A DNA stretch of 64,000 nt, from IMG/VR virus record IMGVR_UViG_3300042975_000098. One strand, given 5' to 3'. Source of the stretch: a virus. How positions within the stretch are numbered: position 1 is the first letter of the stretch; every line of letters starts with the position of its first letter. The position numbers were made by a program, and so were the translations under genes. Of this stretch, positions 1-64,000 are shown one piece after another. The notes below the pieces were generated by a model. That model made no database searches. It saw only the letters and a list, made by a program, of their open reading frames with translations, and was not told where the DNA came from.

Positions 1-3
1 TCC

Positions 4-2184
4 ATGTACGAGAACGGCGTGCTCCCGTCGCGCCACCCCAGCAAGTCGATCACCGTCGTCGGCGCCGTGCTCGGCGCGTACCACCCGCACGGCGATGCCT
101 CCGTGTACGACGCGATGGCGACGCTGGCGCAGGATTTCACCACGCGCGTCCCGCTCATCGACGGCAAGGGCAACTGGGGCTATCATCCCGGTGACGAGCC
201 GGCTGCGAGCAGGTACACGGAATGCCGGCTCGCGCCGCCCGCGCTGGAGGCGCTGCGCGACATCAAGGACGGCGCCGCGGAGATGGGCAAGAACTTCGAT
301 GGCAAGCACGACGAGCCGAAGTTCCTCCCCGTCAGGTTCCCGAACCTCATCATCAACGGTACGAACGGCATCGCCGTAGGCTACGCCAGCCACATGCCGT
401 CGCACAACCCCGTCGAGGCGATACGCGCATGCCAGTACGTGCTGAACCACGAGGACGCCACCATCGATGACGTCCTACGCATCATGCCCGGCCCCGACTG
501 GTGCACCGGCGGCACCATCATCGGCACCGATGGCATTCGCGACTACTACCGCACCGGGCGCGGTTCCGTGATCGTGAGGGCCAAGTACAAGATCGAGTAC
601 GCGACGGCTGGACGGGCCACCATCGTGTTCTACCAGCTTCCACCGAACGTCAGCGTGGCATCCGTCGTAGAGAAGGTCCGCGGGCTGGTTAAGAACAGCA
701 AGACCGGCATCTGGAACAAGATATCCAGCATCGACAACTACACGGGGCGCGATCAGGGCGGCGACGTGAAACTCGTCCTACGCACGAAGACCGGGGCCAA
801 CGTCCGGGCCGTCATCGCCGCCCTCTTCTCGAAGACGCCGCTGCAGACCACGTTCTCGGTGAACAACACCACGCTGGTGGACAACAAGCCGACCGTGCTG
901 AACGAGCTTGAACTCATCAAGGACTTCCTCCAGTTCCGCCGCGGCTGCGTGCTGCGTAAGGCCGGGCACGCCATGACCATCAAGGTCGCCCGCGTCCACG
1001 CCATCGACGGTCTGCTGTCCGTCATCGTCGACATCGACGCCGCGATCAGCATCATCAGGCACTCGGAGTCCGTGGAGACGGCGCGTACGAAGCTCATGAA
1101 GCGTTTCTCCATCGACGCCAACCAGGCCGATTACGTGCTGTCCATGCAGCTCAGGCGACTCACCAAGCAGGACAGTCTCGCGCTGCGCAACGAGCGCAAG
1201 GGCATCGAATCCGACATCCGCGACCTCAACAAGGTCATCAAGAGCCGGCCCGCGCTGGACAAGTACATCGATGACGAACTGGACGGCGAGGCCGAGATAC
1301 TCAAGGATCCGCGGCATACCGAGATACTCGACAAGGATGCCGCGCAGGCCATGAAGGATGACCGCAAGGCCATCAGGGCCGTCGATCACAACGACCGCAA
1401 GTACGTGTACGAGACCGCCGACGGCCGCATCCTGCTGACGGCGAACGCGCCCGCCGTGAAACCGGAGCCGGGTTCACGCATCACTCCGCACCACGACGTG
1501 ATCCGCACCGAGGATAACGGCGTCATGGTCATGCTCATGGCGAACGGCGACGGCGAGCCCACGCCGGCGTCGTATCTCCGCGAGGACACGGCCATGAAGT
1601 ACTCCGACGTCCACCGCACCGGGACCGGCGTGGCCCTGCTGCCGTTGAAGACCGACATGATCGTCGCCACGCGCGGCGGCAAGATCAGAAGGTACGGCAT
1701 CGAACTGTCGCCTAACGCCGCCGGCCGCCAACTGGTGAACGTCAAGGATGATGACGTCATCGCCGCCGTGGACGTGAGCGGGGTCGCCGCCAAGTCCACC
1801 GTCGTGCTCGTCACGGCGCGCGGCCGCGTGCTGCGGTTCCCGCTCGACTCGCTCAGGGCGGCGGGCGCCGGCTCCGCCCCCATCGTCGGCATGAAGCTGG
1901 CGAAGGGCGACGAGGTGGCGTCGCTGCTGGTCGCCCGTCCCGGCGCCGGGGTCCTGCTGTCGGCCTCCGAGAGGACGCTGAAGGCGACGCCGCTGTCCGA
2001 CATCCCCACGCAGTCCCGCGCTGGCGCCGGCGTGATCTGCCACACGGTGGCGGCCGCCGACCGCATCATCGACGCGGTGATCGACGGAGTGGCCACGAAG
2101 GGCGGCAAGGTCATCGTGCCGCCGCCGGCCACCGTCCGCGGTCGACGGCCCATGCCGGCCATGGGCGTGAAACTCAGCATCTGA
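4..2184 (+). CDS. gyrA: Type IIA topoisomerase subunit A (GyrA/ParC family), probably 5'-truncated by the window
   Basis: HPHGD-A-SVYD QRDR-like segment, catalytic ASRYTE, FPNLIINGTNGIAVG motif, C-terminal pinwheel-like repeats; gyrase versus topo IV not resolved. Confidence 0.9.
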   Translation: MYENGVLPSRHPSKSITVVGAVLGAYHPHGDASVYDAMATLAQDFTTRVPLIDGKGNWGYHPGDEPAASRYTECRLAPPALEALRDIKDGAAEMGKNFDGKHDEPKFLPVRFPNLIINGTNGIAVGYASHMPSHNPVEAIRACQYVLNHEDATIDDVLRIMPGPDWCTGGTIIGTDGIRDYYRTGRGSVIVRAKYKIEYATAGRATIVFYQLPPNVSVASVVEKVRGLVKNSKTGIWNKISSIDNYTGRDQGGDVKLVLRTKTGANVRAVIAALFSKTPLQTTFSVNNTTLVDNKPTVLNELELIKDFLQFRRGCVLRKAGHAMTIKVARVHAIDGLLSVIVDIDAAISIIRHSESVETARTKLMKRFSIDANQADYVLSMQLRRLTKQDSLALRNERKGIESDIRDLNKVIKSRPALDKYIDDELDGEAEILKDPRHTEILDKDAAQAMKDDRKAIRAVDHNDRKYVYETADGRILLTANAPAVKPEPGSRITPHHDVIRTEDNGVMVMLMANGDGEPTPASYLREDTAMKYSDVHRTGTGVALLPLKTDMIVATRGGKIRRYGIELSPNAAGRQLVNVKDDDVIAAVDVSGVAAKSTVVLVTARGRVLRFPLDSLRAAGAGSAPIVGMKLAKGDEVASLLVARPGAGVLLSASERTLKATPLSDIPTQSRAGAGVICHTVAAADRIIDAVIDGVATKGGKVIVPPPATVRGRRPMPAMGVKLSI

Positions 2185-2199
2185 CGATATTGCCCGCGC

Positions 2200-3051
2200 A
2201 TGAACGATATGCGCGACACGCTTGAATCCGAGTCCGGTTTCTCCGGCGTCACGCACGCGCTGTCGGCGGTCGCCATCATCCTCGCGGCCTTCACGTGGAG
2301 GCCGGCGTGGTATGACGTGCTGTTCCACACGAGGAGCCTGTGGGTGCTCGCGCTGATGCTGCTCGTCGCCACGGGCGGCGCGCTGATGCCGGACCTCGAC
2401 AACACCAGGTCGAGCGCCAAGTCGGCGCTCGGTTTCATCGGCGACGGGCTGTCCGCGTTCATGCGCATGACCGCGCCCATGATTCAAAGCGTGTTCCATA
2501 CGAAGTACGATAAGGATTACGGGAACGCCCACCGCGGCTTCTACCATTACGGCATCACCGCCGTCGGCGCCGGCGCCCTGTTCTACTGGCTGTGCTCCAT
2601 GAGGCGGGTGGGCGTGGTCGCCGGGTTCGCGGTCAGCGGCGCCACGGTGGCCATCGCGCTGGCGTTCGTCGCCGTTCACATCGCGCTGAGCGTGCTCATC
2701 AAGCCGATCCTGGGGAAGATGCGCAGCGGGGCCGGGGCGCTCGGCGACGTCATCCCGCTGCTGGTGAGCGTCGGCGTCGTCGGCGTCATATGGCATTCAC
2801 TGCCAGCGGACGCGAACTACGCGCTCGTCGGGCTGGCGTTCGGCGTCGGATGGTTCATCCATGAACTCGGCGACTGCTTCACCACGGATGGCGACCCTAT
2901 TCTCGCGCCGTTGAGGATACGGGGCAAGATGATGTACGACGTGAGGTTCCTCCCCATCGCGTCCGGTGGCGCCGTGGAGAAGATGGTCATCGCCCCCCTG
3001 CTCATCGTCGTCATCATCTGGGCGCTCTTCACGCTCGTCGGAGTGCTGTGA
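2200..3051 (+). CDS. Inner-membrane metal-dependent hydrolase (YdjM-like)
   Basis: TH..SA, PDLD, HRGFYH and HELGD motifs; several transmembrane stretches. Confidence 0.75.
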   Translation: MNDMRDTLESESGFSGVTHALSAVAIILAAFTWRPAWYDVLFHTRSLWVLALMLLVATGGALMPDLDNTRSSAKSALGFIGDGLSAFMRMTAPMIQSVFHTKYDKDYGNAHRGFYHYGITAVGAGALFYWLCSMRRVGVVAGFAVSGATVAIALAFVAVHIALSVLIKPILGKMRSGAGALGDVIPLLVSVGVVGVIWHSLPADANYALVGLAFGVGWFIHELGDCFTTDGDPILAPLRIRGKMMYDVRFLPIASGGAVEKMVIAPLLIVVIIWALFTLVGVL

Positions 3052-3121
3052 CCCCCCGTGGAATACCATCCGCCGAATCCTGTTAGATTAAGGGCATCAC
3101 GAATCATAAGGAGAGCCGGCC

Positions 3122-3793
3122 ATGAGAAGAATGGGCATCATGAAGAACGCTGACGGAACATTCTCCACGAGCATATGCCGCGCCAAGCTCGGCAATGAGG
3201 GGAAGTTCGGCTGTCCCCACTTCGCCCATAGGAACAACGCCGGCGAGGCCAAATCGCTGCTCCTGTTCCTGGAGAAGCACAAGGACGAGTTCAAGGACGT
3301 CGACATGACCGCGGACTCGCTCTCGCTCACCGACTCGTTCCGCAACTACCTGACGGACAAGATGGACGTGGACCCGGAATCGCTGGCGTCCGATGACCCG
3401 CGCGACTGGTTCCCCGACGAGAAGTCGTACGAGGAGTCGCTGGCGCGCGCGGTCGGCGGCGACGGCATGCCGAGCATGCGCGTCTGCGAATCGCTCCACC
3501 GCGACATCGCCACGCTCGCGGGCGCCGGCGTGAGCACGCAGGTCGTGGCCGACCGGACCATCGGCATGAAGGAGTCGTGCGAGTCCGACACCGACGTGTG
3601 GATGAGGGCGAACGGCATCGGGTCGCACCGGTACTCCGATGACGCGGTGCTCACCGTCATGGTGGATGGCCCGGATGGCGAGTCCGCCGCCGCGGCCAGC
3701 GCGCGTCGATCGTTCGAGCCTCCCAGTGACGTCAACGCCGGCATCGACCGGCGTCGCGCGCTGGCGGCGCTCGGCTACGCTTCCGTTCGCTGA
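3122..3793 (+). CDS. Hypothetical protein with N-terminal Cys/His leader motif
   Basis: RBS-like AAGGAG upstream; DGTFSTSICRAK..N.G..GCPH motif resembles the N-terminus of 25806-26495. Confidence 0.75.
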   Translation: MRRMGIMKNADGTFSTSICRAKLGNEGKFGCPHFAHRNNAGEAKSLLLFLEKHKDEFKDVDMTADSLSLTDSFRNYLTDKMDVDPESLASDDPRDWFPDEKSYEESLARAVGGDGMPSMRVCESLHRDIATLAGAGVSTQVVADRTIGMKESCESDTDVWMRANGIGSHRYSDDAVLTVMVDGPDGESAAAASARRSFEPPSDVNAGIDRRRALAALGYASVR

Positions 3794-3928
3794 CGGCGAA
3801 CAATACATCACCGCGATCCCCATGACCGATACGGCATCGACATGGGGATCGCTCTCGCTCGCGATCGACGCCGGTTCCGCCGGCGTCACGCCGCCGCTCT
3901 CACCGCCCATCCCGTAAACAGTGTGATA

Positions 3929-4876
3929 ATGGATTCTATGCTGAAAACACAGGAAAACAATGATGACAAACTCAACCGCCTCGCGATGAAGGCCTCGCGC
4001 GGCCTGTTCTTCACCGCATCCGAGGAGTTGTTCCTTGGTTCAATGCTATCACGGGCCCGCGCCGATGGCAAATCGGCAGGCGACGCCGCACGCGGTCGCA
4101 AGGCGGCGAACATGCTGGCGACCGCCAACGTCAGACTCGTCCATAAGATGGCGAAGCAGATGTATGACCGGTACCCGCGCGGCGGCCGGCTCGAGGACTT
4201 CGACGCCGAGGGCATGGTCGGCATGGCCCGGGCGATCATGACGTATGACGATCGCGGGTACAAGTTCTCCACGTACGCGACATGGTGGATACGGCATTAC
4301 ATCCAGCGGCACGCCTACGACATCGCCCGCGTGGCCCACATACCGGACTCGAAGGTGGACAAGATCATCGCGGTGAATCATGACATCGACGCCGCCCGCG
4401 AGCAGGGGATCAGGGGCACCGGGGCCATGCTCGACGCGATCCTCTCGGACAACGGTCTCGACAAGGAGGATTATATGAAGACCCGGTCCCTCAACCTCTC
4501 CCCGATCTCGCTGGAGGGCCCCGCGTTCAAGGCCGATGCCACGACGGCGCTCGCCGACGTGCTCGACGTGTCGGAGTCCACGATCAGCACGCTCGGCACT
4601 GGCGGGTTAAGTCCGGAGGCCGACGCGGAGCGCGTGGAGACCATCAGGGCGGTGAGCACGGCGCTGTCAAGGCTCACCACGCAGGAGAAGGAGGCGATCT
4701 GCCTCATGTACGCGGAGGCTGACGACCGCGGGCGCAGGCCCACGCAGACGTACGCGCGGCGCGAGATGGGGCTGAGCAAGTCCGAGTTCCAACAAGTGTT
4801 CGCGTCGGCATGCGGGAAGATGAAGGCTACGCTCACCGAACTCGGCGAGACGCGTGGCGACGGGGCCGTACGATGA
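3929..4876 (+). CDS. Sigma70-family RNA polymerase sigma factor
   Basis: ANVRLV, GMVGMARAIMTYD..GYKFSTYATWWIR (region 2), region 4-like LSRLTTQEKEAI; start moved to ATG 3929. Confidence 0.9.
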   Translation: MDSMLKTQENNDDKLNRLAMKASRGLFFTASEELFLGSMLSRARADGKSAGDAARGRKAANMLATANVRLVHKMAKQMYDRYPRGGRLEDFDAEGMVGMARAIMTYDDRGYKFSTYATWWIRHYIQRHAYDIARVAHIPDSKVDKIIAVNHDIDAAREQGIRGTGAMLDAILSDNGLDKEDYMKTRSLNLSPISLEGPAFKADATTALADVLDVSESTISTLGTGGLSPEADAERVETIRAVSTALSRLTTQEKEAICLMYAEADDRGRRPTQTYARREMGLSKSEFQQVFASACGKMKATLTELGETRGDGAVR

Positions 4877-7005
4877 CGCGGGCCGATGAGACGCGCGAGT
4901 CCGACATGAGGGCCGTCGACGCGATGGCGGACCGTCTCGAACGCGCGGCGCGTCTCTATTACCAGGATGACGCGGACTCCGACCTCACCGACGAGGAGTA
5001 CGACGCCGGGGTCGCGTACCTCCGCACCATGATCGCGCGATACCATCTCCATGACGACCGGCTGACGGCGCTGACGAAAGGTCTCGCCGCGGGCACGTCG
5101 CCGGGCGCGAACGCGAACGCAGGCGGCGTCGTCATCCACGACACGCCGATGCTGTCGCTGGAGAAGGCCGACTCCCGCGAGGACGTCATCGCCTACCTCG
5201 ACCGCCTGCGGGCCGCCGGCGCCACCGGGTTCAGGCTCCAGGCCAAGTTCGACGGCATCGCATGCTCCGCCGTGTACCATGACGGGCGGCTGGCGGACAT
5301 GTCATCGCGCGGTGACGGCCGCACCGGCGAGGACATGGCGTACCTCATCGGCAACGGGAACGTGACCATTGACGGGCTTCCCGCCCGTCTCGCCGGCCCG
5401 TTGGCGGGCGCGGACGTGGAGATACGGGGCGAACTGTTCCTGCGCCCGTCCGAGTTCGCGCGACTGAACGCGCGGCGGTCGGCCGCCGGACTGCCCGCAT
5501 TCGCCAACCCGAGGAACACGAACGCCGGCATCGTCAAACGGGCCGCGACCGGTGGTGACGGAGGCGAGCGTTCACGGCTCCAGTTCGTCATGTACCGCAT
5601 CGTCGGCGACGCGCGCGAGCGCGATCTCATCGCAACCGGTGTGGCCGAGGCGACGGCGGTCACGATGGAGGAATGGGGACGATCGGGCGCGGTCATACCC
5701 GGCGGGTCGCTTACCGTCAGGGACGGCGATGGCGCGGACGATCGGGTGATGGCCATCGTGGATGCGTTCGACCCGGTGCGCGCCCGCACCGACCTGTCGC
5801 TCGACGGCATCGTCATCAAACCGCTGAACGAGCATGACATGGATGTTGCGCTCGGGGCCACGGATCATCACCCGCGCTCGCAGATCGCCTACAAGTACCC
5901 CGGCGCCAAGGCGCAGGTGCGCATCACCGGCGTCGACTGGACCATAGGCAAATCCGGGAAGCTCACACCCAGGCTGAACTATGAGCGCACGTGGATCGGC
6001 GGGTCATGGAACGAGCACGCGACGCTCCACAACACGGCGATACTCGCCGGCCTTGGACTCAAGGTCGGCTCCGTGGTCGAGATCGAGAAGCGTCATGACG
6101 TGATACCGGAGGTGGTCACCGCAGTCGGCGCGCTGTACACGCCGGATGATGGCGTGGTCATCGCCGCGCCCGCGCGCTGCCCCGCGTGCGGGACCGCCAT
6201 CGACGTCGGCGATCGCGTGTCCTACTGTCCGAACGCGGCGTGCCCGGGTCGCGGCGCGAACATGGCGAGGGCCGCTGTCGGCCGGACGCTGCTGGACATC
6301 GACGGCATGGGCGAATCGCTCGTCGACGCCCTGTACGAGCGTGGCGTCGTGGTGACGATAGCCGACCTGTACGATCTGGACGAGACGTCGCTCGCGGGAA
6401 CCGTCATCGGTTCGACGTCGACGGGCGGCGAGCGGACGGTCGGCGGCAAGCGCGCGCGGCACATCATGGAATCGCTGGCCGCAAGCAGGAACGTCCCATA
6501 CCCGCGCGTGCTCGCGTCGCTGGCGATACCGGGCCTTGGAAGGAGACTTGCGGCACGGCTCATCACGAGGTACCCGGACATCGACGCGCTCCATGGCGCC
6601 GATGTGGATGATCTCGCCGGCATCGATGGCGTCGGCCCGGTCCGCGCGCGCGTCATCGTCGACGGCATCGCCGACCGTTGGCCCGTCATCGAGCGTCTGC
6701 GCGCCGCCGGTCTGCGGTTCCACGCGGATACGGCGGCCGCGGCGGCGACCGCCGACCCCGCGGCCGGGTTCATCAGCGGTCACCGGTTCTCCATATCCGG
6801 CGCCGTGCCGACCGGGTGGGAGAACCGCGCGGACTGGCAGGCGTTCATCGAGTCCATGGGCGGCATCGCCCAGTCGTCGCCGACCAGGGATACCGATTAC
6901 ATGGTCGGCGACGCCAACGGCTCGTCATCGAAGATCCGCAAGGCGCTGGCGTACGGAGTCCGCATCATCACGCCCGATGAGTTCACAAGAGCGGCCGGCC
7001 GCTGA
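4873..7005 (+). CDS. ligA: NAD-dependent DNA ligase
   Basis: MLSLEK, KFDG adenylation motif, EIRGE, DGIVIK, Cys4 zinc finger, HhH repeats, C-terminal BRCT; ATGA overlap with the sigma gene. Confidence 0.95.
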   Translation: MTRADETRESDMRAVDAMADRLERAARLYYQDDADSDLTDEEYDAGVAYLRTMIARYHLHDDRLTALTKGLAAGTSPGANANAGGVVIHDTPMLSLEKADSREDVIAYLDRLRAAGATGFRLQAKFDGIACSAVYHDGRLADMSSRGDGRTGEDMAYLIGNGNVTIDGLPARLAGPLAGADVEIRGELFLRPSEFARLNARRSAAGLPAFANPRNTNAGIVKRAATGGDGGERSRLQFVMYRIVGDARERDLIATGVAEATAVTMEEWGRSGAVIPGGSLTVRDGDGADDRVMAIVDAFDPVRARTDLSLDGIVIKPLNEHDMDVALGATDHHPRSQIAYKYPGAKAQVRITGVDWTIGKSGKLTPRLNYERTWIGGSWNEHATLHNTAILAGLGLKVGSVVEIEKRHDVIPEVVTAVGALYTPDDGVVIAAPARCPACGTAIDVGDRVSYCPNAACPGRGANMARAAVGRTLLDIDGMGESLVDALYERGVVVTIADLYDLDETSLAGTVIGSTSTGGERTVGGKRARHIMESLAASRNVPYPRVLASLAIPGLGRRLAARLITRYPDIDALHGADVDDLAGIDGVGPVRARVIVDGIADRWPVIERLRAAGLRFHADTAAAAATADPAAGFISGHRFSISGAVPTGWENRADWQAFIESMGGIAQSSPTRDTDYMVGDANGSSSKIRKALAYGVRIITPDEFTRAAGR

Positions 7006-7143
7006 CGCTCTACGTCGATTACGCTCATACGGCAAGTGTTTGCTTGCCGTATGAGCGTATTTTCTCGACGGCGTGCGAAAAACGGCGTTTTCGATGCCAC
7101 GGTCACAAAACCGTGTCATCGCGTTCTACGTGGCTTACAGCGC
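7006..7143 (+). repeat. Dispersed ~138-bp hairpin-containing intergenic repeat, copy A
   Basis: Near-identical to 38825-38962; perfect 15-bp inverted repeat CGCTCATACGGCAAG/CTTGCCGTATGAGCG and CACGGT/ACCGTG hairpin. Confidence 0.9.
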
Positions 7144-7454
7144 GCGGCGGCGCTCGCCGGTCTGCCCGGTAATCGGCATCAACCAATCACGACCCCAACG
7201 TGACCATCAACAGCCCCGCCGACTCCGTGGGAATCATGCTCGCGCCCGACGCCACTACGATCACGCGTACGCGAACGGCATGCGAGTGGATGCCCACTTC
7301 CCACTAGGTTCCCCACTACGATCACGTGTACGGTAACGGCGCCGGCACGACCATCGTCACCAGCGGTGACGGGTTCCGGCTCGTGTGGACGAAATCATGA
7401 CGCCCGCCAAGCCGCTGACGGTCGCGGTCGCCGCGCGGACGGTATCATGAACGT

Positions 7455-8573
7455 ATGAGCGATTACATCGAACTATACAAGAAGTACCGGCCACGCACAT
7501 GGGCCGACGTCATCGGACAGGACACCATCGTCAACGACCTGCGGGCATCGGTGGCGAACGGCCGCACCGCGAACGTGTACCTGTTCTCCGGCCAGCGCGG
7601 CTGCGGCAAGACCAGCACCGCGTTCATCCTCGCGAAGGCCGTGAACTGTCCGAACGCGGTCGACGGCACGCCCTGTAATACGTGCGACGTGTGCCGCGCC
7701 ATCGACGCCGACCGCGCGTTCGGGTTCCACTACATATCCATGGCCAACGACGGTTCCGTGGACTCCGTGCGCTCCATCGTCGACAAGTCGCGCCAACGGG
7801 CGGCCGACATGAAACGGCCCGTGTGGGTCCTCGACGAGGTGCACAACCTCAGCAAGGCCGCGTTCGACGCGCTGCTCATACCGCTGGAGAAGAAGGACAT
7901 CAACTCCATGTTCATTCTCTGCACCACGGAGATCAACAAGATCCCCAAGACGATACTCAGCCGCGTCCAGCACCGATCGTTCCACCTCGTGGGCATCCGC
8001 GACCTCGGCGAACTCTGCGTCCGCGTGTGCAAGGACGAGGGCATAAGCATCTCCAAGGAGCCGGTGGCCGACCCGCTGGCATCATCCGCAGTGTCCATCC
8101 AGCAGATCAAGGCGGCCATCCGCGCCGCCGGGTACAACCTGTCCGGCGGCAGCGTCCGCGACACGCTGTCGAGCCTCGAACGGCTCCTGTCCACGGGCGA
8201 GACGCCGGGGCTTCACTCGGCGGACCTCACCAAGGCCATCTACGCGGACATGGACATCGCTGCCGCGTTCGCCGCCATCACCGCGGACGGTCGCGATGGC
8301 GGCGACGCCGGGCTGCTGGCGAACGCCATCATGGCCGACACGAGGTCGCTGCTGCTGCTCGCCAACGGGGACAAGGACGCCGCATCGGCCCTCATGTTGC
8401 CGGACCCGGCCGCGATCGCCCGCGGCATCGGCAACGACGCGCTCGCACGGTGCTTCCTCACGGCCGGCGAGATCATCCGCGATCTCACGTTCGCCGACGA
8501 TACGCAGACGGTCCTCCAACTGGGCGTCGTGAAGATCATCATGTTCCTCCGGTATCACGCCGCGAAGAAGTAG
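7455..8573 (+). CDS. dnaX: DNA polymerase III subunit gamma/tau-like clamp loader
   Basis: LYKKYRP.TWADVIGQ, Walker A GQRGCGKT, C4 zinc motif, DEVH, TILSRVQ. Confidence 0.92.
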   Translation: MSDYIELYKKYRPRTWADVIGQDTIVNDLRASVANGRTANVYLFSGQRGCGKTSTAFILAKAVNCPNAVDGTPCNTCDVCRAIDADRAFGFHYISMANDGSVDSVRSIVDKSRQRAADMKRPVWVLDEVHNLSKAAFDALLIPLEKKDINSMFILCTTEINKIPKTILSRVQHRSFHLVGIRDLGELCVRVCKDEGISISKEPVADPLASSAVSIQQIKAAIRAAGYNLSGGSVRDTLSSLERLLSTGETPGLHSADLTKAIYADMDIAAAFAAITADGRDGGDAGLLANAIMADTRSLLLLANGDKDAASALMLPDPAAIARGIGNDALARCFLTAGEIIRDLTFADDTQTVLQLGVVKIIMFLRYHAAKK

Positions 8574-8760
8574 TCGGCTGGCGTCGGCGGCGGCATATCG
8601 GATAGCCGGTGATATTGGTTGATCCGTCGTCGTTGCCGACTGGTATAATGGTCGGGTGAAGGCGCTGGCGGCCGTGTGCGATTCACGGCTTGACGGTGAT
8701 TTGGATGAACCGTGATATTGTGGTACTGTAGTTAACAAGCGGTTCGGGAAGGAGCAGGGC

Positions 8761-8916
8761 ATGGAGTCATCGACTATCATGTTGACGACCGTCGGCATCA
8801 TGCCGTCGCCGTTGTCCTGCCGCGCCCAAGCCGGTTCCAAACTGGATGGCGTGTTCGTGCTCGCAGGTAACGGGTATAGGCATGCGAACCCGTGGGATCA
8901 GGGGCATATCGTGTAA
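8761..8916 (+). CDS. Possible 51-aa small or leader peptide upstream of the tRNA array
   Basis: AAGGAG RBS before ATG; followed by hairpin AAGCCCCGG/CCGGGGCTT; no homology evidence. Confidence 0.3.
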   Translation: MESSTIMLTTVGIMPSPLSCRAQAGSKLDGVFVLAGNGYRHANPWDQGHIV

Positions 8917-9031
8917 GCAGCATTCGTTCGTTGCGATCACGCAAGCCCCGGCCCCGTAAGGAATCCGGGGCTTGTTTAGTATATAATCGAATACGCATGA
9001 TTGGTGGCGGCTCCACGTCGCTGCCGATCGC

Positions 9032-9074
9032 CGACACGCCGGCGGTTGACATGATCCCATGATCGTGGTACGAT
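9032..9074 (+). promoter_or_regulatory. Sigma70-type promoter with upstream CGACACGCCGGCG motif
   Basis: TTGACA-17-TACGAT ahead of the first tRNA. Confidence 0.75.
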
Positions 9075-9105
9075 GGCTCATCGGTGACATACATAACTGA
9101 AGAAA

Positions 9106-9179
9106 CAGCGATTAGGAAAGCTTGGTAATCCGCCTGCCCTGGGAGCAGGAGACCGTGGGTTCGAATCCCGCATCGCTGA
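9106..9179 (+). tRNA. tRNA-Pro(TGG), C33
   Basis: CAGCGAT/ATCGCTG acceptor, CCTGC-ccTGGga-GCAGG, GGTTCGAATCC. Confidence 0.9.
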
Positions 9180-9200
9180 CGCGGCCCGTCATGTGGTCCG

Positions 9201-9242
9201 CGACACGCCGGCGGTTGACAACGCTGGCCGTCGCGGTATGAT
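9201..9242 (+). promoter_or_regulatory. Sigma70-type promoter with CGACACGCCGGCG motif
   Basis: TTGACA-16-TATGAT. Confidence 0.7.
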
Positions 9243-9668
9243 GGGGACATAACTTAACGACGAGGACCGGTTCGCACCGGTGGCGGAGAGCGCGCGACGG
9301 CGACGGTACCGGAATGTGAAAGAACTACCGTGTTTGGTCACGATGACCACCATGCCTCGTCAGGCGCGGTGAGCAGCGACGGAGCGCCTGAACACAGGAT
9401 CGAGCATGGGGAAGACAACGCCCTCAACGATCGCCGACGAAAGCCGACGAAGGATTACATATGTACTCCGGGCACGCGTTGATAACCCATGAACGGGACA
9501 CCAACGTCAATCGTGAAGCAATGACGGCCCGTAGCCATTAAACAAGCTTCTTCAGATGAACACATATGCAAGCATGATGCTGACGCAGGTCGTGCGCGCT
9601 GATCAAGATTCCGAGCAGTCGGATAGAAAAACATGCCGTCATGCCGGCGGACGTTAAACGCCGGTTAT

Positions 9669-9759
9669 TCCGTAGGGTTGACCTTTGTCGGTTGTCATGC
9701 GCGTGACTGTTAATCGAGCGTATCGAGAGACATCGCTGGTTCGATCCCAGCCTACGGAG
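9669..9759 (+). tRNA. Atypical 91-nt tRNA-Asn(GTT)-like gene
   Basis: TCCGTAG/CTACGGA acceptor, ctGTTaa loop, T arm; distorted D and variable regions. Confidence 0.5.
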
Positions 9760-9923
9760 CGTGAGCGGGGTGAGCACGATGGCCTGGGGGTCAGTAAAGA
9801 ATCCCCTCGCCGATTTTCTCACGACCCGGCGATGGATAAAGACAGAGCCATGGCCCCACCCGCAGTCCATCACATGTACACCTGAAGTCGGCTCATAGGA
9901 ATCATGATCGCCGACGATAGCAC

Positions 9924-9999
9924 ACGGGCATAGTTCATCGGTACAGAACATCACTCTGATACAGTGATAAGGGTAGTTCGACTCTACCTGCCCGTACCA
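9924..9999 (+). tRNA. tRNA-Ile(GAT), CCA encoded
   Basis: ACGGGCA/TGCCCGT, TCACT-ctGATac-AGTGA. Confidence 0.88.
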
Positions 10000-10077
10000 A
10001 AGCCGCCGGCGAGCATACGGTTCTCCGCGAGCGCTCGCCAGCGGCCTAGTCCTCATGATGACGTTAAAAGCATGAAC

Positions 10078-10151
10078 GCCTCTGTAGTTTAACCGGATTA
10101 AAATCACTGACTACGAATCACTAGTTCCGGGTTCGACTCCCGGCGGGGGCA
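10078..10151 (+). tRNA. tRNA-Arg(ACG)
   Basis: GCCTCTG/CGGGGGC, ctACGaa loop, T arm. Confidence 0.82.
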
Positions 10152-10263
10152 CGCAATCCAACAAGAATGTTGGCAGAGACCAGAAATAACGTGGTTAGCG
10201 GCAGACGACGAGGATCGGTTCTTCACGGACTATGGAGTGTTCGATTCCTCAGAGTCTGCCAAT

Positions 10264-10336
10264 GGCTGTGAAGCTCTACGGTTTGAGCACCTTCCCGTCG
10301 AGAAGGATGAAGCGGGTTCGACTCCCGGCATAGTCG
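10264..10336 (+). tRNA. tRNA-Asp(GTC), C33
   Basis: GGCTGTG/CATAGTC, CCTTC-ccGTCga-GAAGG. Confidence 0.85.
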
Positions 10337-10339
10337 CTT

Positions 10340-10451
10340 GTATCCGGCATCTATACTTCAGGAATGGCTCCTAGCCATTCCATGATGCCCGGTGAGAAAC
10401 ACATGGGGACGTGAAAACAGCACGAGAACATGCACGCCTCACCGTCTGTTT
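10340..10451 (+). ncRNA. Unclassified pseudoknotted structured RNA, copy 1
   Basis: Four stems covary with copy 2 (12413-12523); loop AAACAG complementary to 3' CTGTTT. Confidence 0.8.
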
Positions 10452-10538
10452 ACTTTACGGCGGTGATGTTACGACCAATGAGGCGGGCGAAAACTCATAA
10501 AGCATCTCACATGATGTCCGTTAAGCATCATTTCTTAT

Positions 10539-10609
10539 TCCCCTGTAGTTCAACGGCAGAACGAATGACTGTTAATCATTTAATGAAAGTTCGATTCTTT
10601 CTAGGGGAG
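10539..10609 (+). tRNA. tRNA-Asn(GTT)
   Basis: TCCCCTG/TAGGGGA, AATGA-ctGTTaa-TCATT. Confidence 0.9.
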
Positions 10610-10625
10610 CGTCAGCACACTCCGC

Positions 10626-11018
10626 ATGGAGAACCTGAAATGGGTCACTGGCAGCACGTACGGTTCAAAATGGAACCATTCCGCGCAGCAGGAAGCAATC
10701 GCGCACGCCACCGCCCGGATCGGCGTGACCACGAAACAGGTAAACCCAAAGAACACCTCGCAATCATGCTCACGATGCGGCGCCAGAATCACGCATGACA
10801 CGAGCAAGAGAACAATCCACTGCCCCGCATGCGACCTCACCATGGACAGGGATTATAACGCAGCAATCAACATCGCACACATCACGAGAACGCACCCCGC
10901 GAGTCATTACGGTAATCGCGGGGGTAAGTGTAGCGGACCGGATGGTCCGCAGCTTATGGGGCTGGGTGCTCCTGTGGGCGCGCTAGGAAGTGGTACTGTT
11001 ATAGGTATTGCAACTTAG
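10626..11018 (+). mobile_element. tnpB: IS200/IS605-family TnpB C-terminal remnant
   Basis: VNPKNTSQSCSRCG...CPACDLTMDRDYNAAINI zinc ribbon plus RuvC-III motif; N-terminal part absent. Confidence 0.85.
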
Positions 11019-11061
11019 TGCGTCACCGTATGATTACATAGTTAACAAGTAATCATCATAT

Positions 11062-11099
11062 TGTGGATTGGCAGAGCGGCAATTGCGGCTGACTGTAGA
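11062..11099 (+). pseudogene. 5' half of a tRNA-Tyr(GTA)
   Basis: GTGGATTGGCAGAGCGGC..TGCGGCTGACTGTAGA matches the 5' half of the Tyr tRNA at 13321; no T arm follows. Confidence 0.65.
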
Positions 11100-11156
11100 T
11101 GCGCTTTTACCACTGCGTGGATTGCTTGTCCTCATGATGACAATAAAAGCATGAAC

Positions 11157-11229
11157 GCCTCTATAGTTCAATTGGTAGAACACCGGACTTTTACTCCGGG
11201 TGTTGTCTGTTCGAGTCAGATTGGGGGCA
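11157..11229 (+). tRNA. tRNA-Lys(TTT)
   Basis: CCGGA-ctTTTac-TCCGG; GCCTCTA/TGGGGGC. Confidence 0.85.
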
Positions 11230-11548
11230 CGCAATCCATGTAGTTTTGGATTACATTCAAGACTTAAGTTCCTTGTTATTAGCGCAAAAATAAAAATACT
11301 ATATTACCGCGCGACATGCCGATTGAACGCAGATTTGCGCTCATGAGAACTTCGTGTTATGATAATAATCATTAACGCGCTGGTTGATAACATAATAGTG
11401 ATTAGTTGTGGGGCTTGTTCATCAGGTGTGTCGGTGATGATTTATACAGGTTCGATTCCTGTTACAAGCACGATGATCCACGGGTTCGGCTTGTTACCTG
11501 ACTCTTGTGTGGGTCACGTCGGGAGTCACTAACCCGACGTTAAACTCT

Positions 11549-11637
11549 GGTTGATTGGCCGAGCATGGTTTATGGCACCTGTCTTGAAAACAGGCGTGGG
11601 GCAACACCCACCGGGGGTTCGAATCCCTCATCAACCG
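11549..11637 (+). tRNA. tRNA-Ser(TGA)
   Basis: CCTGT-ctTGAaa-ACAGG, long variable arm, G73. Confidence 0.92.
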
Positions 11638-11749
11638 CGCAGTTCCAGTAGGCTTTGAGTTAGTCGCGTAGTTAACTACTACCATGGTTAGTTGTGACCG
11701 CTAACGAGCCGAACGCATATAGCAACCGAGCGGGTGCAAGGCCCGCGAT

Positions 11750-11823
11750 GCTTCCATAGCCCAATAGGTAGAGGCAGTAGATTTAGGATCTACTCAGTGC
11801 GGGTTCGACTCCTGCTGGAAGCA
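11750..11823 (+). tRNA. tRNA-Leu(TAG), short variable loop
   Basis: GCTTCCA/TGGAAGC, GTAGA-ttTAGga-TCTAC. Confidence 0.9.
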
Positions 11824-11826
11824 CAA

Positions 11827-11915
11827 TGTCTGAATCGCTTACCAGAAGAGGAGCAGCGGCCTAAAAGCCGTGCCGGCTCATTACCGACCCGTAGGGTGAG
11901 ACTCCCACCAGACAG
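11827..11915 (+). pseudogene. Degenerate class II tRNA-like gene (possibly Leu-derived)
   Basis: TGTCTG/CAGACA ends, GCGGC-ctaaaa-GCCGT 6-nt loop, variable arm, variant T loop TGAGACT; partial second copy after 12068. Confidence 0.4.
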
Positions 11916-11998
11916 GAACCAAGAAGCCATTATGACGATAATGCGCGGATTGGCTCACCCTTGCGTTATGATGATAACGTGTCGACATAACGCAAGGT

Positions 11999-12068
11999 GC
12001 TTCCATAGCCCAACAGGTAGAGGCGGCAAGGAACCGTTACAGTGCTGGTTCGAGTCCAGCTGGAAGCA
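11999..12068 (+). pseudogene. tRNA-Leu pseudogene with deletion in the anticodon arm
   Basis: Paralog of the 11750 and 14213 tRNAs; arm reduced to GGC-AAGGA-ACCGTT. Confidence 0.7.
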
Positions 12069-12213
12069 CGATGTCCGAATAGCTTGTGTCCGGTCATGCC
12101 AGCGGCCTACAAGCCGCTCCGGTTCATTACCGGTATACGTTCGCCGCCGATGACACATGCCGGCGAACTGGTCACCATTCATCTTGTTGCGTGGCCGCGA
12201 GCATGAAACCGCG

Positions 12214-12256
12214 CGACACGCCGGCGATTGAAAACGTTCAACCATTGTGGTATCTT
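12214..12256 (+). promoter_or_regulatory. Sigma70-type promoter with CGACACGCCGGCG motif
   Basis: TTGAAA-17-TATCTT with extended TG. Confidence 0.6.
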
Positions 12257-12340
12257 GTAATCATAGCGCAACGGGAGGAATGAACATGAGCACGGAAGCC
12301 TGAACAGCTGACCGATGAGCATTGATTGAATGCCACGGCA

Positions 12341-12409
12341 GTTCATGATTCCAATAGGGGAATCGTCGGCGGTAACGCTGACGAGCGGGTTCGAGTCCCG
12401 TCATGAACA
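12341..12409 (+). ncRNA. Anticodon-less tRNA-like RNA, copy 1 (69 nt)
   Basis: GTTCATG/CATGAAC acceptor, D-like hairpin, 8-bp stem with GGTAAC loop, canonical T arm. Confidence 0.75.
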
Positions 12410-12412
12410 CTA

Positions 12413-12523
12413 GTATCCGGTGTCCATACATAGAGTCGGCCCCTGGCCGGCTCACGACACCCGGTCGGAAACGCATGGGAGCATGAAAACAGCATGTGAG
12501 CATGAACGCCCGACCGTCTGTTT
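12413..12523 (+). ncRNA. Unclassified pseudoknotted structured RNA, copy 2
   Basis: Compensatory changes relative to 10340-10451. Confidence 0.8.
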
Positions 12524-12574
12524 CTTTTCCCGCGCGACGCAATGCGCGGGTCGCGTCCCCTAGGGGCGCGGGTG

Positions 12575-12643
12575 GTTCATGGTTCCGATAGGGGAATCGC
12601 CGGCGAAAGCACCGGCGAGCGGGTTCGAGTCCCGTCATGAACA
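12575..12643 (+). ncRNA. Anticodon-less tRNA-like RNA, copy 2 (69 nt)
   Basis: Same fold as 12341-12409; central stem capped by a GAAA tetraloop. Confidence 0.75.
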
Positions 12644-12968
12644 CTAGAGTCTGATTCGCTGTGGTGGCGATGAAAAAGCTCAAGACTCGATACGCAAGCA
12701 TGAATGCATAGAGCAATAGTTTCATGTAGCTGCTGGTGCTGCTTAAACAGGTCGCGGTAAACGAATAACCAGATGATTCACGGGCGGCATCCCGTGATGA
12801 CATGAAAAGCATGAGGCCAACCACCGATTGCTTCCTGTTCCCTACGTTAGTGGGGTCCTAGGATAGTGGCAAGATGGTGAAACCCCGTCGAGGAGCATGA
12901 GAGCGGATGACATGATTAATCATTCGCGTGGCAGGAATCTAAAACCCTGCCACCTATGCTCCGTTTAT

Positions 12969-13042
12969 GCTTCTATGGCTCAATTGGTTAAAGCAACTGA
13001 CTCTTAATCAGTGGATTTCGGGTTCGAGTCCCGATGGAAGCA
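12969..13042 (+). tRNA. tRNA-Lys(CTT)
   Basis: ACTGA-ctCTTaa-TCAGT. Confidence 0.92.
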
Positions 13043-13065
13043 CGTATCAACATATGTTGATATGT

Positions 13066-13211
13066 GGGGCGACCAAGGTGGTGAACAGCGGGAGTGGTTA
13101 ACCGTGAGAAACCATAGGTCAGCAGTGGTGGCGGGTTAACCGTCCGTCACTGAGAAAGCCCGTGCGCTGTCAAAGCGATACGGTATCACGGTTCGAATCC
13201 GTGGCGCTCCA
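13066..13211 (+). ncRNA. 146-nt tRNA-Ala-like / mini-tmRNA-like RNA
   Basis: GGGGCG.../CGCTCC-A acceptor with G3.U70 and A73, perfect T arm CACGG-TTCGAAT-CCGTG, large internal insert, no anticodon arm. Confidence 0.6.
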
Positions 13212-13320
13212 CTATGCCGGTGCCCTCCCATGTTCGCACAATACCATGGGTTCACATCGGCGATGCCGTGTGTACGACCGCGAGAGCGGGCGGATGCCGG
13301 GCATGGGTTCATGGATATTT

Positions 13321-13402
13321 GGTGGGTTGGCAGAGTTGGTCAAATGCGGTCGGCTGTAAACCGACTCCTACGGGTACGGGGGTTCGAATCCCTCACCCAC
13401 CA
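13321..13402 (+). tRNA. tRNA-Tyr(GTA)
   Basis: GTCGG-ctGTAaa-CCGAC, variable arm. Confidence 0.92.
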
Positions 13403-13519
13403 CGACGGGTACTGGCAGGCATCTTGGATATCGGGAATAGCCATAAGGTTGATTACCGGAAGCGATTTCCCGAAGCTCCGCCCCTCATCATGACGCCGAT
13501 TTGATCACTCATGATGTAT

Positions 13520-13590
13520 ACGCCTATGGTGCAGTGGCAGCACAAGAGCTTCCAAACCTCCTGATCTGGGTTCGATTCCTGGTGGGCGTG
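13520..13590 (+). tRNA. tRNA-Trp(CCA) (alternative reading Gly(TCC))
   Basis: A1-U72 and G73 favour Trp; anticodon stem has mismatches (AGAGC-ttCCAaa-CCTCC). Confidence 0.6.
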
Positions 13591-13595
13591 CGTAT

Positions 13596-13668
13596 GGTCC
13601 CATAGAGCAACGGTCACCTCGCCTGATTCTCAATCAGGAGATTCCGGGTTCGAATCCCGGTGGGACTA
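13596..13668 (+). tRNA. tRNA-Glu(CTC)
   Basis: CCTGA-ttCTCaa-TCAGG. Confidence 0.92.
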
Positions 13669-13832
13669 CTGGTCATCGGCAATACGCGAACGACGGGATA
13701 CCTGCCGCTCACGGTGCCAACGGGCGTTGGCGATGACATGGTTTGCTGGGAGCCGAAGACCAGCCGGTATGATGCCGCCGCGGAATCACCGCGAGCGACA
13801 CTGTTCATCGAATCTCCGTCAAGGATTCGAAT

Positions 13833-13905
13833 GGCCACGAGGTTCTACGGTTTGAACACCTGCCTGTCGAGCAGGACCAAGCGGGTTCGACTCCCGTCGT
13901 GGTCG
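13833..13905 (+). tRNA. tRNA-Asp(GTC)
   Basis: CCTGC-ctGTCga-GCAGG; paralog of 10264. Confidence 0.88.
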
Positions 13906-14078
13906 CGATCATCGTCATGCCGATGCCAAGCGCCGGCGACAATGAATCGCCGACACCGGTCGGCGATGGCAGTCGGGTTACTCCTCAAACGCGAACGGTT
14001 CGACTCCGAGCGCGAGCGAGTGGAACGCTGCCATCAACGCCGGCGGGCACGCACATGTCGCCATGCCCGTCGGCGTTC

Positions 14079-14152
14079 GCTCGTCTAGCCCAATCGGCAG
14101 AGGCGACGGTTTCAAAAGCCGTACAGTGCGGGTTCGAATCCCGCGGCGAGCA
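14079..14152 (+). tRNA. tRNA-Leu(CAA), short variable loop
   Basis: ACGGT-ttCAAaa-GCCGT. Confidence 0.9.
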
Positions 14153-14212
14153 CGCGCGTTGCCAACGAACGCCATCGATTGTCGAGCGATGGGGCGCCAT
14201 ACAGCGAGTCAA

Positions 14213-14285
14213 GCTTCCGTAGCCCAACGGCAGAGGCAGTGGTCTAAGGAACCACACAGTGCGAGTTCGAGTCTCGCCGGGAGCA
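14213..14285 (+). tRNA. tRNA-Leu(AAG), A34
   Basis: GTGGT-ctAAGga-ACCAC. Confidence 0.88.
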
Positions 14286-14286
14286 C

Positions 14287-14426
14287 GATGACGGAGGTGA
14301 TGATCGGGGTTACTTCTCATGTTAAGGGGGAGGTTCCGGGTTCGAATCCCGGTCGGTTGGCCTTGCGCCTTCCGGTAGCTCAACGGCAGAGCGCCAATAT
14401 TCCCCGGTCGGTTTTTACCCGTCATC
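14287..14426 (+). ncRNA. Circularly permuted tRNA-like / YrlA-like RNA, copy 1
   Basis: Outer stem enclosing, in order, anticodon-like hairpin, T arm, looped acceptor stem and D arm. Confidence 0.8.
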
Positions 14427-14431
14427 AACAT

Positions 14432-14518
14432 GGTCGGTTGTCCGAGTCCGGTTTAAGGAACCTGTCCAGAAAACAGGCATGGCCGACGCCATCGGGGGTT
14501 CGAATCCCTCACCGACCG
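14432..14518 (+). tRNA. tRNA-Ser(AGA), A34, C33
   Basis: CCTGT-ccAGAaa-ACAGG, long variable arm, G73. Confidence 0.88.
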
Positions 14519-14985
14519 CGCGCCGTTGATAATCGCTCATCATGTGGTATAAATAGACGCTGATGTTTTGTACGTAATGGTATAATACATCACGCATTGA
14601 TGCGAGGAATCGTGTCAATACGCAGCGTGATGGTAATGAGCAGCGTAACTCCTCGACTCATGACGGTGAATCAATTATTAGCGTCCCCAGCACGATTAAC
14701 GCTGGTTAGATGCAAGACACCGCCGAGGAGGGATTACTACTTACTACTCACCGCGTCATGCAACCGGGATGGCGGCTCTCGCCTCCTACCCGGTAGAGGG
14801 TACTGCAGTGCACCCAGTGAGGCGCGAGCCTCACGAACACTAAGCGTAGCGCAATTTGTACTATCGCTTAATAACTGTTATACTCATGATGGGCGACGAT
14901 CAACGCCCGATGTTCCCCACGCTAACGGGGGTTCATCACGTTGCAGTTCCAGCTGTATCTATCCCCCACGCAAATGGGGGTGTAC

Positions 14986-15059
14986 GCTTCCATAGCTCAA
15001 TTGGTTAGAGCATCCGCCTCTTAAGCGGAGGGTTGTGGGTCCGAGTCCCACTGGGAGCA
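14986..15059 (+). tRNA. tRNA-Lys(CTT)
   Basis: TCCGC-ctCTTaa-GCGGA; T loop TCCGAGT. Confidence 0.88.
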
Positions 15060-15060
15060 C

Positions 15061-15261
15061 GATGACGGAGGTGATGATCGAGGTTACTTCCATGATAAGG
15101 GGAGGTTCCGGGTTCGAATCTCGGCCGGTCGGCCTTAGCCGGTCGCCGGCTTGCTTGGCGGTTCTCGCTTCGCGGTTCGAATCCCGGTCGGTTGGCCTTG
15201 CGCCTTCCGGTAGCTCAATGGTTAGAGCGCCCTAACCCTCGATCGGTTTTTACCCGTCATC
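15061..15261 (+). ncRNA. Circularly permuted tRNA-like / YrlA-like RNA, copy 2, with internal duplication
   Basis: Same ends as copy 1 with compensatory change in the outer stem (GATCGAGG/CCTCGATC); two T-arm motifs. Confidence 0.75.
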
Positions 15262-15266
15262 AACAC

Positions 15267-15355
15267 GGTCGGTTGTCCGAGTCCGGTTTAAGGAGCCTGC
15301 TTCGAATACAGGTGTGGCCGCAAGACCACCGGGGGTTCGAATCCCTCACCGACCG
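15267..15355 (+). tRNA. tRNA-Ser(CGA)
   Basis: CCTGC-ttCGAat-ACAGG; paralog of 14432. Confidence 0.88.
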
Positions 15356-15405
15356 CTAGCGGTGCGCCATCGATCGATGCCCGCGCCGCCGATATCGCCG
15401 TCAAC

Positions 15406-15479
15406 GGGGGTTTAGCTCAGTCGGTTAGAGCAAACGACTCATAATCGTTCGGTCCAGGGTTCAAGCCCCTGAATCCCCA
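15406..15479 (+). tRNA. tRNA-Met/Ile2(CAT)
   Basis: AACGA-ctCATaa-TCGTT; elongator-type. Confidence 0.88.
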
Positions 15480-15496
15480 CACGTGGTATGTATCTT

Positions 15497-15570
15497 GTCG
15501 ACGTAGCTCAGATGGCCAGAGCGCCGAGTCGAAGCCTCGGAGGTCGTTCGTTCGATGCGAACCGTCGACA
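15497..15570 (+). tRNA. tRNA-Phe(GAA), C33
   Basis: CCGAG-tcGAAgc-CTCGG; GTCGACG/CGTCGAC. Confidence 0.85.
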
Positions 15571-15628
15571 CTGGGGAGCGGTCAGCCGCTCCAGCCCGCG
15601 ATCGGCATCAGTCGAGGGCATTAACCAT

Positions 15629-15711
15629 ATGTCGGCATCAGATTGGTGACTCAAGCGCTCTCCAAAAGCGTCGCCCCTCGGGGCTTGCAGGTTCGAATCC
15701 TGCCCGGCGTG
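15629..15711 (+). tRNA. tRNA-Trp(CCA) with long variable arm
   Basis: GCGCT-ctCCAaa-AGCGT, GCCCC/GGGGC variable stem, weak D arm. Confidence 0.65.
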
Positions 15712-15786
15712 CTCATTCCCCTGTTTGACTGATCGACGGCTCATAGTATGATGATGAGCAACTTGCCAATCAATCAGGGGGGGACA

Positions 15787-16350
15787 ATGAAACCGATCGT
15801 CTGCCATGGCGATATCACCACCATGAACGTGGATGCGATAGTCAACGCAGCCAACAGTGAGCTCGCGCGGGGCCGCGGCGTGTGCGGAGCCATTTTCGCC
15901 GCCGCCGGTGACGACGCCGGGCGATTACAGGACGAGTGCTTCTCGAAAGCGCCCGTACGCCCCGGCGGCGCCGTGCTGACGAAAGCTTACGGTCTGCCCG
16001 CGCGATTCATCATCCACGCGGTCGGCCCGGTGTACGACCCTGCCGACGCCGCCGGCAGCGAGCGGCTTCTCCGCTCAACGTATGATGCCGCGCTGGCGAT
16101 AGCCGACGAGCATCATATGGGCAGCGTCGCGTTCCCGCTGATATCCTCGGGGATCTACGGTTATCCTCATGATGACGCGCTGGCGATAGCGCTCGACGCG
16201 CTGGCAGGTCATCGCAATCGGAATGAACGGCATATGGATGTTTACCTTGTCCTGTTCGATTCCTCGCGCGAAGCCGTCCCATCATGGTGGCGGCGCGCCA
16301 TCGGGAACGTCATCGCCTCCATACTCCAACGGCAGAGAGTGCGGGCCTAA
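15787..16350 (+). CDS. Macro domain protein (YmdB-like ADP-ribose hydrolase)
   Basis: GDIT, DAIVNAAN, GRGVCGAI, IIHAVGP, AFPLISSGIYGYP. Confidence 0.92.
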   Translation: MKPIVCHGDITTMNVDAIVNAANSELARGRGVCGAIFAAAGDDAGRLQDECFSKAPVRPGGAVLTKAYGLPARFIIHAVGPVYDPADAAGSERLLRSTYDAALAIADEHHMGSVAFPLISSGIYGYPHDDALAIALDALAGHRNRNERHMDVYLVLFDSSREAVPSWWRRAIGNVIASILQRQRVRA

Positions 16351-16387
16351 ACCCCGCTGGTTCCCGGTTCGAATCCGGGTGGGGGCA
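16315..16387 (+). tRNA. tRNA-Leu(TAA), C33; overlaps the 3' end of the macro gene
   Basis: GCGGG-ccTAAac-CCCGC; GCCTCCA/TGGGGGC. Confidence 0.82.
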
Positions 16388-16687
16388 CTTCGGTTAGTTC
16401 AATCGTCGCATTCGCGTCGCGATCCCAATCACTCGCTTCGCGGAGGTCGGCGCCAAGTCCTGACGGCGATTGGGAGCCATCAGGGATGAGGTAGAACGCC
16501 GGGAGCATATCCCGGAGATGTCGTGCGAATCGACGCCAATCACGTATGCGGTCGCGGCCATCGACGTCGCAGGCGCATCATTCGACTCCATGCGCTGGGC
16601 ATGGGACGGCCGCACAGGCCGTCAGCGGGTTCGACTCCCGGTCGGGTGACGATGGCGGGAGCGGGCGGTCGCTCCCGCCGTCATTTC

Positions 16688-16761
16688 GCGGACATAGCTT
16701 AGCTGGTTAAAGCGCGACCTTGCCAAGGTCGAGACCGCGGGTTCGAGTCCCGCTGTCCGCT
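16688..16761 (+). tRNA. tRNA-Gly(GCC)
   Basis: CGACC-ttGCCaa-GGTCG. Confidence 0.95.
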
Positions 16762-16817
16762 CGATGACGCACGCCGGAGACAATCATCGCCGGCACCGTC
16801 AGCATCAGTGTACGTTC

Positions 16818-16891
16818 GCTCACGTGGCGCAGCCGGTCAGCGCGCCTGCATCACACGCAGGAGGTCCGTGGTTCGATCCCACGCGCGAGCA
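16818..16891 (+). tRNA. tRNA-Val(CAC)
   Basis: CCTGC-atCACac-GCAGG. Confidence 0.9.
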
Positions 16892-16931
16892 CGACCACGG
16901 TCGATGACGATCATCGCCGACCGTTGGCAAT

Positions 16932-17002
16932 GCGGGTATGGCTTAATGGCAGAGCATCGTCCTTCCAAGTCGATCATGCGGGTTCGATTCCCGCTGCCCG
17001 CT
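16932..17002 (+). tRNA. tRNA-Gly(TCC)
   Basis: ctTCCaa loop, GCGGGTA/TGCCCGC, U73. Confidence 0.9.
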
Positions 17003-17149
17003 CGATGATCACCCGGAACCTGCGCTGCGGCCGCGTTCCGTTAGCGGCATGGGAACCTGGTGATCCATACCATGCACTGCGTCCCCGTTGGGCGGCAAGC
17101 GCCGCCCGCGCAGCATACCGACCGGAGCTCAGGGACGGCTCCGGTCACT

Positions 17150-17220
17150 GCGGATGTGGTTCAACGGCAGAACTGCGGCTTCCCAAGTCGCCGGCGCGGG
17201 TTCGACCCCCGCCATCCGCT
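17150..17220 (+). tRNA. tRNA-Gly(CCC)
   Basis: GCGGC-ttCCCaa-GTCGC. Confidence 0.92.
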
Positions 17221-17232
17221 CGCATCGGTCAT

Positions 17233-17305
17233 GCTCCCGTGGCCCAGTGGTCAGGGCGCCTCGCTTACACCGAGGACATCATGGGTTCGAATCCCATCGG
17301 GAGCA
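17233..17305 (+). tRNA. tRNA-Val(TAC)
   Basis: CCTCG-ctTACac-CGAGG. Confidence 0.92.
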
Positions 17306-17316
17306 CGATCGCTCAC

Positions 17317-17392
17317 GGGGATGTGGCTCAACAGGTAGGGCATCTCGCCAGCAACGAGAAGGCAGCGGGTTCGACCCCCGCCATCTCCACCA
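17317..17392 (+). tRNA. tRNA-Ala(AGC), A34, C33, CCA encoded
   Basis: G3.U70, TCTCG-ccAGCaa-CGAGA. Confidence 0.88.
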
Positions 17393-17510
17393 CGCCGACG
17401 ACCAGCCGTCGATCGAAACCGGTTCGATGGCGTTCGGCGTCATGTATGCGCGCCCGCGGGAATCACACCGTCCGCGCGCGCCCGCGATCGGCTACGGAAC
17501 CCGATCACAT

Positions 17511-17583
17511 GCCCGCATAGCTCAACCGGCAGAGCGGCGCTCTCGTAAAGCGCAGGTACGCGGTTCGACACCGCGTGCGGGCT
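17511..17583 (+). tRNA. tRNA-Thr(CGT)
   Basis: GCGCT-ctCGTaa-AGCGC. Confidence 0.92.
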
Positions 17584-17651
17584 CGATGGCATCGATGACA
17601 CGATGTCGTTCGCCATCGGCGGTCGGCTCCACGCCGGCCATCGATGGCATC

Positions 17652-17724
17652 GTCCGCGTGGCGCAGTTGGCAGCGCGCCTGCATGACCCGCAGGTGGTCC
17701 GTGGTTCGATTCCACGCGCGGACA
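17652..17724 (+). tRNA. tRNA-Val(GAC)
   Basis: CCTGC-atGACcc-GCAGG. Confidence 0.88.
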
Positions 17725-17760
17725 CTGCTCGGCGATGATTTCGCAGGTCGCCGAGAATAT

Positions 17761-17833
17761 CGTGGCGTAGCTCAGTTGGCAGAGCACCCGGCTCATAACC
17801 GGGAGGGGGATGGTTCGATCCCATCCGCCACGA
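17761..17833 (+). tRNA. tRNA-Met(CAT)
   Basis: CCCGG-ctCATaa-CCGGG; paired C1-G72. Confidence 0.88.
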
Positions 17834-17869
17834 CGACGCTCGCGGTCTAATCGTCGACCGTCAACACAC

Positions 17870-17942
17870 TGTCCGATGGTGAAACTGGCATCACGCCCGG
17901 CCCTGAACCGGGAGACTGCAGGTTCGAATCCTGCTCGGACAA
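17870..17942 (+). tRNA. tRNA-Gln(CTG), C33
   Basis: CCCGG-ccCTGaa-CCGGG; U1-A72. Confidence 0.88.
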
Positions 17943-17962
17943 CGACCTGGTATAATGCCAGC

Positions 17963-18391
17963 ATGGCTAACAAGAAGACGACGTTATCGTTGATCGCCGC
18001 GCTGGCGGCGGTCATCATCCTGTATTTCGTACCGCAGGGCGCGTCATACCTCACCTCGCACATAGGATTCCTTCGACCGGTGCAGACCGGTGTGGAATCC
18101 ACGAGCGCGTTGGCTCTGCGCAACGGCGTCATGGTCGGCAAGGCCACGCTGACGACGGACTCGCCCGGCAGCGGCAAGACGGTGACCGTGAACATGGAAC
18201 TGTACCGTAACGGCGGCAAGGTGCGCGAATGCTCGCAGGCGTCGTACCCGTTGTCATCATCGCGAACGAACGTCATCGTCAACTGCGGTATGGCCGACGG
18301 CGTGAAGGCCGGTCGCAGTGGCGGGTACACGGTCAAGGTCATCAAGGCCCGCGTGATATCGATGCCATCCGGTGACAGTAGCAATGATTAA
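17963..18391 (+). CDS. Hypothetical exported protein (leaderless)
   Basis: TATAAT-N6-ATG; N-terminal hydrophobic signal or anchor; two Cys. Confidence 0.75.
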   Translation: MANKKTTLSLIAALAAVIILYFVPQGASYLTSHIGFLRPVQTGVESTSALALRNGVMVGKATLTTDSPGSGKTVTVNMELYRNGGKVRECSQASYPLSSSRTNVIVNCGMADGVKAGRSGGYTVKVIKARVISMPSGDSSND

Positions 18392-18432
18392 CGACTTGCC
18401 GGCGCCGGTCATCGGCCGACGCCGGTTCCCTT

Positions 18433-18505
18433 GGGGATGTAGCTCAACTGGTAGAGCGCCTCGTCCGCAACGAGGAGGCAGTGGGTTCGACCCCCATCAT
18501 CTCCA
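18433..18505 (+). tRNA. tRNA-Ala(CGC), C33
   Basis: G3.U70, CCTCG-tcCGCaa-CGAGG. Confidence 0.88.
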
Positions 18506-18580
18506 CTCCGCCCGCATCCGAATGTTGATGCTGGCGGCGCGCCGCCAGCGAGGGCGCGAACGATGTGATATGATGTACTT

Positions 18581-18669
18581 GGATGGGATTGCAACTCGGT
18601 GAATGCTAATCGGTTTGCTAAACCGGTGCGGCCGCAAGACCGCCGTGGGTTCGACTCCCACCCCATCCG
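18581..18669 (+). tRNA. tRNA-Ser(GCT)
   Basis: ttGCTaa loop, long variable arm, G73. Confidence 0.88.
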
Positions 18670-18761
18670 CGGGCGCCTAACGCACAGAAGCGCCGTAACA
18701 ACCCGAGTGCATAGTCAGCAGCCGCGGGCGATGATGATCATCGCCGGCGATTGGTGGCACC

Positions 18762-18836
18762 GCCTTCGTAGCTCAACGGATTAGAGCACCGGTCCTCGGA
18801 ACCGGGTTGTAGTGGGTTCGACACCCACCGGGGGCA
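18762..18836 (+). tRNA. tRNA-Arg(TCG), C33
   Basis: CCGGT-ccTCGga-ACCGG. Confidence 0.87.
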
Positions 18837-18907
18837 CGTCGCGGGGCGGCCGACTGGTCGCACCCGATTGGCCGCGGTCGTCCGTTCGCTGGCGATCGCT
18901 GCCCATG

Positions 18908-18978
18908 TGGTCCATAGCTCAATGGCAGAGCGACGGCTTGTGGCGCCGTATATCCGGGTTCGATCCCCGGTGGTCCAA
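18908..18978 (+). tRNA. tRNA-His(GTG)
   Basis: ACGGC-ttGTGgc-GCCGT; G-1 present at 18907 but position 73 is A. Confidence 0.85.
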
Positions 18979-18980
18979 CT

Positions 18981-19054
18981 CGCGGGGTAGAGCAGTTCGG
19001 TAGCTCGCCGGCCTCATAAGCCGGAGGTCACGGGTTCGAATCCCGTCCCCGCCA
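18981..19054 (+). tRNA. Initiator-like tRNA-fMet(CAT)
   Basis: CGCGGGG start, unpaired C1, GAGC/GCTC D stem; anticodon stem GGC/GCC instead of GGG/CCC. Confidence 0.88.
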
Positions 19055-19085
19055 CGATAAGCCGGTTCGTCCGGCGATTCAACAT

Positions 19086-19156
19086 GCTGGGATAGCCAAG
19101 CGGCAGGGCGACGGTCTGCAAAACCGTACAGGCGGGTTCGACTCCCGTTCCCAGTT
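19086..19156 (+). tRNA. tRNA-Cys(GCA)
   Basis: ACGGT-ctGCAaa-ACCGT, U73. Confidence 0.92.
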
Positions 19157-19195
19157 CGGATGCGACCGTCGGCATCGTCGGCGATCACGTTCATT

Positions 19196-19266
19196 TGCCC
19201 ATTCGTCCATTGGCAGGACGGGAGCCTTTGGTGCTCCAGAAGGTGGTTCGATCCCATCATGGGCAG
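19196..19266 (+). tRNA. tRNA-Gln(TTG)
   Basis: GGAGC-ctTTGgt-GCTCC. Confidence 0.92.
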
Positions 19267-19267
19267 C

Positions 19268-19340
19268 GCGCCGGTAGCTCACTGGATAGAGCGCCCGTCT
19301 ACGGAGCGGGAGGTCGTGGGTTCGAATCCCACTCGGCGCA
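19268..19340 (+). tRNA. tRNA-Arg(ACG)
   Basis: CCCGT-ctACGga-GCGGG. Confidence 0.93.
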
Positions 19341-19485
19341 CTCGGGTTCATTTCGGAGCCACAAGTACTGGGTCGCCGAATGGCGGTAACGAGGGTCGGC
19401 ATCGGTTGCCGGCCGTTCGCTAGGATTCCTTTGTCGTGGTGAACCTGACCGCCCCGTCGAACCGATCGGCGGGGTCTTTCCTTAT

Positions 19486-19561
19486 GGTCCGGCGGTGTGC
19501 GGGGATTCGCGCATACGCGACCTTCAATCGCGTGGTTCGGGTTCGATTCCCGATCGGACTA
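19486..19561 (+). tRNA. tRNA-Glu(TTC), C33, atypical D arm
   Basis: CGCGA-ccTTCaa-TCGCG; GGTCCGG/TCGGACT. Confidence 0.75.
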
Positions 19562-19588
19562 CGATTTTCCATACGATATTAACCGCTC

Positions 19589-20152
19589 ATGACCGATGAG
19601 CAAGCAAACAGCGATGACGTTGACGATGCCGATGGCCTCTGGCCGTCGACCGCTGGCGACGGCGTTCCACCGGCGGTCACGGAGTCCATAGCCAAACACA
19701 AGGCGCTGGCGGTTACACGCCGGGGGCGGATGCGGTTCAGAAGATGCATGAGCACGTTGAAATGGAATCGCTGGTTCAGCACGCGCGACATCACACGCGC
19801 CTATGTCCGCAATGATGGTCGAACCCTGGTGTTCCTCAGCGTGATGTACGCCGGCGTCGGTCTCACGTCGCTCGTATGCGGGCACGGCGTCATCAGAATC
19901 GCGTTCAGCGTGGCATTCCTCCTTGGCGCTCCGGTGGCGTTCCTGCTGGGGCGGGGCTCGTTGGCGGCCGCGTGCGATACGGCCGATGACGCCACGCTCA
20001 TGGACATGGCGCTGAAGCTCGCATGGGCCACCACATGGGAGCGTCTTCGCATGCTCCGCGTCACCGGCGCCGGCGATGACGGGAGCGAACACGCCGCCGA
20101 TGGCATCAAGCCGCCGGCGGACGACGGGCGGCGGCGAGAACCGTTATCATGA
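19589..20152 (+). CDS. Hypothetical membrane protein
   Basis: Two hydrophobic segments; CGATATT-N8-ATG upstream. Confidence 0.65.
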   Translation: MTDEQANSDDVDDADGLWPSTAGDGVPPAVTESIAKHKALAVTRRGRMRFRRCMSTLKWNRWFSTRDITRAYVRNDGRTLVFLSVMYAGVGLTSLVCGHGVIRIAFSVAFLLGAPVAFLLGRGSLAAACDTADDATLMDMALKLAWATTWERLRMLRVTGAGDDGSEHAADGIKPPADDGRRREPLS

Positions 20153-20246
20153 TGCGATCGGCGGCGACACGCCGGCGGAATCGATGTCGATATTCGTGGT
20201 ATACTTCTGTATGGTCGCGGGAACGTGATCATTGATAATCGAACAG

Positions 20247-20320
20247 GCCCGTGTAGCTCATCTGGATAGAGCGTTTTCCCCCTAAGAAAAAGGCAGTCGG
20301 TTCGAGTCCGACCGCGGGCA
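20247..20320 (+). tRNA. tRNA-Arg(CCT), C33
   Basis: TTTTC-ccCCTaa-GAAAA. Confidence 0.87.
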
Positions 20321-20391
20321 CGATTACGGTGGCGACACCGTGATCAACGTCGGCGCGGGTCCGCCCTTCATGGGCACCCCGTCGGCACCTC

Positions 20392-20465
20392 GCCTCCGTG
20401 GCCTAACTGGATAAGGTTGTGAGCCTCTACCTCACCGATTGTGGGTTCGAGTCCCACCGGGGGCA
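20392..20465 (+). tRNA. tRNA-Arg(TCT), C33
   Basis: GTGAG-ccTCTac-CTCAC. Confidence 0.87.
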
Positions 20466-20505
20466 CAGTGATTTGCGGATCATCGTCATTCAGGAGACCC
20501 GCAAC

Positions 20506-20576
20506 GCCCGATTAGCTCAATGGGAGAGCAACCGCCCTGTAAGCGGTGGACGTCGGTTCGATACCGGCATCGGGCT
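20506..20576 (+). tRNA. tRNA-Thr(TGT), C33
   Basis: ACCGC-ccTGTaa-GCGGT. Confidence 0.87.
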
Positions 20577-20781
20577 CGTGGACGGCGTGAACGTGATGCG
20601 CCCCGTGGTACCCGGGGAGCGCGATCGCGATCGCCGTCAACATGGGGGTTGACAGGCCGGATGCGTTGTCGAACGTTACTTCTTGCAACGAAAAAACACG
20701 TTCGACGGGTTTTTCACCGGCACGACCCCAACGCATAAGCCATCGATCGGCAGCGAGAGCCACCGATCGACGGCCGTCCCT

Positions 20782-20820
20782 GACCCGCGCGGACCTCATC
20801 GTCCGCGCGGGTCTTTTTTA
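20782..20820 (+). terminator. Intrinsic terminator closing the tRNA array
   Basis: GACCCGCGCGGAC/GTCCGCGCGGGTC 13-bp stem followed by a T tract. Confidence 0.9.
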
Positions 20821-21029
20821 TTGCACTGGCGACTGGAACCCACCGGTACCGTTCGATGGAGGCGAGTTTCCAAGTATGAGCCGACTGGAAGCGTTCCATA
20901 CGAACTCGCTCGGCGCTTGGGGGTCCGCTATGGGCGTGACCGGTCGGCGATCGCCCGCGGCCCATGTATCATGGAACCTACGGGTTCCCTATATTCACAG
21001 TACGAGCAACGGGCCAGGGAGGATTCGAC

Positions 21030-21476
21030 ATGAGCGACATCACGATACGAGGCAATGAGGTGGAGATCGATCTGAGGGGAATGAGGAGCATCGTCGCGCT
21101 GCGTCGACGCGTGACGTTCAGGCGATCGGATATCGCCAGCGTTACGCCGCCGACCGCGACCGACAGGCGGCGGTTCCGCCGGCTGGTCGACGAACGACAC
21201 GTCAGGCTCGGCGGCGCCAAAGTACCCGGTCATTACATGGGCGGCACATTCGTTAACGTCAGCGCGCCCGCCGGTCGGCGTTTCGAGTTCTGGGACGTGG
21301 ATGACATGGACCGAACGGTGGTCATACGACTCAGGAACGGCCACTACTCGACCGTGTACGTCACCGTCGAAAGGATCGCCAGCGCGGGCGACGAGACCGG
21401 TTCCGAGAGTATGGTCCGCGTCGGCAGGAACGGTAGCGGGATGGACAAGGCGATTGCGATTCTGTTAGATCAGTAA
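21030..21476 (+). CDS. Hypothetical protein (bacterial PH-like fold suspected)
   Basis: GGAGG RBS before ATG 21030; coding-like GC3 pattern. Confidence 0.6.
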   Translation: MSDITIRGNEVEIDLRGMRSIVALRRRVTFRRSDIASVTPPTATDRRRFRRLVDERHVRLGGAKVPGHYMGGTFVNVSAPAGRRFEFWDVDDMDRTVVIRLRNGHYSTVYVTVERIASAGDETGSESMVRVGRNGSGMDKAIAILLDQ

Positions 21477-21496
21477 GGAGCGATCGGAGGCGTGAC

Positions 21497-23173
21497 ATGG
21501 CGGCGAAATGGCATATCAGCAAGGATGGAATCCCACGAAAATGCGACGCCAAGGTGCAGTGCCCCCTCGGCGCGGGCACGCCGCACTACCCGACGTTGGC
21601 CGCCGCGCTGAATGCCGCCGAGGAGGCGGCGAGGGAAACGGCGCCCGCGAGCGCGCCGCTGACGAAATCGCAGACCGCCGGCGCAGAGGCCGGCGGCGAT
21701 GTCATCGATGAGAGCACGCGAATCACCACGCTGCTCACGGCGCGCATCCCGTTGGCGGATGACCGCAAGGGCAAGGTGCCGGCGATCAAGCCGGATGACC
21801 TTCCCTATCAGGTCGTGTCGAAGCTCGGACGGTATTTGGAGGCCAACTTCGACGGTGATGCCGAGCAGACGAGCGCGCAGGCGCTGACCGACCTGTTCCA
21901 CGCGAACGGTCTGCGTCGCGTCGACGGGTCGGACGACCCGCAGGTGGCCCATCTTCTTGATAACTATGAGTGGCGTAACGGTTCGCGGCCGCTCGCGTTC
22001 GTCGACGATGACAACGCCGTGTACGTCGTCTGCCTTGGCAAGACCCCGCAGAGAGCGTTGAAGGCGAACGCGCGGTTCGTCAGATCGAACCGCAGTGTCC
22101 ACTCCGTGTCGTTCGCGCAGCTGCTGGCGACGCGCGAGGCCATGTCCGGCATCGATTTCACCGTGATACCCGACGAGGAGCGACGCAAGGACATGGAGGA
22201 TCGGGTTCGGACGACGCTGCTCAACAAGGTGAAGTTCGGGTATTACACGGGCAACAACATGGTGATGGACGACGAACTCGACACCACGGGTCTGGCTGAT
22301 TACCTTGGCCACGAACCGCCCAGCGACCCGCGGGCGCTTCTCCAAGCATATGATACGGCGATCGCCGACATGAACGCGAAGGGCGGCGGAGGGAGCAGGA
22401 CAGGCACGCGGTCGCTCCGCGTCGAACGCGACCGGGCCGAACGCCACATCGTGCGGCCGGCGGACAAGGCGATGGAATCCATGGCCAACATCCTTGATGA
22501 CGAGCGTAACGGAGAGATGAACCGCGCTTACGCGCAACGCGCCAACAACGCCCACTCCGCCACCGTGTACGAGGATAAGAAGAACATGGATGACGAGCAC
22601 GTCCGCGCCGGCAGGGCCAGCGCGTTCGCCCGCGATTTCGGGCACATCGAGGTCGATGACAGCGTGGATCTCGGCAAGTTCAAGGCGATATCGGATGAGT
22701 ACGGCACGTACTCGGCGATGCTGCCCAAGCAGCGCGTGACCGCCGACTTCAGGTTCCGTAAGACCGGGCGGCATCACGCCACCGGCGTGTACACGCCAGC
22801 CGTCAGGAACATCGCAGTGGATCCCCGCTCGCCGTCATCGTTCACGCACGAGTACATGCATCATCTCGATTTCACGGATAAGCCCGGCATGCAGCTGTCC
22901 ATGACCCCGGGTTTCAGGGGAATCGTCCGCGATTATTCCAAGAAGCTTGATCGGAGCAAGGCGGCGGGAACGGACATCAGCAATTACATCGCGCCGACCG
23001 AAGTGTTCGCGCGCGCCGGCGAACTGTGGATGCATTGGAGCCACCCGAATGCGAAGACGTCATTCCTGCAGACCGATGACGAGTATTCCAAGCAATTCGA
23101 CTACGCGCCGCTGCTCGCCCATAAGCAGGAGATCATGGACCTGTTCGGATCCATGTTCGGAGGGAAGAGCTAG
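21497..23173 (+). CDS. Polyvalent-type protein: Cys/His leader plus C-terminal zincin-like metallopeptidase
   Basis: HISKDG..RKCDAKVQCPLG.G..HY leader; GVYTP...FTHEYMHHLD (HExxH) ...PTEVFARA. Confidence 0.7.
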   Translation: MAAKWHISKDGIPRKCDAKVQCPLGAGTPHYPTLAAALNAAEEAARETAPASAPLTKSQTAGAEAGGDVIDESTRITTLLTARIPLADDRKGKVPAIKPDDLPYQVVSKLGRYLEANFDGDAEQTSAQALTDLFHANGLRRVDGSDDPQVAHLLDNYEWRNGSRPLAFVDDDNAVYVVCLGKTPQRALKANARFVRSNRSVHSVSFAQLLATREAMSGIDFTVIPDEERRKDMEDRVRTTLLNKVKFGYYTGNNMVMDDELDTTGLADYLGHEPPSDPRALLQAYDTAIADMNAKGGGGSRTGTRSLRVERDRAERHIVRPADKAMESMANILDDERNGEMNRAYAQRANNAHSATVYEDKKNMDDEHVRAGRASAFARDFGHIEVDDSVDLGKFKAISDEYGTYSAMLPKQRVTADFRFRKTGRHHATGVYTPAVRNIAVDPRSPSSFTHEYMHHLDFTDKPGMQLSMTPGFRGIVRDYSKKLDRSKAAGTDISNYIAPTEVFARAGELWMHWSHPNAKTSFLQTDDEYSKQFDYAPLLAHKQEIMDLFGSMFGGKS

Positions 23174-23256
23174 GGGATCTACCGGGTCCATGTTCCCGTT
23201 GACGCCGCCGACCTCGGTATCGACAGTCGTCGGCGGCAACGTGCTATCATGAAAGC

Positions 23257-24296
23257 ATGAACAACACAAGGATATGGATAATCGTCAACGGGGTGTACGA
23301 TGATGACGGGTATTATCCCGGCGACCCGCTGCTCGATGCGACCGGCAGGACCATATGGTTCGATGATGGCGATGCCGCCGGCGACGTCGCCAAACGACTA
23401 TCGGCGCGGTCACGCGAGGCGTTCAGGCGCACCGCAGGTGATTGGGTTCAAAGCGCTTCTATGGTGATTCACCAATCACATACCAGGCGATGGAGGTCGG
23501 GCGGCTGGCGGCGGACCCCAGCGGCGACGAAATCGTCGACGAGATCACCGGTATCAATGCCGACCGATGGCCATACGGCATGGACATTGACGCGCATGAG
23601 CATGTGCTCATTGAAGAGGCGCGCCGACGATTCCTCGACTCACCCGAGCATGACGCCATCATCAAACAGTTCCGCGATTACTGCGCGCCAAGCGTGAAGG
23701 CATTGCGCGTCGATTACCCGGATATCAAGGATGACGATTTCACCGTCATGTTCCCCAACGATCATGACGTCACCATCGAGTATGACCCGTTGCGATCCGG
23801 CTATTCCATCTGCGTCGCCACCGTGGCCAACCCGGCGGGCGGCTCGCCGGCGATCACGGACACCCAGTCGACGGACCCAATGGATTACGTCGACGAGGCC
23901 GACATGTGCGCCGAGGGCCGGCATGACTGGACGGACGATGACTCGCCAAGCGCCTACGCCGACTGGAGGGCGAGACGCGCGGCCAGGACGCTGGGCGTGA
24001 CCATCGGCGAGACCATACCGATCAGTGCCGGTGCCGGCTTCCACATGGCCGGCACCGTTTACGTCGATGATGGCGGCGCGATCAAGTTCGACGCATTCGA
24101 TGATGAAGAGGCCGGTGGATGGGAGGCTGGCGTCATGTTCCGCGACGGTGACCGTTGGTGCGTGGTGTTCCATGATTTCGCCGCCGCTCCGGGCACAGGC
24201 GGAACCGCCGATGAGGCGATAGCCGCGTTCCTGCTGCGCAATGGCGACAGCAAGGCGCTGGGCCCCGCGCGAGATTCACACAGGTGCGACAGTTGA
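23257..24296 (+). pseudogene. Hypothetical gene apparently split by a frameshift near 23445
   Basis: Leaderless start at 23257; acidic coding frame continues in ORF 23442-24296. Confidence 0.5.
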
Positions 24297-24799
24297 GCGG
24301 CGTCGATGATGACGACGATCGCCCGCGAACCGGCGTGTACTCGTGGGATGAGTCGTTCATGCTCATGGCGCTGGCGATCGCCGGCAGGTCGAAGGACCCT
24401 CGCACGCAGGTCGGCGCGGTGTTCGTGAACGCCGATCACCGCGTCATGAGCGTCGGCTATAACGGCGCGCCGCGCGGACTGCCTGACGCGGACATGCACT
24501 GGCGGCGTCACGCCGACGATCCCGCGTTGACGAAGTACCCGTATGTCATTCATGCGGAGCGTAACGCGATTCTGAACTACCGGGGACTATTGTCTGATTT
24601 CCTCGGTTCGACCCTGTACGTGACCTTGTTCCCCTGCCATGAGTGCGCGAAGTCGCTGGCGCAGATCGGCGTCGGCCGCGTGGCGTGGCTGAACGGTCCG
24701 CGACACGCCGATGACGCCGCGGTGGCGATGGATCTTCTGAAGTGGGCCGGGACGGCCGTCGACGCCGCCGCCATCGATATTCCCCCTGCATCACGATGA
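24284..24799 (+). CDS. dCMP deaminase (ComEB/CDA family)
   Basis: WDESFM.MA...RSKDP.TQVGA, GYNG, HAERNAI, TLFPCHECAK. Confidence 0.92.
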   Translation: MRQLSGVDDDDDRPRTGVYSWDESFMLMALAIAGRSKDPRTQVGAVFVNADHRVMSVGYNGAPRGLPDADMHWRRHADDPALTKYPYVIHAERNAILNYRGLLSDFLGSTLYVTLFPCHECAKSLAQIGVGRVAWLNGPRHADDAAVAMDLLKWAGTAVDAAAIDIPPASR

Positions 24800-24812
24800 G
24801 GGAGGTTCGCGC

Positions 24813-25247
24813 ATGAGAATCGTCATGAGGGTGCTCGGCATACTGGTGGCTTCGCTGCTGGTCATGGCCGTAGCGTTGAACGCGGCGGGGTATGGCATTC
24901 CCGGCTACCATACCCTGTACGCCTACGTCCATGACGTGAGCCCTGAGCGCGAGCCGGTTCGACTCGCCAGCGAGACCACGACGGTGACGGCGAAGGACAA
25001 CGGCTACGGCACGCAGCCATACGCCGAGAACATCCTCGTGAACGATTCGGATGAGAGGTATCTGATCCTTCGCATCGGGTTCGACGCCTACGGGTCGCCG
25101 GATTACAAGACCGGATCGTGCTCGCAGACGTTCATCAACGTGAAACCGCACTCGAGGATGAGGGTGATGGCGTTGTGCGCCGGCGGCGGCATCACGTCGA
25201 ACCGTGACGTGACGCTGATCGAGAAACCAAGGATATACGGGTACTGA
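24813..25247 (+). CDS. Hypothetical exported protein
   Basis: GGAGG RBS, signal peptide-like N-terminus. Confidence 0.7.
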   Translation: MRIVMRVLGILVASLLVMAVALNAAGYGIPGYHTLYAYVHDVSPEREPVRLASETTTVTAKDNGYGTQPYAENILVNDSDERYLILRIGFDAYGSPDYKTGSCSQTFINVKPHSRMRVMALCAGGGITSNRDVTLIEKPRIYGY

Positions 25248-25354
25248 TCGGCGGCGATCGCCGCCGCCCGCCGCCGATGATGACGCGCGGCCGGGGACGA
25301 TTCCGCGCGTTCCGATCAAACTTATAGAAAATAACTAAGGAAGCGGTAAAACCA

Positions 25355-25730
25355 ATGAGAACCACGCTTATGATCGTATTCGCCCTGCTGGCGGTCGCCG
25401 AGATGGCCACGGGCGTCATCACCACCGAGAACCACCGGCCGCAGATCAAGCACGTCGCGGATGCGTGCGGGTTCCTGGCGTTCGCCCTCGCGGCCGGCGT
25501 ATGGCCGGCGTCATCGTGGGCGGGCGTCGGCGCGCTGATCCTCGGGTGCGCCGGCATCGTCGCCGGCGTGTTCCTCGCGTCCTCGGACGAGAGGGCCGCC
25601 GCCGCCGACAAGCGCCGGCTGGGAGGAGAGCGAGGCCAACGCGATGCTGACGGGCGCGAACATGGACATGGTGCGCGCCGAGGCCACCCGACTGGTCGAG
25701 CAGGAGTCGGCGCGCGGCCGGAACCGTTGA
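25355..25730 (+). pseudogene. Small membrane protein, copy 1 (frameshift near 25620)
   Basis: Differs from the intact copy 29881-30255 by a 1-nt insertion. Confidence 0.65.
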
Positions 25731-25805
25731 GCAGTATGACATCCACGCCCCCGACATCTGTTAGATGACTGTCGTAACAGAGAACGGGCAGGATCGGAGC
25801 ATGTG

Positions 25806-26495
25806 ATGCCAACGGAAGCGAAGGCCGTATACGGTCGTGAACCTGACGGTACGTACTCACGATGCCGGGCACGGCCCGAGAACATGGGGACCGGGCGCTG
25901 CCATCATCGACCGGGGCCGTCCATGGGCGTGAACGCGGCGGCGCATCTGAGCATGACGGCGAACGAGGTGAACGCGCTTAACGAGCGGGTGATCGCATGG
26001 AACCATGATTCCGGCGCGTCCGCGCTGACGAAGGTCCGGGGCGGTCGCGGGCGATCGGGCGCGAGGTCCGCGGGCGGCGACATGGCCATGCGGATGATCA
26101 TGGCGAAGATGGGGTACCGCGCGGACGGTGACGGCGATAGCCGACCGGTCGGCGACGCGATCGAGCGCACTCGCCGGTTCCGCGGCGCCGATGGCAGGAT
26201 CGCCATCACCACGGTCGAGCGTGACGGCGGCGTCGTCGGCGCCTATCATGACGCGGTGATCGGCGGGACGGTCGTGTCGACGGAGCTTGACGCCCGGCAG
26301 ATGGATGACGCGACGGCGGCGCGAGTGCTGACGAACTCGATCAGGGCCGCGAGAAGGACCGACGCGAAGCGCATGGACGTGAGCGTCGCCCATGACGGCG
26401 ATGACCCGCTGGCGTCCGAGGGCGATATCGTCATCGGCTATGGCGACGCCGCGGGGCGTATCACCGACATCGACGTCATCCGCGCCCGGGACTGA
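25806..26495 (+). CDS. Hypothetical protein with Cys/His leader, copy 1
   Basis: DGTYSRCRARPENMGTGRCHH motif. Confidence 0.7.
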   Translation: MPTEAKAVYGREPDGTYSRCRARPENMGTGRCHHRPGPSMGVNAAAHLSMTANEVNALNERVIAWNHDSGASALTKVRGGRGRSGARSAGGDMAMRMIMAKMGYRADGDGDSRPVGDAIERTRRFRGADGRIAITTVERDGGVVGAYHDAVIGGTVVSTELDARQMDDATAARVLTNSIRAARRTDAKRMDVSVAHDGDDPLASEGDIVIGYGDAAGRITDIDVIRARD

Positions 26496-26531
26496 CGATA
26501 TTGCCCACGCGATCCACGGGAGGGCAATCAC

Positions 26532-26858
26532 ATGAGTACCATCAGCGACACCACGAGAAGCAGGGCCATGACCATCCACGACATGGTGATGGGCATGGGG
26601 CTGCCGGAACCGGACGTCCACGCCACGCGCGTGGGCACCGCGGTCGTAAGCTCCATCGGCGATGATTCCATCGGGTTCATCGAGTTCGATGACGTGGCCG
26701 GCGCCTCGTACCATAAGGACCCGCATGTGCCGGTCATCGACCCGATGAACGCCGACGAGGGATTCAGGAACGCGGACATAGCCGATTTCGACCCGGCGTC
26801 ATTCACGCAGGACGAGATCAGGGCCGTGTTCACCGCCGCCGACACGCCGGCGGAGTAG
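26532..26858 (+). CDS. Hypothetical acidic protein, copy 1
   Basis: GGAGGG RBS; acidic ORF. Confidence 0.7.
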   Translation: MSTISDTTRSRAMTIHDMVMGMGLPEPDVHATRVGTAVVSSIGDDSIGFIEFDDVAGASYHKDPHVPVIDPMNADEGFRNADIADFDPASFTQDEIRAVFTAADTPAE

Positions 26859-26890
26859 ATCGTCCGCCCCTGACGGTATCATTGGTGATC

Positions 26891-27361
26891 ATGAGAATAC
26901 TAGTGACCGGAAGCCGATACCGCCCGGGGGTCGACGTGCGCAACGTGCTCGACCGTTATCGTGGCGTGGCCACCGAGATCGTCGTGGGAAGCTCCACCGG
27001 GGCCGACGCGGCGGCCAGGGCGTGGGCGCGCGCGAACGGGGTGCCGTGCAAGACGTTCCAGAGTGATGACGAGCATAATCATCTCATCGGGTTCAGCAAG
27101 GACGCCATGGACGAGAAGCCCGACCTATGCCTTGCGTTCCCCATCGGGAACTCGCGTGGAACGATCACGGCGATAGAGATGATGCGCAGATCGGGAACGC
27201 CCGTCACCGTCATCCCGGAGTTCGATAACGAGGACTTCGACCGTAAGCATGACGGCGCGGTCATCATGGCGGCGCCGAGCGACGGCGAACTGATGAGGGT
27301 CACGCTCGACAAGACCGTGGAAATCTACGACAAGGGCATCAGGGAGCTGGCGGACCTATGA
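26891..27361 (+). CDS. SLOG-family (DUF2493/YspA-like) protein with antitoxin-like C-terminal tail, copy 1
   Basis: MRILVTGSR, GADAAARAWA, CLAFP.GNSRGT; tail EIYDKGIRELA. Confidence 0.75.
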   Translation: MRILVTGSRYRPGVDVRNVLDRYRGVATEIVVGSSTGADAAARAWARANGVPCKTFQSDDEHNHLIGFSKDAMDEKPDLCLAFPIGNSRGTITAIEMMRRSGTPVTVIPEFDNEDFDRKHDGAVIMAAPSDGELMRVTLDKTVEIYDKGIRELADL

Positions 27362-27783
27362 ACGGTTACGGACTCAAACCAGTGGAGTTCGACGAGGAGC
27401 GGCTCGACGATCTGGTCGACGTGATCATGAGCGCCCATGGCGTCGCGACATCGGTCGGCGGCGGGCTTACCGCGGCCAACGCGACGAACAGGGAGCGCGT
27501 GCGCGCGGCCATCACCGGCATCGTGTGCTATCACGTCGAACGGTTCGCCGACCTGGGGGTGCAGGGCGTCGCGCTCATCGTCCGCATAGCCAAGGCGCAC
27601 GCGTTCGCCGACGGCAACAAGCGCACGGCCATGCTCACCGGCATCACGTTCCTTGAGACGTATGGCCTTCCCGTGGCGTGCTCGCAGCATGACTTCGCGC
27701 TCGCCGGCGTGGCCGCCGCCGTCGGCGACGCCGATGGCGTTCGCTCGCGGCTGTTCGCCGGGGACCACGACGTGGTACAATGA
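27358..27783 (+). CDS. doc: Fic/Doc-family toxin, copy 1
   Basis: HAFADGNKRTA Fic motif; ATGA overlap with the upstream gene. Confidence 0.88.
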   Translation: MNGYGLKPVEFDEERLDDLVDVIMSAHGVATSVGGGLTAANATNRERVRAAITGIVCYHVERFADLGVQGVALIVRIAKAHAFADGNKRTAMLTGITFLETYGLPVACSQHDFALAGVAAAVGDADGVRSRLFAGDHDVVQ

Positions 27784-27834
27784 AACGTATGTGGCACGCG
27801 GGTGGCGCGTGCTTGACCGATTGGAGAGTCTAAG

Positions 27835-28668
27835 ATGGCTGACATGACCGATGCCGAGCAGGCGAGGGAGAACAGGAAATACACGCTGATAGGCGTGATC
27901 GTCACGATCATCGCGGCGATCGCGATCATCGGCGCGGCGATCGCGATCGTCCACGCCAACAGGGCGAAGAACATCAGCGACGAGAGCAAGTCCAGGGCCG
28001 CGTTCTCCAGGATCGCCGACAAGCCGGCTCACGTCGCCGCCGACGGCGCTCTCGTCTACGATCGGCACGGGCTCGAGAAGAGCCCCGTGGACGCCGCGGC
28101 TTCCAACGTCGACCGGGGCGCCAAAGCGGTCGACGTGTACATGGACATGAACTGCCCCGCGTGCGCCATCACCGAGAACACGCTCGCGGACACGTACTCG
28201 AGCCTATTGAAGAGCGGCAGGATACAGCTTCGCATCCACATCGTGTCGTTCCTCGACAACATGAGCAGCGATAAGTACTCGGAGCGGGCCGGGCGCTTCG
28301 TTCTCGCCGCCAGCGACATCGATGGCGACAAGACGCTGAACCTCATCCGGCTCATGTACTCGAACAAGTACTTCCCGGGCGAGGGAACGTCCTACAAGAA
28401 GACCACGTTGAAGGATCTCCGTTCGACCGCGGTCGCCGCCGGGTTCACGAAGGCGCAGGCCGCGCGCATCAGCGAGACCAAGTACGCGGACTGGCTCACC
28501 GCGAAGACGAACTGGTCTCTGGACCGCAAGGACCTGAAGAAGTCCGATGGCACGTTCAGCACGCCTATCGTCCAGGTGAACGGCAAGCACATCGACTACA
28601 ACAACGCCGACCTGCACAAGGCGCTGACCACGCTCGTCGACGCTTCAGCCAAGACGAAGGCGAAGTGA
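27835..28668 (+). CDS. Membrane-anchored DsbA/thioredoxin-fold protein, copy 1
   Basis: N-terminal TM helix, YMDMNCPAC (CxxC), STP cis-Pro loop. Confidence 0.88.
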   Translation: MADMTDAEQARENRKYTLIGVIVTIIAAIAIIGAAIAIVHANRAKNISDESKSRAAFSRIADKPAHVAADGALVYDRHGLEKSPVDAAASNVDRGAKAVDVYMDMNCPACAITENTLADTYSSLLKSGRIQLRIHIVSFLDNMSSDKYSERAGRFVLAASDIDGDKTLNLIRLMYSNKYFPGEGTSYKKTTLKDLRSTAVAAGFTKAQAARISETKYADWLTAKTNWSLDRKDLKKSDGTFSTPIVQVNGKHIDYNNADLHKALTTLVDASAKTKAK

Positions 28669-28703
28669 CGGCGATGGCGTAGACGACCGCCGGCACATGG
28701 CAG

Positions 28704-28751
28704 GGCCGGCGCGATGGGAGAGGTTATCCCCCTCATCGCGCCGGCCTTTCT
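28704..28751 (+). terminator. Hairpin terminator after the DsbA-like gene (repeated in copy 2)
   Basis: GGCCGGCGCGATG/CATCGCGCCGGCC followed by TTTCT. Confidence 0.7.
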
Positions 28752-28791
28752 GTTAGATGGTTTACCGTAACGAAATGGTAAGGAGACCGTC

Positions 28792-29733
28792 ATGGCATAT
28801 CACATCTCACCGAAGACGCACAAGCCGGAACGATGCGTCGCTAAGATCGGCTGCCGGTACGGGGCCGGGGTCAAGCACTTCGACACGCTACGAGAAGCCG
28901 AGGATTACCAAGAGACGCAATACGAGCAGGAGTACGCTAAGAAAGCGCAGTCGCCGTTGGTGGCGCGCAGGATACGCCGCGAGCACGAGCAGCTGAACCA
29001 CGTCGACAATCCCATCGTCGACGCCGAGCTTCAAGGCATCATCGATTCCAGCGCACGGTCGCGGACGATGGTCATGGCATTGTCGTCCAACGGCAATTAT
29101 GCGGAGTACCCGGTGCGCAAGCTCCGGTACTCGAATCGCGCGGACGTGGCCGCCGCGGTCAAATCGTATGACGATACGATGTCCTATGTCGACGGCATCA
29201 AGGACCCGGAGCAGAAACTCGCCGTCCTGTACTCGAACCGCGATCGCATCGACGCCGATTACGAGGCGCTGCGCAAGAGCATCGACCTGTCCGGCGTGGA
29301 CGCCGACACCATTTACGAGGGTCGCAACGGCGGCTCGTTCGTCATCGGCTCATACGCCACGGTGGATGTCGATGCCATGGCCGCGGACGGGGTGGACGTG
29401 GACGAGTATCGTCATGCCGTCGATCAGATCGATGAGACGGCGTTGAAGAAGGCGGTCGTCGAACTTGGCGACGAGGGCAAGTCGATGCTCGACCGGAACA
29501 CCATATTCTTCGCGCGGAAGACATCGTACAACGAGTTGAACTCGGACCCGCGCGGGAACCTGTACCAGCCGACCACCGGCGGCATCGCCGCCATGAGCGA
29601 GGCGCATAAGCGCGCGCTGCTGTGCGAGACCGGGCTGATGAAGAAGAACATCACCGAGCGCATCGACCGCTCCGCACTCGAGGATGAGGGTGATGGCGTT
29701 GTGCGACGGCGGCGGCATCACGTCGAACCGTGA
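28792..29733 (+). pseudogene. C-terminally truncated copy of 33321-34520, cut by the duplication junction
   Basis: Identical until ERIDRS, then reads into duplicated sequence. Confidence 0.8.
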
Positions 29734-29880
29734 CGTGACGCTGATCGAGAAACCAAGGATATACGGGTACTGATCGGCGGCGATCGCCGCCGCCCGCCGC
29801 CGATGATGACGCGCGGCCGGGGACGATTCCGCGCGTTCCGATCAAACTTATAGAAAATAACTAAGGAAGCGGTAAAACCA

Positions 29881-30255
29881 ATGAGAACCACGCTTATGAT
29901 CGTATTCGCCCTGCTGGCGGTCGCCGAGATGGCCACGGGCGTCATCACCACCGAGAACCACCGGCCGCAGATCAAGCACGTCGCGGATGCGTGCGGGTTC
30001 CTGGCGTTCGCCCTCGCGGCCGGCGTATGGCCGGCGTCATCGTGGGCGGGCGTCGGCGCGCTGATACTCGGGTGCGCCGGCATCGTCGCCGGCGTGTTCC
30101 TCGCGTCCTCGGACGAGAGGGCAGCTGCCGCCGACAAGCGCCGGCGGGAGGAGAGCGAGGCCAACGCGATGCTGACGGGCGCGAACATGGACATGGTGCG
30201 CGCCGAGGCCACCCGACTGGTCGAGCAGGAGTCGGCGCGCGGCCGGAACCGTTGA
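29881..30255 (+). CDS. Small membrane protein, intact copy 2
   Basis: Three hydrophobic segments. Confidence 0.7.
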   Translation: MRTTLMIVFALLAVAEMATGVITTENHRPQIKHVADACGFLAFALAAGVWPASSWAGVGALILGCAGIVAGVFLASSDERAAAADKRRREESEANAMLTGANMDMVRAEATRLVEQESARGRNR

Positions 30256-30330
30256 GCAGTATGACATCCACGCACCCGACATCTGTTAGATGACTGTCGT
30301 AACAGAGAACGGGCAGGATCGGAGCATGTG

Positions 30331-31020
30331 ATGCCAACGGAAGCGAAGGCCGTATACGGTCGTGAACCTGACGGTACGTACTCACGATGCCGGGCACGGC
30401 CCGAGAACATGGGGACCGGGCGCTGCCATCATCGACCGGGGCCGTCCATGGGCGTGAACGCGGCGGCGCATCTGAGCATGACGGCGAACGAGGTGAACGC
30501 GCTTAACGAGCGGGTGATCGCATGGAACCATGATTCCGGCGCGTCCGCGCTGACGAAGGCTCGGGGCGGTCGCGGGCGATCGGGCGCGAGGTCCGCGGGC
30601 GGCGACATGGCCATGCGGATGATCATGGCGAAGATGGGGTACCGCGCGGACGGTGACGGCGATAGCCGACCGGTCGGCGACGCGATCGAGCGCACTCGCC
30701 GGTTCCGCGGCGCCGATGGCAGGATCGCCATCACCACGGTCGAGCGTGACGGCGGCGTCGTCGGCGCCTATCATGACGCGGTGATCGGCGGGACGGTCGT
30801 GTCGACGGAGCTTGACGCCCGGCAGATGGATGACGCGACGGCGGCGCGAGTGCTGACGAACTCGATCAGGGCCGCGAGAAGGACCGACGCGAAGCGCATG
30901 GACGTGAGCGTCGCCCATGACGGCGATGACCCGCTGGCGTCCGAGGGCGATATCGTCATCGGCTATGGCGACGCCGCGGGGCGTATCACCGACATCGACG
31001 TCATCCGCGCCCGGGACTGA
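30331..31020 (+). CDS. Cys/His leader protein, copy 2
   Basis: Duplicate of 25806-26495. Confidence 0.7.
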   Translation: MPTEAKAVYGREPDGTYSRCRARPENMGTGRCHHRPGPSMGVNAAAHLSMTANEVNALNERVIAWNHDSGASALTKARGGRGRSGARSAGGDMAMRMIMAKMGYRADGDGDSRPVGDAIERTRRFRGADGRIAITTVERDGGVVGAYHDAVIGGTVVSTELDARQMDDATAARVLTNSIRAARRTDAKRMDVSVAHDGDDPLASEGDIVIGYGDAAGRITDIDVIRARD

Positions 31021-31056
31021 CGATATTGCCCACGCGATCCACGGGAGGGCAATCAT

Positions 31057-31383
31057 ATGAGTACCATCAGCGACACCACGAGAAGCAGGGCCATGACCAT
31101 CCACGACATGGTGATGGGCATGGGGCTGCCGGAACCGGACGTCCACGCCACGCGCGTGGGCACCGCGGTCGTAAGCTCCATCGGCGATGATTCCATCGGG
31201 TTCATCGAGTTCGATGACGTGGCCGGCGCCTCGTACCATAAGGACCCGCATGTGCCGGTCATCGACCCGATGAACGCCGACGAGGGATTCAGGAACGCGG
31301 ACATAGCCGATTTCGACCCGGCGTCATTCACGCAGGACGAGATCAGGGCCGTGTTCACCGCCGCCGACACGCCGGCGGAGTAG
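31057..31383 (+). CDS. Hypothetical acidic protein, copy 2
   Basis: Duplicate of 26532-26858. Confidence 0.7.
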   Translation: MSTISDTTRSRAMTIHDMVMGMGLPEPDVHATRVGTAVVSSIGDDSIGFIEFDDVAGASYHKDPHVPVIDPMNADEGFRNADIADFDPASFTQDEIRAVFTAADTPAE

Positions 31384-31416
31384 ATCGTTCCGCCCCTGAC
31401 GGTATCATTGGTGATC

Positions 31417-31887
31417 ATGAGAATACTAGTGACCGGAAGCCGATACCGCCCGGGGGTCGACGTGCGCAACGTGCTCGACCGTTATCGTGGCGTGGCCACC
31501 GAGATCGTCGTGGGAAGCTCCACCGGGGCCGACGCGGCGGCCAGGGCGTGGGCGCGCGCGAACGGGGTGCCGTGCAAGACGTTCCAGAGTGATGACGAGC
31601 ATAATCATCTCATCGGGTTCAGCAAGGACGCCATGGACGAGAAGCCCGACCTATGCCTTGCGTTCCCCATCGGGAACTCGCGTGGAACGATCACGGCGAT
31701 AGAGATGATGCGCAGATCGGGAACGCCCGTCACCGTCATCCCGGAGTTCGATAACGAGGACTTCGACCGTAAGCATGACGGCGCGGTCATCATGGCGGCG
31801 CCGAGCGACGGCGAACTGATGAGGGTCACGCTCGACAAGACCGTGGAAATCTACGACAAGGGCATCAGGGAGCTGGCGGACCTATGA
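31417..31887 (+). CDS. SLOG-antitoxin-like fusion, copy 2
   Basis: Duplicate of 26891-27361. Confidence 0.75.
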   Translation: MRILVTGSRYRPGVDVRNVLDRYRGVATEIVVGSSTGADAAARAWARANGVPCKTFQSDDEHNHLIGFSKDAMDEKPDLCLAFPIGNSRGTITAIEMMRRSGTPVTVIPEFDNEDFDRKHDGAVIMAAPSDGELMRVTLDKTVEIYDKGIRELADL

Positions 31888-32309
31888 ACGGTTACGGACT
31901 CAAACCAGTGGAGTTCGACGAGGAGCGGCTCGACGATCTGGTCGACGTGATCATGAGCGCCCATGGCGTCGCGACATCGGTCGGCGGCGGGCTTACCGCG
32001 GCCAACGCGACGAACAGGGAGCGCGTGCGCGCGGCCATCACCGGCATCGTGTGCTATCACGTCGAACGGTTCGCCGACCTGGGGGTGCAGGGCGTCGCGC
32101 TCATCGTCCGCATAGCCAAGGCGCACGCGTTCGCCGACGGCAACAAGCGCACGGCCATGCTCACCGGCATCACGTTCCTTGAGACGTATGGCCTTCCCGT
32201 GGCGTGCTCGCAGCATGACTTCGCGCTCGCCGGCGTGGCCGCCGCCGTCGGCGACGCCGATGGCGTTCGCTCGCGGCTGTTCGCCGGGGACCACGACGTG
32301 GTACAATGA
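31884..32309 (+). CDS. doc: Fic/Doc-family toxin, copy 2
   Basis: Duplicate of 27358-27783. Confidence 0.88.
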   Translation: MNGYGLKPVEFDEERLDDLVDVIMSAHGVATSVGGGLTAANATNRERVRAAITGIVCYHVERFADLGVQGVALIVRIAKAHAFADGNKRTAMLTGITFLETYGLPVACSQHDFALAGVAAAVGDADGVRSRLFAGDHDVVQ

Positions 32310-32360
32310 AACGTATGTGGCACGCGGGTGGCGCGTGCTTGACCGATTGGAGAGTTTAAG

Positions 32361-33195
32361 ATGGCTGACATGACCGATGCCGAGCAGGCGAGGGAGAACA
32401 GGAAATACACGCTGATAGGCGTGATCGTCACGATCATCGCGGCGATCGCGATCATCGGCGCGGCGATAGCGATCGTCCACGCCAACAGGGCGAAGAACAT
32501 CAGCGACGAGAGCAAGTCCAAGGCCGCGTTCTCCAGGATCGCCGACAAGCCGGCTCACGTCGCCGTCGACGGCGCTCTCGTCTACGATCGCCGAGGGTTC
32601 GAGAAGGACCCCGTGGACCACCGCGGCTTCCAACGTCGACCGGGGCGCCAAAGCGGTCGACGTGTACATGGACATGAACTGCCCCGCGTGCGCCATCACC
32701 GAGAACACGCTCGCGGACACGTACTCGAGCCTATTGAAGAGCGGCAGGATCCAGCTTCGCATCCACATCGTGTCGTTCCTCGACAACATGAGCAGCGATA
32801 AGTACTCGGAGCGGGCCGGGCGCTTCGTTCTCGCCGCCAGCGACATCGATGGCGACAAGACGCTGAACCTCATCCGGCTCATGTACTCGAACAAGTACTT
32901 CCCGGGCGAGGGAACGTCCTACAAGAAGACCACGTTGAAGGATCTCCGTTCGACCGCGGTCGCCGCCGGGTTCACGAAGGCGCAGGCCGCGCGCATCAGC
33001 GAGACCAAGTACGCGGACTGGCTGACGGCGAAGACGAACTGGTCTCTGGACCGCAAGGACCTGAAGAAGTCCGATGGCACGTTCAGCACGCCTATCGTCC
33101 AGGTGAACGGCAAGCACATCGACTACAACAACGCCGACCTTCCCAAGGCGCTGACCACGCTCGTCGACGCTTCAGCCAAGACGAAGGCGAAGTGA
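32361..33195 (+). pseudogene. DsbA-like gene copy 2, frameshifted near 32620
   Basis: +1 nt relative to copy 1 within a cluster of mismatches. Confidence 0.75.
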
Positions 33196-33320
33196 CGGCG
33201 ATGGCGTAGACGACCGCCGGCACATGGCAGGGGCCGGCGCGATGGGAGAGGTTATCCCCCCTCATCGCGCCGGCCTTTCTGTTAGATGGTTTACCGTAAC
33301 GAAATGGTAAGGAGACCGTC

Positions 33321-34520
33321 ATGGCATATCACATCTCACCGAAGACGCACAAGCCGGAACGATGCGTCGCTAAGATCGGCTGCCGGTACGGGGCCGGGGT
33401 CAAGCACTTCGACACGCTACGAGAAGCCGAGGATTACCAAGAGACGCAATACGAGCAGGAGTACGCTAAGAAAGCGCAGTCGCCGTTGGTGGCGCGCAGG
33501 ATACGCCGCGAGCACGAGCAGCTGAACCACGTCGACAATCCCATCGTCGACGCCGAGCTTCAAGGCATCATCGATTCCAGCGCACGGTCGCGGACGATGG
33601 TCATGGCATTGTCGTCCAACGGCAATTATGCGGAGTACCCGGTGCGCAAGCTCCGGTACTCGAATCGCGCGGACGTGGCCGCCGCGGTCAAATCGTATGA
33701 CGATACGATGTCCTATGTCGACGGCATCAAGGACCCGGAGCAGAAACTCGCCGTCCTGTACTCGAACCGCGATCGCATCGACGCCGATTACGAGGCGCTG
33801 CGCAAGAGCATCGACCTGTCCGGCGTGGACGCCGACACCATTTACGAGGGTCGCAACGGCGGCTCGTTCGTCATCGGCTCGTACGCCACGGTGGATGTCG
33901 ACGCCATGGCCGCGGACGGGGTGGACGTGGACGAGTATCGTCATGCCGTCGATCAGATCGATGAGACGGCGTTGAAGAAGGCGGTCGTCGAACTTGGCGA
34001 CGAGGGCAAGTCGATGCTCGACCGGAACACCATATTCTTCGCGCGGAAGAAATCGTACAACGAGTTGAACTCGGACCCGCGCGGGAACCTGTACCAGCCG
34101 ACCACCGGCGGCATCGCCGCCATGAGCGAGGCGCATAAGCGCGCGCTGCTGTGCGAGACCGGGCTGATGAAGAAGAACATCACCGAGCGCATCGACCGCT
34201 CCGAGCGCGATCTGCGCAAGGCCGGCGTCGCGAAGCACAAGGACGAGGGCTGGTACTTCCGCAAGGGGAACGGGAAGATCGGGTTCACGGCGCGGACGAA
34301 CACGACGGTGAACCACGCCGCCGCGGCCAAGCACTTCGGGAATCTCGACTTCGCGAAGCGTAGCGTCGGCGCCGTCACCGTTGATGCGGTGAAGGAGCAG
34401 TACGGGTACCGTTACCTGAAGCCGGCGAAGCGGCTGTACTTCCGCGACATCAGCAGCGGCGAGGCCGAGCGCATACCGGACAAGCCGAAGACCGCGTACA
34501 GCGAGCGTCCCAAGGCGTGA
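33321..34520 (+). CDS. Hypothetical protein with Cys/His leader (full-length copy)
   Basis: MAYHISPKTHKPERCVAKIGCRYGAGVKHF leader. Confidence 0.8.
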   Translation: MAYHISPKTHKPERCVAKIGCRYGAGVKHFDTLREAEDYQETQYEQEYAKKAQSPLVARRIRREHEQLNHVDNPIVDAELQGIIDSSARSRTMVMALSSNGNYAEYPVRKLRYSNRADVAAAVKSYDDTMSYVDGIKDPEQKLAVLYSNRDRIDADYEALRKSIDLSGVDADTIYEGRNGGSFVIGSYATVDVDAMAADGVDVDEYRHAVDQIDETALKKAVVELGDEGKSMLDRNTIFFARKKSYNELNSDPRGNLYQPTTGGIAAMSEAHKRALLCETGLMKKNITERIDRSERDLRKAGVAKHKDEGWYFRKGNGKIGFTARTNTTVNHAAAAKHFGNLDFAKRSVGAVTVDAVKEQYGYRYLKPAKRLYFRDISSGEAERIPDKPKTAYSERPKA

Positions 34521-34650
34521 GCGGCGAACGCGAACCAGGCGGGGCGCGAGTGGGAACGATTCATCATCGTCCGCTCGCGCCCCCTTCTTATATTCCGCGG
34601 TATAATGCCAGCGATTCGCAAACGAATGACGACGAATGATTGGAGAGACC

Positions 34651-34921
34651 ATGAAAACGAACATGCTGTTCCTTAACGAGAACCCGGGGTACAAGGTGGA
34701 CGAGAAGCGAAGCGTCGTGTTCCAGCCCATGCAAGGGCGATAACATCGACTACAAGCTCGGCCCGCTCGTCGTGGAGTTCACGTCAAGGGAGAACCGCGA
34801 CCTGTTCTTCGCATCCAAGATCGGCGAGTTCAAGGCGGCCATCGACAGGAAGTACGGCGCCGACTTCCAGCCCATCCATGCCGTGGACGCCGACAGGCGC
34901 GACGGCGACATGGAGGCGTGA
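34651..34921 (+). pseudogene. Small hypothetical gene with apparent frameshift at ~34737
   Basis: GGAGAG RBS; premature TAA at GGGCGATAA, with coding-like frame continuing DNIDYKLGPL... Confidence 0.45.
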
Positions 34922-35016
34922 CCTGATTGACCGTCCCTGTGCCGCGACACGCGCGGACACCCGGTCGTGCCCATCGTGGTACAGTTGTGATAACGCCGCC
35001 GATATTGACGGCGAAC

Positions 35017-35379
35017 GGGGCCGAAAGGCATCGATTGGCCCGGATAACCGAATAGGGCAGGTACGACGAACCATGCTACCCTCGTCAACGGGATGTATGG
35101 AACCACTAACTGACGCCAGTAAGCCAGTTGACTTCGCTCTAGCAGCGTAGTCCGTGGACGTGATGAAGCTACGATTCCATAATCACGTCCGCGTCGCCAT
35201 CGAATCGGGAACGATGATGGGTCTACGGTCGCCCGCATCGTCCCTATGAGCACCGCGAACGGCATGGGCACGAATGCGACCGGACACCATGCCGCGATGA
35301 CACCCGATCGCGGAAACCTGTAATCCCCTACCGGTCATGCGGGAGCAAGACCCGGGTTCGATTCCCGGCGGCTCCACCC
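35017..35379 (+). ncRNA. ssrA: tmRNA, tag (A)DASKPVDFALAA
   Basis: GGGGCCG/CGGCTCC-A acceptor with G3.U70, T arm, TAACT before the resume codon GAC (35112), tag ORF ending ALAA-TAG at 35150. Confidence 0.93.
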
Positions 35380-35381
35380 AT

Positions 35382-35419
35382 GGAACGGCCCGACGATTCC
35401 CACATCGTCGGGCCGTTCC
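35382..35419 (+). terminator. 16-bp perfect hairpin after tmRNA
   Basis: GGAACGGCCCGACGAT/ATCGTCGGGCCGTTCC. Confidence 0.7.
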
Positions 35420-35554
35420 CGTATCCCGTCTGGAAAACGCGATCGGAATCGCTTCCGACACCGCTCTACGTCGATTACGCTCATACGATAAGCAAACGCT
35501 TGCCATATGAGCGTATTTTTCATGCGCCGTCGGAAAAACGGCGTTTTCGATACC
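35394..35554 (+). repeat. Dispersed repeat copy B, left half (with extended upstream homology to 38757)
   Basis: Matches copies A and C up to CGATACC, then interrupted. Confidence 0.9.
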
Positions 35555-35640
35555 TAGTATACACTACTTGTTGTTCTTGATGACCAGTTCCCTGGCCTGG
35601 GCTTCATGGAAAGCCGTCAAAAACCGTATACGCGGAACCC

Positions 35641-35850
35641 ATGTTCACGGATGCGCACCATGTACTCTATGGATTCAGGCTGTCGTATCAAGGAGATAAT
35701 GCCGATGAGCATCGTATCGAACCATTCATCATGCCGGAAGACGTCATAGCAATGATTCCTCATGATGCTCGTGATGATGAAGGCATGTATCCATTTTCAC
35801 TCGAAGCATTCGTTCGTGGAATCAATGAAAGAAAAACACCGAGGGATTAG
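35641..35850 (+). CDS. Small hypothetical protein
   Basis: 69-aa acidic ORF in the low-GC cargo. Confidence 0.4.
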   Translation: MFTDAHHVLYGFRLSYQGDNADEHRIEPFIMPEDVIAMIPHDARDDEGMYPFSLEAFVRGINERKTPRD

Positions 35851-35904
35851 CACATTGCCGAAATCCGTGATACACTGATAACAGTATGCAATAGGAGTGA
35901 TATC

Positions 35905-36351
35905 ATGAGTATGCAGTATGCGAAAAAGGCGGAACTGTTCGCCAGAAGAATGCATAAAGGTCAGGTGGATAAGGGAGGGAACCCATATATCCTTCATCCA
36001 CAAGCCGTAGCCGATGGTGTATCCGGCGATAGGAACAAGGCCGTAGCCTGGCTTCATGATGTTTTGGAGGATTGCGATGAACATTGCGATGAGGACGTGC
36101 TGAAAAGCGAAGGTTTCCCAGACGATATCATTCAAGCGGTAAAGCTTCTTACCCATAGACGATGGGTTCCTTATCAGGATTATATTCATGAGCTATCATC
36201 TAATCCTATGGCAAAATCAGTGAAAATCAGTGATTTACGTAATAATATGGATATCAGCAGAATGCATGGTATCGATGATTGCAGAATATCCAAGCGTATG
36301 GAAAAATACCGGAAAGCCTATGATTACCTTATGAAAGAGGAGCAACAATGA
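35905..36351 (+). CDS. Small HD-domain hydrolase (RelA/SpoT HD-like, Mesh1/SAH type)
   Basis: HKGQVDKGGNPYILHP, AWLHDVLED, VKISDLRNN. Confidence 0.85.
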   Translation: MSMQYAKKAELFARRMHKGQVDKGGNPYILHPQAVADGVSGDRNKAVAWLHDVLEDCDEHCDEDVLKSEGFPDDIIQAVKLLTHRRWVPYQDYIHELSSNPMAKSVKISDLRNNMDISRMHGIDDCRISKRMEKYRKAYDYLMKEEQQ

Positions 36352-38150
36352 AGGAATGGTTCAAGAAGCATTGGAAGCAGCTCTCCATCATGACTTTATC
36401 ACTGGTATTCGTTGTGGTGATATCTCTGAATTCACTGAACAGCCAAACTGACGCGAAGGTAAGCACTGACGTTGGACTACGAAGCATGAAGGAATACTCC
36501 AAGGTGGAGAAGGTGGCCGTGAATGACTACATGCAATCAGTGGTGGTAACATTCAAGCATGAACAGCGCTACAAGAATGCGGATGTTGATGGAAAATTCA
36601 AGACGTTTTCATTCAGCTACACTGCCGGTCAGCGTGATGAGGTTGCGAAGATACTCGAAGGAGGAAGGTATGCGTCGGGGTATCAGGTAACAAGGCAGGT
36701 ATCCAGTACACTATCATCAATATTGGTCAGTATTCTGCCGACGTTCATCTTTGTTGGGCTTCTCTATTGGTTCTACAAGAATAGCATGGGTGGCGGCGGA
36801 AAGCAGCAGGTGGTTAAGGCAAGCGAGGAATCCATACGATTCGATGATGTCAAGGGTGAGGACACTGCGGTATCCGAGCTGCAGGAAATCAAGGATATGA
36901 TGGTTCATCCAGATTCTTATAAGCGGGTAGGCGCTGCAATGCCCAAGGGAATATTGCTCTATGGTCCACCAGGAACGGGAAAGACACTGATTGCACGGGC
37001 ACTGGCGGGTGAAACGAAATCTTCCTTCTACTATGCCAATGGCTCGTCATTTGTCGAAATGTTCGTAGGCCTTGGAGCAAAAAGAGTACGTTCTCTGTTT
37101 GAAACGGCACGACAGAATGCTCCATCGATTATCTTCATTGATGAAATAGATGCGGTGGGAGCTTCAAGAGGAAGAAGTTCCAGCAATAGTGAGGGCGACC
37201 AGACTCTTAATCAGTTGCTGGTGGAGATGGATGGATTCGAGGCAAATGGGGATGTGCTTGTAGTGGCGGCTACCAACAGGCCGGATATCCTTGACAAGGC
37301 TCTACTTCGTCCGGGAAGGTTTGATAGACAGGTGGAAGTGGATATACCGGATATGGATGGTCGTGAAGACATTCTTCGAGTCCATTCTAAAGACAAGAAA
37401 ACCGCCGATGACGTTGACTTTCACTGGGTGGCGCAGCAAACCAGCGGATTCTCCGGAGTGCAGCTTGCCAACGTCATGAACGAAGCAGCGGTAATGTCGG
37501 TTCGCAACGATCATGATACCATTACACAGGCTGATATCAGTGAAGGCATTGATAGGGTAATGGCCGGACCGCAGAAAGATAAACGACATGATTACAAAAG
37601 CAGTATGAGGCACACGGCGTATCATGAGGGAGGTCATGCTATCGTAGCGATGTCATTGAAGCATGCAGACCCGGTAACCAAAGTCACTATTCTTCCCCGT
37701 GGTAGAGCACTTGGTTATACCATGATCAGTTCCGACGATGATAAAACCAACTATACGGAAATCCAAATCAAAGCGCAGCTTGCGTATATGATGGGTGGAA
37801 AAGCTGCAGAAGAACTCATTTTCGGTGAATCAAGCACCGGTGCCGGAAGCGATATAGAAAAAGCCGCTGGTCTCGCAAGGGATGCGGTACAGAAGTATGG
37901 ATTCAGTAAAAGCATGGGAATCGGCATATGGGATACGAAGGAAGATAATGCTACCATATCAGAGTATACCAAGTCCAAGATAGACCAGGAAATTGCTGAT
38001 ATGCTTAACGATGCGTTCCAGACCGCCAAGGATTCACTACAAAAGAACAAGGAATCCCTGGATGCTTTGGCAGCTCTGTTAATGGACAGGGAAACGGTTT
38101 CCAACGGTGAACTGCAGACAATCAAGGAATCGGTGAATATTATCCAATAG
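36348..38150 (+). CDS. ftsH: ATP-dependent zinc metalloprotease FtsH
   Basis: Two TM segments, GPPGTGKT, FIDEID, TLNQLLVEMDGF, ALLRPGRFDR, HEGGH. Confidence 0.96.
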   Translation: MKEWFKKHWKQLSIMTLSLVFVVVISLNSLNSQTDAKVSTDVGLRSMKEYSKVEKVAVNDYMQSVVVTFKHEQRYKNADVDGKFKTFSFSYTAGQRDEVAKILEGGRYASGYQVTRQVSSTLSSILVSILPTFIFVGLLYWFYKNSMGGGGKQQVVKASEESIRFDDVKGEDTAVSELQEIKDMMVHPDSYKRVGAAMPKGILLYGPPGTGKTLIARALAGETKSSFYYANGSSFVEMFVGLGAKRVRSLFETARQNAPSIIFIDEIDAVGASRGRSSSNSEGDQTLNQLLVEMDGFEANGDVLVVAATNRPDILDKALLRPGRFDRQVEVDIPDMDGREDILRVHSKDKKTADDVDFHWVAQQTSGFSGVQLANVMNEAAVMSVRNDHDTITQADISEGIDRVMAGPQKDKRHDYKSSMRHTAYHEGGHAIVAMSLKHADPVTKVTILPRGRALGYTMISSDDDKTNYTEIQIKAQLAYMMGGKAAEELIFGESSTGAGSDIEKAAGLARDAVQKYGFSKSMGIGIWDTKEDNATISEYTKSKIDQEIADMLNDAFQTAKDSLQKNKESLDALAALLMDRETVSNGELQTIKESVNIIQ

Positions 38151-38440
38151 GAAAGACACTCCATCATGGATTCATCTCCATGAAAACAGTGCCAGCATTG
38201 AAGATTGTGTATGACGAGGAGATAACATGCTACCATTACATCGAGCAATGGAAAAGGACGATAACCAACAATCGAATGAAGAGGAGCACACGGTATCGTT
38301 TGATTTCAAAAACGATGGTTTCATTCTTGATTCTGAATCGGATGGAGTGAAAAACCCGAAGAGCTGCCGACTGAACCTGAATATGAGGTAAGACGTAGGC
38401 GGAAAATGGGTGAAAGTCAGGAAAGGAACCCATTCATTGC

Positions 38441-38492
38441 CGATACCACGGTCACAAAACCGTGTTACAGCGTTCTACGTGGCTTACAGCGC
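38441..38492 (+). repeat. Dispersed repeat copy B, right half
   Basis: CGATACCACGGTCACAAAACCG...CTTACAGCGC. Confidence 0.9.
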
Positions 38493-38756
38493 ATCCGTTG
38501 GCGATCGCCATCGCGCTCGCCGCGGTCGCCAGTGATCATCATTCACGCCGCCGTCGATGGCGATCGCCCACCACATCACCACCCCACGAGCATCCGGGTG
38601 GTTGTTACGGAGGCGTAGGTTACGGTAGCGTAAGTTAGCATATACCACGAGCAGTGGTGGCGGCACGGGCGTGAATGAGATTGGCCCCGGTCACGATGAC
38701 CCCCGGTCATGAAACCCGTGCATCATCTCACTGTCATACGGAGCGGGACATAGGTG

Positions 38757-38972
38757 CGATTCCCACATCGTCGGGCCGTTCCCGTATCCCGTCGGGAAAA
38801 CGCGATCGGAATCGCTTCCGACATCGCTCTACGTCGATTACGTTCATACGATAAGCAAACGCTTGCCGTATGAGCGTATTTTTCATGCACCGTCGAAAAA
38901 ACGGCGTTTTCGATGCCACGGTCACAAAACCGCGTTATCGGGTTCTACGTGGCTTACAGCGCATCCGTTGGC
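38757..38972 (+). repeat. Dispersed repeat copy C (intact, with extended flanks)
   Basis: Equals B-left plus B-right joined; core 38825-38962 matches copy A. Confidence 0.92.
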
Positions 38973-38987
38973 GACCGCGGACCGACG

Positions 38988-39863
38988 TCACCGACCGCAC
39001 TCGCCGGCCGCCTTCGACATCGCCTCTGCGTCCCTGTTCGTGATCGTCAACCCGTACTTGCCGATCGTGTTCGCCCATATGGTCACGTACTCGCAACGCT
39101 CCTCCGAGCGCGGCATCCAATCGGACGGACCCTTATCGCCCTTCGCCCGGTTCGCGGACGCGGACACCGCCAGCAGCTGGCTCGTATCGTTGGCGAACGC
39201 CTGCTTGCGCGACCGCGACCATGCGTGCGCCCCGTGCGCGTCCGCGTACCCCAATGGCACCACGTGATCGATGTCCAGCGCGGACGGGTCGCTGACCCTC
39301 ATCCCCGCGTACGGCTCGGTGTACACGAACGCGGTGGTCCGGGCGCGGCACGTCGACGGGTCCACGGCGAACCCGTCGTCGCGCAGCACGAGTTCACGGG
39401 TGTCGCACGCACCCGACGCCATGGCCCAGTGCGGGTAATCGGCCCGCGAGTATGAAGTCTTCGCGGCGGCCGCCACGGGGAGCGCCGCGATGCGCTTCTG
39501 CAGGTCGTTCGCACCGGCGACAGGGGACGAGGCCGACCCGCCGCCGCTTCCCGTGGCACCGTTCCCGCCGCCACCGCCGGCGGTCGCGGTCGGGCCGCCG
39601 TCGCCGTTCACGCAGTTCGGGCTCTTGACGACGTTGCAGGGCGTCTTGTCCTTGATGTCCACGTTCGAGGCGGCGTGGCTCATGGACGAGCCGGCATCGC
39701 GCAGGTAGGCGACCGCGGAATCGATGCTGTCGATGCGGTTCGCCCGAAGGAACGCGAAGCCGAACCCGATTAGTACGATCAGCAGAATGAACGACAGGAC
39801 CTTGCCGCCGAACCCCGAGCCGCCGCCGCGTCCTCGTCTAGCCGGTCTACGTCGATTGGCCAT
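38988..39863 (-). CDS. Membrane-anchored HNH nuclease (DUF1524-like)
   Basis: DIDHVVPL, ANDTSQLLAVSASANRAKGDKGPSDW; GGAGGA RBS. Confidence 0.85.
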   Translation of the reverse strand: MANRRRPARRGRGGGSGFGGKVLSFILLIVLIGFGFAFLRANRIDSIDSAVAYLRDAGSSMSHAASNVDIKDKTPCNVVKSPNCVNGDGGPTATAGGGGGNGATGSGGGSASSPVAGANDLQKRIAALPVAAAAKTSYSRADYPHWAMASGACDTRELVLRDDGFAVDPSTCRARTTAFVYTEPYAGMRVSDPSALDIDHVVPLGYADAHGAHAWSRSRKQAFANDTSQLLAVSASANRAKGDKGPSDWMPRSEERCEYVTIWANTIGKYGLTITNRDAEAMSKAAGECGR

Positions 39864-39924
39864 CGTCTGCTCCTCCCGAATCACCGCACGTCATGACGCC
39901 ATCGGAATATCGAACCGGGCGCGC

Positions 39925-41631
39925 TCACGCCTTGCGGCGTCGGACCCGGCGCGCGCGATGATCGGCGATGTAATCGATGACGGCGCGGTCGGATGCGAAC
40001 AGCGCGTGCGCGGACGGGCTGTCGCCTATCTTCGCCACGGCGGCGCGCCGCTCGGTCTTCGACATGAACCCCATGGTGCCCTCGATGCTCCTCGTCTCCC
40101 CCTCATGCCGCGCGAAACCGGCGCGGGCGGCGACCGCGCGTCGGCGGATGGCCGCGTCGATGGCGATGGCCTCCGGGTCGACGAGCAGCGCGTCCTTGGG
40201 CAGCCGGCCCTCCATGATGACGCTATCAAGGCTCTTCGTGCGGGAGAGCGCCACGTACCCGAGTCCGCGCTGGAACGATCTGGTGAGGTCGATGATCGCG
40301 CCGTCCAGCGTCATGCCCTGCGACTTGTGGACGGTGATCGCCCATGCCAGTCGGAGCGGCAGGTAATCGACCTCGGCCACGACGCGCTCCACGTCCTCGG
40401 TGTGCTCGAACCCGTCATCACCGGTGACCTGGCGCTGCTCGACGACCGTCTTCTTCCGGGGGGTGCGTCGCACGAGCTCCTCGCCGCCGTCGTTGAAGCG
40501 GACGTTGACGGCGGAGTGGTCGTCATCGAAGCCGATGACCCTGCCCATTGACCCGTTCACGTAATGCGAGCCGGGTATGCCGACGTTGCTGGTGAGCATG
40601 ACCACGGCGCCCGTCTTCAGGTCGACCGGTCGTATCTTGCCGTCCTTGATCATGGCCTTGCAGTCATCGGGGTCGCCGCTGCGGTACGCCCCGAACGTGT
40701 GCACGGCGCCGCCGAGCGATTCGAGCCGGCGCTTGTTGTACTCGTCCACGTTCCTGTTCATGGTGTGAAGGCGGGTGTATGCGCGTTTGGGGTCGGGCTT
40801 CGCGTTGAACCGCTCCATCAGCGGCGCGAGCAGCTTCGCATCGAGCCGCTGTTCGCGGATGGCGTTCAGCAGGGCGTTCAGCCTGTCGTCGCCGGACCTG
40901 CGGATGCGGTCGAGGTAGCAGCACGTGAAGTCCGCATCGAGGAACGACGGCGATCGGAAGCAGTAGCGTGCGTCCACGGCCTCGCCATGCGAGTCCAGCT
41001 GACCGGTGTCGACGGGCGGGAGCTGCATGAAATCGCCCACGAGCACGATCTGCAGGCCGCCGAACGGCTTATCGTTGCCGCGGGCGTTCCTGCAGGCGCG
41101 GTCGAGGTTCGTCAGGAAGTAGGCGGGAAGCATGCTCACCTCGTCGACGATGAGGCAATCCGTGTCCCGTATCCGCCGTTTCGCCTTGATCCACACGGCC
41201 TTGTCGCGGCCGCGGAGGTCCTCCGGGTCGAAATCATCCACACGTATGCCCAGTCCGGACCACGAGTGGACCGTCTTTCCGAAGATCAGCGCGGCGGCGG
41301 CGCCGGTGCTGGCGGTGACCTCCAGGTTGAACTTCCTCCCGTTGCGCTCAAGCTCGTCCGAGTACGCCATGATGAGGTTGCGGAACGTGGACACCACCCA
41401 CGACTTCCCCGTGCCGGCCTGACCGCACAGAAGCATGTTGTCTCCGCGAACGAGATAGTACAACGCCTCCATCTGCGATGTCATCGCGCTCTGGCTCAAC
41501 TCGTCATCCTCATCGAAATCGGGGATGTACTGTCTGACCGGCGCCGGCTCGTCATCGACCGCGAGGCTCGCCATCGACATGGGCGTTCCCGGGCGCTCGG
41601 GGATGACGAACGCGTTCTTGTTATCATTCAT
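39925..41631 (-). CDS. Pif1/RecD-like SF1B DNA helicase
   Basis: GQAGTGKS, DEVSM, GDFMQLPP, PLRLAWAITVHKSQG, YVALSR. Confidence 0.92.
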   Translation of the reverse strand: MNDNKNAFVIPERPGTPMSMASLAVDDEPAPVRQYIPDFDEDDELSQSAMTSQMEALYYLVRGDNMLLCGQAGTGKSWVVSTFRNLIMAYSDELERNGRKFNLEVTASTGAAAALIFGKTVHSWSGLGIRVDDFDPEDLRGRDKAVWIKAKRRIRDTDCLIVDEVSMLPAYFLTNLDRACRNARGNDKPFGGLQIVLVGDFMQLPPVDTGQLDSHGEAVDARYCFRSPSFLDADFTCCYLDRIRRSGDDRLNALLNAIREQRLDAKLLAPLMERFNAKPDPKRAYTRLHTMNRNVDEYNKRRLESLGGAVHTFGAYRSGDPDDCKAMIKDGKIRPVDLKTGAVVMLTSNVGIPGSHYVNGSMGRVIGFDDDHSAVNVRFNDGGEELVRRTPRKKTVVEQRQVTGDDGFEHTEDVERVVAEVDYLPLRLAWAITVHKSQGMTLDGAIIDLTRSFQRGLGYVALSRTKSLDSVIMEGRLPKDALLVDPEAIAIDAAIRRRAVAARAGFARHEGETRSIEGTMGFMSKTERRAAVAKIGDSPSAHALFASDRAVIDYIADHRARRVRRRKA

Positions 41632-41801
41632 GCCATCATTGTACCGCCGTGCCGGGGAAGACGGCGCAGGCGCAGGCGTCGAGCGCGGCACTGCCTTGGT
41701 GACTCTCAACCGTTAAATCATGGTGAAGCCTATCGACGCAACAAGGCCGAACCCACCGTCATGACGAAGCCGCATGAGCATCAAAAGCTACGCGCATACC
41801 C

Positions 41802-42027
41802 CTCGGAATCGCGTTAAAGGAGGAAGCTATCAGGTATACGGGCGATGGCCCGAGGGAACAACCGCTCACACCGGGAACAACACCACCGCAACGTGGTGCG
41901 CCGGCCCGCCGTCATCAGGGCCAACCACTCACACCAGGAACGACCGCTCCTTCAGCACTCCCGCTCCTCATAAAAGCTACAAGCCGACCTCTCGAAATCG
42001 CGTTAAAGGAGGGAGCTATCAGGTATA
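41802..42027 (+). repeat. Two ~37-bp direct repeats upstream of rep (candidate origin/iterons)
   Basis: CTCGGAATCGCGTTAAAGGAGGAAGCTATCAGGTATA at 41802 and a 2-mismatch copy at 41991; weaker homology extends to ~75 bp. Confidence 0.75.
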
Positions 42028-42179
42028 GCGGGCGACAGCCCGAAGCCTGGCCCCGACCCTCAACACGCCCACGCCATCAGCCGCCCCTCCCCGTTAGATT
42101 TCCCCTCGCCACCAGTCTGCCGGCCATCCTGCCTCACGACTCGGTATGATAACGGCGAACACGGAGAAAGGACAGGCAC

Positions 42180-44021
42180 ATGGGCACTACGAACTGCGGG
42201 GTCGCTGGACTCACACAGCAGGGCTGGCATGTCATGAGGACGGGTGACTTCACCCCGATGCTCGGCACCGAGCAATGCTACTCGGACTCGCTGCGCCCCT
42301 GCTCCATGCCCTTCACCCATATGCGTGGTCATACCAGCGCGTCGGCCATCGTCTTCGACCCGCATCGTCTCTGCTCGTGGACCATCGCCCTCACCGATGA
42401 GCCGGGGTCGCTGGCGTCGCTGGCGGTCCCCCCGGACATGGTGATACTCTCCAGTCCGGCCGTGGCCGTGTGGACGTTCAGGCCCTCGTCGGACACGGCG
42501 CTGTTGCTTGACCTGTACGCACGGGTGAACGCCATGGTGGCTCCGGGCATGTGGTCGCCGGACCCCGTTGCGGTTCACGTGGCGAACCCGGACGCGCCGG
42601 AAGGCCCCGCCGTGCTCCGCCTCGGTGCTGGTGATGGCGCATCCCGTACCGCGCGGTCGCTTCGCGATTCGCTGCCGTCCGCCCCGGTGACGCCGGCGGG
42701 CGTGGTCGTGCTTCCAGGCGAGCGTGACGCCGGCCATGCGATGCGTCTGACGGCGCTCGCCGACCGCATGTCGCTTGACGTGAACCATGGTCCGCTGCCC
42801 GCCGATTCGCTGGGTCTGCTCTCCATGCGCTCCACGATTCCCGAGGTCGGCGACGGCAAGGATGGTCTCGCGCGGTTCCGCCAGTCGAAGGCGTCGATCG
42901 CCCGGTGGAGCCACTGGAGCATGGAGACGTCGCGGCTCACCTCACCGTGGGTGGCCGTCGACCTCGACGAGTCGGATAGCGTCGACAGGATTCTCGCATC
43001 CGGTCTGCCATCACCGTCGTTCATCATCAGGAAGCGCCGCACCGGCCACGCGCAGGCGTTCTGGCTGATCAACCCCGTCCGCCGCCGTGATGACCGGGCG
43101 TTCTCCTTCTACCGCGCGGTATCCCGCAACCTGACGTCGGCTCTCGGCGGCGATCCCGAGTTCGTCGCGCATCGCGTGCAGAACCCGTACTGGGCGGGCA
43201 TGGCCGGCATCGACGCGGATGTCCTCGTGCCCTCGCCTACGACCATGCGGCACTCGCTGACCGGTCTGTACCACGCGCTGCGTGATGCGGGACTATGGTC
43301 AAGCTCGTCCCGGCGCCGACCGTTGGCGGGCGTGCGCTGCTCGGCGTCCACGAACGGCCGCGAGTGGGACATGGAGGCCATTCGCGAGTACATCGGCGGC
43401 GACGCCGTGGTGCCGGAGGGGTCTCGGAACGCCACGCTGTTCTCCATGGCCACGTGGATGCGCTGGCATGGCTACGAGCCGTCCATCATCCGTCAGGTGA
43501 ACGTCGCCGGCGGCATGAGCGAGCGCGAGGTCACGGGCATCATCGTCTCGGTGAACAAGTACTACCAGTCGATGTTCGATGGCAAGTGGCGCCCGGAGCG
43601 CGGCTCCGCGGAGCTTGCCGAACTGGGCCGGCGCGGCGGCCGGGCGAACACGGCGAGACAGGGTTCGGCCCGTCGTTCGAATCTTGACGCCGGTCGCGGC
43701 ATCGCGGTCAGCGCGTCCACGGACCTTCGCAGGCGCGTGTACGCGGCGACGATAGCCCACCCGGGGGTCACGAGGGCGGAGCTGGCGCGCATCGCCGGCG
43801 TGTCGCGTCCAACGCTGTACAAGCATCTCCATGCGATTCACGAGATGATCCGCGATATGGTGAACCACAAGGGCGATGACGGCGCGGTGCGCGCATGGTT
43901 CGATTTCGTGAACAAGTCGCTTCGCTACGTGGACCTCCCCGAGTTCCACACGTCGAGGGGGCGTCGCGACCTGCGCGTCACCGGCAGCGGGCCCGTGATC
44001 ATACACTGGGGCGGCAAGTAA
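42180..44021 (+). CDS. Plasmid replication initiator (replicase/PriCT/HTH type); start uncertain
   Basis: WVAVDLD, GHAQAFWLI, GGDPEF..RVQNP, EGSRNATLF (PriCT-like), C-terminal HTH RAELARIAGVSRPTLYKHL. Confidence 0.7.
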   Translation: MGTTNCGVAGLTQQGWHVMRTGDFTPMLGTEQCYSDSLRPCSMPFTHMRGHTSASAIVFDPHRLCSWTIALTDEPGSLASLAVPPDMVILSSPAVAVWTFRPSSDTALLLDLYARVNAMVAPGMWSPDPVAVHVANPDAPEGPAVLRLGAGDGASRTARSLRDSLPSAPVTPAGVVVLPGERDAGHAMRLTALADRMSLDVNHGPLPADSLGLLSMRSTIPEVGDGKDGLARFRQSKASIARWSHWSMETSRLTSPWVAVDLDESDSVDRILASGLPSPSFIIRKRRTGHAQAFWLINPVRRRDDRAFSFYRAVSRNLTSALGGDPEFVAHRVQNPYWAGMAGIDADVLVPSPTTMRHSLTGLYHALRDAGLWSSSSRRRPLAGVRCSASTNGREWDMEAIREYIGGDAVVPEGSRNATLFSMATWMRWHGYEPSIIRQVNVAGGMSEREVTGIIVSVNKYYQSMFDGKWRPERGSAELAELGRRGGRANTARQGSARRSNLDAGRGIAVSASTDLRRRVYAATIAHPGVTRAELARIAGVSRPTLYKHLHAIHEMIRDMVNHKGDDGAVRAWFDFVNKSLRYVDLPEFHTSRGRRDLRVTGSGPVIIHWGGK

Positions 44022-44068
44022 CACAGCCGGCACCGTGTGGACAGATGTTGATGAGTGAAGGGAATGGA

Positions 44069-45112
44069 ATGATGGAATTGATGGCGAGACTGGGCGCGTG
44101 GACGTCGAACTTCAGGGCGAGGATGCGTGACCCCGCGGATCGAGCGCGCGTCATCGCCGCCGCCATGTCGCTCCCCGCGTTCATCGCCGCCAGCGTGATC
44201 ACCAGCGTCATCGGCCTGATCGCATGGGTGTCCGTGAACTCCGACTGGCTGTCATGCTCCGATTACTCACGCGGCCGCTGCACGCTCGCGTACTCCGGCG
44301 TGGTGCTCGCGATGGCGGTCGCCGGCGAGGCCGGGTTCCTGCTGCTGTTCCGCTCACGCTTCCCCTGGCCGACGCGCGTGAACGGCCGCTGGGGATGGCG
44401 GTGGCTGTTCTTCGCCCCGTTCATGGCGCACGCCATCGCCGCAAACGGCGGCGTCGGACTGCCCACGAGGCGCCGGCGGCTCGCCGATCGCGTCGGCGGG
44501 AACGGCGAGCTCATCGCATGGCTTCGCTCCGCCGGCATCGGCCTGGTGCTCGCGGGCGTGCTGTTCGGCCTGGCGCAGGGGCTGGGCGCGCTCATTCAAC
44601 TGTTCACCGGTCCCGTGAAGGCCGACTCCGGGTCGATCATGAGCCAGACCACGCAGGCGCTCTCCATGGCGACGTCCGAGCTTCTCCGCGGCTCGTCCCC
44701 GCACCCGGTGCTGGCGGCGCTGACCACGCTGATCGTCATCGTCATCGGCCCGTTCCTCGAGGAATGCCTGTTCCGCGGCGTCATCGCCCGCTCGCTCGCG
44801 CTGTCGTCCATCGGGTCGAGCGATCTCGTCGGCGCGCCGACCGGGGATGCCGCCGACCCGCGACGGGTGGTCGCGTCCCCGGTTCGCCAGGCGCTCGTGA
44901 GCGTGCTCGCCGGCGCGGTGTTCGGCGTCGCGCACGCGCAGTTCACGGGGTCGCCGACCGTTGACGCGTCCTCGGTGCTGGTGCCGTGGCTCATGGGGTC
45001 CGTGCTGTCATGGCTGTCCTCGTACAAGTTCGACAGCATCGTGCCGACGTTCTTCGCGCACATGTTCTACAACACGATCACCATGGTCGCGGCGCTGTTG
45101 CTGGCGTCGTAG
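44069..45112 (+). CDS. CPBP/CAAX (Abi-family) intramembrane metalloprotease
   Basis: EECLFRG, FGVAH, HMFYN motifs; many TM segments. Confidence 0.85.
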   Translation: MMELMARLGAWTSNFRARMRDPADRARVIAAAMSLPAFIAASVITSVIGLIAWVSVNSDWLSCSDYSRGRCTLAYSGVVLAMAVAGEAGFLLLFRSRFPWPTRVNGRWGWRWLFFAPFMAHAIAANGGVGLPTRRRRLADRVGGNGELIAWLRSAGIGLVLAGVLFGLAQGLGALIQLFTGPVKADSGSIMSQTTQALSMATSELLRGSSPHPVLAALTTLIVIVIGPFLEECLFRGVIARSLALSSIGSSDLVGAPTGDAADPRRVVASPVRQALVSVLAGAVFGVAHAQFTGSPTVDASSVLVPWLMGSVLSWLSSYKFDSIVPTFFAHMFYNTITMVAALLLAS

Positions 45113-45150
45113 GTCGGAAGCACAATGACAGCCAACGAGAAGAGGCATGT

Positions 45151-46068
45151 ATGACAGCACTAGCAGTAGAACCCATCGAGACCAAGGAGCCAGAGGCCAT
45201 CGAAGCGAAGCCCGCATTCACGACTGATCTGGGCAGGCTGTATCAGGGAGATTGCCTTGATCTGTTCGACCTGATCGAGCCGGGCAGTATCGACTGCTTC
45301 TTCGCAGACCCGCCGTTCAACCTTGACAAGGACTACGGTCGAGGCATTGACGACAACCTTCCGGAGGAGAAGTATGAGCGGTGGCTCTACGAATGGCTCG
45401 ACCGCGCCGTTGATACGCTCGCTGATGGCGGCGCTTTGTGGGTGTATAACCTTCCCAAATGGAACCTCCTCGCAGGTGCGCACCTTCTCAAAGACAAGCG
45501 TCTGACCTTCAAGCATCAGGTCGCGGTGTCAATGAAGATGAGTCTGCCGATTCCGAACAAACTCTCTCCGGCACACTATTCCCTTCTCTATTTCATCAAA
45601 GGCAAGAAGCCGAAGCGCTTCACCCGGCCTCGTATTCCTATCGAGGTCTGCCGTCATTGCGGCAAGGAGATTCACGATTACGGCGGACATCGGGACAAGA
45701 TGAATCCGGCGGGTGTCAATCTTTCGGATGTCTGGACCGATCTATCGCCGGTCAGACATCGCAAGACGAAGTTTCGATAGGCGAACGCATTGCCGGAGAA
45801 GATGCTCGAACGAGTGCTGACCATCTCGACCGAACCCGGCGATCTTGTGCTCGATCCATTCGGCGGCTCGGGAACGACGTATGCCGTCGCGGAGCGCACG
45901 CATCGGCATTGGATAGGTTTCGAAATCGGAGACATCGAGCCGATTGTGATGCGCCTGCAAGGTCAGAAGGCGGAGTTCGAGATGCCCAATCACGGCGATG
46001 CGGCGCCTCAGCGAGGCAAGAGGAACGCCGAAGTCAGACCAGAGCGCGGCCGTCAGTCCCTTTTTTGA
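45151..46068 (+). pseudogene. Beta-class N4C/N6A DNA methyltransferase resembling M.BamHI, with in-frame TAG at 45778-45780
   Basis: GDCL, FADPPFNL, VLDPFGGSGTT; reading frame continues after the TAG; lower GC than flanks. Confidence 0.85.
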
Positions 46069-46214
46069 TCGTCGGAACGGACTGGTCGAATCCGTCCTGT
46101 TCGACAACGAGAATGCCGAGATGGCGTGGCCTGTCGGCAAGGTGATCCCATCGTTCGCCATTAGTTCCCAAAGAGGATGGCATGTCATCAGCTCCGCGAC
46201 GGTATAATGCCATC

Positions 46215-48872
46215 ATGAAGCTGATGCTGAAACTTGACGGTGATGACGGGCACATGCTCATGACCACCGATTTCGATGCCGCGGAGCATGGCGTGCGCGA
46301 CGTGCCGACCTGCTCCGAGCGGTTCATGTTCGGGGATATGCGGTCCTACCGTTTCGAGTCTTCCCCTACGGTGGCGGTGGCGCTCCGCTGGTTCCTCATG
46401 CGGCTCCCCGCCGATGTGACCAGGGCGATCGACGCCGATGTGAAGGCGCTCATGCGGGACATGGAATCCCGTGCGACCCCCGTGGTCGTCGGGTTCGACG
46501 GGGAGAAGCAGCGCCCACTGCTCGCCGCGCCGCATTGCGAGCCGTTCGCGTCGATGGCGCGCAAGTGCAAGGGGTTCCTCCGCTCCGATGGCGTCTGGTC
46601 GATGCCGTTCACCAGCGGGCAGGACATCGTGGCCTACGCGCGCATCATCGCGAGGGCGGGCATGGCCGTGACCATCGACCCGGCGTTGACGGCCGTGCTC
46701 ACGGAATCGCTCCCCGCCCCGTTCGACGGCACGCTGGACTCGCTGATCGGCATGCCCACGAGCGTGCTGCGCGTGGTGCGCGGCAACATCCAGAACCGCG
46801 CGATGATCGCCGCCGATTCGTCGTCGATCGAGGCCAAGCTCACGGCGATGGGCATCCGCGACCTCCATGACCTCATCCTCCACCAGCCGAAGAACTACAT
46901 CAACCGCTCCGATCCGAGCCGCATAGCCGATCTCATCCCCGGGGAGAACGCCACGATCGTCGGCGTGGTCCGCGAGGTGTCCTCCCCGTCCACCCGCCTG
47001 ACCGTGGTCCGCCTCATCGACGCGCGCGGCGACGGCATCGACTGCACGTTCTTCAACGCGAACTGGATGCGCAACGAGTACCGGCCGGGCGATGAGGTCA
47101 TGGCCACGGGGCCGTTCCAGATCAAGGATTTCCATGGCCACCAGTACCCGCAGCTTTCCCAGCCGACGCTCGACTTCATCGATGGAGGCGCGGTGCTGCC
47201 GATCGTTCCCGCGTACTCGGGGTCGACGTCGCTGAACAGCCAGACGATACTGCGATGCGAGCAGGAGCTCATGTCGCGCATCGGCGATGACGATCTGCGC
47301 GCCCCGTTCGAGGACGGCATGATCGCCAGGCGGCGCGTCTCGGACATGCGGTACGGTCAGGCGGTGCGGCTCCTCCACTTCCCGCGGACCATGGATGACG
47401 TCCACGCCGCGGGCGACGTCATGGCGTTCATCGAGCTGGAACGGCTCATGACGTTCATCCTCGCCGACCGCGGGCTCTCGACCGCTCGCTCCGGCGTCGC
47501 GCAGCCGTCCGCCGGCGATTTCGACCGCGCGTACGCGCAGTCGCTCCCCTATGACCTCACGGGCGCGCAGCAACGGGCCGTGAGCGGCATCGCCGAGGCG
47601 ATGGCCTCGCCGAGGCGCATGCACGCGCTGCTCGTCGGCGACGTCGGCAGCGGCAAGACCACGGTGATGCACATGGCAGCGCTGAACGCCGTGGAGGCCG
47701 GTCACCAGGCGGCCGTGGTCGCGCCGACATCCATTCTCGCCGACCAGTTGTACGAGGTGTTCGTCCGGCAGCTTCACCGCATGCCCGCGAACGTCCGCGA
47801 TCGCATCCACCCGGCGCTTCACTCCTCGTACCATGGCCGTGGGGCCGCGGCGCGCCGCCGGGCGACGCTCGCCGGCATCGCCGACGGTTCCATCAACATC
47901 GTCTTCGGCACCCATTCCCTGCTGTCCGTGGGGTTCCATGACCTCACGTTCATCGGCGTGGACGAGCAGCACAAGTTCGGCGCGGTGCAGCGGGACAGTC
48001 TGCTCTCGGCCCGTGAGGACGGTTCGGTGCCGGACATGCTCATGCAGACGGCGACGCCGATACCCCGTTCCATGGCGCAGGTGGTGTACGGCGAGGTGTC
48101 GTACATAGCGCTGGACGAGATGCCGGCCGGCCGTCAGCCCATCGTGACGAAGTGGGTGCGCCGCAAGGGGCAGCAGGTGCTTGATGACATCGAAAGCCCG
48201 ATATGGCGTGACGTGAAGTCGGAGGCGGTCGCGGGGCATGGCGTGTTCGTCGTGTGCCCGATGGTGAACGACAGCGAGAAGATAGCGGCCGCCGGCGTTC
48301 GTCGCACGCTGGCCCGGCTGCGATCGCTCATGGGGCCGAACGTGAGCGTGGAGGCCGTGTACGGCGGTCAGGCGAAGGACAAGCAGGACGCGATCATCGA
48401 GGGGTTCAAGGATGGCCGGGTGAGCGTGCTCGTCGCCAGTTCCGTGGTCGAGGTCGGCGTGTCGTGCGATCTCGCCACGCGCATGGTCGTGCTCGACGCG
48501 GACAGGTTCGGCATCGCCTCGCTTCATCAGATACGCGGTCGCATCGGCCGCGGAGGTCTGCCGGCGACGTGCTGGCTCGTGGCCATGCCGTTCACGCAGC
48601 CGGGGATACGGCGCCTGACCGCGCTGGTGGACACTCTTGACGGCTGGAAGCTCTCGAAGGCCGATCTGCGGACGCGCGGCGCCGGCTCGCTGTTCGGCAC
48701 CCGGCAGCATGGCCGTTCCGACCTTCGGTTCGCCGATCTCATCGTCCACGCGAAGTGGATAGAGCCGGCGCGCGAGGAGGCGCGGGCCGCGTTGTCCGGC
48801 CCGGATGGCGATCGCCGGCTGGAGGAGGCGAAACGCTACTTCCACGTCGGCGATGACGGCATGCTGTCATGA
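46215..48872 (+). CDS. recG: RecG-like ATP-dependent DNA helicase
   Basis: OB wedge, LTGAQ, GDVGSGKT, DEQHKFG, TATPIPR, LHQIRGRIGRG. Confidence 0.92.
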   Translation: MKLMLKLDGDDGHMLMTTDFDAAEHGVRDVPTCSERFMFGDMRSYRFESSPTVAVALRWFLMRLPADVTRAIDADVKALMRDMESRATPVVVGFDGEKQRPLLAAPHCEPFASMARKCKGFLRSDGVWSMPFTSGQDIVAYARIIARAGMAVTIDPALTAVLTESLPAPFDGTLDSLIGMPTSVLRVVRGNIQNRAMIAADSSSIEAKLTAMGIRDLHDLILHQPKNYINRSDPSRIADLIPGENATIVGVVREVSSPSTRLTVVRLIDARGDGIDCTFFNANWMRNEYRPGDEVMATGPFQIKDFHGHQYPQLSQPTLDFIDGGAVLPIVPAYSGSTSLNSQTILRCEQELMSRIGDDDLRAPFEDGMIARRRVSDMRYGQAVRLLHFPRTMDDVHAAGDVMAFIELERLMTFILADRGLSTARSGVAQPSAGDFDRAYAQSLPYDLTGAQQRAVSGIAEAMASPRRMHALLVGDVGSGKTTVMHMAALNAVEAGHQAAVVAPTSILADQLYEVFVRQLHRMPANVRDRIHPALHSSYHGRGAAARRRATLAGIADGSINIVFGTHSLLSVGFHDLTFIGVDEQHKFGAVQRDSLLSAREDGSVPDMLMQTATPIPRSMAQVVYGEVSYIALDEMPAGRQPIVTKWVRRKGQQVLDDIESPIWRDVKSEAVAGHGVFVVCPMVNDSEKIAAAGVRRTLARLRSLMGPNVSVEAVYGGQAKDKQDAIIEGFKDGRVSVLVASSVVEVGVSCDLATRMVVLDADRFGIASLHQIRGRIGRGGLPATCWLVAMPFTQPGIRRLTALVDTLDGWKLSKADLRTRGAGSLFGTRQHGRSDLRFADLIVHAKWIEPAREEARAALSGPDGDRRLEEAKRYFHVGDDGMLS

Positions 48873-48947
48873 TCCGTGATATCTTAGAGGTGATATAGGT
48901 TCATTCGAGGGGAGGTCAGCGCGAGACCACGGGCCGCGCGCGTCATT

Positions 48948-49796
48948 ATGAAACACGCCAGATCGGGAAAACCAGTCCATAAGCTAGCCATAGCCGCCTC
49001 GTCGGCGGGCGCCGCCGTCCTCATGTCCCTCGCCTCGTCGGGCGCGCTCGCCGACACCGTTTCAAGCGCCGTGGCCGACCCCGTGTCCGCGCCGGCCGCG
49101 ACCTCCATGACCTCCATGAGGAGGTTCGGCTCGTCGGATCGTCATGCCGTGCCGGCGACGCGCACGCAGTCGATGACGAACGACGGCTACTGGCAGCTTG
49201 GCGATGATCAGGACATCGGCTCCAATCTCATCAGGCAGGCGCAGGAGCAGACGGACAGGATCGCCAAGGATAAGGCGGCCGCCGACGAGGCGGCCCGTCA
49301 GCTTGCGTTGGCCCAGCAGTCGGCGTCGGCGGCCGCGAGCCGTTCAGCGTCGCGCGATGACGAGTCCGCATCGTTGAACGCGAGCCTGTCGGCGAAGCCG
49401 TTCGACATCAACTCGGTCACGGCCGCCCCGCCGCTCTCGGCGGACCAGTCGGCGCGTGGTCAGCAGATCGTCGCGTACGCGCTTCAGTTCGTGGGCAGGC
49501 CGTACGTGTGGGGCGGGACGAGTCCGGTGACCGGCTGGGACTGCTCCGGGTACGTGCAGTACGTGTATCGTAACTTCGGCATCCAGCTTCCCCGGGTCAG
49601 CGGGGATCAGGCAGCGGGCGGCGTTCACGTGGCGCAGTCGGCGGCGCAGCCGGGCGATGTCATAGCGAACGGCGTCCATGCCGCCATCTACATCGGCAAC
49701 GGCATGGTGGTGAACGCGGCGAACCCTTCGGTGGGCACCATCGTGAGTCCGTTGTCATCGTTCCCCGGCTCGTTCACGGTGACTCGCTACTACTGA
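48948..49796 (+). CDS. Secreted NlpC/P60 peptidoglycan hydrolase
   Basis: Signal-like N-terminus; GRPYVWGG...DCSG, HAAIYIGNG. Confidence 0.92.
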   Translation: MKHARSGKPVHKLAIAASSAGAAVLMSLASSGALADTVSSAVADPVSAPAATSMTSMRRFGSSDRHAVPATRTQSMTNDGYWQLGDDQDIGSNLIRQAQEQTDRIAKDKAAADEAARQLALAQQSASAAASRSASRDDESASLNASLSAKPFDINSVTAAPPLSADQSARGQQIVAYALQFVGRPYVWGGTSPVTGWDCSGYVQYVYRNFGIQLPRVSGDQAAGGVHVAQSAAQPGDVIANGVHAAIYIGNGMVVNAANPSVGTIVSPLSSFPGSFTVTRYY

Positions 49797-49819
49797 TCGC
49801 CCGTTCGTTTCCCCGGCGT

Positions 49820-49911
49820 GCTTTCCTTGCGCAGGTGGGGGTTTATCCCCGAAGGCGCGGCCGCTCTTGATGCTTACAGGAAGCTTTCCCCGCGCAGGTG
49901 GGGGTTTATCC
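49820..49911 (+). CRISPR. Orphan two-repeat, one-spacer type I-E-like mini-array
   Basis: GCTTTCC(TT/CC)GCGCAGGTGGGGGTTTATCC at 49820 and 49883, 34-nt spacer; no cas genes in window. Confidence 0.7.
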
Positions 49912-49942
49912 GTGTGCGGTTCACACCTGGTATACTTGATGT

Positions 49943-50386
49943 ATGGAAGAAACCAAACGTGTAGTCACAGGGTCGGCCTCCCGGAACGGGAGCGGCGCCG
50001 CCGGCCGGCAACGCCCCTCGCGTCGCGTTGGCCGGCGGGCCGTCGCCGCCATCGGGAATCGTCATAGCATCGAGGTCGGGCACATAGGATTGACCCGTCT
50101 GGCCATGGTCGCGTTCGTCATGTCCACGGCGTTCTCGTTGACCTTGGTGCTCGCGGGTTCCGCGCTGGCGCTGCTGGCCGACCACGCGGGCATCCTGAAG
50201 CAGTTGAACGCGCTTCTCGGCGGTCTCATGACGATCGACGCGAACTCGCTGATCATGGTGCTCATCGTCATCGGCGTCGGGCTGGTCGTGGTGAACACGC
50301 TCGTCGGCACGCTGACGGGGGTGTTGTACAACATGACGTCGGCGCTCGTCGGCGGCGTTCGACTGGGGGTCGATGATGGCGATTGA
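49943..50386 (+). CDS. DUF3566-like membrane protein
   Basis: Two TM helices and C-terminal LYN..SALVGGVRL, typical of this actinobacterial family; leaderless start. Confidence 0.65.
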   Translation: MEETKRVVTGSASRNGSGAAGRQRPSRRVGRRAVAAIGNRHSIEVGHIGLTRLAMVAFVMSTAFSLTLVLAGSALALLADHAGILKQLNALLGGLMTIDANSLIMVLIVIGVGLVVVNTLVGTLTGVLYNMTSALVGGVRLGVDDGD

Positions 50387-50708
50387 TCTCATGGGGGCCG
50401 ACTCGGCCCCGGTCGCCGACCTGCGGGTCAGGGTGTACGCGTATATCCAGCGCGCCGACGTGGCGTCGTATGAGCGTTGGGTTCATGACAACGCGCCGGC
50501 CGATGACGTGCTGTCCATCTCGGACTTCAACGTCGGCGGCGTCTCCGCGCCCGGCACCGGTCTCATCGAGGTGTCGTTCGTCATCGGACCGCCGGCGGCG
50601 CGGCATGCGGACGGCCGCGCCATGCTGACGTGGATGCGCGACGTGATCGACGCGCACCCGGATCAGAACATCCAGTTCGAGGTGTTCACGAGGACAGGGG
50701 AGGAATGA
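50373..50708 (+). CDS. Hypothetical protein
   Basis: Coding-like GC3; translationally coupled to neighbours. Confidence 0.7.
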   Translation: MMAIDLMGADSAPVADLRVRVYAYIQRADVASYERWVHDNAPADDVLSISDFNVGGVSAPGTGLIEVSFVIGPPAARHADGRAMLTWMRDVIDAHPDQNIQFEVFTRTGEE

Positions 50709-52171
50709 TGGCCACGTTCGTGAAGACGAAGCCGCGCTGGTCGGCGGAGGAGTTCTACGGGTTCGATGACGGGTTCAAGGTCTCCGCGGTGCTCAGTGAC
50801 GGGCAGTGGTATGACGCCGGAAAGATCAAGTCGCTCACCTGCATACGCAAACCAGGCCGCACGAAGGCCATTCTCGACGGTCTGGTCGCCTCCGGTGCCG
50901 CGCTGACGTCGTTCAACGGGGTCGGATCGTCGTACCGCATGACGCTGGACCAGCTTCGCGCATGGCGCGCCGCGCACGGCGTGGGCCTGCGCGAGCAGCT
51001 TATACCCGGCATACTGTACCCGAGGATCTTCGGCTCCGGCGAGGGCATGATGACAGAGGCCGAGCTTTTCCTATCGGTCCCGCTGCGCAAGGTGGGGTTC
51101 TGCACGTTCACCCTGGCCCCGTCCGTGAACATCGATGACGTGAAGCGCGACATCGGGTATCTGGGCAAGTTCCGCGAGGAGGAGTCGCGCAAGGACGATG
51201 GCGCCGAGCCCGATTACGCGGGAGAGACCTACAAGATCTACTGCCTTGCCAGCGATTGCGTCCGCGATAAGCTCCGCGCGTATGAGTCAAGGTTCGGCGA
51301 GCGGGGTTCCGTGTTCGCGAAGGTGAGTTCATTCAACATGGGCCGTCGCCGCGAACTCACGCAGTTCGGCCAGTCGGCCGTGGCGGACCTCATCGGGTTC
51401 TACACGAAGTTCGCGGTCGTTCTCGTGCCGTACCTGCGCAAGACCCTGCAGGCGGTGAACGGGGAGTCCACGTCGCCGAACGCCAAGTTCGTGATGACGG
51501 AGGAGAAGGAATCCGTCATCAAGTCATGGATCATCATCGTCGTCCAGCGTTACGACGAGTCCTCGTGCATACCGTTCAGCGTGTACGTCCAGCAGGTCCT
51601 CCCGAGACTCGCGGCGAGTTACGCGTCGAATGCGATCGGCGGCAACGTGAACAAGTTCCAGATCGAGAAGAACAAGGCGATCAAGAGGATACGGAAGAAC
51701 ACGGGCAACTACGACGCGTCCACGATGTTCGCCGACGACGCGATACTGGAGACCATGCGCGAGTCCGATTACCTCATCGACGGCGCCGAGTACCGTCAGC
51801 TGAACTCGCAGCTGACGACATGGCGCCAGACGAAGCATCCAACGGCCCTGCAATGGGATGAGACGAACGAGGACAAGCGGCTCAAGACGTCCGTCGAGTA
51901 CGTCGGCTCGACCACATCCGCCATCGACGACATCGAACGCAAGCACGTCATCCAGTCCGCGATCGTGCACGCCGGGGTGAGCACCGGTGATTACCATTCG
52001 GCGCTGCTCATGCTGCGCATCGTGTCATCGAGGTCGCTGGCTTCAGCGCTCATGTCCACGGTGGACACGGTGCCGGACGAGTACAAGGAGGCGCTGGCCC
52101 GCGAACTGTCGTCGAACGGCTCGCGCGTCGGCGTCATGATGACCGACGAGGACGATATTGAGTCGGTATGA
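50705..52171 (+). CDS. Hypothetical protein with sigma region 2-like segment
   Basis: VQRYDESSCIPFSVYVQQVL resembles the FD...G..FSTY..W pattern. Confidence 0.6.
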   Translation: MMATFVKTKPRWSAEEFYGFDDGFKVSAVLSDGQWYDAGKIKSLTCIRKPGRTKAILDGLVASGAALTSFNGVGSSYRMTLDQLRAWRAAHGVGLREQLIPGILYPRIFGSGEGMMTEAELFLSVPLRKVGFCTFTLAPSVNIDDVKRDIGYLGKFREEESRKDDGAEPDYAGETYKIYCLASDCVRDKLRAYESRFGERGSVFAKVSSFNMGRRRELTQFGQSAVADLIGFYTKFAVVLVPYLRKTLQAVNGESTSPNAKFVMTEEKESVIKSWIIIVVQRYDESSCIPFSVYVQQVLPRLAASYASNAIGGNVNKFQIEKNKAIKRIRKNTGNYDASTMFADDAILETMRESDYLIDGAEYRQLNSQLTTWRQTKHPTALQWDETNEDKRLKTSVEYVGSTTSAIDDIERKHVIQSAIVHAGVSTGDYHSALLMLRIVSSRSLASALMSTVDTVPDEYKEALARELSSNGSRVGVMMTDEDDIESV

Positions 52172-53358
52172 CGCGCCATCGATATGAGTTCATCTCGGAC
52201 CTCTCGAAGCTTCATCACCTGAAGCTCCTGCGGGACCTGAGCGTGGTGTTCTCCCGCTATCATCTGGAGGCGGTCGACTGGCCGACGCCGTACGAACTGG
52301 CGCGCGAGGGCTACCGCGCCATCGTGTGCCATGACATCGACGGCATGGACGAGTCATGGTCGATAGCGCTGGTGTTCAAGCTCGGCCGCGAACGCAAGGC
52401 GATATGGCATACGGTCGCCCGCGTCGATTACGTGCTGATCGACCCGTCATCGAAGGCGACGTTCGACCGCGTGTCCAACGCGATACGCGCGCTGTACCAG
52501 TACGTGCTCAGACGCAGCAAGGCATCCATCGATGACGTGATGGTGTCGATGGATTCGCAGCTGAACCCCGCCATCGCGTTGAAACTGGAGGACGTTCTCG
52601 CCGCGGAGGGCTTCAAGCAGATGCCGAAATCCGGTTCGTGGTCGAAACGCATACGATCGATCAACAAGGAATCGGGGCGTGACGCGGCGACGGTGCCGCT
52701 GCCTCGCGTGGGCCGTTCGAGCTTCGTGGGCATCCGACCGCTCACGCAGTCCACGATACCGCCGATAGCCGTGTCGCCGGACGAGGTGGTCAGATTCATA
52801 GGCCGCGTGAAGCCGAACAGCAAGCAGCATCGCGCCATCCTCGCGTTCTGCCGATTGCACCCAGACTGGATGGACCCGCCCATCGACCGCAGGCTCACGT
52901 ACATGCAGACGCTGTTCACCCGCGACGGCGGCGACATCGACAAGTACGTCGCCTCGCTGATCGAGGACGCGCATTTCATCGTCGGTCTTGACGGGCACGG
53001 CAGGATATCGTCGTTCATGGCCGTCATCATCGGCTACAGCGCGCCATCGCTGTTCTCCGAGGGCGAGTACGTGGCGCCCGATCATGTGGTGTTCGTCCCC
53101 ACGGTCGTATGCGACTCCAAGGGCGGCGGCCGATGGACGCGCGAGGGACTCAACCAGGCGCTCGCCGCATACAAGATGCTCATCCGCGTGCTCGGCCTAC
53201 GCGAGAACAAAGGCCGTTTCGACATCATCGGGTCCCTGGTCGCCTCGCGTGACATCCACGCCAATCTTCTCGACGCGCTCGGCTTCGGCAAGCGGTCGTC
53301 GTTCTCGAACGCGCCGGATTACCCGTTCACCTCGGACTTCTACGCGCTTCGTATCTGA
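52168..53358 (+). CDS. Hypothetical protein
   Basis: Long ORF with ATGA overlap. Confidence 0.75.
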   Translation: MTRHRYEFISDLSKLHHLKLLRDLSVVFSRYHLEAVDWPTPYELAREGYRAIVCHDIDGMDESWSIALVFKLGRERKAIWHTVARVDYVLIDPSSKATFDRVSNAIRALYQYVLRRSKASIDDVMVSMDSQLNPAIALKLEDVLAAEGFKQMPKSGSWSKRIRSINKESGRDAATVPLPRVGRSSFVGIRPLTQSTIPPIAVSPDEVVRFIGRVKPNSKQHRAILAFCRLHPDWMDPPIDRRLTYMQTLFTRDGGDIDKYVASLIEDAHFIVGLDGHGRISSFMAVIIGYSAPSLFSEGEYVAPDHVVFVPTVVCDSKGGGRWTREGLNQALAAYKMLIRVLGLRENKGRFDIIGSLVASRDIHANLLDALGFGKRSSFSNAPDYPFTSDFYALRI

Positions 53359-53378
53359 TCGGTCGATATTCCATCATC

Positions 53379-53945
53379 ATGAGCGATATCGATGATGGGG
53401 TAAGGCTTTCCAGCGATGTGGTCAAGGTCGAGACCGGGTACATGGTCAGGGTCATGCTCGGTCGCTTCCTCGCGCGCCTATGCATGGTCGCGCTGGTGAT
53501 CGCCGGCTTCTACATGCTCTCGATCGTCCCCACCGTCGTCAGGTTCATCCCGACGACGAACATGGGGGTCGTGCTCACGAAGAACACGGACATGCGCATG
53601 GGGGTCATACCGAAGGACTCGGTGGTGTACACGCGCATCGGCACCGACAACGGGCTGCTGGCGACCGTGAACGGGCGGTGGACGCTCGGCGTCGCCCCGC
53701 AGTCGAACGTCAGCATGGTCCGCGTGCTCACCCGCGACGATGGTCGGCTGACCATCGACGCCGACGGGTGGACCAACTGGAACGGGCAGCATGTCAGCCG
53801 CAAAAAGCCCGTGAACATGCCCGCTGGCGGCTGGCTCACGGATTCGTATCTCGTGGAATGCACGGGAGGGGCCTGCCGTCACGGCCAGTTGTACGTGACG
53901 TCGACGGCCGACATCATCGGACAACGAGTGGGAGGATCGAAATGA
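53379..53945 (+). CDS. Membrane-anchored hypothetical protein
   Basis: Single TM; CGATATT-N8-ATG upstream. Confidence 0.7.
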   Translation: MSDIDDGVRLSSDVVKVETGYMVRVMLGRFLARLCMVALVIAGFYMLSIVPTVVRFIPTTNMGVVLTKNTDMRMGVIPKDSVVYTRIGTDNGLLATVNGRWTLGVAPQSNVSMVRVLTRDDGRLTIDADGWTNWNGQHVSRKKPVNMPAGGWLTDSYLVECTGGACRHGQLYVTSTADIIGQRVGGSK

Positions 53946-54184
53946 TCAAGTTCGGAGGGGCGTTCGACAGCACCGAATGGTCCGACAGGGAGCCCCGTAG
54001 GGCCGGGAAGATGAAGGACAGGCACGACCATTCCAAGGCCGTGGACAGCATCGACAAGGCCGAGTCGGGCGGCAACAGGTTCATGGGGCTTCTGCAAGTC
54101 GTTCTCACCCTGATATTCGTAGCGTTGATGATCGGCGGCGTGGGCGCGTTGTTCTACTGGACGTTCACGACGATGATGGCGTAA
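53942..54184 (+). CDS. Small membrane protein
   Basis: GGAGG RBS, ATGA overlap, C-terminal TM. Confidence 0.65.
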   Translation: MIKFGGAFDSTEWSDREPRRAGKMKDRHDHSKAVDSIDKAESGGNRFMGLLQVVLTLIFVALMIGGVGALFYWTFTTMMA

Positions 54185-54194
54185 GGGGGCCGTT

Positions 54195-55169
54195 TTGGAG
54201 CAGAAGAACGATGACGACTTCGGACTCTCGCATCTCGACGAGGAGGTCGCGGACACCCCGGCCGTCGACGATGCGCCGGCATCGGTCCCGGACCACAAGT
54301 GGCGTCGGCGCGCCATGTACATCGTCGGCGGCCTGCTGACGATCGCCGCCATCGGCGGTCTCGCCATGCTGGCGATGGGCGGCGGCGGTCAGAAGACGGT
54401 GAAGCAGAACAGCAGCAGCGTGAGCAACACGATCGGCGGCGGCTCGGACGCCGCGGTCAGCGATACTGAGAGCAGGCTCACGAAGGCCGGCGTGCCGAAG
54501 TTCTATCAGAAGGCGGAGCCGAAGCTCGATGCAAGCGACAAGAAGCAGGCGGCCGCCTACAACGTCGGCTACGCGCCGTCGAACATGTACACGGCGTTCG
54601 CCAGCACGGGCGACGCGACCGGCAATGCGACGAACTCGGATGGCACGCTGAACGGCGATTACTCGTACCTCAACGCGGGCAACGTCACCCAGCAGGTCAT
54701 GGATGACGTCCAGCGCATCATCAACCCGATCTACGGCGAGTGGACCTATCTGCAGAGCCCGTCGAACATGGATCAGTATGACCGGACGGTGGTCGCCAGC
54801 AGGTTCGCCTCCATGTTCACTCGCGACAAGGCGGCCGCGATATCGAATACGGACATCAGCGCCGCCGACATGAGGGGCATTCTGCCGTTGTTCGCAGATT
54901 GGGACGCGAACGCGTATAACGGCGACGGTCTGGGCGCTGGCGACATCGTTGGCGTCGCGCAGGCGCCGCTCACCTGCCAGTTCAACATACGGGGGTCCGA
55001 TGACGATAACGTGTCATGCTCGATACCGGTGAGATATTCATTCATATACGGGGCCGATGAGAAGAAGCAGTCGAAGACCGTCGACAAGACTTTGACGCTT
55101 CGCTACCTGCCGAACTATAACAACGATTCGCCCGACAGGGTGCTTATGTTAGATTCGGTTGAGCAATGA
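54195..55169 (+). CDS. Bitopic membrane protein (possible conjugation component)
   Basis: Acidic N-terminus, single TM, large extracellular domain. Confidence 0.65.
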   Translation: MEQKNDDDFGLSHLDEEVADTPAVDDAPASVPDHKWRRRAMYIVGGLLTIAAIGGLAMLAMGGGGQKTVKQNSSSVSNTIGGGSDAAVSDTESRLTKAGVPKFYQKAEPKLDASDKKQAAAYNVGYAPSNMYTAFASTGDATGNATNSDGTLNGDYSYLNAGNVTQQVMDDVQRIINPIYGEWTYLQSPSNMDQYDRTVVASRFASMFTRDKAAAISNTDISAADMRGILPLFADWDANAYNGDGLGAGDIVGVAQAPLTCQFNIRGSDDDNVSCSIPVRYSFIYGADEKKQSKTVDKTLTLRYLPNYNNDSPDRVLMLDSVEQ

Positions 55170-57670
55170 GACGAATGGGGGTTCGCATGGTGCGATCGAT
55201 TACTACGAAGAGGTTCTTTCTTCTTATATTGATTGGGTTCGCGTTGACCTGCGTCTTCGCCATGCTCCCGCACGCCGCTTTCGCCAAGGTAGGATATGGA
55301 CCGGGCACTGGCGCTTCTGGCGCCGGTGGTGGTTTTGGTTATGCGAATCGCATGGTTGTCCGTTTCGATGATGATGCGAATAATAACAACTTCAGGGATA
55401 ATAGAAGAAACTGGGCCATCTGGGATTTCTATAACAATAATCAAGGGGGGCGCGGCGCGGCCGACCCAAACCAGCGTAATAACAGTGGACAACTAGTTAA
55501 CTTTTCTCTTAGGTCCCTTGAAAACGCTTGCCAGGGTGCGCTCGATGACGCCGGTCCAAACTCCAGAGTGATAGGTTATGCGGCTTCCCTTCGCGATGGT
55601 CAATTTCCGTGGCCGGCGGCATGGCTCGCGTCGCCTGGTTCTTGGCAGGGTCTTTACGATGGTGCCCGTGGTGATGGTGCCATCAATGGCGGGTTGAGGA
55701 ACTATGATGAATCGTTGAAATCAGATATCCGCTGGAACGTACGTAACTATAACGGTACGCACGGTACATACTGCGTTGCCCTTAATCAGAACGATATCAT
55801 TGTCCGCGGCTGGAAGCGCAGCGAGGAGAAGGGCTATGACGTCGCCTCGAAGTCATCGTCCAAGCCGGTCGAGATGCCGGTCTGCTACGCCTATTACAAG
55901 GATGAGACGCAGGGCACCGACGGCTACCCGCTGAAGACGTCCGCAGTCGGATCGGGGGCCATCCAGACGGCATACGGCAAGCTCGTCAACGACTTCCTGC
56001 TCGGCAGGTACGGCGACTTCTCACCCGGCAAGGACATCGCCGCGCAGCAGGCCAACGTCAGCAAGCTCCAGGACGCCATCAAGGCGGCCTGTAACCAGTC
56101 GGATAGCCAGAAGACCGGCGTCACCATGAGCTCGACACAGAAGAACGCTCTGGCCAAGGGCGGCATCCAGCTGTTCACGCACTTCGGCAAGCGCGCGACC
56201 GTCAGCATACCCACGCCGTCGAGCCAGTGGTGGTGGCGCGAGTCCAATCACGTAACATGGAGACATGGCTGCATCGTCGGCCGCGACCGCGGTTGCCAGA
56301 AGACCACGAACGGCGAATCTACAAACTGGTGGTGGAACTCCGGGTGGCATTCGCTCGGCACCAAGCGGCAGACGACCGTCAGCGGGCATGGCGTTCGCCG
56401 CACCCCGTACTGCATGGGCGATCCGTCCAAGAAGGACAATCAGGGCGGCGGGGCACGGACCGATTGGGCCAATTACAATGGCGGCTGCTACTCGGTCATC
56501 AGGGACGGCATGCACCCGGTCGCGAACGACAAGCAGTCGTTCGTCCATATCTCGCATTACTACGTGGCGAACATCCTCTGCGACATCAAGGACTTCGCGG
56601 CCTACAGGGATCGCGTGTCCCGTTTCATCCTATCGGTGAACACGGACACGTCGGGCGGCAAGTACCATGGCACGATCGTCAGCACGGCGAGCGGCGACCC
56701 CAACGAGGTCCAGCTTCCCCGCATGACCGCGACGTTGACGAACAACCTGTCCGATATCGACCATTACCGCGCGGTGTCGCCGAATGCGGACGCCGGCGCG
56801 TTCGCCACGTTCAAGGCAGCGTACCTCTACCCCGACAGGTATGACCCCGCCGCTGACCCCGTGTACACGAAGGAATGCCCGTGGGATTGCGTCGCCACGA
56901 AGTCGGGCGGTTCCAACGGCTCGTCGGCGAACGTCGGCTCCACCGGTTCGGATGGCAAGTCGTACGGCAACCGTCTCACCGTGAACGACGCTGACGGCAA
57001 GCAGACCGGCAAGGTCAACAACACGGCGAACCTCGTCCTGTTCCGCAACAACGTGTGGAACAAGATTCAGCCCGACGTGTGGTACCCGGTCGTGAAGAGC
57101 GAGGACGGGCTTTCCTACGGGAACGCCGCCGCGAAGACGACGACGCTGGTGGTCAACGGCGATGGCACGCCATGGCAGTTCCCCTCCGGCGGGTTCATCA
57201 CGAAGATCAACGCGACGGGCACCGGTGACGACAGTGTGTTCGGTTCGTCATCGGCGTCACCGGCCGCAGCCGCGTCGCCGATCGCGCAGCGCCGCTTCGG
57301 AGGCGTCCGCTCGGCCACGGTATCCGGTCAGCTCAGCACGCTGTACGTGAAGAGCGGCTGGGCGTCCGATCCGAACAAGCCGATCAAGCTCGCCGTGAAG
57401 TACGAGTACGACGTGAGCAACTCCACGTCCGTGCCGTCATCGCCGACGTTCAATGGAGCGGATTTCGTCGTGACGACGAACAGCGAGAAGCTGACCGCCA
57501 CGTCGGATGGCAAGTGCTACGCGCAGTTCGGCCCGGACAACGGGTCGGCCCCCGACATGGTGTCGGAGACGCATGACGACACGGGCGCCGGTTCGAAGAA
57601 CGTGGTCGACGCGACGATCGACAACAAGCCGTACATTCTGTTGACGTTCGTTAGATCGACTGCTGAGTGA
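55166..57670 (+). CDS. Large exported surface or adhesin-like protein
   Basis: Signal peptide (..AAFA), Gly/Asn/Trp/Cys-rich; AT-richer 5' third. Confidence 0.75.
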   Translation: MRRMGVRMVRSITTKRFFLLILIGFALTCVFAMLPHAAFAKVGYGPGTGASGAGGGFGYANRMVVRFDDDANNNNFRDNRRNWAIWDFYNNNQGGRGAADPNQRNNSGQLVNFSLRSLENACQGALDDAGPNSRVIGYAASLRDGQFPWPAAWLASPGSWQGLYDGARGDGAINGGLRNYDESLKSDIRWNVRNYNGTHGTYCVALNQNDIIVRGWKRSEEKGYDVASKSSSKPVEMPVCYAYYKDETQGTDGYPLKTSAVGSGAIQTAYGKLVNDFLLGRYGDFSPGKDIAAQQANVSKLQDAIKAACNQSDSQKTGVTMSSTQKNALAKGGIQLFTHFGKRATVSIPTPSSQWWWRESNHVTWRHGCIVGRDRGCQKTTNGESTNWWWNSGWHSLGTKRQTTVSGHGVRRTPYCMGDPSKKDNQGGGARTDWANYNGGCYSVIRDGMHPVANDKQSFVHISHYYVANILCDIKDFAAYRDRVSRFILSVNTDTSGGKYHGTIVSTASGDPNEVQLPRMTATLTNNLSDIDHYRAVSPNADAGAFATFKAAYLYPDRYDPAADPVYTKECPWDCVATKSGGSNGSSANVGSTGSDGKSYGNRLTVNDADGKQTGKVNNTANLVLFRNNVWNKIQPDVWYPVVKSEDGLSYGNAAAKTTTLVVNGDGTPWQFPSGGFITKINATGTGDDSVFGSSSASPAAAASPIAQRRFGGVRSATVSGQLSTLYVKSGWASDPNKPIKLAVKYEYDVSNSTSVPSSPTFNGADFVVTTNSEKLTATSDGKCYAQFGPDNGSAPDMVSETHDDTGAGSKNVVDATIDNKPYILLTFVRSTAE

Positions 57671-58236
57671 GCATGGAGGAAATCATGAACATACGTCGAC
57701 GATTGAGGTCGGTCGCGGACACGCTTGGCTCCGAGAGCGGCGAGAACACGATGACGATGATCATCGCGTTCCCGTTCCTCATGGCCATCATCTTCACGAT
57801 CATGGACTTCGCTTTCTACATGAACGACATGGCGATGCTTCGCAGCGATCTTCGTGACGGGGCGCGCACGGCCGCCATCTTCGGCGGCAACGGCTCCGGC
57901 ACCGGGTTGTCATCGAACCTCGCGAAATCATACGGGGCTACGTGCTCCGGCGTGGGTTCGGGCGGCGACGTGGTGTCGTGCCTCGTGAAGAACCAGATAG
58001 GCGCCGATCATGGGTACATATCCCTTGAGGTGTCGAACGTGAAGTGCGACGCCGATGCCAGCAAGGTGAAGATAGGAGCGCCCGTGTACTGCCAGGCCGA
58101 CTATCAGTACGATGGCGTCCCCGGTTCGGCGTTCGGCATGCTCGGGCCGACTTTCAGCAGCCAGGCCGGAACCCATGTCGGCGCGTGGAACAAGGGCACC
58201 GTGAAGGTCAGCGCCCAGTCCGAAGTCGCGGGTTAG
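57667..58236 (+). CDS. TadE-like (Flp pilus) pseudopilin
   Basis: ESGE.TMTMIIAFPFLMAIIFTIMDF...ARTAA. Confidence 0.8.
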   Translation: MSMEEIMNIRRRLRSVADTLGSESGENTMTMIIAFPFLMAIIFTIMDFAFYMNDMAMLRSDLRDGARTAAIFGGNGSGTGLSSNLAKSYGATCSGVGSGGDVVSCLVKNQIGADHGYISLEVSNVKCDADASKVKIGAPVYCQADYQYDGVPGSAFGMLGPTFSSQAGTHVGAWNKGTVKVSAQSEVAG

Positions 58237-58247
58237 GAGATACCACA

Positions 58248-58913
58248 ATGAACATGGCGATTCGTCTTCGACGGGCCCTGCGCTCGGAATCGGGCGACAG
58301 CGTGACGGTGATGCTCATCACGGGCATGGTCTTCATCCTCGTATGCCTCGGCATCAGCGTGGACATGAGCAAGAACGCCGCCGCGCGTCAGGACTACACG
58401 TCGATAGCGCAGGAGTCGACGCAGGCGGCGATCCGCCTGCAGGATGGTTCCGGCAACATCGAGTGCGGCGACACCAGTACGACAACGCTTCGCGGGCTCG
58501 CCCAGATGAAGTCGTACGTATCCGATTTCAGCCAGCCGGCGTCGAAGCGGCTGGCGGTGCAGACGTATCTTCAGAAGACGGGGCGTCTCACGGCCACGAC
58601 CCGCGCGCTCGGTTCCGATTCGAACTACAACCGCAACATGCGCGCCATGGCGTCCAACGGCGCGTCGATCGACGCTGATGGCGACAGGTTCTCCATGAAG
58701 CTGTTCTGCTCATCGGGAATCAGCAGTTCGTTCGGCGCCGGCAAGAGGAACACGCTGACGCCCGGAGGGTCGTCGAGCAAACTCAACGTCATCTCCATGG
58801 AGGTGAACGATTGGACCGACAACTTCATCCTCGGCATCATCGGACTGCCGATGCAGAGTTACGACGTCACCGCCCGCGCCATCGCCTCGTGGAATGGTTC
58901 GTCCATATCCTGA
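58248..58913 (+). CDS. TadE/TadG-like pilus assembly protein
   Basis: SESGDSVTVMLI...LGISVDMS...AQESTQAA. Confidence 0.78.
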   Translation: MNMAIRLRRALRSESGDSVTVMLITGMVFILVCLGISVDMSKNAAARQDYTSIAQESTQAAIRLQDGSGNIECGDTSTTTLRGLAQMKSYVSDFSQPASKRLAVQTYLQKTGRLTATTRALGSDSNYNRNMRAMASNGASIDADGDRFSMKLFCSSGISSSFGAGKRNTLTPGGSSSKLNVISMEVNDWTDNFILGIIGLPMQSYDVTARAIASWNGSSIS

Positions 58914-58938
58914 CGATTCGACCATCATTCGATCGTCT

Positions 58939-58973
58939 CAGCGCCCCGGCATGCGTAGTCAGCCGGGGCGCTG
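58939..58973 (+). terminator. Hairpin after the Tad genes
   Basis: CAGCGCCCCGGC/GCCGGGGCGCTG. Confidence 0.65.
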
Positions 58974-58985
58974 TCGTTGCATGAG

Positions 58986-59115
58986 AGCCACGTATGACCC
59001 TCGTTTCGCGCTTTCGTGATGCGATGGTCGAAAACGCCGTTTTTCGCGCGGCGTTGAAAAATTACGTTCAAAAGGCAAGCGTTCGCTTATCATATGAACG
59101 CAATCAACGCAAACG
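58986..59115 (-). repeat. Dispersed repeat copy D, inverted and diverged
   Basis: Reverse complement gives CGTTCATATGATAAGCGAACGCTTGCC..TGAACG...AAAAACGGCGTTTTCGA...TACGTGGCT. Confidence 0.8.
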
Positions 59116-59212
59116 CCGTCCGCATTCGCCGTCTGCGCGTTAATTCGCCGGTGTTTCGCGTACATGTGTTGACGGCCGGCCATCTTCGCGTCCGCATCGG
59201 TATAATGCCCGC

Positions 59213-61093
59213 ATGACCAACACGGGAACAGTAAGCAACAACGCGGATGAACTGCAAGCGATCATCGACGCGCAGGCCGAGAGGCTACGCGCGCTGGATG
59301 CTACGATCAAGGACCAGGAACGGCTGCTCGCTATCGGTCATCACCTCGGCCTCGCGTACAACACGATCCCAGAGCACGGCGACGCGCAGAGGCTGCTGAA
59401 CGGGGAGGTGCCCGTGCTCACCGCCGACGATGCGCACTCAACGGTGAAGACCGGTGCCAGCGAGGATGATCACGTGCTCATCGAGGGCGATAACCTGACC
59501 GCGCTGACCATGCTCCAAGCCACGCACGCGGGCAAGGTGAACGTGATCTACATCGACCCGCCGTACAACACTGGTAACCAGGACTTCGTGTATAACGACA
59601 GGTTCGTTGACCCTGAGGACTCGTACCGGCATAGTAAGTGGCTGTCGTTCATGCGGGCGCGACTTGTCCTCGCGCGCGAACTGCTCACGAACGATGGCGT
59701 GATCTTCGTGAGCATCGATGATCACGAGCAAGCATACCTGAGAGTGCTCATGGACGAGGTGTTCGGCGAGCAGAACTTCATCACCACATTCTCGTGGATA
59801 GCTTCTCGCCATTTCATTGACGAGGCTAACGTTGATAAGTATATCCCCACTCTTGGCGCTAATCTTGGGAAGTTCAAGGGTACACATGAGTATGTTCATG
59901 CCTATGGGAAAACAAATGCGTTCTCCTTCGGTCTGCTGCCTTCGGAGAACAAGTCCATCACTAGCCGGTTGACCAAAGCCGGCAATGCGACCCGTGTGCT
60001 GACATTGCCGGCGGGAACCCCATGCGAACTTGAATCAGCAGTGTTCACGGGATCCGTGGGTGGCCCCTCGGAACGGTTAAAGCTGATCGATGACATGGTG
60101 ATAAAAAATCATCGTCTTGTCAACGACACCCGCATACAAGGCGATTTTAGTTCACCCAACATGTTCAATCGGTTCTTCGCGCACGAGGAAGTGAGAGATC
60201 ACAAGGGACAACGGGTTACGGACATCTACATTACACGCATCGGCGTCCCGTATATGCGTAAGGAGAACTTTGGAACCATTCCCTCGAATACGTTATCCGG
60301 GTTCGGGGACACAAGTATCGCAAGCAAGGAACTGTCAAACATTGTCGGCGCAAGCGTGTTCGGCTACCCAAAGCCTGTGGACCTTATCAAACACTTGTTG
60401 ACGATATCGACAACCACTGATTCCATCGTCCTTGACTTCTTCGCCGGGTCGGGCACCACGGGGCAGGCGGTCGCTGAACTGAACAAGGAGGATGGCGGGC
60501 ATCGCCGGGCCATCCTCGTGACGAACAATTACGAGCAGGATGGCGCGGAGAACGGGATCGCTCGTAGCGTGACCGCGGTTCGCTTGCGCCGCGTGCTCAC
60601 TGGTGAGGGCTGGACCGATGGGAAGAAGCATGACCCGCTCCCGGGGAACCTGCGGTACTACCGCATCGGTTTCAAGGCGCGGGCCGATGATGCGGACGTG
60701 TTTACCGGGGCGTTCGCCGCGCCCGTTGACATCGCCGGGGTCATCGCGCTTGCTCGTGGAACACATGACGTGGTGAGTGCCGAATCGCTGGCGGTCGCTT
60801 GCCCGGTACTCGCCGCGGCCGTCGCTAACGGCAGGGCGATGGTGCTCACGAATGGGCACGGTGATCGGGTGCTCGTGTACGCGGATGCCGTAGCCGTGAT
60901 GAACGGGGCCGATGAGTACGAGGACGCGCTGGCCGAGTTCCGCGAGTGGGCCGGTGATAAGGGTGCCGTGTACTTGGCGAGTCTTGATGAGTCGGATGAT
61001 GATGGTGTCGTGTACCCGTTGCCGTACGTGAGGACCGTGCGGCGCACTGTTAATGGGCTTGAGCGTCAGGGATTGCTGGCCCGTGAGAAGTGA
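59213..61093 (+). CDS. Type III Mod-like adenine DNA methyltransferase (no res gene adjacent)
   Basis: IEGDNL, IYIDPPYNTG, HSKWLSFMRARL, YPKP, VLDFFAGSGTTGQAV. Confidence 0.9.
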   Translation: MTNTGTVSNNADELQAIIDAQAERLRALDATIKDQERLLAIGHHLGLAYNTIPEHGDAQRLLNGEVPVLTADDAHSTVKTGASEDDHVLIEGDNLTALTMLQATHAGKVNVIYIDPPYNTGNQDFVYNDRFVDPEDSYRHSKWLSFMRARLVLARELLTNDGVIFVSIDDHEQAYLRVLMDEVFGEQNFITTFSWIASRHFIDEANVDKYIPTLGANLGKFKGTHEYVHAYGKTNAFSFGLLPSENKSITSRLTKAGNATRVLTLPAGTPCELESAVFTGSVGGPSERLKLIDDMVIKNHRLVNDTRIQGDFSSPNMFNRFFAHEEVRDHKGQRVTDIYITRIGVPYMRKENFGTIPSNTLSGFGDTSIASKELSNIVGASVFGYPKPVDLIKHLLTISTTTDSIVLDFFAGSGTTGQAVAELNKEDGGHRRAILVTNNYEQDGAENGIARSVTAVRLRRVLTGEGWTDGKKHDPLPGNLRYYRIGFKARADDADVFTGAFAAPVDIAGVIALARGTHDVVSAESLAVACPVLAAAVANGRAMVLTNGHGDRVLVYADAVAVMNGADEYEDALAEFREWAGDKGAVYLASLDESDDDGVVYPLPYVRTVRRTVNGLERQGLLAREK

Positions 61094-61319
61094 GAGCGTT
61101 CGTTGGCGATGCGTCATCGTGAATCGGCTTCATGCGTGAAGAGTTATTGATGCTGGTTATCGGGACGATTCCCGAGGGAGCGCGGCGTTCGACGGCTTCT
61201 GGACTGCGGCGTGTTATGAATAGACGCTGATATGTCGATTTTGAATCGCATGGTGATCACGACTCGCCGACGATCGCGAACGTTAGATTCCGTGTATGGC
61301 AAACTGGTATGATGAGGGC

Positions 61320-61907
61320 ATGAGCAGAAATAATCATCACCGTCTTGGGCCTGACGCTGTTGGCGAGGTTCGGCGTTTCGATCGGTGCGGTTTCGGCATT
61401 GATTGGATGAAGTCGCGCGGGTTCTCGTCGTTGTTGGTGGTGGGTTCGCGTCGTCATGCGTCCATGCTGCGAAGCATTCATGATTCCTTCGTGGATTATG
61501 GTCCATGCGTCGATATGCGCGCGAATGACCCTATGGGGAACAGGCGCGCTCTAGCCGGTTTGTCTGCTGCGTCCGGCGAGCCCGTCATTGTCGAAGGGCA
61601 TGATGCTGTTCTTTCCGGAGTCGCGTCGTCGGCGCGCCGCATCTCATTACTGCGCGATCTTTGCGGCATCATCTCGCGTGACCGTCTGTTCGTCATGACC
61701 GAGGTGATTGACGATGATTCGCTGTCGTTGATTGGAGGTGAAAGGAACCTGTACGATGCCATCGTGTCCGCTGGCGAGCTGAGTCCGATATACAGCGAGC
61801 TTGTGTTCGGTGGCGGTTTGGGCGCGGGTGTGCCATCCGGCCGTCCGTTCCTCGGAGTACTCACAGGCGCGGGCGACCGCGCGCGTAGAAAGAACCAACA
61901 TGTCTGA
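61320..61907 (+). CDS. Hypothetical protein
   Basis: TATGAT-N6-ATG leaderless start; overlaps the next gene. Confidence 0.55.
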   Translation: MSRNNHHRLGPDAVGEVRRFDRCGFGIDWMKSRGFSSLLVVGSRRHASMLRSIHDSFVDYGPCVDMRANDPMGNRRALAGLSAASGEPVIVEGHDAVLSGVASSARRISLLRDLCGIISRDRLFVMTEVIDDDSLSLIGGERNLYDAIVSAGELSPIYSELVFGGGLGAGVPSGRPFLGVLTGAGDRARRKNQHV

Positions 61908-63318
61908 TAAGAGAATCGTTTCCGTGATCGATACCAATGTGTTCCTGAGCACTGGCGACGAATTGTTCCACAAGCTCGATAACAGGGACATCGTGATCCC
62001 GCTCATCGTGTACAAGGAGATCGAGAAGTACCGAACGAATCCGGGCGGTCTCGGCCGCGCGGCTCGTACGGTCATCCGTTTCCTTGAATCGGTTCGCGTC
62101 GCTTCCGATGCGAACATGTCCGTGGTACCGGTGCCTATCAGTGGAACCGGGAACACCGTCCGAATCGAGATCGATCATAAGGATCAGTCGAAGCTCGATG
62201 CCGACGTTCGCGATGATAAGAGCAATGACACGATTATCATGGCCGTAGCGAAGAATCTCGATGCCGATGCCCGCGCCCGCGGAACCGGCCCGGTGGAACT
62301 CATCACGAACGATGCGCCCTTGCGGTTCCTTGCCAACGTGACGGCCGGCATCCGCGCGGTTCCCTACGACACGGGAGATCACGAGGCGTTCGACGGCTTC
62401 GTTCAGGTTGACGCGGCCGGCTTCGCGTCAAGTCTCGATGACGTGCGTGATCCCGCTGAGCCATTCGACGACGAGGACGTGGTGGCCGCCATCGACGCCG
62501 GCTACCGGCGGCCGCCGGCGAACGCGCTCGCGGTCATCGATCATGGCGATTGGCATGATCTCAAGCTTAAAAAGACGGTGGGCGACCGGGTGACCGTGGA
62601 CAACTTCGATGAGCGTGCGTGGCGGTCGGCCGGTCCGGTGAAGCCGCGGAACCTGGAGCAGGCATTGGCGTCCGAGTGGCTCAACGATCCGAACATCCAG
62701 ATGCTGTCGCTCGGCGGAGTCGCGGGCGGCGGCAAGTCGCTGCTGACCATCGCATACGGTCTTGACGCCGTTCGCCATCACCAGTTCGATCATGTGACGG
62801 TGTTCCGCTCCATGTACGCCGTCGGCCGGCAGGACGCCGGTTTCCTGCCCGGCGACATCGATGACAAGATGCGGCCGTGGGCGCAGGCGGTGTGGGACAG
62901 CGTGCGCAAGTACGATTCGCTGCTCAGCCGCAGCCGCCGCCGGCGCAAGCAGCCAGCCGCCGCCGATGGCGTTCCCGAGACGCTTGAGGACAGGTACGCG
63001 GATATGATCACCATCAGCCCGCTGACGTGGATTCGCGGTCGCACGTTCGAGAATCAGCTTATCATCGTGGATGACGCGCAGTCGCTTGACAGGTCGGTGC
63101 TGCTCGACATGGTTTCGAGACTGGGCAGCGGGAGCAAGATCGTATTCACATTCGACATGGATCAGCAGGACAACCCGTACTTGTCGAAGGGGACCAGCAT
63201 CGTGAGCCTGGTGAACCGTCTCAAGAGCGAGCCGCTGTTCGCCCACGTCGAGTTCGTGAAGTCCGAACGCTCCGCGCTCGCCCAGCTTGCCGGCAGGCTG
63301 TTGAAGGAGCTTGACTGA
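61900..63318 (+). CDS. PhoH-family PIN-domain/ATPase protein (PhoH2-like)
   Basis: VIDTNV PIN motif, GVAGGGKS, IRGRTF, IVDDAQ, DMDQQDNPYL. Confidence 0.92.
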   Translation: MSDKRIVSVIDTNVFLSTGDELFHKLDNRDIVIPLIVYKEIEKYRTNPGGLGRAARTVIRFLESVRVASDANMSVVPVPISGTGNTVRIEIDHKDQSKLDADVRDDKSNDTIIMAVAKNLDADARARGTGPVELITNDAPLRFLANVTAGIRAVPYDTGDHEAFDGFVQVDAAGFASSLDDVRDPAEPFDDEDVVAAIDAGYRRPPANALAVIDHGDWHDLKLKKTVGDRVTVDNFDERAWRSAGPVKPRNLEQALASEWLNDPNIQMLSLGGVAGGGKSLLTIAYGLDAVRHHQFDHVTVFRSMYAVGRQDAGFLPGDIDDKMRPWAQAVWDSVRKYDSLLSRSRRRRKQPAAADGVPETLEDRYADMITISPLTWIRGRTFENQLIIVDDAQSLDRSVLLDMVSRLGSGSKIVFTFDMDQQDNPYLSKGTSIVSLVNRLKSEPLFAHVEFVKSERSALAQLAGRLLKELD

Positions 63319-63336
63319 CATCGGCTTGTCATGACC

Positions 63337-63370
63337 GGCGCCCCGCGAACCCGAGCGTTCGCGGGGCGCC
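63337..63370 (+). terminator. GC hairpin after the PhoH-like gene
   Basis: GGCGCCCCGCGAAC/GTTCGCGGGGCGCC. Confidence 0.7.
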
Positions 63371-63424
63371 GCGGGTTCCGGGGCGATATTCACGTGTGGT
63401 GACGTTCGAGAACCGGAGGTGGGC

Positions 63425-64000
63425 ATGAGAACCGCATCGTATGTGACATCGACTGATACGGTGTATGACGGGCGTATCCGCCCGCGCTCCGGCATCCGCG
63501 CCGTCTCGGCGGTCCTCGCGCTGCTCTTCGCTGCCATGTCGATGTTCCTCGCCGCCGGGCCGGGCGGGGCCAGCGCGCTCCTTGATGGCGTGCTGTGCGG
63601 TTCCGATCTCGGCGCTAACACCCGTTACCAGAGCGCCACCCCCGGCGGCGTCCTCGCGTCCGGCGATTCGAGCGGCAACAAGTACTCCATACAGGACCTG
63701 TACTCGGACACCATCAAGTATACGACGTTCAACGGCTCGTCCGACCCATCGAAGATAGGGAGCGGCGACGGCTCGTCGTTCGCCGGCGTCGATGGCTCGA
63801 AGGAGGTGTCCGCACGGGCGAAGAACGTGTCCGCTGCGGCGGGGGAGGTTCACGAGGGCTTCGCCTGCGTCACCCGGTTCATGGCCGGCGGCATGTCGAA
63901 CATGATGCTTGGACTGGCCAGTCTGAACGCGCGCCTCATATCGCTGTTCGTAAGCAAGGCGTCGAACCCGGACATCATCTGCAAGTCGGCGGATGATACC
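63425..64000 (+). CDS. 5' part of a large membrane or exported protein running off the window
   Basis: Open frame MRTASYVTSTD...AVLALLFAAMSMFLAAG... with no stop before 64000; absent from the ORF track. Confidence 0.7.
   Translation, partial: MRTASYVTSTDTVYDGRIRPRSGIRAVSAVLALLFAAMSMFLAAGPGGASALLDGVLCGSDLGANTRYQSATPGGVLASGDSSGNKYSIQDLYSDTIKYTTFNGSSDPSKIGSGDGSSFAGVDGSKEVSARAKNVSAAAGEVHEGFACVTRFMAGGMSNMMLGLASLNARLISLFVSKASNPDIICKSADDT

Follow-up and report, generated by a model that had tools for sequence, protein, structure and literature searches.

The tRNA gene array studied here raises the question of why so many of its genes carry cytidine at position 33 (C33). Uridine at this position (U33) makes the U-turn and is taught as near-invariant, whereas in arrays described here a quarter to two fifths of the intact tRNAs have C33. 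The array lies on a stretch of 64,000 nucleotides, hereafter the window, at 9106..20577 on the + strand. It comprises 45 ARAGORN calls within 11.5 kb, all on that strand and covering all 20 amino acids, and thus qualifies as a long tRNA array on mobile DNA (at least 20 clustered same-strand genes). Two degenerate duplicates were left out; among the remaining 43 genes, 12 (28%) have C33 and none has A33 or G33 in the ARAGORN structures. The original prediction listed 13 C33 tRNAs. Twelve of these are intact genes, but the one read as Glu(TTC) is a remnant, since it scores 23.7 bits against an Rfam cut-off of 29 and the corresponding gene of a relative with 92-94% identity reads as a poor Gly-TCC tRNA with U33. 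The genes and this remnant are listed below, with reference to the independently assembled array L081.

9106..9180, + strand, tRNA-Pro(TGG), C33 at 9139, also C33 in L081
10264..10337, + strand, tRNA-Asp(GTC), C33 at 10296, in contrast to U33 in the paralogue at 13833
14432..14519, + strand, tRNA-Ser(AGA), C33 at 14467; the Ser(CGA) gene at 15267, of which it is a duplicate, has U33
15497..15571, + strand, tRNA-Phe(GAA), C33 at 15530
16315..16388, + strand, tRNA-Leu(TAA) with a short variable arm, C33 at 16347
17317..17392, + strand, tRNA-Ala(AGC), C33 at 17349
17870..17943, + strand, tRNA-Gln(CTG), C33 at 17902
18433..18506, + strand, tRNA-Ala(CGC), C33 at 18465; in L081 the anticodon is TGC and C33 is retained
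18762..18837, + strand, tRNA-Arg(TCG), C33 at 18795
19485..19562, + strand, degenerate tRNA-like remnant read as Glu(TTC), C present
20247..20321, + strand, tRNA-Arg(CCT), C33 at 20280
20392..20466, + strand, tRNA-Arg(TCT), C33 at 20425
20506..20577, + strand, tRNA-Thr(TGT), C33 at 20537

C33 is no sequencing error, because 10 of the same 12 genes have it in L081 and 98-99% of the array words are present in each of five sequencing runs, which may include the source sample. The Rfam cut-off was passed by 11 of the 12 genes (37-62 bits); the Leu-TAA gene was called by ARAGORN only. An ARAGORN threshold lowered to 70% was rejected, as it produced false calls by the hundreds. None of the 56 tRNA genes of a Bifidobacterium chromosome has C33, which differs significantly from the array (Fisher p = 1.7e-5). 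The array departs from its host counterparts at positions 32, 33, 37 and 38 in 11, 9, 6 and 14 of 39 genes, respectively, and the twelve C33 anticodon loops have no common motif. Our literature search found no paper on C33-bearing tRNA arrays. Promoter and terminator counts around the array were at chance level; two promoter matches of 10-11 out of 12 positions lie upstream of it and a strong terminator-like site lies downstream at 20782.

The carrier of the array is probably a conjugative megaplasmid of about 400 kb from the Bifidobacteriaceae, with no evident phage affiliation. The following genes of the window bear on this assignment or on the readings discussed below.

7455..8573, + strand, DnaX-like gene that precedes the array and served as a synteny marker for finding homologous arrays
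15748..16350, + strand, Macro-domain gene (ADP-ribose hydrolase-like) within the array, with a counterpart in L081
24284..24799, + strand, ordinary dCMP deaminase
35017..35378, + strand, element-encoded tmRNA
42180..44021, + strand, plasmid-type replicase (PF03090), common to the relative G001

G001 is a complete element of 420 kb with terminal repeats and VirD4- and VirB11-like genes, and it had no Terminase_6N match. It has more than 25 ORFs in common with the window, and the conjugation genes and circularity are known from G001 rather than from the window's own contig. Members of the element family are about 400 kb in size and encode their own gyrase, ligase, DnaX, sigma factor and RecG. 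Homologues of a 558-aa protein are present in five Bifidobacteriaceae genomes, and those with a name come from Bifidobacterium. Plasmid and phage collections, searched at the DNA level, contained no close relative of the window, the Bifidobacterium plasmids compared (a set without pMP7017 itself) did not match its replicase or array, and the Macro protein matched no viral locus. Scanning metagenomes with the DnaX alignment gave distant host-type genes only.

Plasmid replicase, tmRNA and tRNA array thus occur together on one element, as in pMP7017, a conjugative megaplasmid of Bifidobacterium breve. According to its published description, through which we made the comparison, pMP7017 likewise is a large element whose tRNA genes form an array on one strand, close to a replicase gene and a tmRNA, and its tRNAs have diverged from the host set; 17 of its 20 array tRNAs are highly transcribed, and the passages on tRNA do not mention position 33 (PMC10832533). 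The window differs in its about 43 genes for all 20 amino acids and in the family size of about 400 kb.

Comparison with L081 indicates how the C33 genes evolve. Divergence was zero at 236 invariant tRNA sites, 2.3% in stems, 7.6% in spacers and 10% at third codon positions. Of 32 true orthologues, two (Ser-TGA and fMet) have a change at position 33 (p = 0.014 versus invariant sites); this position toggled between U and C only, at about the spacer rate, a rate that rests on two events. The C33 genes had 1.4 differences per gene and the U33 genes 2.65, so both are conserved alike, and their stem pairing is equal. Judged by this conservation, the C33 genes are under purifying selection. The ten C33 sites kept in L081 do not by themselves indicate selection for C, because a neutral divergence of 8-10% predicts less than one change. 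The outcomes named in the original prediction as fatal to it, namely U33 throughout homologous arrays or non-functional and unconserved C33 genes, were not observed: homologous arrays have C33, and the genes are intact and conserved. L081 also has one Asn tRNA with C33. Across related arrays, C33 recurred in the same isotypes no more often than in shuffles (10 shared pairs versus 9.3, p = 0.44), and neither A33 nor G33 occurs among 230 family tRNA genes. An RNA run yielded contigs with a small share of the array words that extend into the flanks and may represent DNA or precursor; the small share is no sign of habitat.

The frequency of C33 follows base composition. In seven family arrays, which are partly non-independent, the C33 fraction ranged from 2% to 28% and increased strictly with spacer GC (rho = 1.0, exact p = 2e-4); the idea came from six of these arrays, and the seventh (G068) was added after it had been noted. 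Against C/(C+T) at fourfold sites, which carry codon selection too, rho was 0.89 and the logistic slope 0.8, giving a rough estimate of the scaled selection coefficient S of 1.4-2.5 in all eight arrays. The family arrays show the same gradient for stem GC (rho 0.89) and for D-loop C at 16/17 (rho 0.75, p = 0.05); the other loosely constrained sites (32, 59, 60 and 47/48) did not track GC significantly. In a held-out set of 68 unrelated arrays, fetched after the family trend had been found, the share of C33 rose with GC from bin to bin (1.1%, 3.8%, 5.6% and 14.6%; rho = 0.41, p = 5e-4). The window, with 28%, lies above the 5.6% of unrelated arrays of 50-60% GC (p = 1e-4), and the family as a whole exceeds other arrays, with 37/230 versus 11/223 (p = 1e-4). 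Family C33 is about fivefold above the general GC trend; S is 2.5-4 in other actinobacterial arrays whose GC is the same or higher.

We consider it probable that C33 reflects a mutation-selection balance: the cost of C33 would be mild, and in redundant tRNAs GC pressure would suffice to fix it. Cytidine is the sole substitute at position 33 that retains most decoding function. The array tRNAs would be working accessory genes of a GC-rich megaplasmid, weakly constrained at position 33. Because most of them appear to duplicate host tRNAs, selection against C33 would be weak (estimated S about 2 versus more than 5 in a host chromosome), and weak selection together with GC-biased mutation would let the element's base composition set the share of C33. 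A33 and G33 would still be purged, and so would C33 in the tRNAs that depend on t6A37, always in those for Lys and with hardly an exception in those for Asn. Mature tRNAs are predicted to retain C33 and to accept their amino acids, with slightly poorer decoding or fewer anticodon-loop modifications. Yeast tRNA-Leu(GAG) with C33 functions near-normally (bioRxiv 10.64898/2026.02.20.707122), and a U33C tRNA is not modified by E. coli TsaBCDE (PMC8887486), which fits the occurrence of C33 in 0 of 92 held-out Lys/Asn genes (p = 0.027). The GC balance does not explain the greater relaxation of the family at position 33. A real benefit of C33 or its editing would account for the roughly fivefold excess over unrelated arrays of the same GC; that the family gains from an isotype-independent escape from U33-reading host enzymes (tRNases or modifiers), or from unrecognised C33-to-U33 editing, is possible but doubtful.

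The original prediction regarded the C33 tRNAs as nuclease-resistant replacements or as editing substrates, and neither part gained positive support; overall its interpretation is partly supported. If C33 concealed the tRNAs from host anticodon nucleases or toxins reading U33, they would form a resistant back-up pool, and this benefit would partly offset the cost and lift the family above the trend. The family excess agrees with this, as do the reduced cleavage of C33 substrates by human RNase 2/EDN (bioRxiv 10.1101/815803), the link between phage tRNA loop changes and nuclease escape (PMC10264068), and pairs of one C33 and one U33 copy with the same anticodon in several arrays. Of three Bifidobacterium genomes tested, two have PIN/VapC-like genes, and a Macro-domain gene lies inside the array. 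Yeast gamma-toxin, however, cleaves U33C as efficiently as wild type (PMC2275089), and AriB cleavage of T5 tRNA-Lys is abolished by a change at position 39, in a paper that makes no mention of U33 (PMC12409363). Evasion of specific nucleases does not predict the GC dependence, and it is also opposed by the missing loop motif and the chance-level recurrence of isotypes, an indirect test. MazF/PemK had no match in five records tested, and a literature search on U33 and VapC found nothing. We therefore regard selected nuclease evasion as unlikely. Selection of C33 as an anti-determinant for anticodon-loop modifying enzymes or as a means of tuning decoding strength, such as a wider wobble through unmodified U34 or A34, is improbable. 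U33C does block TsaBCDE (PMC8887486) and Elongator (PMC11096365), and in the family C33 is mildly enriched with U34/A34 (18/79 versus 14/131, p = 0.028; A34, p = 0.04), but this was one of 16 tests, gave p = 0.14 without the window and was absent in other arrays. Codon-box strength was not linked to C33 (p = 0.48), and A34 tRNAs are useful only with inosine. Candidate rules for C33 based on codon strength, R35, G37, A38 or stem GC were unsupported.

Post-transcriptional editing of C33 to U, as for C8 in Methanopyrus kandleri, would make the genomic base nearly neutral. It would likewise limit variation to U and C, let position 33 toggle at a spacer-like rate, make C33 depend on GC and leave no isotype preferred. 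In the precedent, CDAT8 edits 30 of 34 tRNAs (PMC3695527). Efficient editing would require neither the large deficit of C33 below neutral expectation (S about 2) nor its avoidance in Lys and Asn tRNAs. A dedicated tRNA cytidine deaminase was not found in the window, which covers part of its element, or in the complete G001: the one PF00383 match in G001 is the orthologue of the dCMP deaminase, and scanning G001 for the motif gave no second credible deaminase, although very divergent ones could escape. The gene at 24284 had been called an ordinary dCMP deaminase, and this was confirmed (best solved match 2w4l, E = 1e-36; TadA about 1e-5); the same deaminase sits inside the G238 array, where only 1 of 41 genes has C33. 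Editing is thus very improbable. Decay of the C33 genes into pseudogenes is scarcely credible: their Rfam scores are slightly lower (p = 0.054), in part from C33 itself, and remnants exist in the array (11999 and 14289, besides 19485), but C33 genes are conserved like U33 genes, with intact stems and unchanged T-arm invariants, and the family lacks A33 and G33.

Overall, C33 resembles a tolerated variant of mild cost more than a means of defence or a substrate for editing. Natural C33 tRNAs include the metazoan and plant initiator tRNA-Met. This tRNA and yeast tRNA-Leu(GAG) are single fixed cases of C33 in a working tRNA, whereas in the window family C33 occurs across many isotypes and switches between relatives. 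The CDAT8 system resembles the array in having C at an invariant U position in many tRNA genes of GC-rich DNA (PMC3695527), but affects 30/34 genes through a dedicated enzyme, compared with 28% and none found here. The L-array of the Anabaena trn operon is likewise a complete accessory set of tRNAs carried on mobile DNA, a few pseudogenes among them, and 23 of its 26 tRNAs are aminoacylated; the paper mentions neither U33 nor C33 (PMC8421152). No gene resembling RtcB or TrcR was noticed in the window. Anticodon loops differing from those of the host also occur in tRNAs of cluster C1 mycobacteriophages (PMC10264068) and T5 (PMC12409363), and the available text of these papers names no C33 change as the cause of nuclease resistance. 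According to the former text, C1 mycobacteriophages avoid Ser tRNAs with GA-containing anticodons, all of which are present in the window array. Phage Colt has C33 in only 2 of 27 tRNAs.

The GC dependence provides a null model so far missing from the idea of nuclease evasion by phage and plasmid tRNAs, and a loop that differs from its host counterpart needs to be weighed against mutation pressure before the difference is called adaptive. If the family excess reflected a general anti-nuclease device or editing, it would represent a new counter-defence mechanism. Ser-TGA and fMet, which differ at position 33 between 92-94% identical plasmids, offer natural matched alleles for determining the worth of the U-turn base in bacteria. 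In the family, Ile tRNAs appeared to be exempt from C33, but this did not hold up in the held-out set. Ile-GAT has C33 even in AT-rich phage arrays (6/45 Ile genes), which suggests that C33 was selected in at least this phage lineage. Eight small Bifidobacteriaceae genomes have a solitary chromosomal Ile2-type CAT tRNA with C33.

The features of the window on which the analysis rests are as follows.

9106-20577, plus strand: 45 tRNA genes (ARAGORN)
35017: tmRNA (ARAGORN)
Within the array, C at position 33 (C33) in a normal seven-base loop in 12 tRNAs: Pro-TGG, Asp-GTC (10264), Ser-AGA, Phe-GAA, Leu-TAA, Ala-AGC, Gln-CTG, Ala-CGC, Arg-TCG, Arg-CCT, Arg-TCT and Thr-TGT
Near 19485: Glu-TTC, 23.7 bits, under the Rfam cut-off
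9640-13100: lower-GC array block, spacer GC 0.50 versus 0.60, C33 in 1/8 tRNAs

The original prediction of C33 in 13 tRNAs stands for the 12 intact genes. Glu-TTC is treated as a probable remnant, because of its low score and because its counterpart in L081, the independent assembly with the closest relative array, is a poor Gly-TCC with U33. C33 was found in 12 of 43 window genes, a count that leaves out two degenerate duplicates, versus 0/56 in a Bifidobacterium chromosome (p=1.7e-5). The lower-GC block varies among relatives, is similar to the L085 and L087 arrays, and contains a TnpB-like zinc-finger fragment (10626).

The DNA of L081 is 92-94% identical to the window and carries C33 in 13/32 genes, ten of which are orthologues of window C33 genes; Ser-TGA and fMet have C33 in L081 and U33 in the window. 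More distant arrays of the family also contain C33 (G001, a complete relative, 8/49; L085 4/38; L087 4/21; G037 3/18; G068 5/20; G238 1/41), and A or G at position 33 was found in 0/230 family genes. Because homologous arrays also carry C33, it is a family trait and no error, and the base reported originally is real. In eight other arrays, of which seven belong to named plasmids and phages of actinobacteria, 11/223 genes have C33. An unrelated array on an Actinomycetota genome contig (L341) has C33 in 7/20 tRNAs at a spacer GC of 62%. No description of C33 enrichment in tRNA arrays was found in the papers searched.

The C33 tRNAs are also conserved. Between the window and L081, changes affected 0/236 invariant tRNA positions, 2.3% of stem positions, 7.6% of spacers and 10% of third codon positions, a purifying pattern; changes per gene number 1.4 for C33 genes and 2.65 for U33 genes, and stem pairing is equally good in both. 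Conservation equal to that of U33 genes and intact stem pairing rule out decaying pseudogenes, and we regard decay as extremely unlikely. Position 33 itself toggles in 2/32 true orthologues, leaving out a third difference in which Ser-AGA aligned with the paralogue Ser-CGA; on these two events only, its rate of change is spacer-like, unlike that of invariant sites (p=0.014).

C33 was not predicted by tRNA type (same-anticodon C33 shared 10 times between arrays versus 9.3 in shuffles), nor linked with codon-box strength, R35, G37 or A38; links with C32 and U34/A34 were weak and uncorrected for multiple tests. Across seven family arrays, C33 fraction and spacer GC rank identically (exact p=2e-4); six of these arrays gave rise to the idea, and G068, added later, also fitted. 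Simple descent does not account for the trend, because L085, the nearest syntenic relative after L081, is poor in both GC and C33, and G068, which is more distant, is rich in both. In 68 dereplicated held-out arrays from unrelated viruses and genomes, C33 rose with spacer GC in the same direction (1.1%, 3.8%, 5.6% and 14.6%; rho=0.41, p=5e-4). When neutrality was gauged from fourfold-degenerate sites, the logistic slope of C33 was 0.8, close to the value of 1 that mutation-selection balance predicts. Scaled selection against C33 (S), a rough estimate that assumes equilibrium, was 1.4-2.5 in each of the family arrays, against 2.5-4 in arrays from other actinobacteria and >5 in the host. Lys and Asn genes of the held-out set had C33 in 0/92 (p=0.027), as expected if C33 stops t6A37 formation, an effect demonstrated for E. 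coli TsaBCDE (PMC8887486). The best explanation is probably mutation pressure on a weakly constrained site: GC-biased mutation would fix C33, a mildly costly allele held at mutation-selection balance.

The original prediction had proposed nuclease resistance or C-to-U editing. Editing of C33 to U after transcription would account for the switching between U and C and for the dependence on GC, but it leaves S of about 2 and the Lys/Asn gap unexplained, and no enzyme was found. The gene at 24284 is, as originally judged, an ordinary dCMP deaminase (best solved match E=1e-36, versus about 1e-5 for TadA); a motif scan of G001 gave no second credible deaminase, PF00383 matching only the 24284 orthologue. 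The G238 orthologue sits inside an array with just one C33, a further point against editing, which we consider very improbable. Selection for evasion of host nucleases is unlikely, and the literature is mixed: C33 lowers cleavage by human EDN (bioRxiv 10.1101/815803) but is without effect on yeast gamma-toxin (PMC2275089), is absent from the AriB paper (PMC12409363), and finds no mention in literature on bacterial Schlafen. PIN-domain genes occur in 2/3 host-type genomes, and MazF-type genes in 0/5 records. The strongest argument for a benefit is the excess of C33 in the window, 28% versus 5.6% in unrelated arrays of similar GC (p=1e-4), although weaker selection in the family or a more tolerant host could account for it just as well; tuning of modification or decoding seems improbable.

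Tolerance of C33 has been reported for yeast tRNA-Leu(GAG), where it is nearly as good as U33 (bioRxiv 10.64898/2026.02.20.707122). In Bifidobacteriaceae, a D-arm-anchored pattern run on 236 genomes matched C33 18 times, and 15 of these matches are real tRNAs; on 61 genomes it matched U33 999 times. In eight genomes, 0.8-1.6 Mb in size, the chromosome bears a solitary CAT tRNA that has C33 (loci L294, L302-L308; genomes G005, G007, G223-G229); in G005 and G007, elimination assigns this tRNA to the Ile2 type, and G006 has Ile-TAT instead. In one genome of 1.1 Mb, the host-type tRNAs for Val and Thr have C33. C33 thus turns up where weak selection is expected, in keeping with an allele of mild cost.

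Among the products encoded by the window are gyrase A, a sigma factor, DNA ligase, DnaX, RecG, PhoH2, a replicase (PF03090) and a TadE-like protein. Homologues of >25 window ORFs are present in G001; this contig is 420 kb long, has terminal repeats, carries genes similar to VirD4 and VirB11, and gave no match to Terminase_6N. The 558-aa protein at 21497 has homologues that carry Bifidobacterium names and are present in five genomes of the same family. The element resembles pMP7017 (PMC10832533) in joining array, tmRNA and replicase, and its long accessory tRNA array is of a known kind. We therefore take the element to be a probable conjugative megaplasmid with a host in Bifidobacteriaceae, judging both host and type of replicon from its relatives. 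A tandem duplication of ~4.5 kb (25146-34200; 99.3% identity, 5 gaps, frameshift differences) is either recent or an assembly artefact. A Macro-domain gene (15748-16350) lies within the array, as in L081, and might reverse ADP-ribosylation; a toxin that ADP-ribosylates the tRNA anticodon is known (PMC13617354). In L087 (11864-13858), the array is immediately preceded by genes for IF3 and for a member of the CCA-adding/poly(A) polymerase family.

All four Leu-anticodon tRNAs (11750, 14079, 14213, 16315) are 74-75 nt long, without the usual long variable arm; a pattern built from their D-arm plus Leu-TAG matched >120 viral and >120 genome contigs. The tRNA at 15629-15712, near-identical in L081, has the Trp anticodon CCA, yet a long variable arm and an unusual D-arm. 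A34 anticodons absent from the host set occur in Leu-AAG (14213), Ser-AGA (14432) and Ala-AGC (17317), and in G001 in Thr-AGT and Ser-ACT; they would require inosine or function with unmodified A34. Ile-GAT (9924; also in G001 and L085), Lys-TTT (11157) and Arg-TCT (20392) have C38 versus host A38, which may also block t6A37. The Asp tRNAs at 10264 and 13833 combine A8 with G37, as in G001 and L087. Two tRNA-like repeats (12341-12413 and 12575-12647; 88% identical) have a T-arm and no recognised anticodon arm. The chromosomally integrated G068 array includes a tRNA with a CTA (amber) anticodon (L287, 10776-10850).

Follow-up and report, generated by a model that had tools for sequence, protein, structure and literature searches.

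An uncultured giant mobile element from sludge carries, within a cluster of 45 tRNAs, two copies of a structured RNA of about 112 bases that is absent from known catalogued families. Its five-helix fold is very well supported, lies on the + strand and is under selection. Both copies were found in a 64,000-nt stretch of DNA (the window), and their positions and those of neighbouring features are collected in Table 1. We propose, tentatively, a small RNA gene whose product RNase Z and RNase P release from a tRNA precursor. The original prediction for this locus had described an unclassified, pseudoknotted RNA and interpreted it as a self-cleaving or tRNA-processing RNA or a riboswitch. The sequence is present as described and the observation as a whole was confirmed, but the interpretation is supported only in part: a structured + strand RNA of no known family was recovered, whereas a riboswitch is unlikely because no gene or expression platform follows either copy. 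Consistent with this, no Rfam riboswitch class, including preQ1-I/II/III, ZTP and SAM-II/V, matched.

Table 1. Positions in the window of the two element copies, their predicted structural parts and neighbouring features
Feature	Position	Strand	Evidence or remarks
tRNA-Asp(GTC), divergent paralogue	10264..10336	+	ARAGORN; weak Rfam score (37.3 bits); paralogue alignment; fold
Element copy A	10340..10451	+	Fold; alignment; pair counts; model R1, 142 bits
Copy A helices	P1 10346-10351/10384-10389; P2 10361-10369/10373-10381; P3 10390-10396/10438-10444; P4 10402-10405/10429-10432; P5 10410-10413/10421-10424	+	
Copy A candidate pseudoknots	10340-10343 with 10353-10356; 10415-10420 with 10446-10451		
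tRNA-Asn(GTT)	10539..10610	+	ARAGORN; Rfam; predicted next RNase P site 3' of copy A
Promoter-like module	12212..12256	+	TTGAAA, 17 nt, TATCTT, upstream TG; consensus match, putative function
Anticodon-less tRNA mimic 1	12341..12409	+	Directly 5' of copy B; cloverleaf-like MFE fold, z -5.4
Element copy B	12413..12523	+	Fold; alignment; model R1; pair counts; natural variants
Copy B helices	P1 12419-12424/12456-12461; P2 12433-12441/12445-12453; P3 12462-12468/12510-12516; P4 12474-12477/12501-12504; P5 12482-12485/12493-12496	+	G12481.U12497 can extend P5
Copy B candidate pseudoknots	12413-12416 with 12426-12429; 12487-12492 with 12518-12523		
Two GC-rich hairpins between copy B and mimic 2	12524..12574	+	Fold z -3.7; variants
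Anticodon-less tRNA mimic 2	12575..12643	+	Repeat family D3; fold z -4.1; weak tRNA-Sec-like Rfam score

Copies A and B align end to end, as had been claimed, with one 1-nt indel, 83/116 identical columns and a mean column identity of 86%. Their MFE folds are identical, each with five helices (-40.1 and -46.3 kcal/mol, respectively), and are more stable than those of shuffled sequence, with z-scores of -3.5 for copy A and -4.0 for copy B and 0/200 shuffles equalling either. On the two-copy alignment, P1-P5 comprise 30 nested pairs with 100% of cells paired. At least eight compensatory pairs had been predicted; counting pairs on the alignment gave 10 changed on both sides and 0 broken. When the 3' partners were slid by 1-3 columns as a control, pairing fell to 29-43% and 0-1 compensatory pairs were left. 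Read from the - strand, copy B gains no folding advantage over its shuffles (z -0.87). The 10 compensatory changes in five nested helices, together with G.U pairs that are workable on the + strand only, point to selection acting on a transcript. The claim of a real, + strand structured RNA was upheld.

Natural variants, retrieved from public runs as assembled contigs, were also compared. A third variant, from a dust metagenome, carries three further structure-preserving changes: a U.G to G.U flip in P2, a C-G to U.G change in P4, and a G.U to G-C change extending P5. A relative from a fermentation metagenome, X15, has 22 differences in 12200-12700 and zero in 12328-12556, a block that takes in mimic 1, the element and the first hairpin behind it; the probability of this under random placement is ~1e-6. 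A gut metatranscriptome contig spans 12454-12553 plus mimic 2.

The complementarity underlying the two candidate pseudoknots of the original prediction, GUAU with AUAC and AAACAG with CUGUUU, exists in both copies, and all 20 columns involved are invariant. These columns are conserved above both the stems and the other loops (0/20 variable, compared with 20/60 and 13/36; p=0.002). Across three variants about 20 unpaired nucleotides are invariant, and the internal-loop purines differ (AGAA in copy A, UGAG in copy B, CAAA in the X14 variant). Read by eye, the helix order is PK(5')-P1(5')-PK(3')-P2 hairpin-P1(3'), then P3-P5. The 7-bp GC-rich P3 is followed by UCUGUUUACUUU in copy A and by UCUGUUUCUUUU in copy B. 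The UGUUU of the tail has two complementary segments within the element: L5 (AAACA) and J3/4, which reads AAACA in copy A and AAACG in copy B. The element shares 11 nt, GCATGAACGCC, with the leaders of tRNA-Arg/Lys, roughly what would be expected by chance in 64 kb.

The RNA had been called unclassified, and no family of Rfam 15 matches the elements searched alone, even at E ≤ 10. At gathering thresholds the whole window yielded tRNAs and tmRNA only; at E ≤ 10, positions 9000-21000 and each element gave only chance-level snoRNA, miRNA and lncRNA scores. A covariance model of the element, R1, was built here and used to filter every homologue search. The original prediction had envisaged finding metagenome homologues with such a model, but none emerged and the pattern matches were all due to chance. 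No homologue was found in IMG/VR, JGI metagenome contigs or GTDB genomes (pattern scans with the R1 filter), or in GenBank phages and PLSDB plasmids (blastn), and Pseudomonas phage PaP3 gave no R1 match. A protein search with a false ORF across copy B returned only L161, which is the same strain with identical copies. Within the window, searches that included R1 found no third copy.

Comparison with known ribozymes bore out the claim that the topology differs from those of HDV, hammerhead, twister and pistol: the helix order is unlike HDV, and the Rfam 15 models for hammerhead, twister, twister-sister, pistol, hairpin and glmS gave no match at E ≤ 10. At this cut-off HDV-family models likewise failed to match, whether the search covered 12 kb or each element by itself. 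Theta ribozymes are HDV-like ribozymes of gut phages with a proposed role in tRNA trailer processing (Kienbeck et al. 2024; PMC10879173). Like the element, they are structured RNAs directly behind phage-type tRNAs that mostly lack an encoded CCA. HDV-like and theta ribozymes form a nested double pseudoknot with the order P1-P2-P3-P1'-P1.1-P4-P2' and are cut 5' of the first P1 nucleotide, whereas the element departs from this order: it lacks both P1.1 and a P3/L3 hairpin between the strands, its equivalent of J4/2 reads AU (copy A) or AC (copy B), and the conserved catalytic C is absent. It is also about twice as long as theta ribozymes, with a second, three-helix domain. The hatchet ribozyme has its cleavage site at the extreme 5' end and parallel helical stacks (PMC6561176, PMC4604424) and, like the element, consists of a hairpin at the 5' end and then a long one interrupted by two internal loops. 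Set against its published description, in which P1 starts at +1, three conserved nucleotides link P1 and P2, and UGGG, GCAG and AAA are conserved, the element has a 6-nt 5' leader, no P1-P3 linker and other conserved nucleotides. Hatchet identity was rejected because these features (PMC6561176) are lacking and the Rfam hatchet model gave no score. The CUGAUGA-like string of copy A is not kept in copy B. Parts of copy A (AAACAG/CUGUUU, the GUC just 5' of CUGUUU, AGAA and GAGAAACACA) resemble the hairpin ribozyme (sTRSV type) in its helix 1, cleavage-site triplet, loop A and loop B, a likeness taken as a lead only. This identity was rejected on topology, on the non-conservation of AGAA and on the lack of an Rfam score; the two-domain hairpin topology cannot be drawn, because the strands are joined in a different order in the element.

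Each copy had been predicted to start at +4 from a discriminator base, and this holds for both: G10336, CTT and G10340 at copy A, and A12409, CTA and G12413 at copy B. The upstream RNAs differ between the copies, and the 3-nt spacing is identical. G10336 is also where the Rfam tRNA match ends in the tRNA-Asp(GTC) that adjoins copy A. In mimic 1, upstream of copy B, a 7-bp acceptor stem is combined with a D arm and a canonical T arm, and a 9-bp GUAA-capped stem replaces the anticodon arm; in an A12381G variant this central stem is still paired, as U.G. Mimic 2 is 88% identical to mimic 1, lies 51 nt downstream of copy B and is a candidate RNase P site. Both mimics lack an anticodon loop and keep the acceptor stem, T arm and D-loop GG, features recognised by RNase P and RNase Z. 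The promoter-like module sits 85 nt upstream of mimic 1 and copies those at 9030 and 9199 that head the array (families D6 and D12). Between copy B and mimic 2, the first hairpin (12529-12550) falls inside the X15 substitution-free block, and the second is variable. No ORF follows either copy, and the terminator scan called no terminator after either on the + strand. The element occurs on 2 of ~47 tRNA-type genes, neither of them typical: one is a weakly scoring tRNA-Asp paralogue, the other a mimic devoid of an anticodon. An encoded CCA is missing from nearly all tRNAs of the array. The same array contains a sub-threshold Rfam match to YrlA at 14306-14424. Copy A is followed, 170 nt downstream, by a C-terminal piece of TnpB that derives from another mobile element; a link between the RNA element and this fragment or its guide RNA was rejected, since 10610-11030 turns up in unrelated contexts and is not present near copy B.

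Relatives of the replicon were reached via a dnaX-like clamp loader and a 558-aa protein downstream of the array. The element is absent from L108 (52% identity, syntenic, 38 tRNAs), from L111 and L112 (98% identity, 33 tRNAs), and from a 420-kb IMG/VR record, an 828-kb contig and L162. The array segments that carry the two copies vary between strains, being replaced or inserted with respect to a relative with a 98%-identical dnaX. That relative has 33 tRNAs but lacks the element, which the array can therefore do without. PHROGs gave no match for 10 large ORFs, and the label 'phage' for the replicon is weakly supported.

If the element is an excised small RNA, it would be transcribed together with the neighbouring tRNAs and then released by host tRNA-processing enzymes, with RNase Z or an equivalent 3' trimming activity cutting at the upstream tRNA or mimic and RNase P cutting at the next one downstream. 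Copy B would then form a cassette in the order promoter, tRNA mimic, element, tRNA mimic: the promoter-like module may drive the unit of mimic 1, element B and mimic 2, the anticodon-less mimics would serve as cutting signals only, and mimic 2 would set the 3' end of the RNA. Copy A would use real tRNAs (Asp and Asn) as cutting signals, with a predicted product of 202 nt (10337-10538) whose 3' end is set by tRNA-Asn. The released RNA would comprise two domains: P1 and P2, which probably form an H-type pseudoknot with the 5' GUAU, and P3-P4-P5, in which the AAAACAG loop and the 3' CUGUUU may base-pair with each other. As a placeholder for its function, we suggest that the invariant single-stranded segments may let the RNA act in trans by contacting a partner protein or RNA.

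Phage T4 species 1 and 2 (rnaC and rnaD) are a precedent for stable non-tRNA RNAs processed from phage tRNA clusters; these RNAs of ~120-140 nt lie among the T4 tRNA genes and are matured from a tRNA precursor. Like them, the element is a non-tRNA structured RNA between tRNA genes on the same strand; we know of no bracketing of the T4 species by anticodon-less tRNA mimics. In MALAT1/mascRNA and in engineered tRNA-guide RNA arrays, non-decoding tRNA-shaped modules recruit RNase P/RNase Z and so define the ends of their neighbour. Those systems are eukaryotic or synthetic, whereas we infer the processing at the present locus. Excision does not require a 3-nt spacing that is identical behind two different tRNAs, and this constancy suits a cis-acting function or site-specific insertion at least as well. 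At copy B, the element's own promoter-like module and the two flanking mimics favour a small RNA gene at least as well as the reading of the original prediction. This arrangement is seen once, since the two copies are the sole independent members.

The element could also be the first example of a self-cleaving ribozyme class whose two-domain fold, with its double pseudoknot, bears no relation to HDV or hatchet. Cleavage would then fall at or close to the element's 5' end, between G+4 and the nucleotide at +3 from the discriminator; the tRNA or mimic on the 5' side would be released with three trailing nucleotides, to be removed by an exonuclease before CCA is added. Such an activity would account for the start exactly at +4 in both copies behind different RNAs, and fits the compact architecture with two candidate pseudoknots and invariant unpaired nucleotides, the conservation of the pseudoknot columns above all others and the scarcity of encoded CCA in the array. 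There is precedent in the tRNA-linked theta ribozymes (PMC10879173), and HDV and hatchet also cut at the very 5' end (PMC6561176). We nevertheless consider a ribozyme unlikely: zero known ribozyme models score even at E ≤ 10, the helix order matches neither HDV nor hatchet, just two atypical tRNA-type genes carry the element, relatives mature 33-38 tRNAs without it, and the internal-loop purines vary. Alternatively, the tRNA mimic or divergent tRNA-Asp could stay joined to the element as a pseudoknotted tail, giving a composite RNA of ~185 nt that binds a tRNA-recognising protein, in a layout analogous to tmRNA, YrlA-type Y RNAs and viral tRNA-like structures. The X15 block covering mimic 1 and the element together, the constant spacing and the other tRNA-derived RNAs of the array, including the YrlA match, are consistent with this, and similarity between the copies may also take in the T arm and the first part of the 3' acceptor strand (family D10, 78%/46 nt). 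T-arm similarity is, however, expected for any tRNA pair, mimic 2 occurs without the element, and the mimics bear all the features that normally trigger an RNase Z cut after the discriminator; we regard a composite RNA as quite doubtful.

A cis-regulatory switch or attenuator for the downstream tRNAs, in which P3 and the U-rich tail resemble a terminator hairpin and the tail alternates between pairing with L5 and with J3/4, appears very unlikely. The GC-rich P3 with its trailing sequence and the dual complementarity of the UGUUU tail point towards it, but the terminator scan made no + strand call, the 'loop' of the hairpin would be a 41-nt structured insert, no coding gene lies downstream, no known riboswitch model scores, and on topological grounds pairing of the tail with J3/4 would be incompatible with P3. 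Most improbable, in our view, is a small, non-autonomous mobile or recombination element that targets tRNA 3' flanks at the DNA level, its RNA structure being incidental. Both copies do lie within strain-variable segments, and similarity to element-free paralogues ends 1-2 nt from the first base of the element, with boundaries (slash) of CTTGT/ATCC relative to the L111 tRNA-Asp trailer and CTAG/TATCC relative to the mimic 2 trailer; the TnpB fragment near copy A could be seen in the same light. Yet the ten compensatory changes and the + strand-only G.U pairs imply selection on the transcript, terminal inverted repeats and a target duplication are absent, no extra copies occur in the window or in relatives, and the TnpB fragment appears in unrelated contexts in other runs and is unlinked to copy B.

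Folded RNAs continue to turn up in the tRNA arrays of large phages and comparable elements, and among them this one is unusually clean: it is short, with five covarying helices, a sharply defined invariant core and a fixed place after a tRNA 3' end, and in copy B its setting looks like a purpose-built expression cassette between tRNA mimics. These properties make it an easy bench target. If the element is a ribozyme, it would constitute a new self-cleaving class that matures tRNAs or their mimics in a giant mobile element. If instead the mimics act as punctuation, elements that infect bacteria would use tRNA mimics to delimit non-tRNA RNAs. Either outcome would inform how mobile elements build and process arsenals of RNA beside their tRNAs.

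Copies A and B of the element aligned end to end, as originally described, with one 1-nucleotide indel and 83 of 116 columns identical. Folded separately, they gave an identical five-helix fold (P1, 6 bp; P2, 9 bp; P3, 7 bp; P4, 4 bp; P5, 4 bp), with energy z-scores of -3.5 and -4.0, well below shuffled sequence. Pair counting on the alignment found a standard pair at each of the 30 nested pairings in both copies, with none broken and none changed on one side only; a register-shifted control gave 29-43% pairing. Ten pairs are compensatory, where at least eight had been claimed. These account for 20 of the 33 differing columns; the other 13 lie in loops or flanks, and none of the 20 pseudoknot columns differs. 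A covariance model built from the copies (R1) scored them at 142 and 138 bits and had no further match in the whole window. No Rfam 15 family scored, even at E <= 10, on 146-148 nucleotides around each copy, consistent with the original description of the RNA as unclassified. The element is a real, well-supported, uncatalogued structured RNA of narrow distribution.

Features of the element, the tRNA array and the replicon
Feature	Position	Description
Promoter-like modules	9030-9054, 9199-9223	open the array
tRNA genes (45)	9106-20577	all +
Segment replaced vs L111	9644-11467	holds copy A
Leader repeats	10046-10092, 11125-11171	adjoin 5' sides of tRNA-Arg(ACG) and tRNA-Lys(TTT)
tRNA-Asp	10264-10336	directly before copy A; divergent, weak score
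Copy A	10340-10451	+
Mobile segment	10610-11030	420 nt
ORF in array	10626-11018	130 aa
Insertion vs L111	11825-13018	1.2 kb; holds copy B
Promoter-like module	12212-12256	85 nt upstream of mimic 1; repeat of the two array-opening modules
Mimic 1	12341-12409	69 nt; acceptor stem, D arm, canonical T arm; copy B next
Copy B	12413-12523	+
Dust variant, P2 pair	12436/12450	U.G to G.U flip
Dust variant, P4	12474	C-G to U.G
Dust variant, P5	12497	G.U to G-C; P5 extended
Mimic 2	12575-12643	69 nt
Partial leader copy	12795-12814	20 nt; ~150 nt upstream of tRNA-Lys(CTT)
YrlA-like match	14306-14424	among tRNAs; 28.6 bits (gathering score 69)
rsmX/Xoo2-like sRNA matches	20691-20814	just past last tRNA; weak, 33 bits, below gathering score
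Repeated ORF pattern	25803-27361, 30328-31887	4.5-kb offset
tmRNA	35017-35378	
FtsH-like gene	36348-38150	in GC trough

Natural variants were collected from public runs, in which the locus is present in bioreactor sludge, and samples from dust, fermentation and animal gut contain relatives of 96-97% identity. On one contig from a dust metagenome, copy B has seven changes; those in helices are tabulated, and the remaining three fall in internal loops or junctions. On a contig from a fermentation metagenome, 22 differences lie in 12200-12700 but none in 12328-12556, the stretch that takes in mimic 1, copy B and the first of the two hairpins after it (chance under random placement ~1e-6). Read on the - strand, copy B shows no folding advantage over shuffled sequence, and only the + strand has the G.U pairs; therefore the selected molecule is the + strand transcript, the strand shared with the tRNAs.

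Two pseudoknots had also been proposed. The complementarity of GUAU to AUAC and of AAACAG to CUGUUU is real, but their pairing gained no covariation support: the 20 columns are invariant, so covariation is uninformative on these candidates. The same lack of change sets them significantly above both stems and other loops in conservation (Fisher p=0.002, each comparison). GUAU/AUAC would form with P1 a classical H-type pseudoknot, with a loop 1 of 2 nucleotides, a loop 2 of 1 nucleotide and P2 housed in loop 3. P1 and P3, predicted to abut with no linker, probably stack on each other. Pairing of L5 (the loop of P5) with the 3' tail would need P4-P5 folded back along P3, because the link from P3 to the tail is a single U; this demanding geometry may be possible with a sharp turn at the 5x5 internal loop. 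The tail is complementary also to J3/4, the joint between P3 and P4 (AAAC, then A or G), a pairing that would be incompatible with P3.

The described start at +4 after a discriminator base was correct for both copies. Copy A is followed by 87 poorly structured nucleotides and then tRNA-Asn, copy B by two GC-rich hairpins and then mimic 2. In both anticodon-less mimics a GNRA-capped 9-bp stem replaces the anticodon arm (cap GUAA in mimic 1), and the stem stays paired in A12381G, a natural variant of mimic 1. In X14, a dust-metagenome variant, mimic 2 is joined to the 3' end of tRNA-Lys(CTT). The three promoter-like modules, the third with its repeat unit at 12212-12236, have the sequence CGCGACACGCCGGCG(G/A)TTGA(C/A)A and would mark off separate transcription units within the array. 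Neither copy has a credible ORF across it or after it. The 130-aa ORF is a C-terminal fragment of a TnpB/Cas12f-like nuclease, and the segment around it has different, unrelated flanks in dust, fermentation and whole-organism runs, indicating a separate mobile remnant from a widespread IS element.

Nearly every tRNA in the array has a C right after the discriminator, then a non-C, and only two encode CCA; thus only C74 is maintained throughout the array. The leader repeat, TCCTCATGATGAC..AAAAGCATGAAC, contains a C-box-like UGAUGA; its partial copy reads TGATGACATGAAAAGCATGA. The match to YrlA, a bacterial Y RNA-like family, is sub-threshold, and the scanned ORFs included no Ro60/Rsr gene.

The element was missing from pattern-selected loci of IMG/VR, of JGI metagenome contigs and of GTDB genomes, and likewise from GenBank phages and PLSDB plasmids; the only other record with it, L161, is of the same strain. 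It is absent from the syntenic relative L108 (52% identity, 38 tRNAs) and from L111 and L112 (98% relative, 33 tRNAs). The replaced segment and the insertion, set against L111 12192-12872, show that the array is rearranged between strains with 98% identical clamp loaders. The L111 array additionally holds a resolvase gene, then a 500-aa ORF. In alignments to element-free paralogues, similarity ends within 1-2 nucleotides of the element's first nucleotide, so the element behaves as a discrete module 3-5 nucleotides past the discriminator.

The window encodes GyrA, a sigma-70 factor, NAD-dependent ligase, clamp loader, FtsH, RecG, PhoH-PIN, a plasmid-type replicase, a DNA methylase and dCMP deaminase. 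Megablast with the replicon gave no match in GenBank phages and only short chance-level matches (~50 nucleotides) in PLSDB plasmids, and ten large ORFs had no PHROG match. The sole viral link is one protein with a 47% relative in a 420-kb IMG/VR record that has terminal repeats; clamp-loader relatives at greater distance are on contigs of 0.6-0.8 Mb whose gene content is huge-phage-like. The replicon is therefore a giant phage-like or plasmid-like element, its phage status short of proof. The repeated ORF pattern (230-aa and 159-aa ORFs, then a thioredoxin-like ORF) suggests a tandem duplication, and the 47% GC trough (36001-38000; replicon 63-66%) suggests recent acquisition of the FtsH-like gene.

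Several known RNAs were compared with the element. Several strings in copy A resemble the satellite-RNA hairpin ribozyme, which was rejected because its strands are connected differently and AGAA of copy A is not kept: copy B reads UGAG there and the dust variant CAAA. HDV/theta identity was rejected, in line with the original reading for HDV: the helix order is wrong, P3/L3 and P1.1 are absent, and the J4/2 equivalent has no conserved C. The hatchet ribozyme, which cuts at its extreme 5' end, has the 'hairpin plus long hairpin' outline in common with the element, but start, linker and conserved core all differ (PMC6561176).

Two readings fit these data. We tentatively prefer a small RNA gene, cut out by tRNA-processing enzymes. 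The mimics keep what RNase P and RNase Z require and have lost what decoding requires, the copy B unit may have its own promoter in the promoter-like module, and the array can do without the element. T4 species 1 and 2 are a precedent for stable non-tRNA RNAs encoded within phage tRNA clusters. The other reading, a new self-cleaving ribozyme that trims the tRNA 3' trailer, is unlikely, although the fixed +4 start after two different RNAs, the compact design with two candidate pseudoknots and the strongly conserved unpaired core all favour it, and theta ribozymes provide a precedent (PMC10879173).

Less likely than either is a composite RNA, a tRNA-like part plus tail, which we consider distinctly doubtful. 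The originally suggested riboswitch is unlikely because nothing regulatable follows either copy; an attenuator is improbable, and a purely DNA-level element very improbable. The element is a good, cheap candidate for testing ribozyme activity and tRNA-mimic punctuation.

Follow-up and report, generated by a model that had tools for sequence, protein, structure and literature searches.

The segment at positions 12341-12643 of a viral metagenome record (IMGVR_UViG_3300042975_000098) raises the question of what two tRNA-shaped units with no place for an anticodon might do within an array of tRNA genes. Here, the window means the whole stretch of DNA that was analysed, 64,000 nucleotides long.

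The window is part of a large high-GC element with 45 tRNA calls by ARAGORN and a tmRNA, and encodes gyrA, a sigma factor, a ligase, dnaX, a DUF3566 protein and a TadE-like gene. It also contains a PF03090 replicase, whose best plasmid matches come from Kocuria and Micrococcus. A 99.7% identical copy lies within a 346-kb JGI contig (L041). The succession of replicase, tmRNA and tRNA array recalls the bifidobacterial megaplasmid pMP7017 (PMC10832533). We infer that the element of about 346 kb is probably giant, actinobacterial and plasmid-like. The sequencing runs that contain it come from bioreactor sludge, and variants occur in fermentation and food-production metagenomes. The RNA runs X15-X20 gave small word shares and bear on neither expression nor habitat; X15, the one true RNA run among them that was aligned, has no cover of the mimics, which carries no weight, and X16 is probably DNA. 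Elsewhere in the window, a 4.5-kb tandem duplication (about 25355-29733 and 29881-34520) covers several genes, the SLOG and Fic/Doc pair among them, and may be an assembly artefact, and a remnant of a TnpB/Cas12f-like gene (PF07282) is located within the tRNA array at 10626-11018.

The cassette that contains both units comprises the following features:

12228..12256, plus strand: sigma70-type promoter-like site, TTGAAA-17-TATCTT with an extended -10 TG, heading the cassette
12263..12340, plus strand: 5' leader of mimic 1, with no notable structure (fold z -0.8) and a possible 7-codon ORF after GGGAGG
12341..12409, plus strand: mimic 1, with acceptor 12341-47/12402-08, A8, D arm 12349-62, central 9-bp arm with GUAA cap 12363-84, T arm 12385-12401 and discriminator A at 12409
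12410..12412, plus strand: CTA in the CCA position, with the next RNA beginning directly after it
12413..12523, plus strand: structured trailer RNA ('pseudoknot RNA'), 73% identical to a paralogue at 10340-10451
12529..12571, plus strand: pair of GC-rich hairpins separating the trailer RNA from mimic 2 (z -3.7)
12575..12643, plus strand: mimic 2, with acceptor 12575-81/12636-42, G8, D arm 12583-96, central arm 12597-12618, T arm 12619-35 and discriminator at 12643 (A; G in some strains)
12647..12962, plus strand: downstream ORF-free structured region, beginning 3 nt after mimic 2 (z -2.65)

Transcription would start near 12263. The promoter-like site is weak when taken alone, with four such sites found against 3.2 expected, and it is 98-99% conserved in two relatives (L248 and L250). 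The downstream region is 82-86% kept in L249 and L250, has no Rfam match and is a candidate for an ncRNA, or a set of RNAs, of its own. An antisense ORF of 183-187 aa over the cassette (12261-12812/12824, minus strand) was rejected as spurious, with no Pfam domain and a reading frame broken in L248 and L249.

Up to and including the discriminator A, each unit measures 69 nt, with CTAG coming next, as seen by direct reading and by alignment. They have a common 7-bp acceptor (GTTCATG/CATGAAC) and an identical 17-nt T arm with a 5-bp stem and a UUCGAGU loop. The D arm consists of a 4-bp stem (TTCC/GGAA) and a 6-nt loop, RATAGG, ending in GG. There is a single linker base (A8 in copy 1, G8 in copy 2), no base 9 and no variable loop. 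The outline of two 69-nt units with these shared parts, given by the sequence-only reading, was thus confirmed. The CTAG to which it had drawn attention is indeed present after both units, yet C74 occurs in all 37 array tRNAs surveyed, two of which encode CCA, and the CTA/CTAG trailer is the normal pattern of the array, not a special one. The bases at -1 of the mimics (A and G) are rare in array tRNAs (3 of 37), a point against the processing reading proposed below.

The central arm is 22 nt long in each mimic. The earlier description of it as paired and devoid of a 7-nt anticodon loop holds, but the GGTAAC loop assigned to copy 1 turned out to be a ninth pair, G31-C36, closing a GUAA (GNRA) tetraloop. 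In mimic 2, the stem has 7 bp and a short extension; the GAAA tetraloop proposed earlier can form there with a C-G closure and a 2-nt bulge, an AAAG cap with a G-C closure and a C.A mismatch being the alternative. Neither mimic has a 7-nt loop or U33. The two copies differ at 7 of the 22 central positions and at 2 of the 47 elsewhere (Fisher p=0.0035). Folded alone, they are cloverleafs of -34.2 kcal/mol (copy 1; z -5.43) and -33.2 kcal/mol (copy 2; z -4.06), and none of 200 shuffles folds as well; a loose four-arm descriptor gives one match per 150 shuffles of the 11.7-kb array. The mimics were called neither by ARAGORN nor by Rfam at the gathering score. The sub-threshold Rfam matches were to tRNA-Sec, at 21.9 bits (cut-off 47), and to mascRNA-menRNA, at 19.5 bits (cut-off 42.5) for copy 2, copy 1 not being among the matches listed for the latter model.

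The spurious antisense ORF served as bait to collect variants from public contigs, and the covariation set comprises six intact, close haplotypes, of which several probably stem from a single sampling campaign. In L251 and run X12, the U6-A63 pair of copy 2 is replaced by C6-G63 and the discriminator is G. L250 shows two central-stem changes, both to G.U wobbles. Copy 1 of L248 contains a third central allele, with U.G and A-U pairs, a CGAG cap and a terminal U.C mismatch, together with A45-U61 and one extra G in the D loop. Copy 2 of run X13 has a central allele resembling that of L248 and a change of G45.U61 to U45-A61, and C59 to A is among the variants listed for this run.

Over the six haplotypes, 97.3% of the pair cells are standard, and three pairs have changed on both sides. 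Pairing as high as observed was reached by 12 of 500 shuffles, and slid controls gave 33-57%. Eight of the ten derived pair states are still paired, with a simulated P for kept pairing of 0.0003 to 0.09, depending on the transition bias assumed. The acceptor strands change together, two of their three substitutions falling in one pair (chance about 0.03). In the central stem, pairing varies between G-C, G.U and A-U, and pair 45-61, at the base of the T stem, varies between G.U, A-U and U-A. Covariation, which had been suggested as a check, therefore shows the pairing kept and the cap variable, with moderate support from six close haplotypes, and the mimics look selected for shape. The reference copies alone could be drawn with an 8/4 acceptor/T division; this was rejected, as pair 45-61 is U-A in X13, where G8 cannot pair with A61, and A45-U61 in L248. 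The 7/5 reading is fixed because this pair exists as G.U, A-U and U-A. An origin of the units as att sites or direct repeats was also discarded, since each unit has a full 5' half that covaries with its 3' half.

In each of the six intact haplotypes, the central stem has 8-9 bp and is capped by 4 nt. Its three alleles, whose caps are all different, move between the two mimic positions. A hidden anticodon is excluded because the cap differs in all three alleles, and none of the six haplotypes contains an anticodon loop. The claim that these are non-decoding tRNA mimics is thereby upheld: the three caps differ while the stem beneath them has largely preserved its pairing, and on this anatomy the mimics cannot decode.

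Concerning their origin, the relevant relatives are found in the same array:

10264..10451, plus strand: paralogous module with a true tRNA-Asp(GTC), CTT and the paralogue of the trailer RNA
13833..13905, plus strand: tRNA-Asp(GTC) no. 2, the closest relative of the top half (25/33 positions; 27/33 to the L251 variant)

In the acceptor-plus-T half, the other array tRNA-Asp is tied for second closest, and the purine found at position 8 of the mimics is restricted, among 37 array tRNAs, to the two tRNA-Asp. The mimics and the array tRNA-Asp(GTC) also have in common G1-C72, C4-G69, A5-U68, G7-C66, G49.U65, the T arm, C74 and the same trailer RNA at equal spacing, the CTT after the tRNA-Asp at 10336 matching the CTA after mimic 1. 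They differ in that the mimics have no anticodon loop, variable loop or base 9, have a 6-nt D loop and score below the Rfam cut-off. The T arm and acceptor of mimic 1, plus 3 nt and the trailer, align to the tRNA-Asp module at 10264 with one 1-nt gap, and hence mimic 1 stands where the paralogue has a real tRNA. This paralogue of the flanked RNA, following a true tRNA-Asp at the same spacing, and the likely tRNA-Asp origin had both escaped the sequence-only reading. The mimics probably derive from tRNA-Asp, and most likely a tRNA-Asp-plus-trailer module was duplicated and the tRNA then rebuilt. The D loop has eight bases, CCAATAGG, in common with tRNA-Leu(TAG), which makes a mosaic origin possible.

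The cassette is accessory and dispensable. It is missing from two 92%-identical relatives (L034 and L046), and in L249, an 85% relative, it has shrunk to the downstream region and a mimic remnant. In L248, the downstream region is deleted and the 3' end of copy 2 was lost through T-arm recombination with tRNA-Lys, leaving a mimic 2/tRNA-Lys 3'-end chimera (1027-1096, minus strand) and deleting about 400 bp; this chimera shows how the tRNA array shuffles. At all four junctions seen (tRNA-Asp, both mimics and the L249 remnant), N73-C-Y-W is followed directly by the G that opens the next RNA.

Outside the strains of this element, no homologues were found: blastn against phages and plasmids gave chance matches or ordinary tRNAs, and so did pattern and protein scans of IMG/VR, GTDB and JGI metagenomes, 12 GTDB matches to the trailer pattern being left uninspected. 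Exact patterns would miss diverged relatives, and absence is not proven by these scans. Two covariance models, R1 and R2, scored intact copies at 87-99 bits and anything else at 38.5 bits or less, the top outsiders being a mycobacterial plasmid tRNA-Glu and an 8/4 tRNA-His in L038 (35.9 bits), which share mainly the T arm. Neither Rfam 15 nor the literature searched yielded a described bacterial RNA with the four-arm design of mascRNA, and literature searches for the T4 species 1/2 RNAs returned nothing.

Several other irregular elements were observed in the array and its relatives. Segment 11413-11471 of the window, 59 nt long and identical in L248, is a further tRNA look-alike that tRNA finders overlook; it combines an acceptor-like stem with a T arm and a single additional hairpin. 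The 'tRNA-Pro(AGG)' called by ARAGORN at 11999-12069 resembles a shortened tRNA-Leu(AAG) with A33; it is kept in L046 and L248, and L249 has an intact Leu(AAG) at the matching site. L249 also carries a different, 50-nt element at the mimic 2 site (about 1902-1955, minus strand), right after tRNA-Ile; its ends can pair (GTGTTCAG/CTGAACAC) and it has an encoded CCA end, the predicted fold not clearly supporting this pairing. A repeated box, TGATGAC-N3-AAAAGCATGA, occurs in the window at 10056, 11135 and 12795, in L046 at 12596 and in L246 at 5335; in two places it immediately precedes a tRNA gene (Arg, Lys), in one it falls within the region that follows mimic 2, and it is possibly a protein-binding or processing motif. 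In L038, an (8/4)-type tRNA-His(GTG) whose anticodon stem has 6 bp and whose variable arm is long, as in PMC5389517, is present at 15450-15536, with a degenerate copy in L249. An unrelated 69-nt tRNA-like phage RNA (L171 10336-10404; also L213 and L217), with G3:U70 and no anticodon arm, resembles a stand-alone tmRNA tRNA domain.

Starting from the observed anatomy, the inability to decode, the pairing kept among strains, the tRNA-Asp likeness and the conserved junction, we propose that the mimics would be tRNA-like processing signals that release the flanking trailer and downstream RNAs, a reading that we regard as having about even chances. The cassette promoter would produce one precursor holding both mimics. 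Each would keep the 7/5 acceptor-T stack and the elbow formed by the D-loop GG and the T loop while having lost the single-stranded linkers, and the long capped helix that replaces the anticodon arm would stack on the D stem and hold the L shape. Host tRNA-maturation enzymes would then treat the mimics as tRNAs, with RNase P making the 5' end and a 3' endonuclease and/or exonucleases the 3' end, followed by CCA addition. Cleavage would excise the structured RNA after each unit without adding a decoding tRNA, and neighbour release would be the job under selection.

The top half of the mimics is intact and near-invariant (7/5, D-loop GG, T-loop UUCGA and C74), and elbow and top half are the features by which RNase P, RNase Z and CCA enzymes recognise their substrates (PMC4810234). 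The retention of the 12-bp top stack and elbow together with the absence of the decoding parts favours a processing-enzyme substrate. Among the functions offered by the sequence-only reading, that of RNase P/CCA-enzyme substrate is in fact the best supported by anatomy and context, although the substrate role itself stays a proposal. In crystal structures, mascRNA and menRNA adopt an L shape without linker residues; their anticodon-equivalent stem is longer, RNase P and RNase Z recognise and cut them, and they are not aminoacylated (PMC11693755). A similar L shape would explain why the central helix is kept paired. In plant mitochondria, t-elements have been proposed as tRNA-like cis processing signals (PMC1920247). 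The parts of the cassette reassort independently among strains (L248 and L249), as would be expected of separate RNAs. In an energy model of the full precursor, strand-swapped or leader-paired folds are preferred by 1.5-7 kcal/mol; we give this prediction little weight because about one third of the true tRNAs of the array fail the same in-context test.

A normal tRNA already occupies the place of the mimic in the paralogous module, so that punctuation alone leaves the sealing of the anticodon unexplained. This is where a role as a free RNA would have its strength, since it would explain a sealed version replacing a working tRNA, and the movement of central-arm alleles between positions may point to the same role. 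The released units could be stable tRNA-shaped decoys or ligands, directed against tRNA-targeting toxins or defence nucleases or made for a dedicated protein, with a tRNA body and CCA end but no cleavable anticodon, and with the excision of neighbours as a by-product; we consider this a real but minority possibility. It would fit a lower arm of about full tRNA length (4+9 bp plus cap) that stays paired while three alleles vary in sequence, the duplication of the unit within an accessory cassette that has its own promoter, and an array that carries other non-decoding tRNA look-alikes. Counter-defence genes often sit in such accessory cassettes. Against it, the fixed spacing to the downstream RNAs suits a cis role better, PTH2-like, Ro60, RtcB and synthetase-like partners are absent by Pfam among the 40 window ORFs scanned, from 64 of about 346 kb, and no paper on tRNA-mimic decoys was found among the titles and abstract openings seen. 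No protein gene adjoins the mimics. In its most specific form, which we would put forward as rather a speculation, a tRNA-Asp gene would have been turned into a sealed-anticodon, mascRNA-like, nuclease-proof decoy or ligand that works on its own after release, against the host's tRNA-targeting defence, its central arm diversifying under that pressure. The decoy and processing-signal readings are not mutually exclusive.

That the mimics are uncut internal domains of one large structured ncRNA (about 12263-12962) is unlikely in our judgement, even though a single promoter heads an ORF-free, helix-rich stretch of 700 nt and the energy model gives cross-copy acceptor pairing a probability of 0.6-0.7 in the full transcript. 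In the strand-swapped version, the 5' strand of copy 1 would pair with the 3' strand of copy 2; the compensatory C6-G63 occurs in copy 2 only, where cross-pairing would give a C.A mismatch, and this within-copy compensation led us to disfavour the swapped fold. Moreover, the trailer also occurs after tRNA-Asp, and the downstream region exists without intact mimics in L249 and is deleted in L248. Non-ribosomal aminoacyl carriers, charged by an anticodon-blind synthetase, had been named among the earlier options and now appear very unlikely. LeuRS could act through A73, the usual discriminator, and the elbow, the acceptor end being intact and the D loop sharing CCAATAGG with tRNA-Leu(TAG), or SerRS could read the central arm as a variable arm, which is where the Rfam tRNA-Sec model places it. 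But the discriminator is A or G depending on the strain, there is neither G3:U70 nor G-1/C73, no aminoacyl-transferase gene was seen nearby, and mascRNA, of the same design, is not aminoacylated (PMC11693755). We finally disfavour, as the least probable reading of all, functionless decaying tRNA duplicates or recombination scars: the cassette is dispensable, is missing in close relatives and has lost the 3' end of copy 2 in L248, but decay would not equip a tRNA with a 9-bp helix and remove precisely its linkers, and the substitutions preserve pairs, both acceptor strands changing together.

Returning to the processing signals that we favour, their closest structural counterparts are mascRNA and menRNA (RF01684; PMC11693755), which share with the mimics a 7-bp acceptor, a 17-nt T arm, a small D arm with GG and the absence of a variable loop, as well as a longer anticodon-equivalent stem with a compact loop, almost no linkers, a longer ncRNA precursor and a CCA that is not encoded. 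The mimics have this linker-less cloverleaf design at the secondary-structure level while missing the RF01684 gathering score; they measure 69 nt, with one linker base and a central arm of 22 nt, against 57-58 nt and 15-17 nt in mascRNA/menRNA, and belong to a bacterial mobile element instead of the 3' end of vertebrate MALAT1 or MEN-beta (NEAT1). The likeness is apparently convergent, by way of tRNA-Asp. With plant mitochondrial t-elements and tRNA punctuation (PMC1920247), the mimics share tRNA-like structures proposed as RNase P/Z cis signals that define the ends of neighbours, but the RNAs next to the mimics are small, structured and part of a plasmid tRNA array, and the tidy four-arm fold of the mimics is kept among strains. 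Allo-tRNAs and (8/4) tRNA-Ser/His (PMC5389517) are similarly irregular tRNAs from the tRNA clusters of mobile elements, and some are non-translating; allo-tRNAs have an anticodon arm and a long variable arm, whereas the mimics have one lower arm between the D and T arms and a 7/5 division.

Compared with a canonical decoding tRNA (RF00005), the mimics contain the 7-bp acceptor, the 5-bp T stem and the TTCRA loop, but lack the 5-bp anticodon stem, the 7-nt loop, U33, U8, base 9 and the variable loop. YrlA Y RNAs (RF02553) and the tRNA-like domain of tmRNA are bacterial tRNA mimics in which the anticodon is missing and the D/T elbow retained. In YrlA the arms are circularly permuted and the acceptor is closed, while the mimics follow the order acceptor-D-central-T-acceptor with open acceptor ends and have no RF02553 match at E<=10. 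The tmRNA domain has G3:U70 and no D stem, whereas the mimics have U3-A70 and a 4-bp D stem. By this comparison, the mimics fall outside the tRNA, mascRNA-menRNA, allo-tRNA, YrlA and tmRNA families and may work like mascRNA.

The narrow distribution, in one element lineage, limits the weight of the finding. At this size, the unit lends itself to direct RNase P/Z, CCA-addition and toxin-decoy assays, and if the proposal is true, the ancestral arrangement, a real tRNA with the same trailer RNA, persists 2 kb away as a built-in control. In giant mobile elements, tRNA arrays harbour RNA genes that tRNA finders do not see, and in this array, if the proposal holds, bacteria would have reached the four-arm design of mascRNA independently, from a tRNA-Asp gene.

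Follow-up and report, generated by a model that had tools for sequence, protein, structure and literature searches.

The DNA analyzed here (hereafter, the window) is a 64-kb stretch of the 346-kb contig Ga0527070_018, whose source is an uncultured giant plasmid-like element from sludge. Genes for gyrase, NAD ligase, a clamp loader, Rep, and conjugation are present on the element, and the Pfam content of the window includes a PF03090 Rep, PIF1 and RecG helicases, DNA methylases, gyrA, ligA, the clamp loader, and a TadE-like pilin; a tmRNA was called by ARAGORN at 35017. A tRNA array lies on the (+) strand (9106..20577); within its 11.5 kb, ARAGORN called 45 tRNAs (3.9 per kb), without exception in the same orientation, and 41 of them reach the gathering score (29) of the Rfam tRNA model. 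Both its count and its density lie above the threshold for an L-array, or tRNA array unit (at least 20 tRNA genes and at least 2 per kb; PMC4758250). The array rides on a horizontally mobile element and is an accessory set redundant with the tRNAs of the host, which supplies the remainder.

Three genes of the array encode tRNAs whose wobble position is an A (A34), beyond the usual tRNA-Arg(ACG), as an earlier note on this DNA had claimed, and both ARAGORN and Rfam calls bear this out. Specifically, tRNA-Leu(AAG) (14213..14286, [+] strand, 74 nt; A34 at 14246) has the anticodon loop CTAAGGA (U33, G37), A73, and a short, class I-like variable region. tRNA-Ser(AGA) (14432..14519, [+] strand, 88 nt; A34 at 14468) has the loop CCAGAAA (C33) and the features of a bacterial class II tRNA-Ser, i.e., a long variable arm with a 5-bp stem and G73. 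tRNA-Ala(AGC) (17317..17392, [+] strand; A34 at 17350) has the loop CCAGCAA (C33), an encoded CCA, and the G3:U70 pair and A73 typical of tRNA-Ala. In each of them, the anticodon stem is 5 bp and the loop 7 nt, and the Rfam tRNA scores (53.5, 45.4, and 58.3 bits, respectively) exceed the gathering score. We hold with moderate confidence, as part of the overall explanation preferred below, that these are intact, working-looking accessory tRNA genes. Non-Arg A34 tRNAs are rare in bacteria. They represent 3 of 45 tRNAs in the window compared with 2 of 210 in a convenience sample of unrelated loci (Fisher p = 0.04), for which IMG/VR clamp-loader relatives, all at most 29% identical, served solely as baseline. 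Across the three arrays of the family described below, the count is 9 of 129 (p = 0.003 against the same 2 of 210), with the caveat that these arrays are interrelated and their counts non-independent.

The 74-nt Leu(AAG) does not have the long variable arm of a class II tRNA-Leu, whereas the streptococcal Leu(AAG) is class II and 89 nt long. A 26-nt pattern from its 5′ half matched 10 loci (phage contigs, cyanobacterial arrays, and Catenulispora), so that the short-arm body is common to this array, cyanobacterial arrays, and phage arrays, and all 10 tRNAs sharing the pattern bear Leu anticodons (TAG, CAA, or CAG). Leucine charging of the short-arm Leu(AAG) is predicted from A73 and from this tie of the body to Leu anticodons. 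Since the Leu, Ser, and Ala synthetases do not read the anticodon, a change of the wobble base would leave charging unaffected, which may be why A34 is found mainly in these three boxes.

In agreement with the earlier note, Leu(GAG), Ser(GGA), and Ala(GGC) are missing from the ARAGORN calls and from a permissive Rfam scan of 8600-21500; the missing G34 partner means little because the host supplies tRNAs. Elsewhere in the array, Val(GAC), Ile(GAT), and Gly(GCC) have G34, Thr is represented by CGT and TGT only (neither A34 nor G34), and the GAA codon has no reader in the window's array. In eukaryotes, ADAT2/3-dependent inosine at position 34 (I34) occurs in a set comprising Thr, Ala, Pro, Ser, Leu, Ile, Val, and Arg. 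Like this set, the array has A34 but not G34 for Leu, Ser, Ala, and Arg (in a relative, also for Thr), and it has G34 for Gly. Unlike it, the array has G34 for Val and Ile, a doubtful Pro, and an accessory character, and the 64-kb window yielded no ADAT-like enzyme. A34 does not take the place of G34 in all eight boxes, and the label "eukaryote-like decoding set" given in the earlier note is overstated.

The two tRNA-Arg(ACG) copies (10078..10152 and 19268..19341, both on the [+] strand) have the loops CTACGAA, the canonical TadA substrate loop, and CTACGGA, which differs from the Leu(AAG) loop at position 35 only. A fourth A34 call, overlooked in the earlier note, is the ARAGORN "tRNA-Pro(AGG)" (11999..12069, [+] strand; 37.9 bits), called under permissive filters only; with a Leu-type body, an acceptor stem identical to that of Leu(TAG), a weak D stem, and the loop CAAGGAA (A33), it is doubtful as a decoder. 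Like an "Asn" call at 14289 and a mimic with a sealed loop (16574-16652), it belongs to the degenerate, non-coding tRNA-like elements scattered among the tRNA genes of the array. A macro-domain gene (15748-16350) also lies inside the array, and among its homologs was one close match, on a 1.3-kb contig. The ORFs at 12261-12824, 14597-14995, 17963-18391, and 19589-20152 have no Pfam match and were taken as non-coding.

Syntenic relatives of the element were located via clamp-loader homologs. The close relative, L048, has a clamp loader 98% identical to that of the window and carries Leu(AAG) and an identical Ala(AGC); a second "Ala(AGC)" of L048 (15192-15264) was rejected as a tRNA, being a homolog of the sealed-loop mimic. 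The divergent relative, L052/L064, has a clamp loader 52% identical and a GC content of 0.465 versus 65% for the window element. Its array encodes Leu(AAG) (loop CTAAGGA), Ala(AGC) (loop TTAGCAT), Ser(GGA), and a pair of Thr(AGT) tRNAs, with Leu(GAG), Ala(GGC), and Thr(GGT) all missing. The Leu(AAG) tRNAs of the window and L052/L064 are identical at 49 of 74 positions, with 8 of 22 stem pairs compensated and none broken; the L052/L064 gene is 75 nt long, and the remaining five Leu tRNAs there are 83–85 nt. The Ala(AGC) orthologs are identical at 58 of 73 positions and keep G3:U70, which is invariant across five family Ala tRNAs, while their loops differ at 3 of 7 positions (CCAGCAA versus TTAGCAT). 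Position 34 can change fast elsewhere, e.g., the slot of tRNA-Ala(CGC) (18433..18506, [+] strand), a paralog of Ala(AGC), is occupied by Ala(TGC) in L048. The Ala box is {AGC, CGC} in two of the three arrays. In all three, A34 and G34 tRNAs exclude each other within a four-codon box, and an A34 tRNA would fill the slot of the reader of pyrimidine-ending codons. In Leu and Ala, A34 is an old trait that the family has conserved.

Ser(AGA), by comparison, is a young, lineage-specific paralog; L048 has neither Ser(AGA) nor Ser(GGA). It shares identical acceptor, D, and T arms with its paralog tRNA-Ser(CGA) (15267..15356, [+] strand), from which it differs in the anticodon and variable arms, and the gene sits in a duplicated unit. 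Only position 34 separates its anticodon arm from the one in L048 Ser(TGA) (loop CCTGAAA). Ser(AGA) probably arose from such a C33-bearing, Ser(UGA)-type anticodon arm by one U34-to-A34 change within the duplicated unit.

Near-identical DNA is present in sludge, bird, pig-gut, and food metagenomes, and the same A34 genes recur in other samples (L022). Against curated phages and plasmids, megablast with the array returned only trivial 43-nt tRNA-Gly matches, and tblastn with the Rep and clamp-loader proteins returned distant matches only. A metagenome contig scan with a 558-aa protein found no family member, its homologs lying in other giant elements without an adjoining array; a scan with a Ser D-arm pattern found unrelated Ser tRNAs only, and the loci of clamp-loader homologs P0125, P0127, and P0135 have no array.

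TadA substrates have the loop consensus YUACGAA (E. coli type) or the expanded YUAMGRA (S. pyogenes type) (PMC11472039). The loop of Arg(ACG) copy 1 conforms to the strict E. coli-type consensus, and those of Arg(ACG) copy 2 and Leu(AAG) conform to the expanded S. pyogenes-type consensus only. The Ser(AGA) and Ala(AGC) loops fit neither, mismatching YUAMGRA at positions 33, 35, and 36. Leu(AAG) is edited by S. pyogenes TadA but not by E. coli TadA in vitro (PMC11472039; also PMC13249217), and E. coli TadA modified ANG anticodons only (PMC11066159); the premise of the earlier note that TadA normally edits only tRNA-Arg(ACG) is, for Lactobacillales, out of date (PMC13249217, PMC11472039). The expanded consensus accommodates the Leu(AAG) loop as well as both Arg(ACG) loops, and Leu(AAG) would therefore likely be deaminated to IAG by a host TadA tolerant of A35, like those of Streptococcus and Oenococcus; without deamination, it would read mainly CUU. 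Ser(AGA) and Ala(AGC), which fit no known TadA consensus, most likely keep A34. Unmodified A34 was reported to read U- and C-ending codons at 52:48 for AGC and at 10:1 or more for AGA (PMC11066159), from which unmodified Ala(AGC) would be expected to read GCU and GCC about equally and unmodified Ser(AGA) mostly UCU, a 2% codon here, so that its contribution would be marginal. C33 in Ser(AGA) and Ala(AGC) could impair decoding. In one metatranscriptome run (5% of words), contigs covered only the spacers at 14662-14920 and 15078-15297, and position 34 lay outside this coverage.

The best explanation, in which we place moderate confidence, is that these are real accessory tRNAs, with Leu(AAG) likely carrying I34 if TadA tolerates A35 and with Ser(AGA) and Ala(AGC) most likely unmodified. 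The choice put forward previously, between unmodified function and a broadened deaminase, probably holds as a division between Leu and Ser/Ala, with no single answer for the three, because the Leu(AAG) loop fits YUAMGRA and the Ser and Ala loops miss it, which matches the pattern of Oenococcus oeni. In O. oeni and other Leuconostocaceae, A34 occurs in Arg, Leu, Thr, and Ser (Rafels-Ybern et al. 2019, via PMC8072771 and PMC8007984), with I34 in Arg and Leu and unmodified A34 in Thr and Ser of O. oeni (PMC8072771). Both systems have several non-Arg A34 tRNAs in place of G34 isoacceptors, and the split expected for the array, in which the Arg and Leu loops fit TadA and the Ser loop does not, parallels the state measured in O. 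oeni. The O. oeni set belongs to the chromosome of a low-GC Firmicute and is essential there, whereas the set described here is supernumerary on a high-GC mobile element, includes Ala(AGC), has C33 in two cases, and has a short-arm Leu body. With the Lactobacillales Leu(AAG) that becomes Leu(IAG) (PMC13249217, PMC11472039), the window's Leu(AAG) shares the anticodon, a YUAMGRA-fitting loop, and the absence of Leu(GAG).

Like published mobile-element tRNA arrays, this array consists of dozens of co-oriented genes at more than 2 per kb, is redundant with the host, and has pseudo-tRNAs mixed in; unlike them, the family keeps Leu(AAG) and Ala(AGC), has a tmRNA, and has a high C33 rate. We found no mention of A34 tRNAs in the searched passages of the tRNA-array papers, and a word search of PMC8421152 returned neither "A34" nor "inosine". 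According to a review (PMC8007984), phage tRNA sets are without the same ANN anticodons as those of bacteria, the missing anticodons being termed "prohibited".

An unlikely alternative to this split is that all A34 in the array becomes I34 through a relaxed-specificity deaminase of the host or elsewhere on the element, yielding an inosine-based set (IAG+UAG, IGC+CGC, IGA+UGA+CGA, and ICG+UCG). Codon use speaks for it: the window genes have a GC3 of about 0.85, with U-ending codons rare (TCT 2%, GCT 5%, CTT 12%) and C-ending codons far commoner (TCC 26%, GCC 43%, CTC 37%), and unmodified A34 would for this reason seem poorly matched to demand. Moreover, editing of A34 is needed for {AGC, CGC} to cover GCA and, with it, the full set of four Ala codons, which counts against unmodified Ala(AGC). 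The A34-bearing boxes are without a G34 partner in all three arrays, and A34 was retained across the 46% to 65% GC shift. However, the arrays are not self-sufficient anyway (as the unread GAA codon shows), the Ala loops vary between orthologs, C33 in Ser and Ala is unlike any known TadA substrate, and the Ser and Thr A34 tRNAs of O. oeni are unmodified (PMC8072771). The search for TadA variants suggested in the earlier note did uncover, in the 64-kb window, a CDA-fold zinc deaminase gene (24284..24799, [+] strand) with the sole HAE...PCxxC motif in six frames, which proved to be of the dCMP-deaminase type rather than TadA. It matched human dCMP deaminase 2W4L with E = 1e-36 versus about 1e-5 for TadA, scored 63–71 bits against ComEB versus 31–33 bits against TadA, and has the GYNG.P.G motif. 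No TadA gene was found in the window by motif search in six frames or by Pfam scans of about 50 ORFs. In favor of the alternative, an ortholog of the deaminase (55% identical) lies downstream of the divergent relative's array, so that synteny is kept in both elements, and this gene is the only candidate so far. That the family or its host has a relaxed-specificity A34 deaminase, making the array a bacterial inosine-based decoding set, is accordingly graded as improbable; if true, this would amount to a counterpart of the ADAT expansion in eukaryotes, independent of it and borne by a mobile element.

Selection may instead have favored A34, like C33, as evasion of anticodon nucleases or tRNA-modifying toxins, from the host or a competitor, that hit G34 isoacceptors, with A34 tRNAs replacing damaged host tRNAs. 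We consider this account, too, improbable, and it is compatible with the best explanation. C33 is strongly enriched in the window (12 of 45 tRNAs; p = 7e-7), as it is in L048 (13 of 33) and L064 (6 of 51), relative to 5 of 210 at unrelated loci. tRNA arrays of mobile elements have been proposed as anti-defense devices with anticodon-loop escape mutations (PMC10264068, PMC12803027), and one known toxin ADP-ribosylates the anticodon loop of tRNA-Thr(GGU) (PMC13617354). The macro-domain gene lies within the array, and after the array of the relative comes an Apyc1/RNase Z-like gene. Against this, the analysis turned up no nuclease or toxin directed specifically at Leu(GAG), Ser(GGA), or Ala(GGC), and evasion explains the favoring of A34, not the reading of C-ending codons. 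Quite improbable, finally, is the idea that selection is relaxed in a redundant array and has left the A34 genes as tolerated by-products of marginal function, or that they are decaying pseudogenes. The youth of Ser(AGA), its absence from L048, its C33, and its rare codon fit this idea, as do the degenerate elements in the array and the Anabaena array, in which 3 of 26 genes are pseudogenes (PMC8421152). However, the Leu(AAG) and Ala(AGC) cloverleaves are perfect across 21–34% divergence, with compensatory pairs and invariant identity marks; the Leu(AAG) loop is the same in the window and L052/L064; and A34 outlasted strong GC pressure while flanking spacers became unalignable. Even in Ser(AGA), every stem is intact, and pairing in the anticodon stem is better than in Ser(CGA).

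We regard the finding as moderate rather than striking because O. oeni already shows a mixed A34/I34 repertoire. What is new here is the family-wide age of Leu(AAG) and Ala(AGC) and the youth of Ser(AGA); our literature search found no report of a bacterial Ala(AGC). A mobile-element family has retained Leu(AAG) and Ala(AGC) despite deep divergence and a GC shift of 20 points, and its Ser and Thr boxes display a switch between G34 and A34. The family thereby offers a compact natural system for the in vivo role of unmodified A34, for whether the specificity of bacterial TadA widens more often than assumed, and for whether changes of the wobble base and position 33 in accessory arrays may serve nuclease evasion.

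ARAGORN predicted 45 tRNA genes between 9106 and 20577 of the window, all in one orientation, and a tmRNA at 35017. Six of the array calls carry A at wobble position 34 (A34): two copies of tRNA-Arg(ACG) (10078 and 19268), tRNA-Leu(AAG) (14213-14286), tRNA-Ser(AGA) (14432-14519), tRNA-Ala(AGC) (17317-17392) and a "Pro(AGG)" (11999-12069) that was absent from the earlier note's list. The three A34 tRNAs which that note reported beyond Arg(ACG) were confirmed as standard cloverleaves, each with a 5-bp anticodon stem and a 7-nt loop; Leu(AAG), Ser(AGA) and Ala(AGC) scored 53.5, 45.4 and 58.3 bits, respectively, against the Rfam tRNA model (gathering score, 29). The reported lack of Leu(GAG), Ser(GGA) and Ala(GGC) also held, since a permissive Rfam scan of 8600-21500 returned no further candidate tRNA for any of them. 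The label "eukaryote-like" for this decoding set, however, was not supported because the Val, Ile and Gly tRNAs of the array keep G34. Non-Arg A34 tRNAs make up 3 of the 45 genes, compared with 2 of 210 in a convenience sample of unrelated loci (p = 0.04). Locus L016 has a Ser(ACT) with loop TTACTAA. The window array conforms to the L-array class, also described as the "tRNA array unit" (PMC4758250, PMC8421152, PMC12803027), and is a variant relative to the A34 repertoires of O. oeni and Lactobacillales and to known MGE tRNA arrays.

Consensus loops for editing by TadA have been reported as YUACGAA (E. coli and K. pneumoniae) and YUAMGRA (S. pyogenes) (PMC11472039), and Leu(AAG) is edited by the S. 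pyogenes enzyme and not by that of E. coli (PMC11472039; also PMC13249217). Scored against these consensuses, which may not be those of the host, the loop (positions 32-38) of Arg(ACG) copy 1 (CUACGAA) fits both the strict and the expanded form, and those of Arg(ACG) copy 2 (CUACGGA) and Leu(AAG) (CUAAGGA) fit the expanded form only, while Ser(AGA) (CCAGAAA) and Ala(AGC) (CCAGCAA) fit neither, with misses at positions 33, 35 and 36. The earlier suggestion that the A34 tRNAs function unmodified or rely on a broadened deaminase is supported in part, as the expanded consensus accommodates Leu(AAG) and neither consensus accommodates the Ser and Ala loops. When the Arg2 loop was placed on a common tRNA body in E. 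coli, inosine was acquired by ANG anticodons only; unmodified AGC read GCU versus GCC at 52:48, and unmodified AGA favored UCU by 10:1 or more (PMC11066159). In O. oeni, I34 is present in the Arg and Leu A34 tRNAs, and those for Thr and Ser stay unmodified (PMC8072771). By analogy, the most economical prediction is that the array tRNAs split likewise, in which case loops fitting a TadA consensus would be edited and Ser(AGA) and Ala(AGC) would be left unmodified.

A deaminase of relaxed specificity that converts all of the A34 tRNAs in the array to inosine is, in our estimation, an improbable alternative. It is kept alive by codon usage and by the coverage of GCA: in the window genes (GC3, about 0.85), U-ending codons are rare (TCT, 2% of Ser; GCT, 5% of Ala; CTT, 12% of Leu) and C-ending codons common (TCC, 26%; GCC, 43%; CTC, 37%), and the pair of anticodons AGC and CGC reads GCA only if A34 is edited. 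Yet such arguments from coverage are weakened by the arrays themselves, which are not self-sufficient for decoding because the window array has no GAA reader and both Ser(AGA) and Ser(GGA) are missing from that of the close relative L048. The search for TadA variants proposed in the earlier note, carried out in the 64 kb of the window (part of a 346-kb contig), gave a dCMP-type deaminase only. Specifically, a six-frame search for [HC]AE...PCxxC found a single site, in the ORF at 24284-24799, whose 171-aa product aligns over its full length with human dCMP deaminase 2W4L (E = 1e-36), contains a GYNG.P.G motif and scores 63 bits with ComEB versus 33 bits with TadA (cut-off, 150). Judged by its sequence, this protein is a nucleotide-metabolism enzyme, even though its linkage to the array is conserved: an ortholog with 55% identity occurs in the distant relative L064 (19535-20023), and in both elements, which are 20 GC points apart, the gene lies downstream of the array at a distance of a few kb. 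Pfam scans of about 50 window ORFs revealed no other RNA-modifying enzymes.

Two syntenic relatives were reached through clamp-loader homologs and share the gene order gyrA, YdjM, sigma, ligA, clamp loader and array. The closer one (L048/L049; clamp loader 98% identical) contains Leu(AAG) with loop TTAAGGA and an Ala(AGC) identical to that of the window. The distant one (L052, extended as L064; clamp loader 52% identical; GC, 0.465; GC3, 0.53) has a 51-gene array with Leu(AAG) (loop CTAAGGA), Ala(AGC) (loop TTAGCAT), two Thr(AGT), Arg(ACG) and Ser(GGA), and without Leu(GAG), Ala(GGC) or Thr(GGT). Across the family arrays, a box carries either A34 or G34 and never the two together. Between the window and L064, the Leu(AAG) orthologs are identical at 49 of 74 positions, with both partners substituted in 8 of 22 stem pairs and pairing preserved throughout, and the Ala(AGC) orthologs at 58 of 73, with G3:U70 kept in all five family Ala tRNAs. 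Both tRNAs are thus old and under selective maintenance, even across a 20-point shift in GC. Directly after the L064 array lies an MBL-fold gene (14707-15255) that scores ~62 bits, below cut-offs, with models of Anti-Pycsar Apyc1 (precomputed Pfam) and of RNase Z, a candidate for tRNA 3′ processing or anti-defence.

Ser(AGA), by comparison of its parts, is a young, lineage-specific derivative, because it shares identical acceptor, D and T arms with the neighboring Ser(CGA) and its anticodon arm differs from the one in L048 Ser(TGA), whose loop is CCTGAAA with C33, only in having A34 for T34. Immediately before Ser(AGA), and again before Ser(CGA), lies a related element of ~100 nt (14289-14431 and 15122-15266; ~100-145 nt), with a single unit at the corresponding place in L048. 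The older family state of the pyrimidine reader in this box is Ser(GGA), as seen in L064. Part of the element is called "Asn(GTT)" by ARAGORN but does not match the Rfam tRNA model, and it has a weak YrlA-like match (28.6 bits, below threshold).

"Pro(AGG)" is doubtful as a real decoder. Its body and acceptor stem are those of the array Leu tRNAs, its D stem has 3 bp, its loop (CAAGGAA, with A33) resembles that of Leu(AAG) without U33, and Rfam accepts it under permissive filters only; the alternatives are a tRNA mimic and, provided that LeuRS charges it and it is used, a Pro-codon reader that inserts Leu. The variable region is short in all four array Leu tRNAs (11750-11824, 14079-14153, 14213-14286 and 16315-16388), which measure 74-75 nt. 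A 26-nt pattern taken from the 5′ half of these tRNAs has matches in phage contigs, cyanobacterial arrays, a Saprospiraceae MAG and Catenulispora chromosomes, all 10 of which are 75-78-nt tRNAs bearing Leu anticodons; short-arm tRNA-Leu thus looks like a widespread lineage. The array also encodes a tRNA-shaped RNA (16574-16652; fold z = -3.6) whose 7-bp "anticodon" stem is capped by a 5-nt loop, and the Ala(AGC) label that ARAGORN gave its L048 homolog (15192-15264) is a mis-call. A macro-domain gene within the array (15748-16350) overlaps tRNA-Leu(TAA) by 36 nt; it is present in L048 (14361-14900), and one variant from a food metagenome skips it by joining 15729 to 16169. Array spacers at 14662-14920 and 15078-15297 are ~97% identical to fish-gut metatranscriptome contigs, which may be transcribed spacer RNAs of a relative or DNA carry-over.

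The window, placed through its clamp loader, lies on the 346-kb JGI metagenome contig Ga0527070_018 and encodes GyrA, an NAD-dependent ligase, a clamp loader, a sigma factor, FtsH, a PF03090 Rep, PIF1 and RecG helicases, DNA methylases and a PhoH-PIN protein. Near-identical DNA occurs in many bioreactor-sludge runs, and relatives of roughly 92-97% identity in bird, pig-gut and food metagenomes; curated phage and plasmid collections contain nothing similar. Bioreactor-sludge samples with the element include JGI 3300051660 and 3300045600. Named homologs of a neighboring 558-aa protein come from Bifidobacterium only, a weak lead to the host. A direct tandem duplication of ~4.5 kb (25146-29700 and 29672-34230; sampled 300-nt blocks 100% identical, spacing 4525-4529) carries YspA/SLOG-like, Fic-like and thioredoxin-like genes. 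The FtsH gene (36348-38150; GC3 of 0.50 versus 0.72-0.92 for all other genes examined) looks like a recent acquisition from a source of lower GC.

Because the synthetases of the Leu, Ser and Ala families ignore the anticodon (PMC11028032), wobble-base changes in duplicated genes of these families should leave them chargeable. The slot that Ala(CGC) occupies in the window array (18433-18506) is taken by Ala(TGC) in L048 (16691-16764), a very recent wobble-base flip. U33 is near-universal in tRNAs; C33, in comparison, occurs in 12 of 45 window tRNAs (p = 7e-7), 13 of 33 in L048 and 6 of 51 in L064 versus 5 of the 210 from unrelated loci. Those of the window are Pro(TGG), Asp(GTC), Ser(AGA), Phe(GAA), Leu(TAA), Ala(AGC), Gln(CTG), Ala(CGC), Arg(TCG), Arg(CCT), Arg(TCT) and Thr(TGT). 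Selection on anticodon-loop sequence has been proposed as an escape from anticodon nucleases (PMC10264068), and the C33 enrichment suggests selection of this kind, which is compatible with accessory tRNAs among which Leu(AAG) may be edited and Ser(AGA) and Ala(AGC) are probably unmodified.
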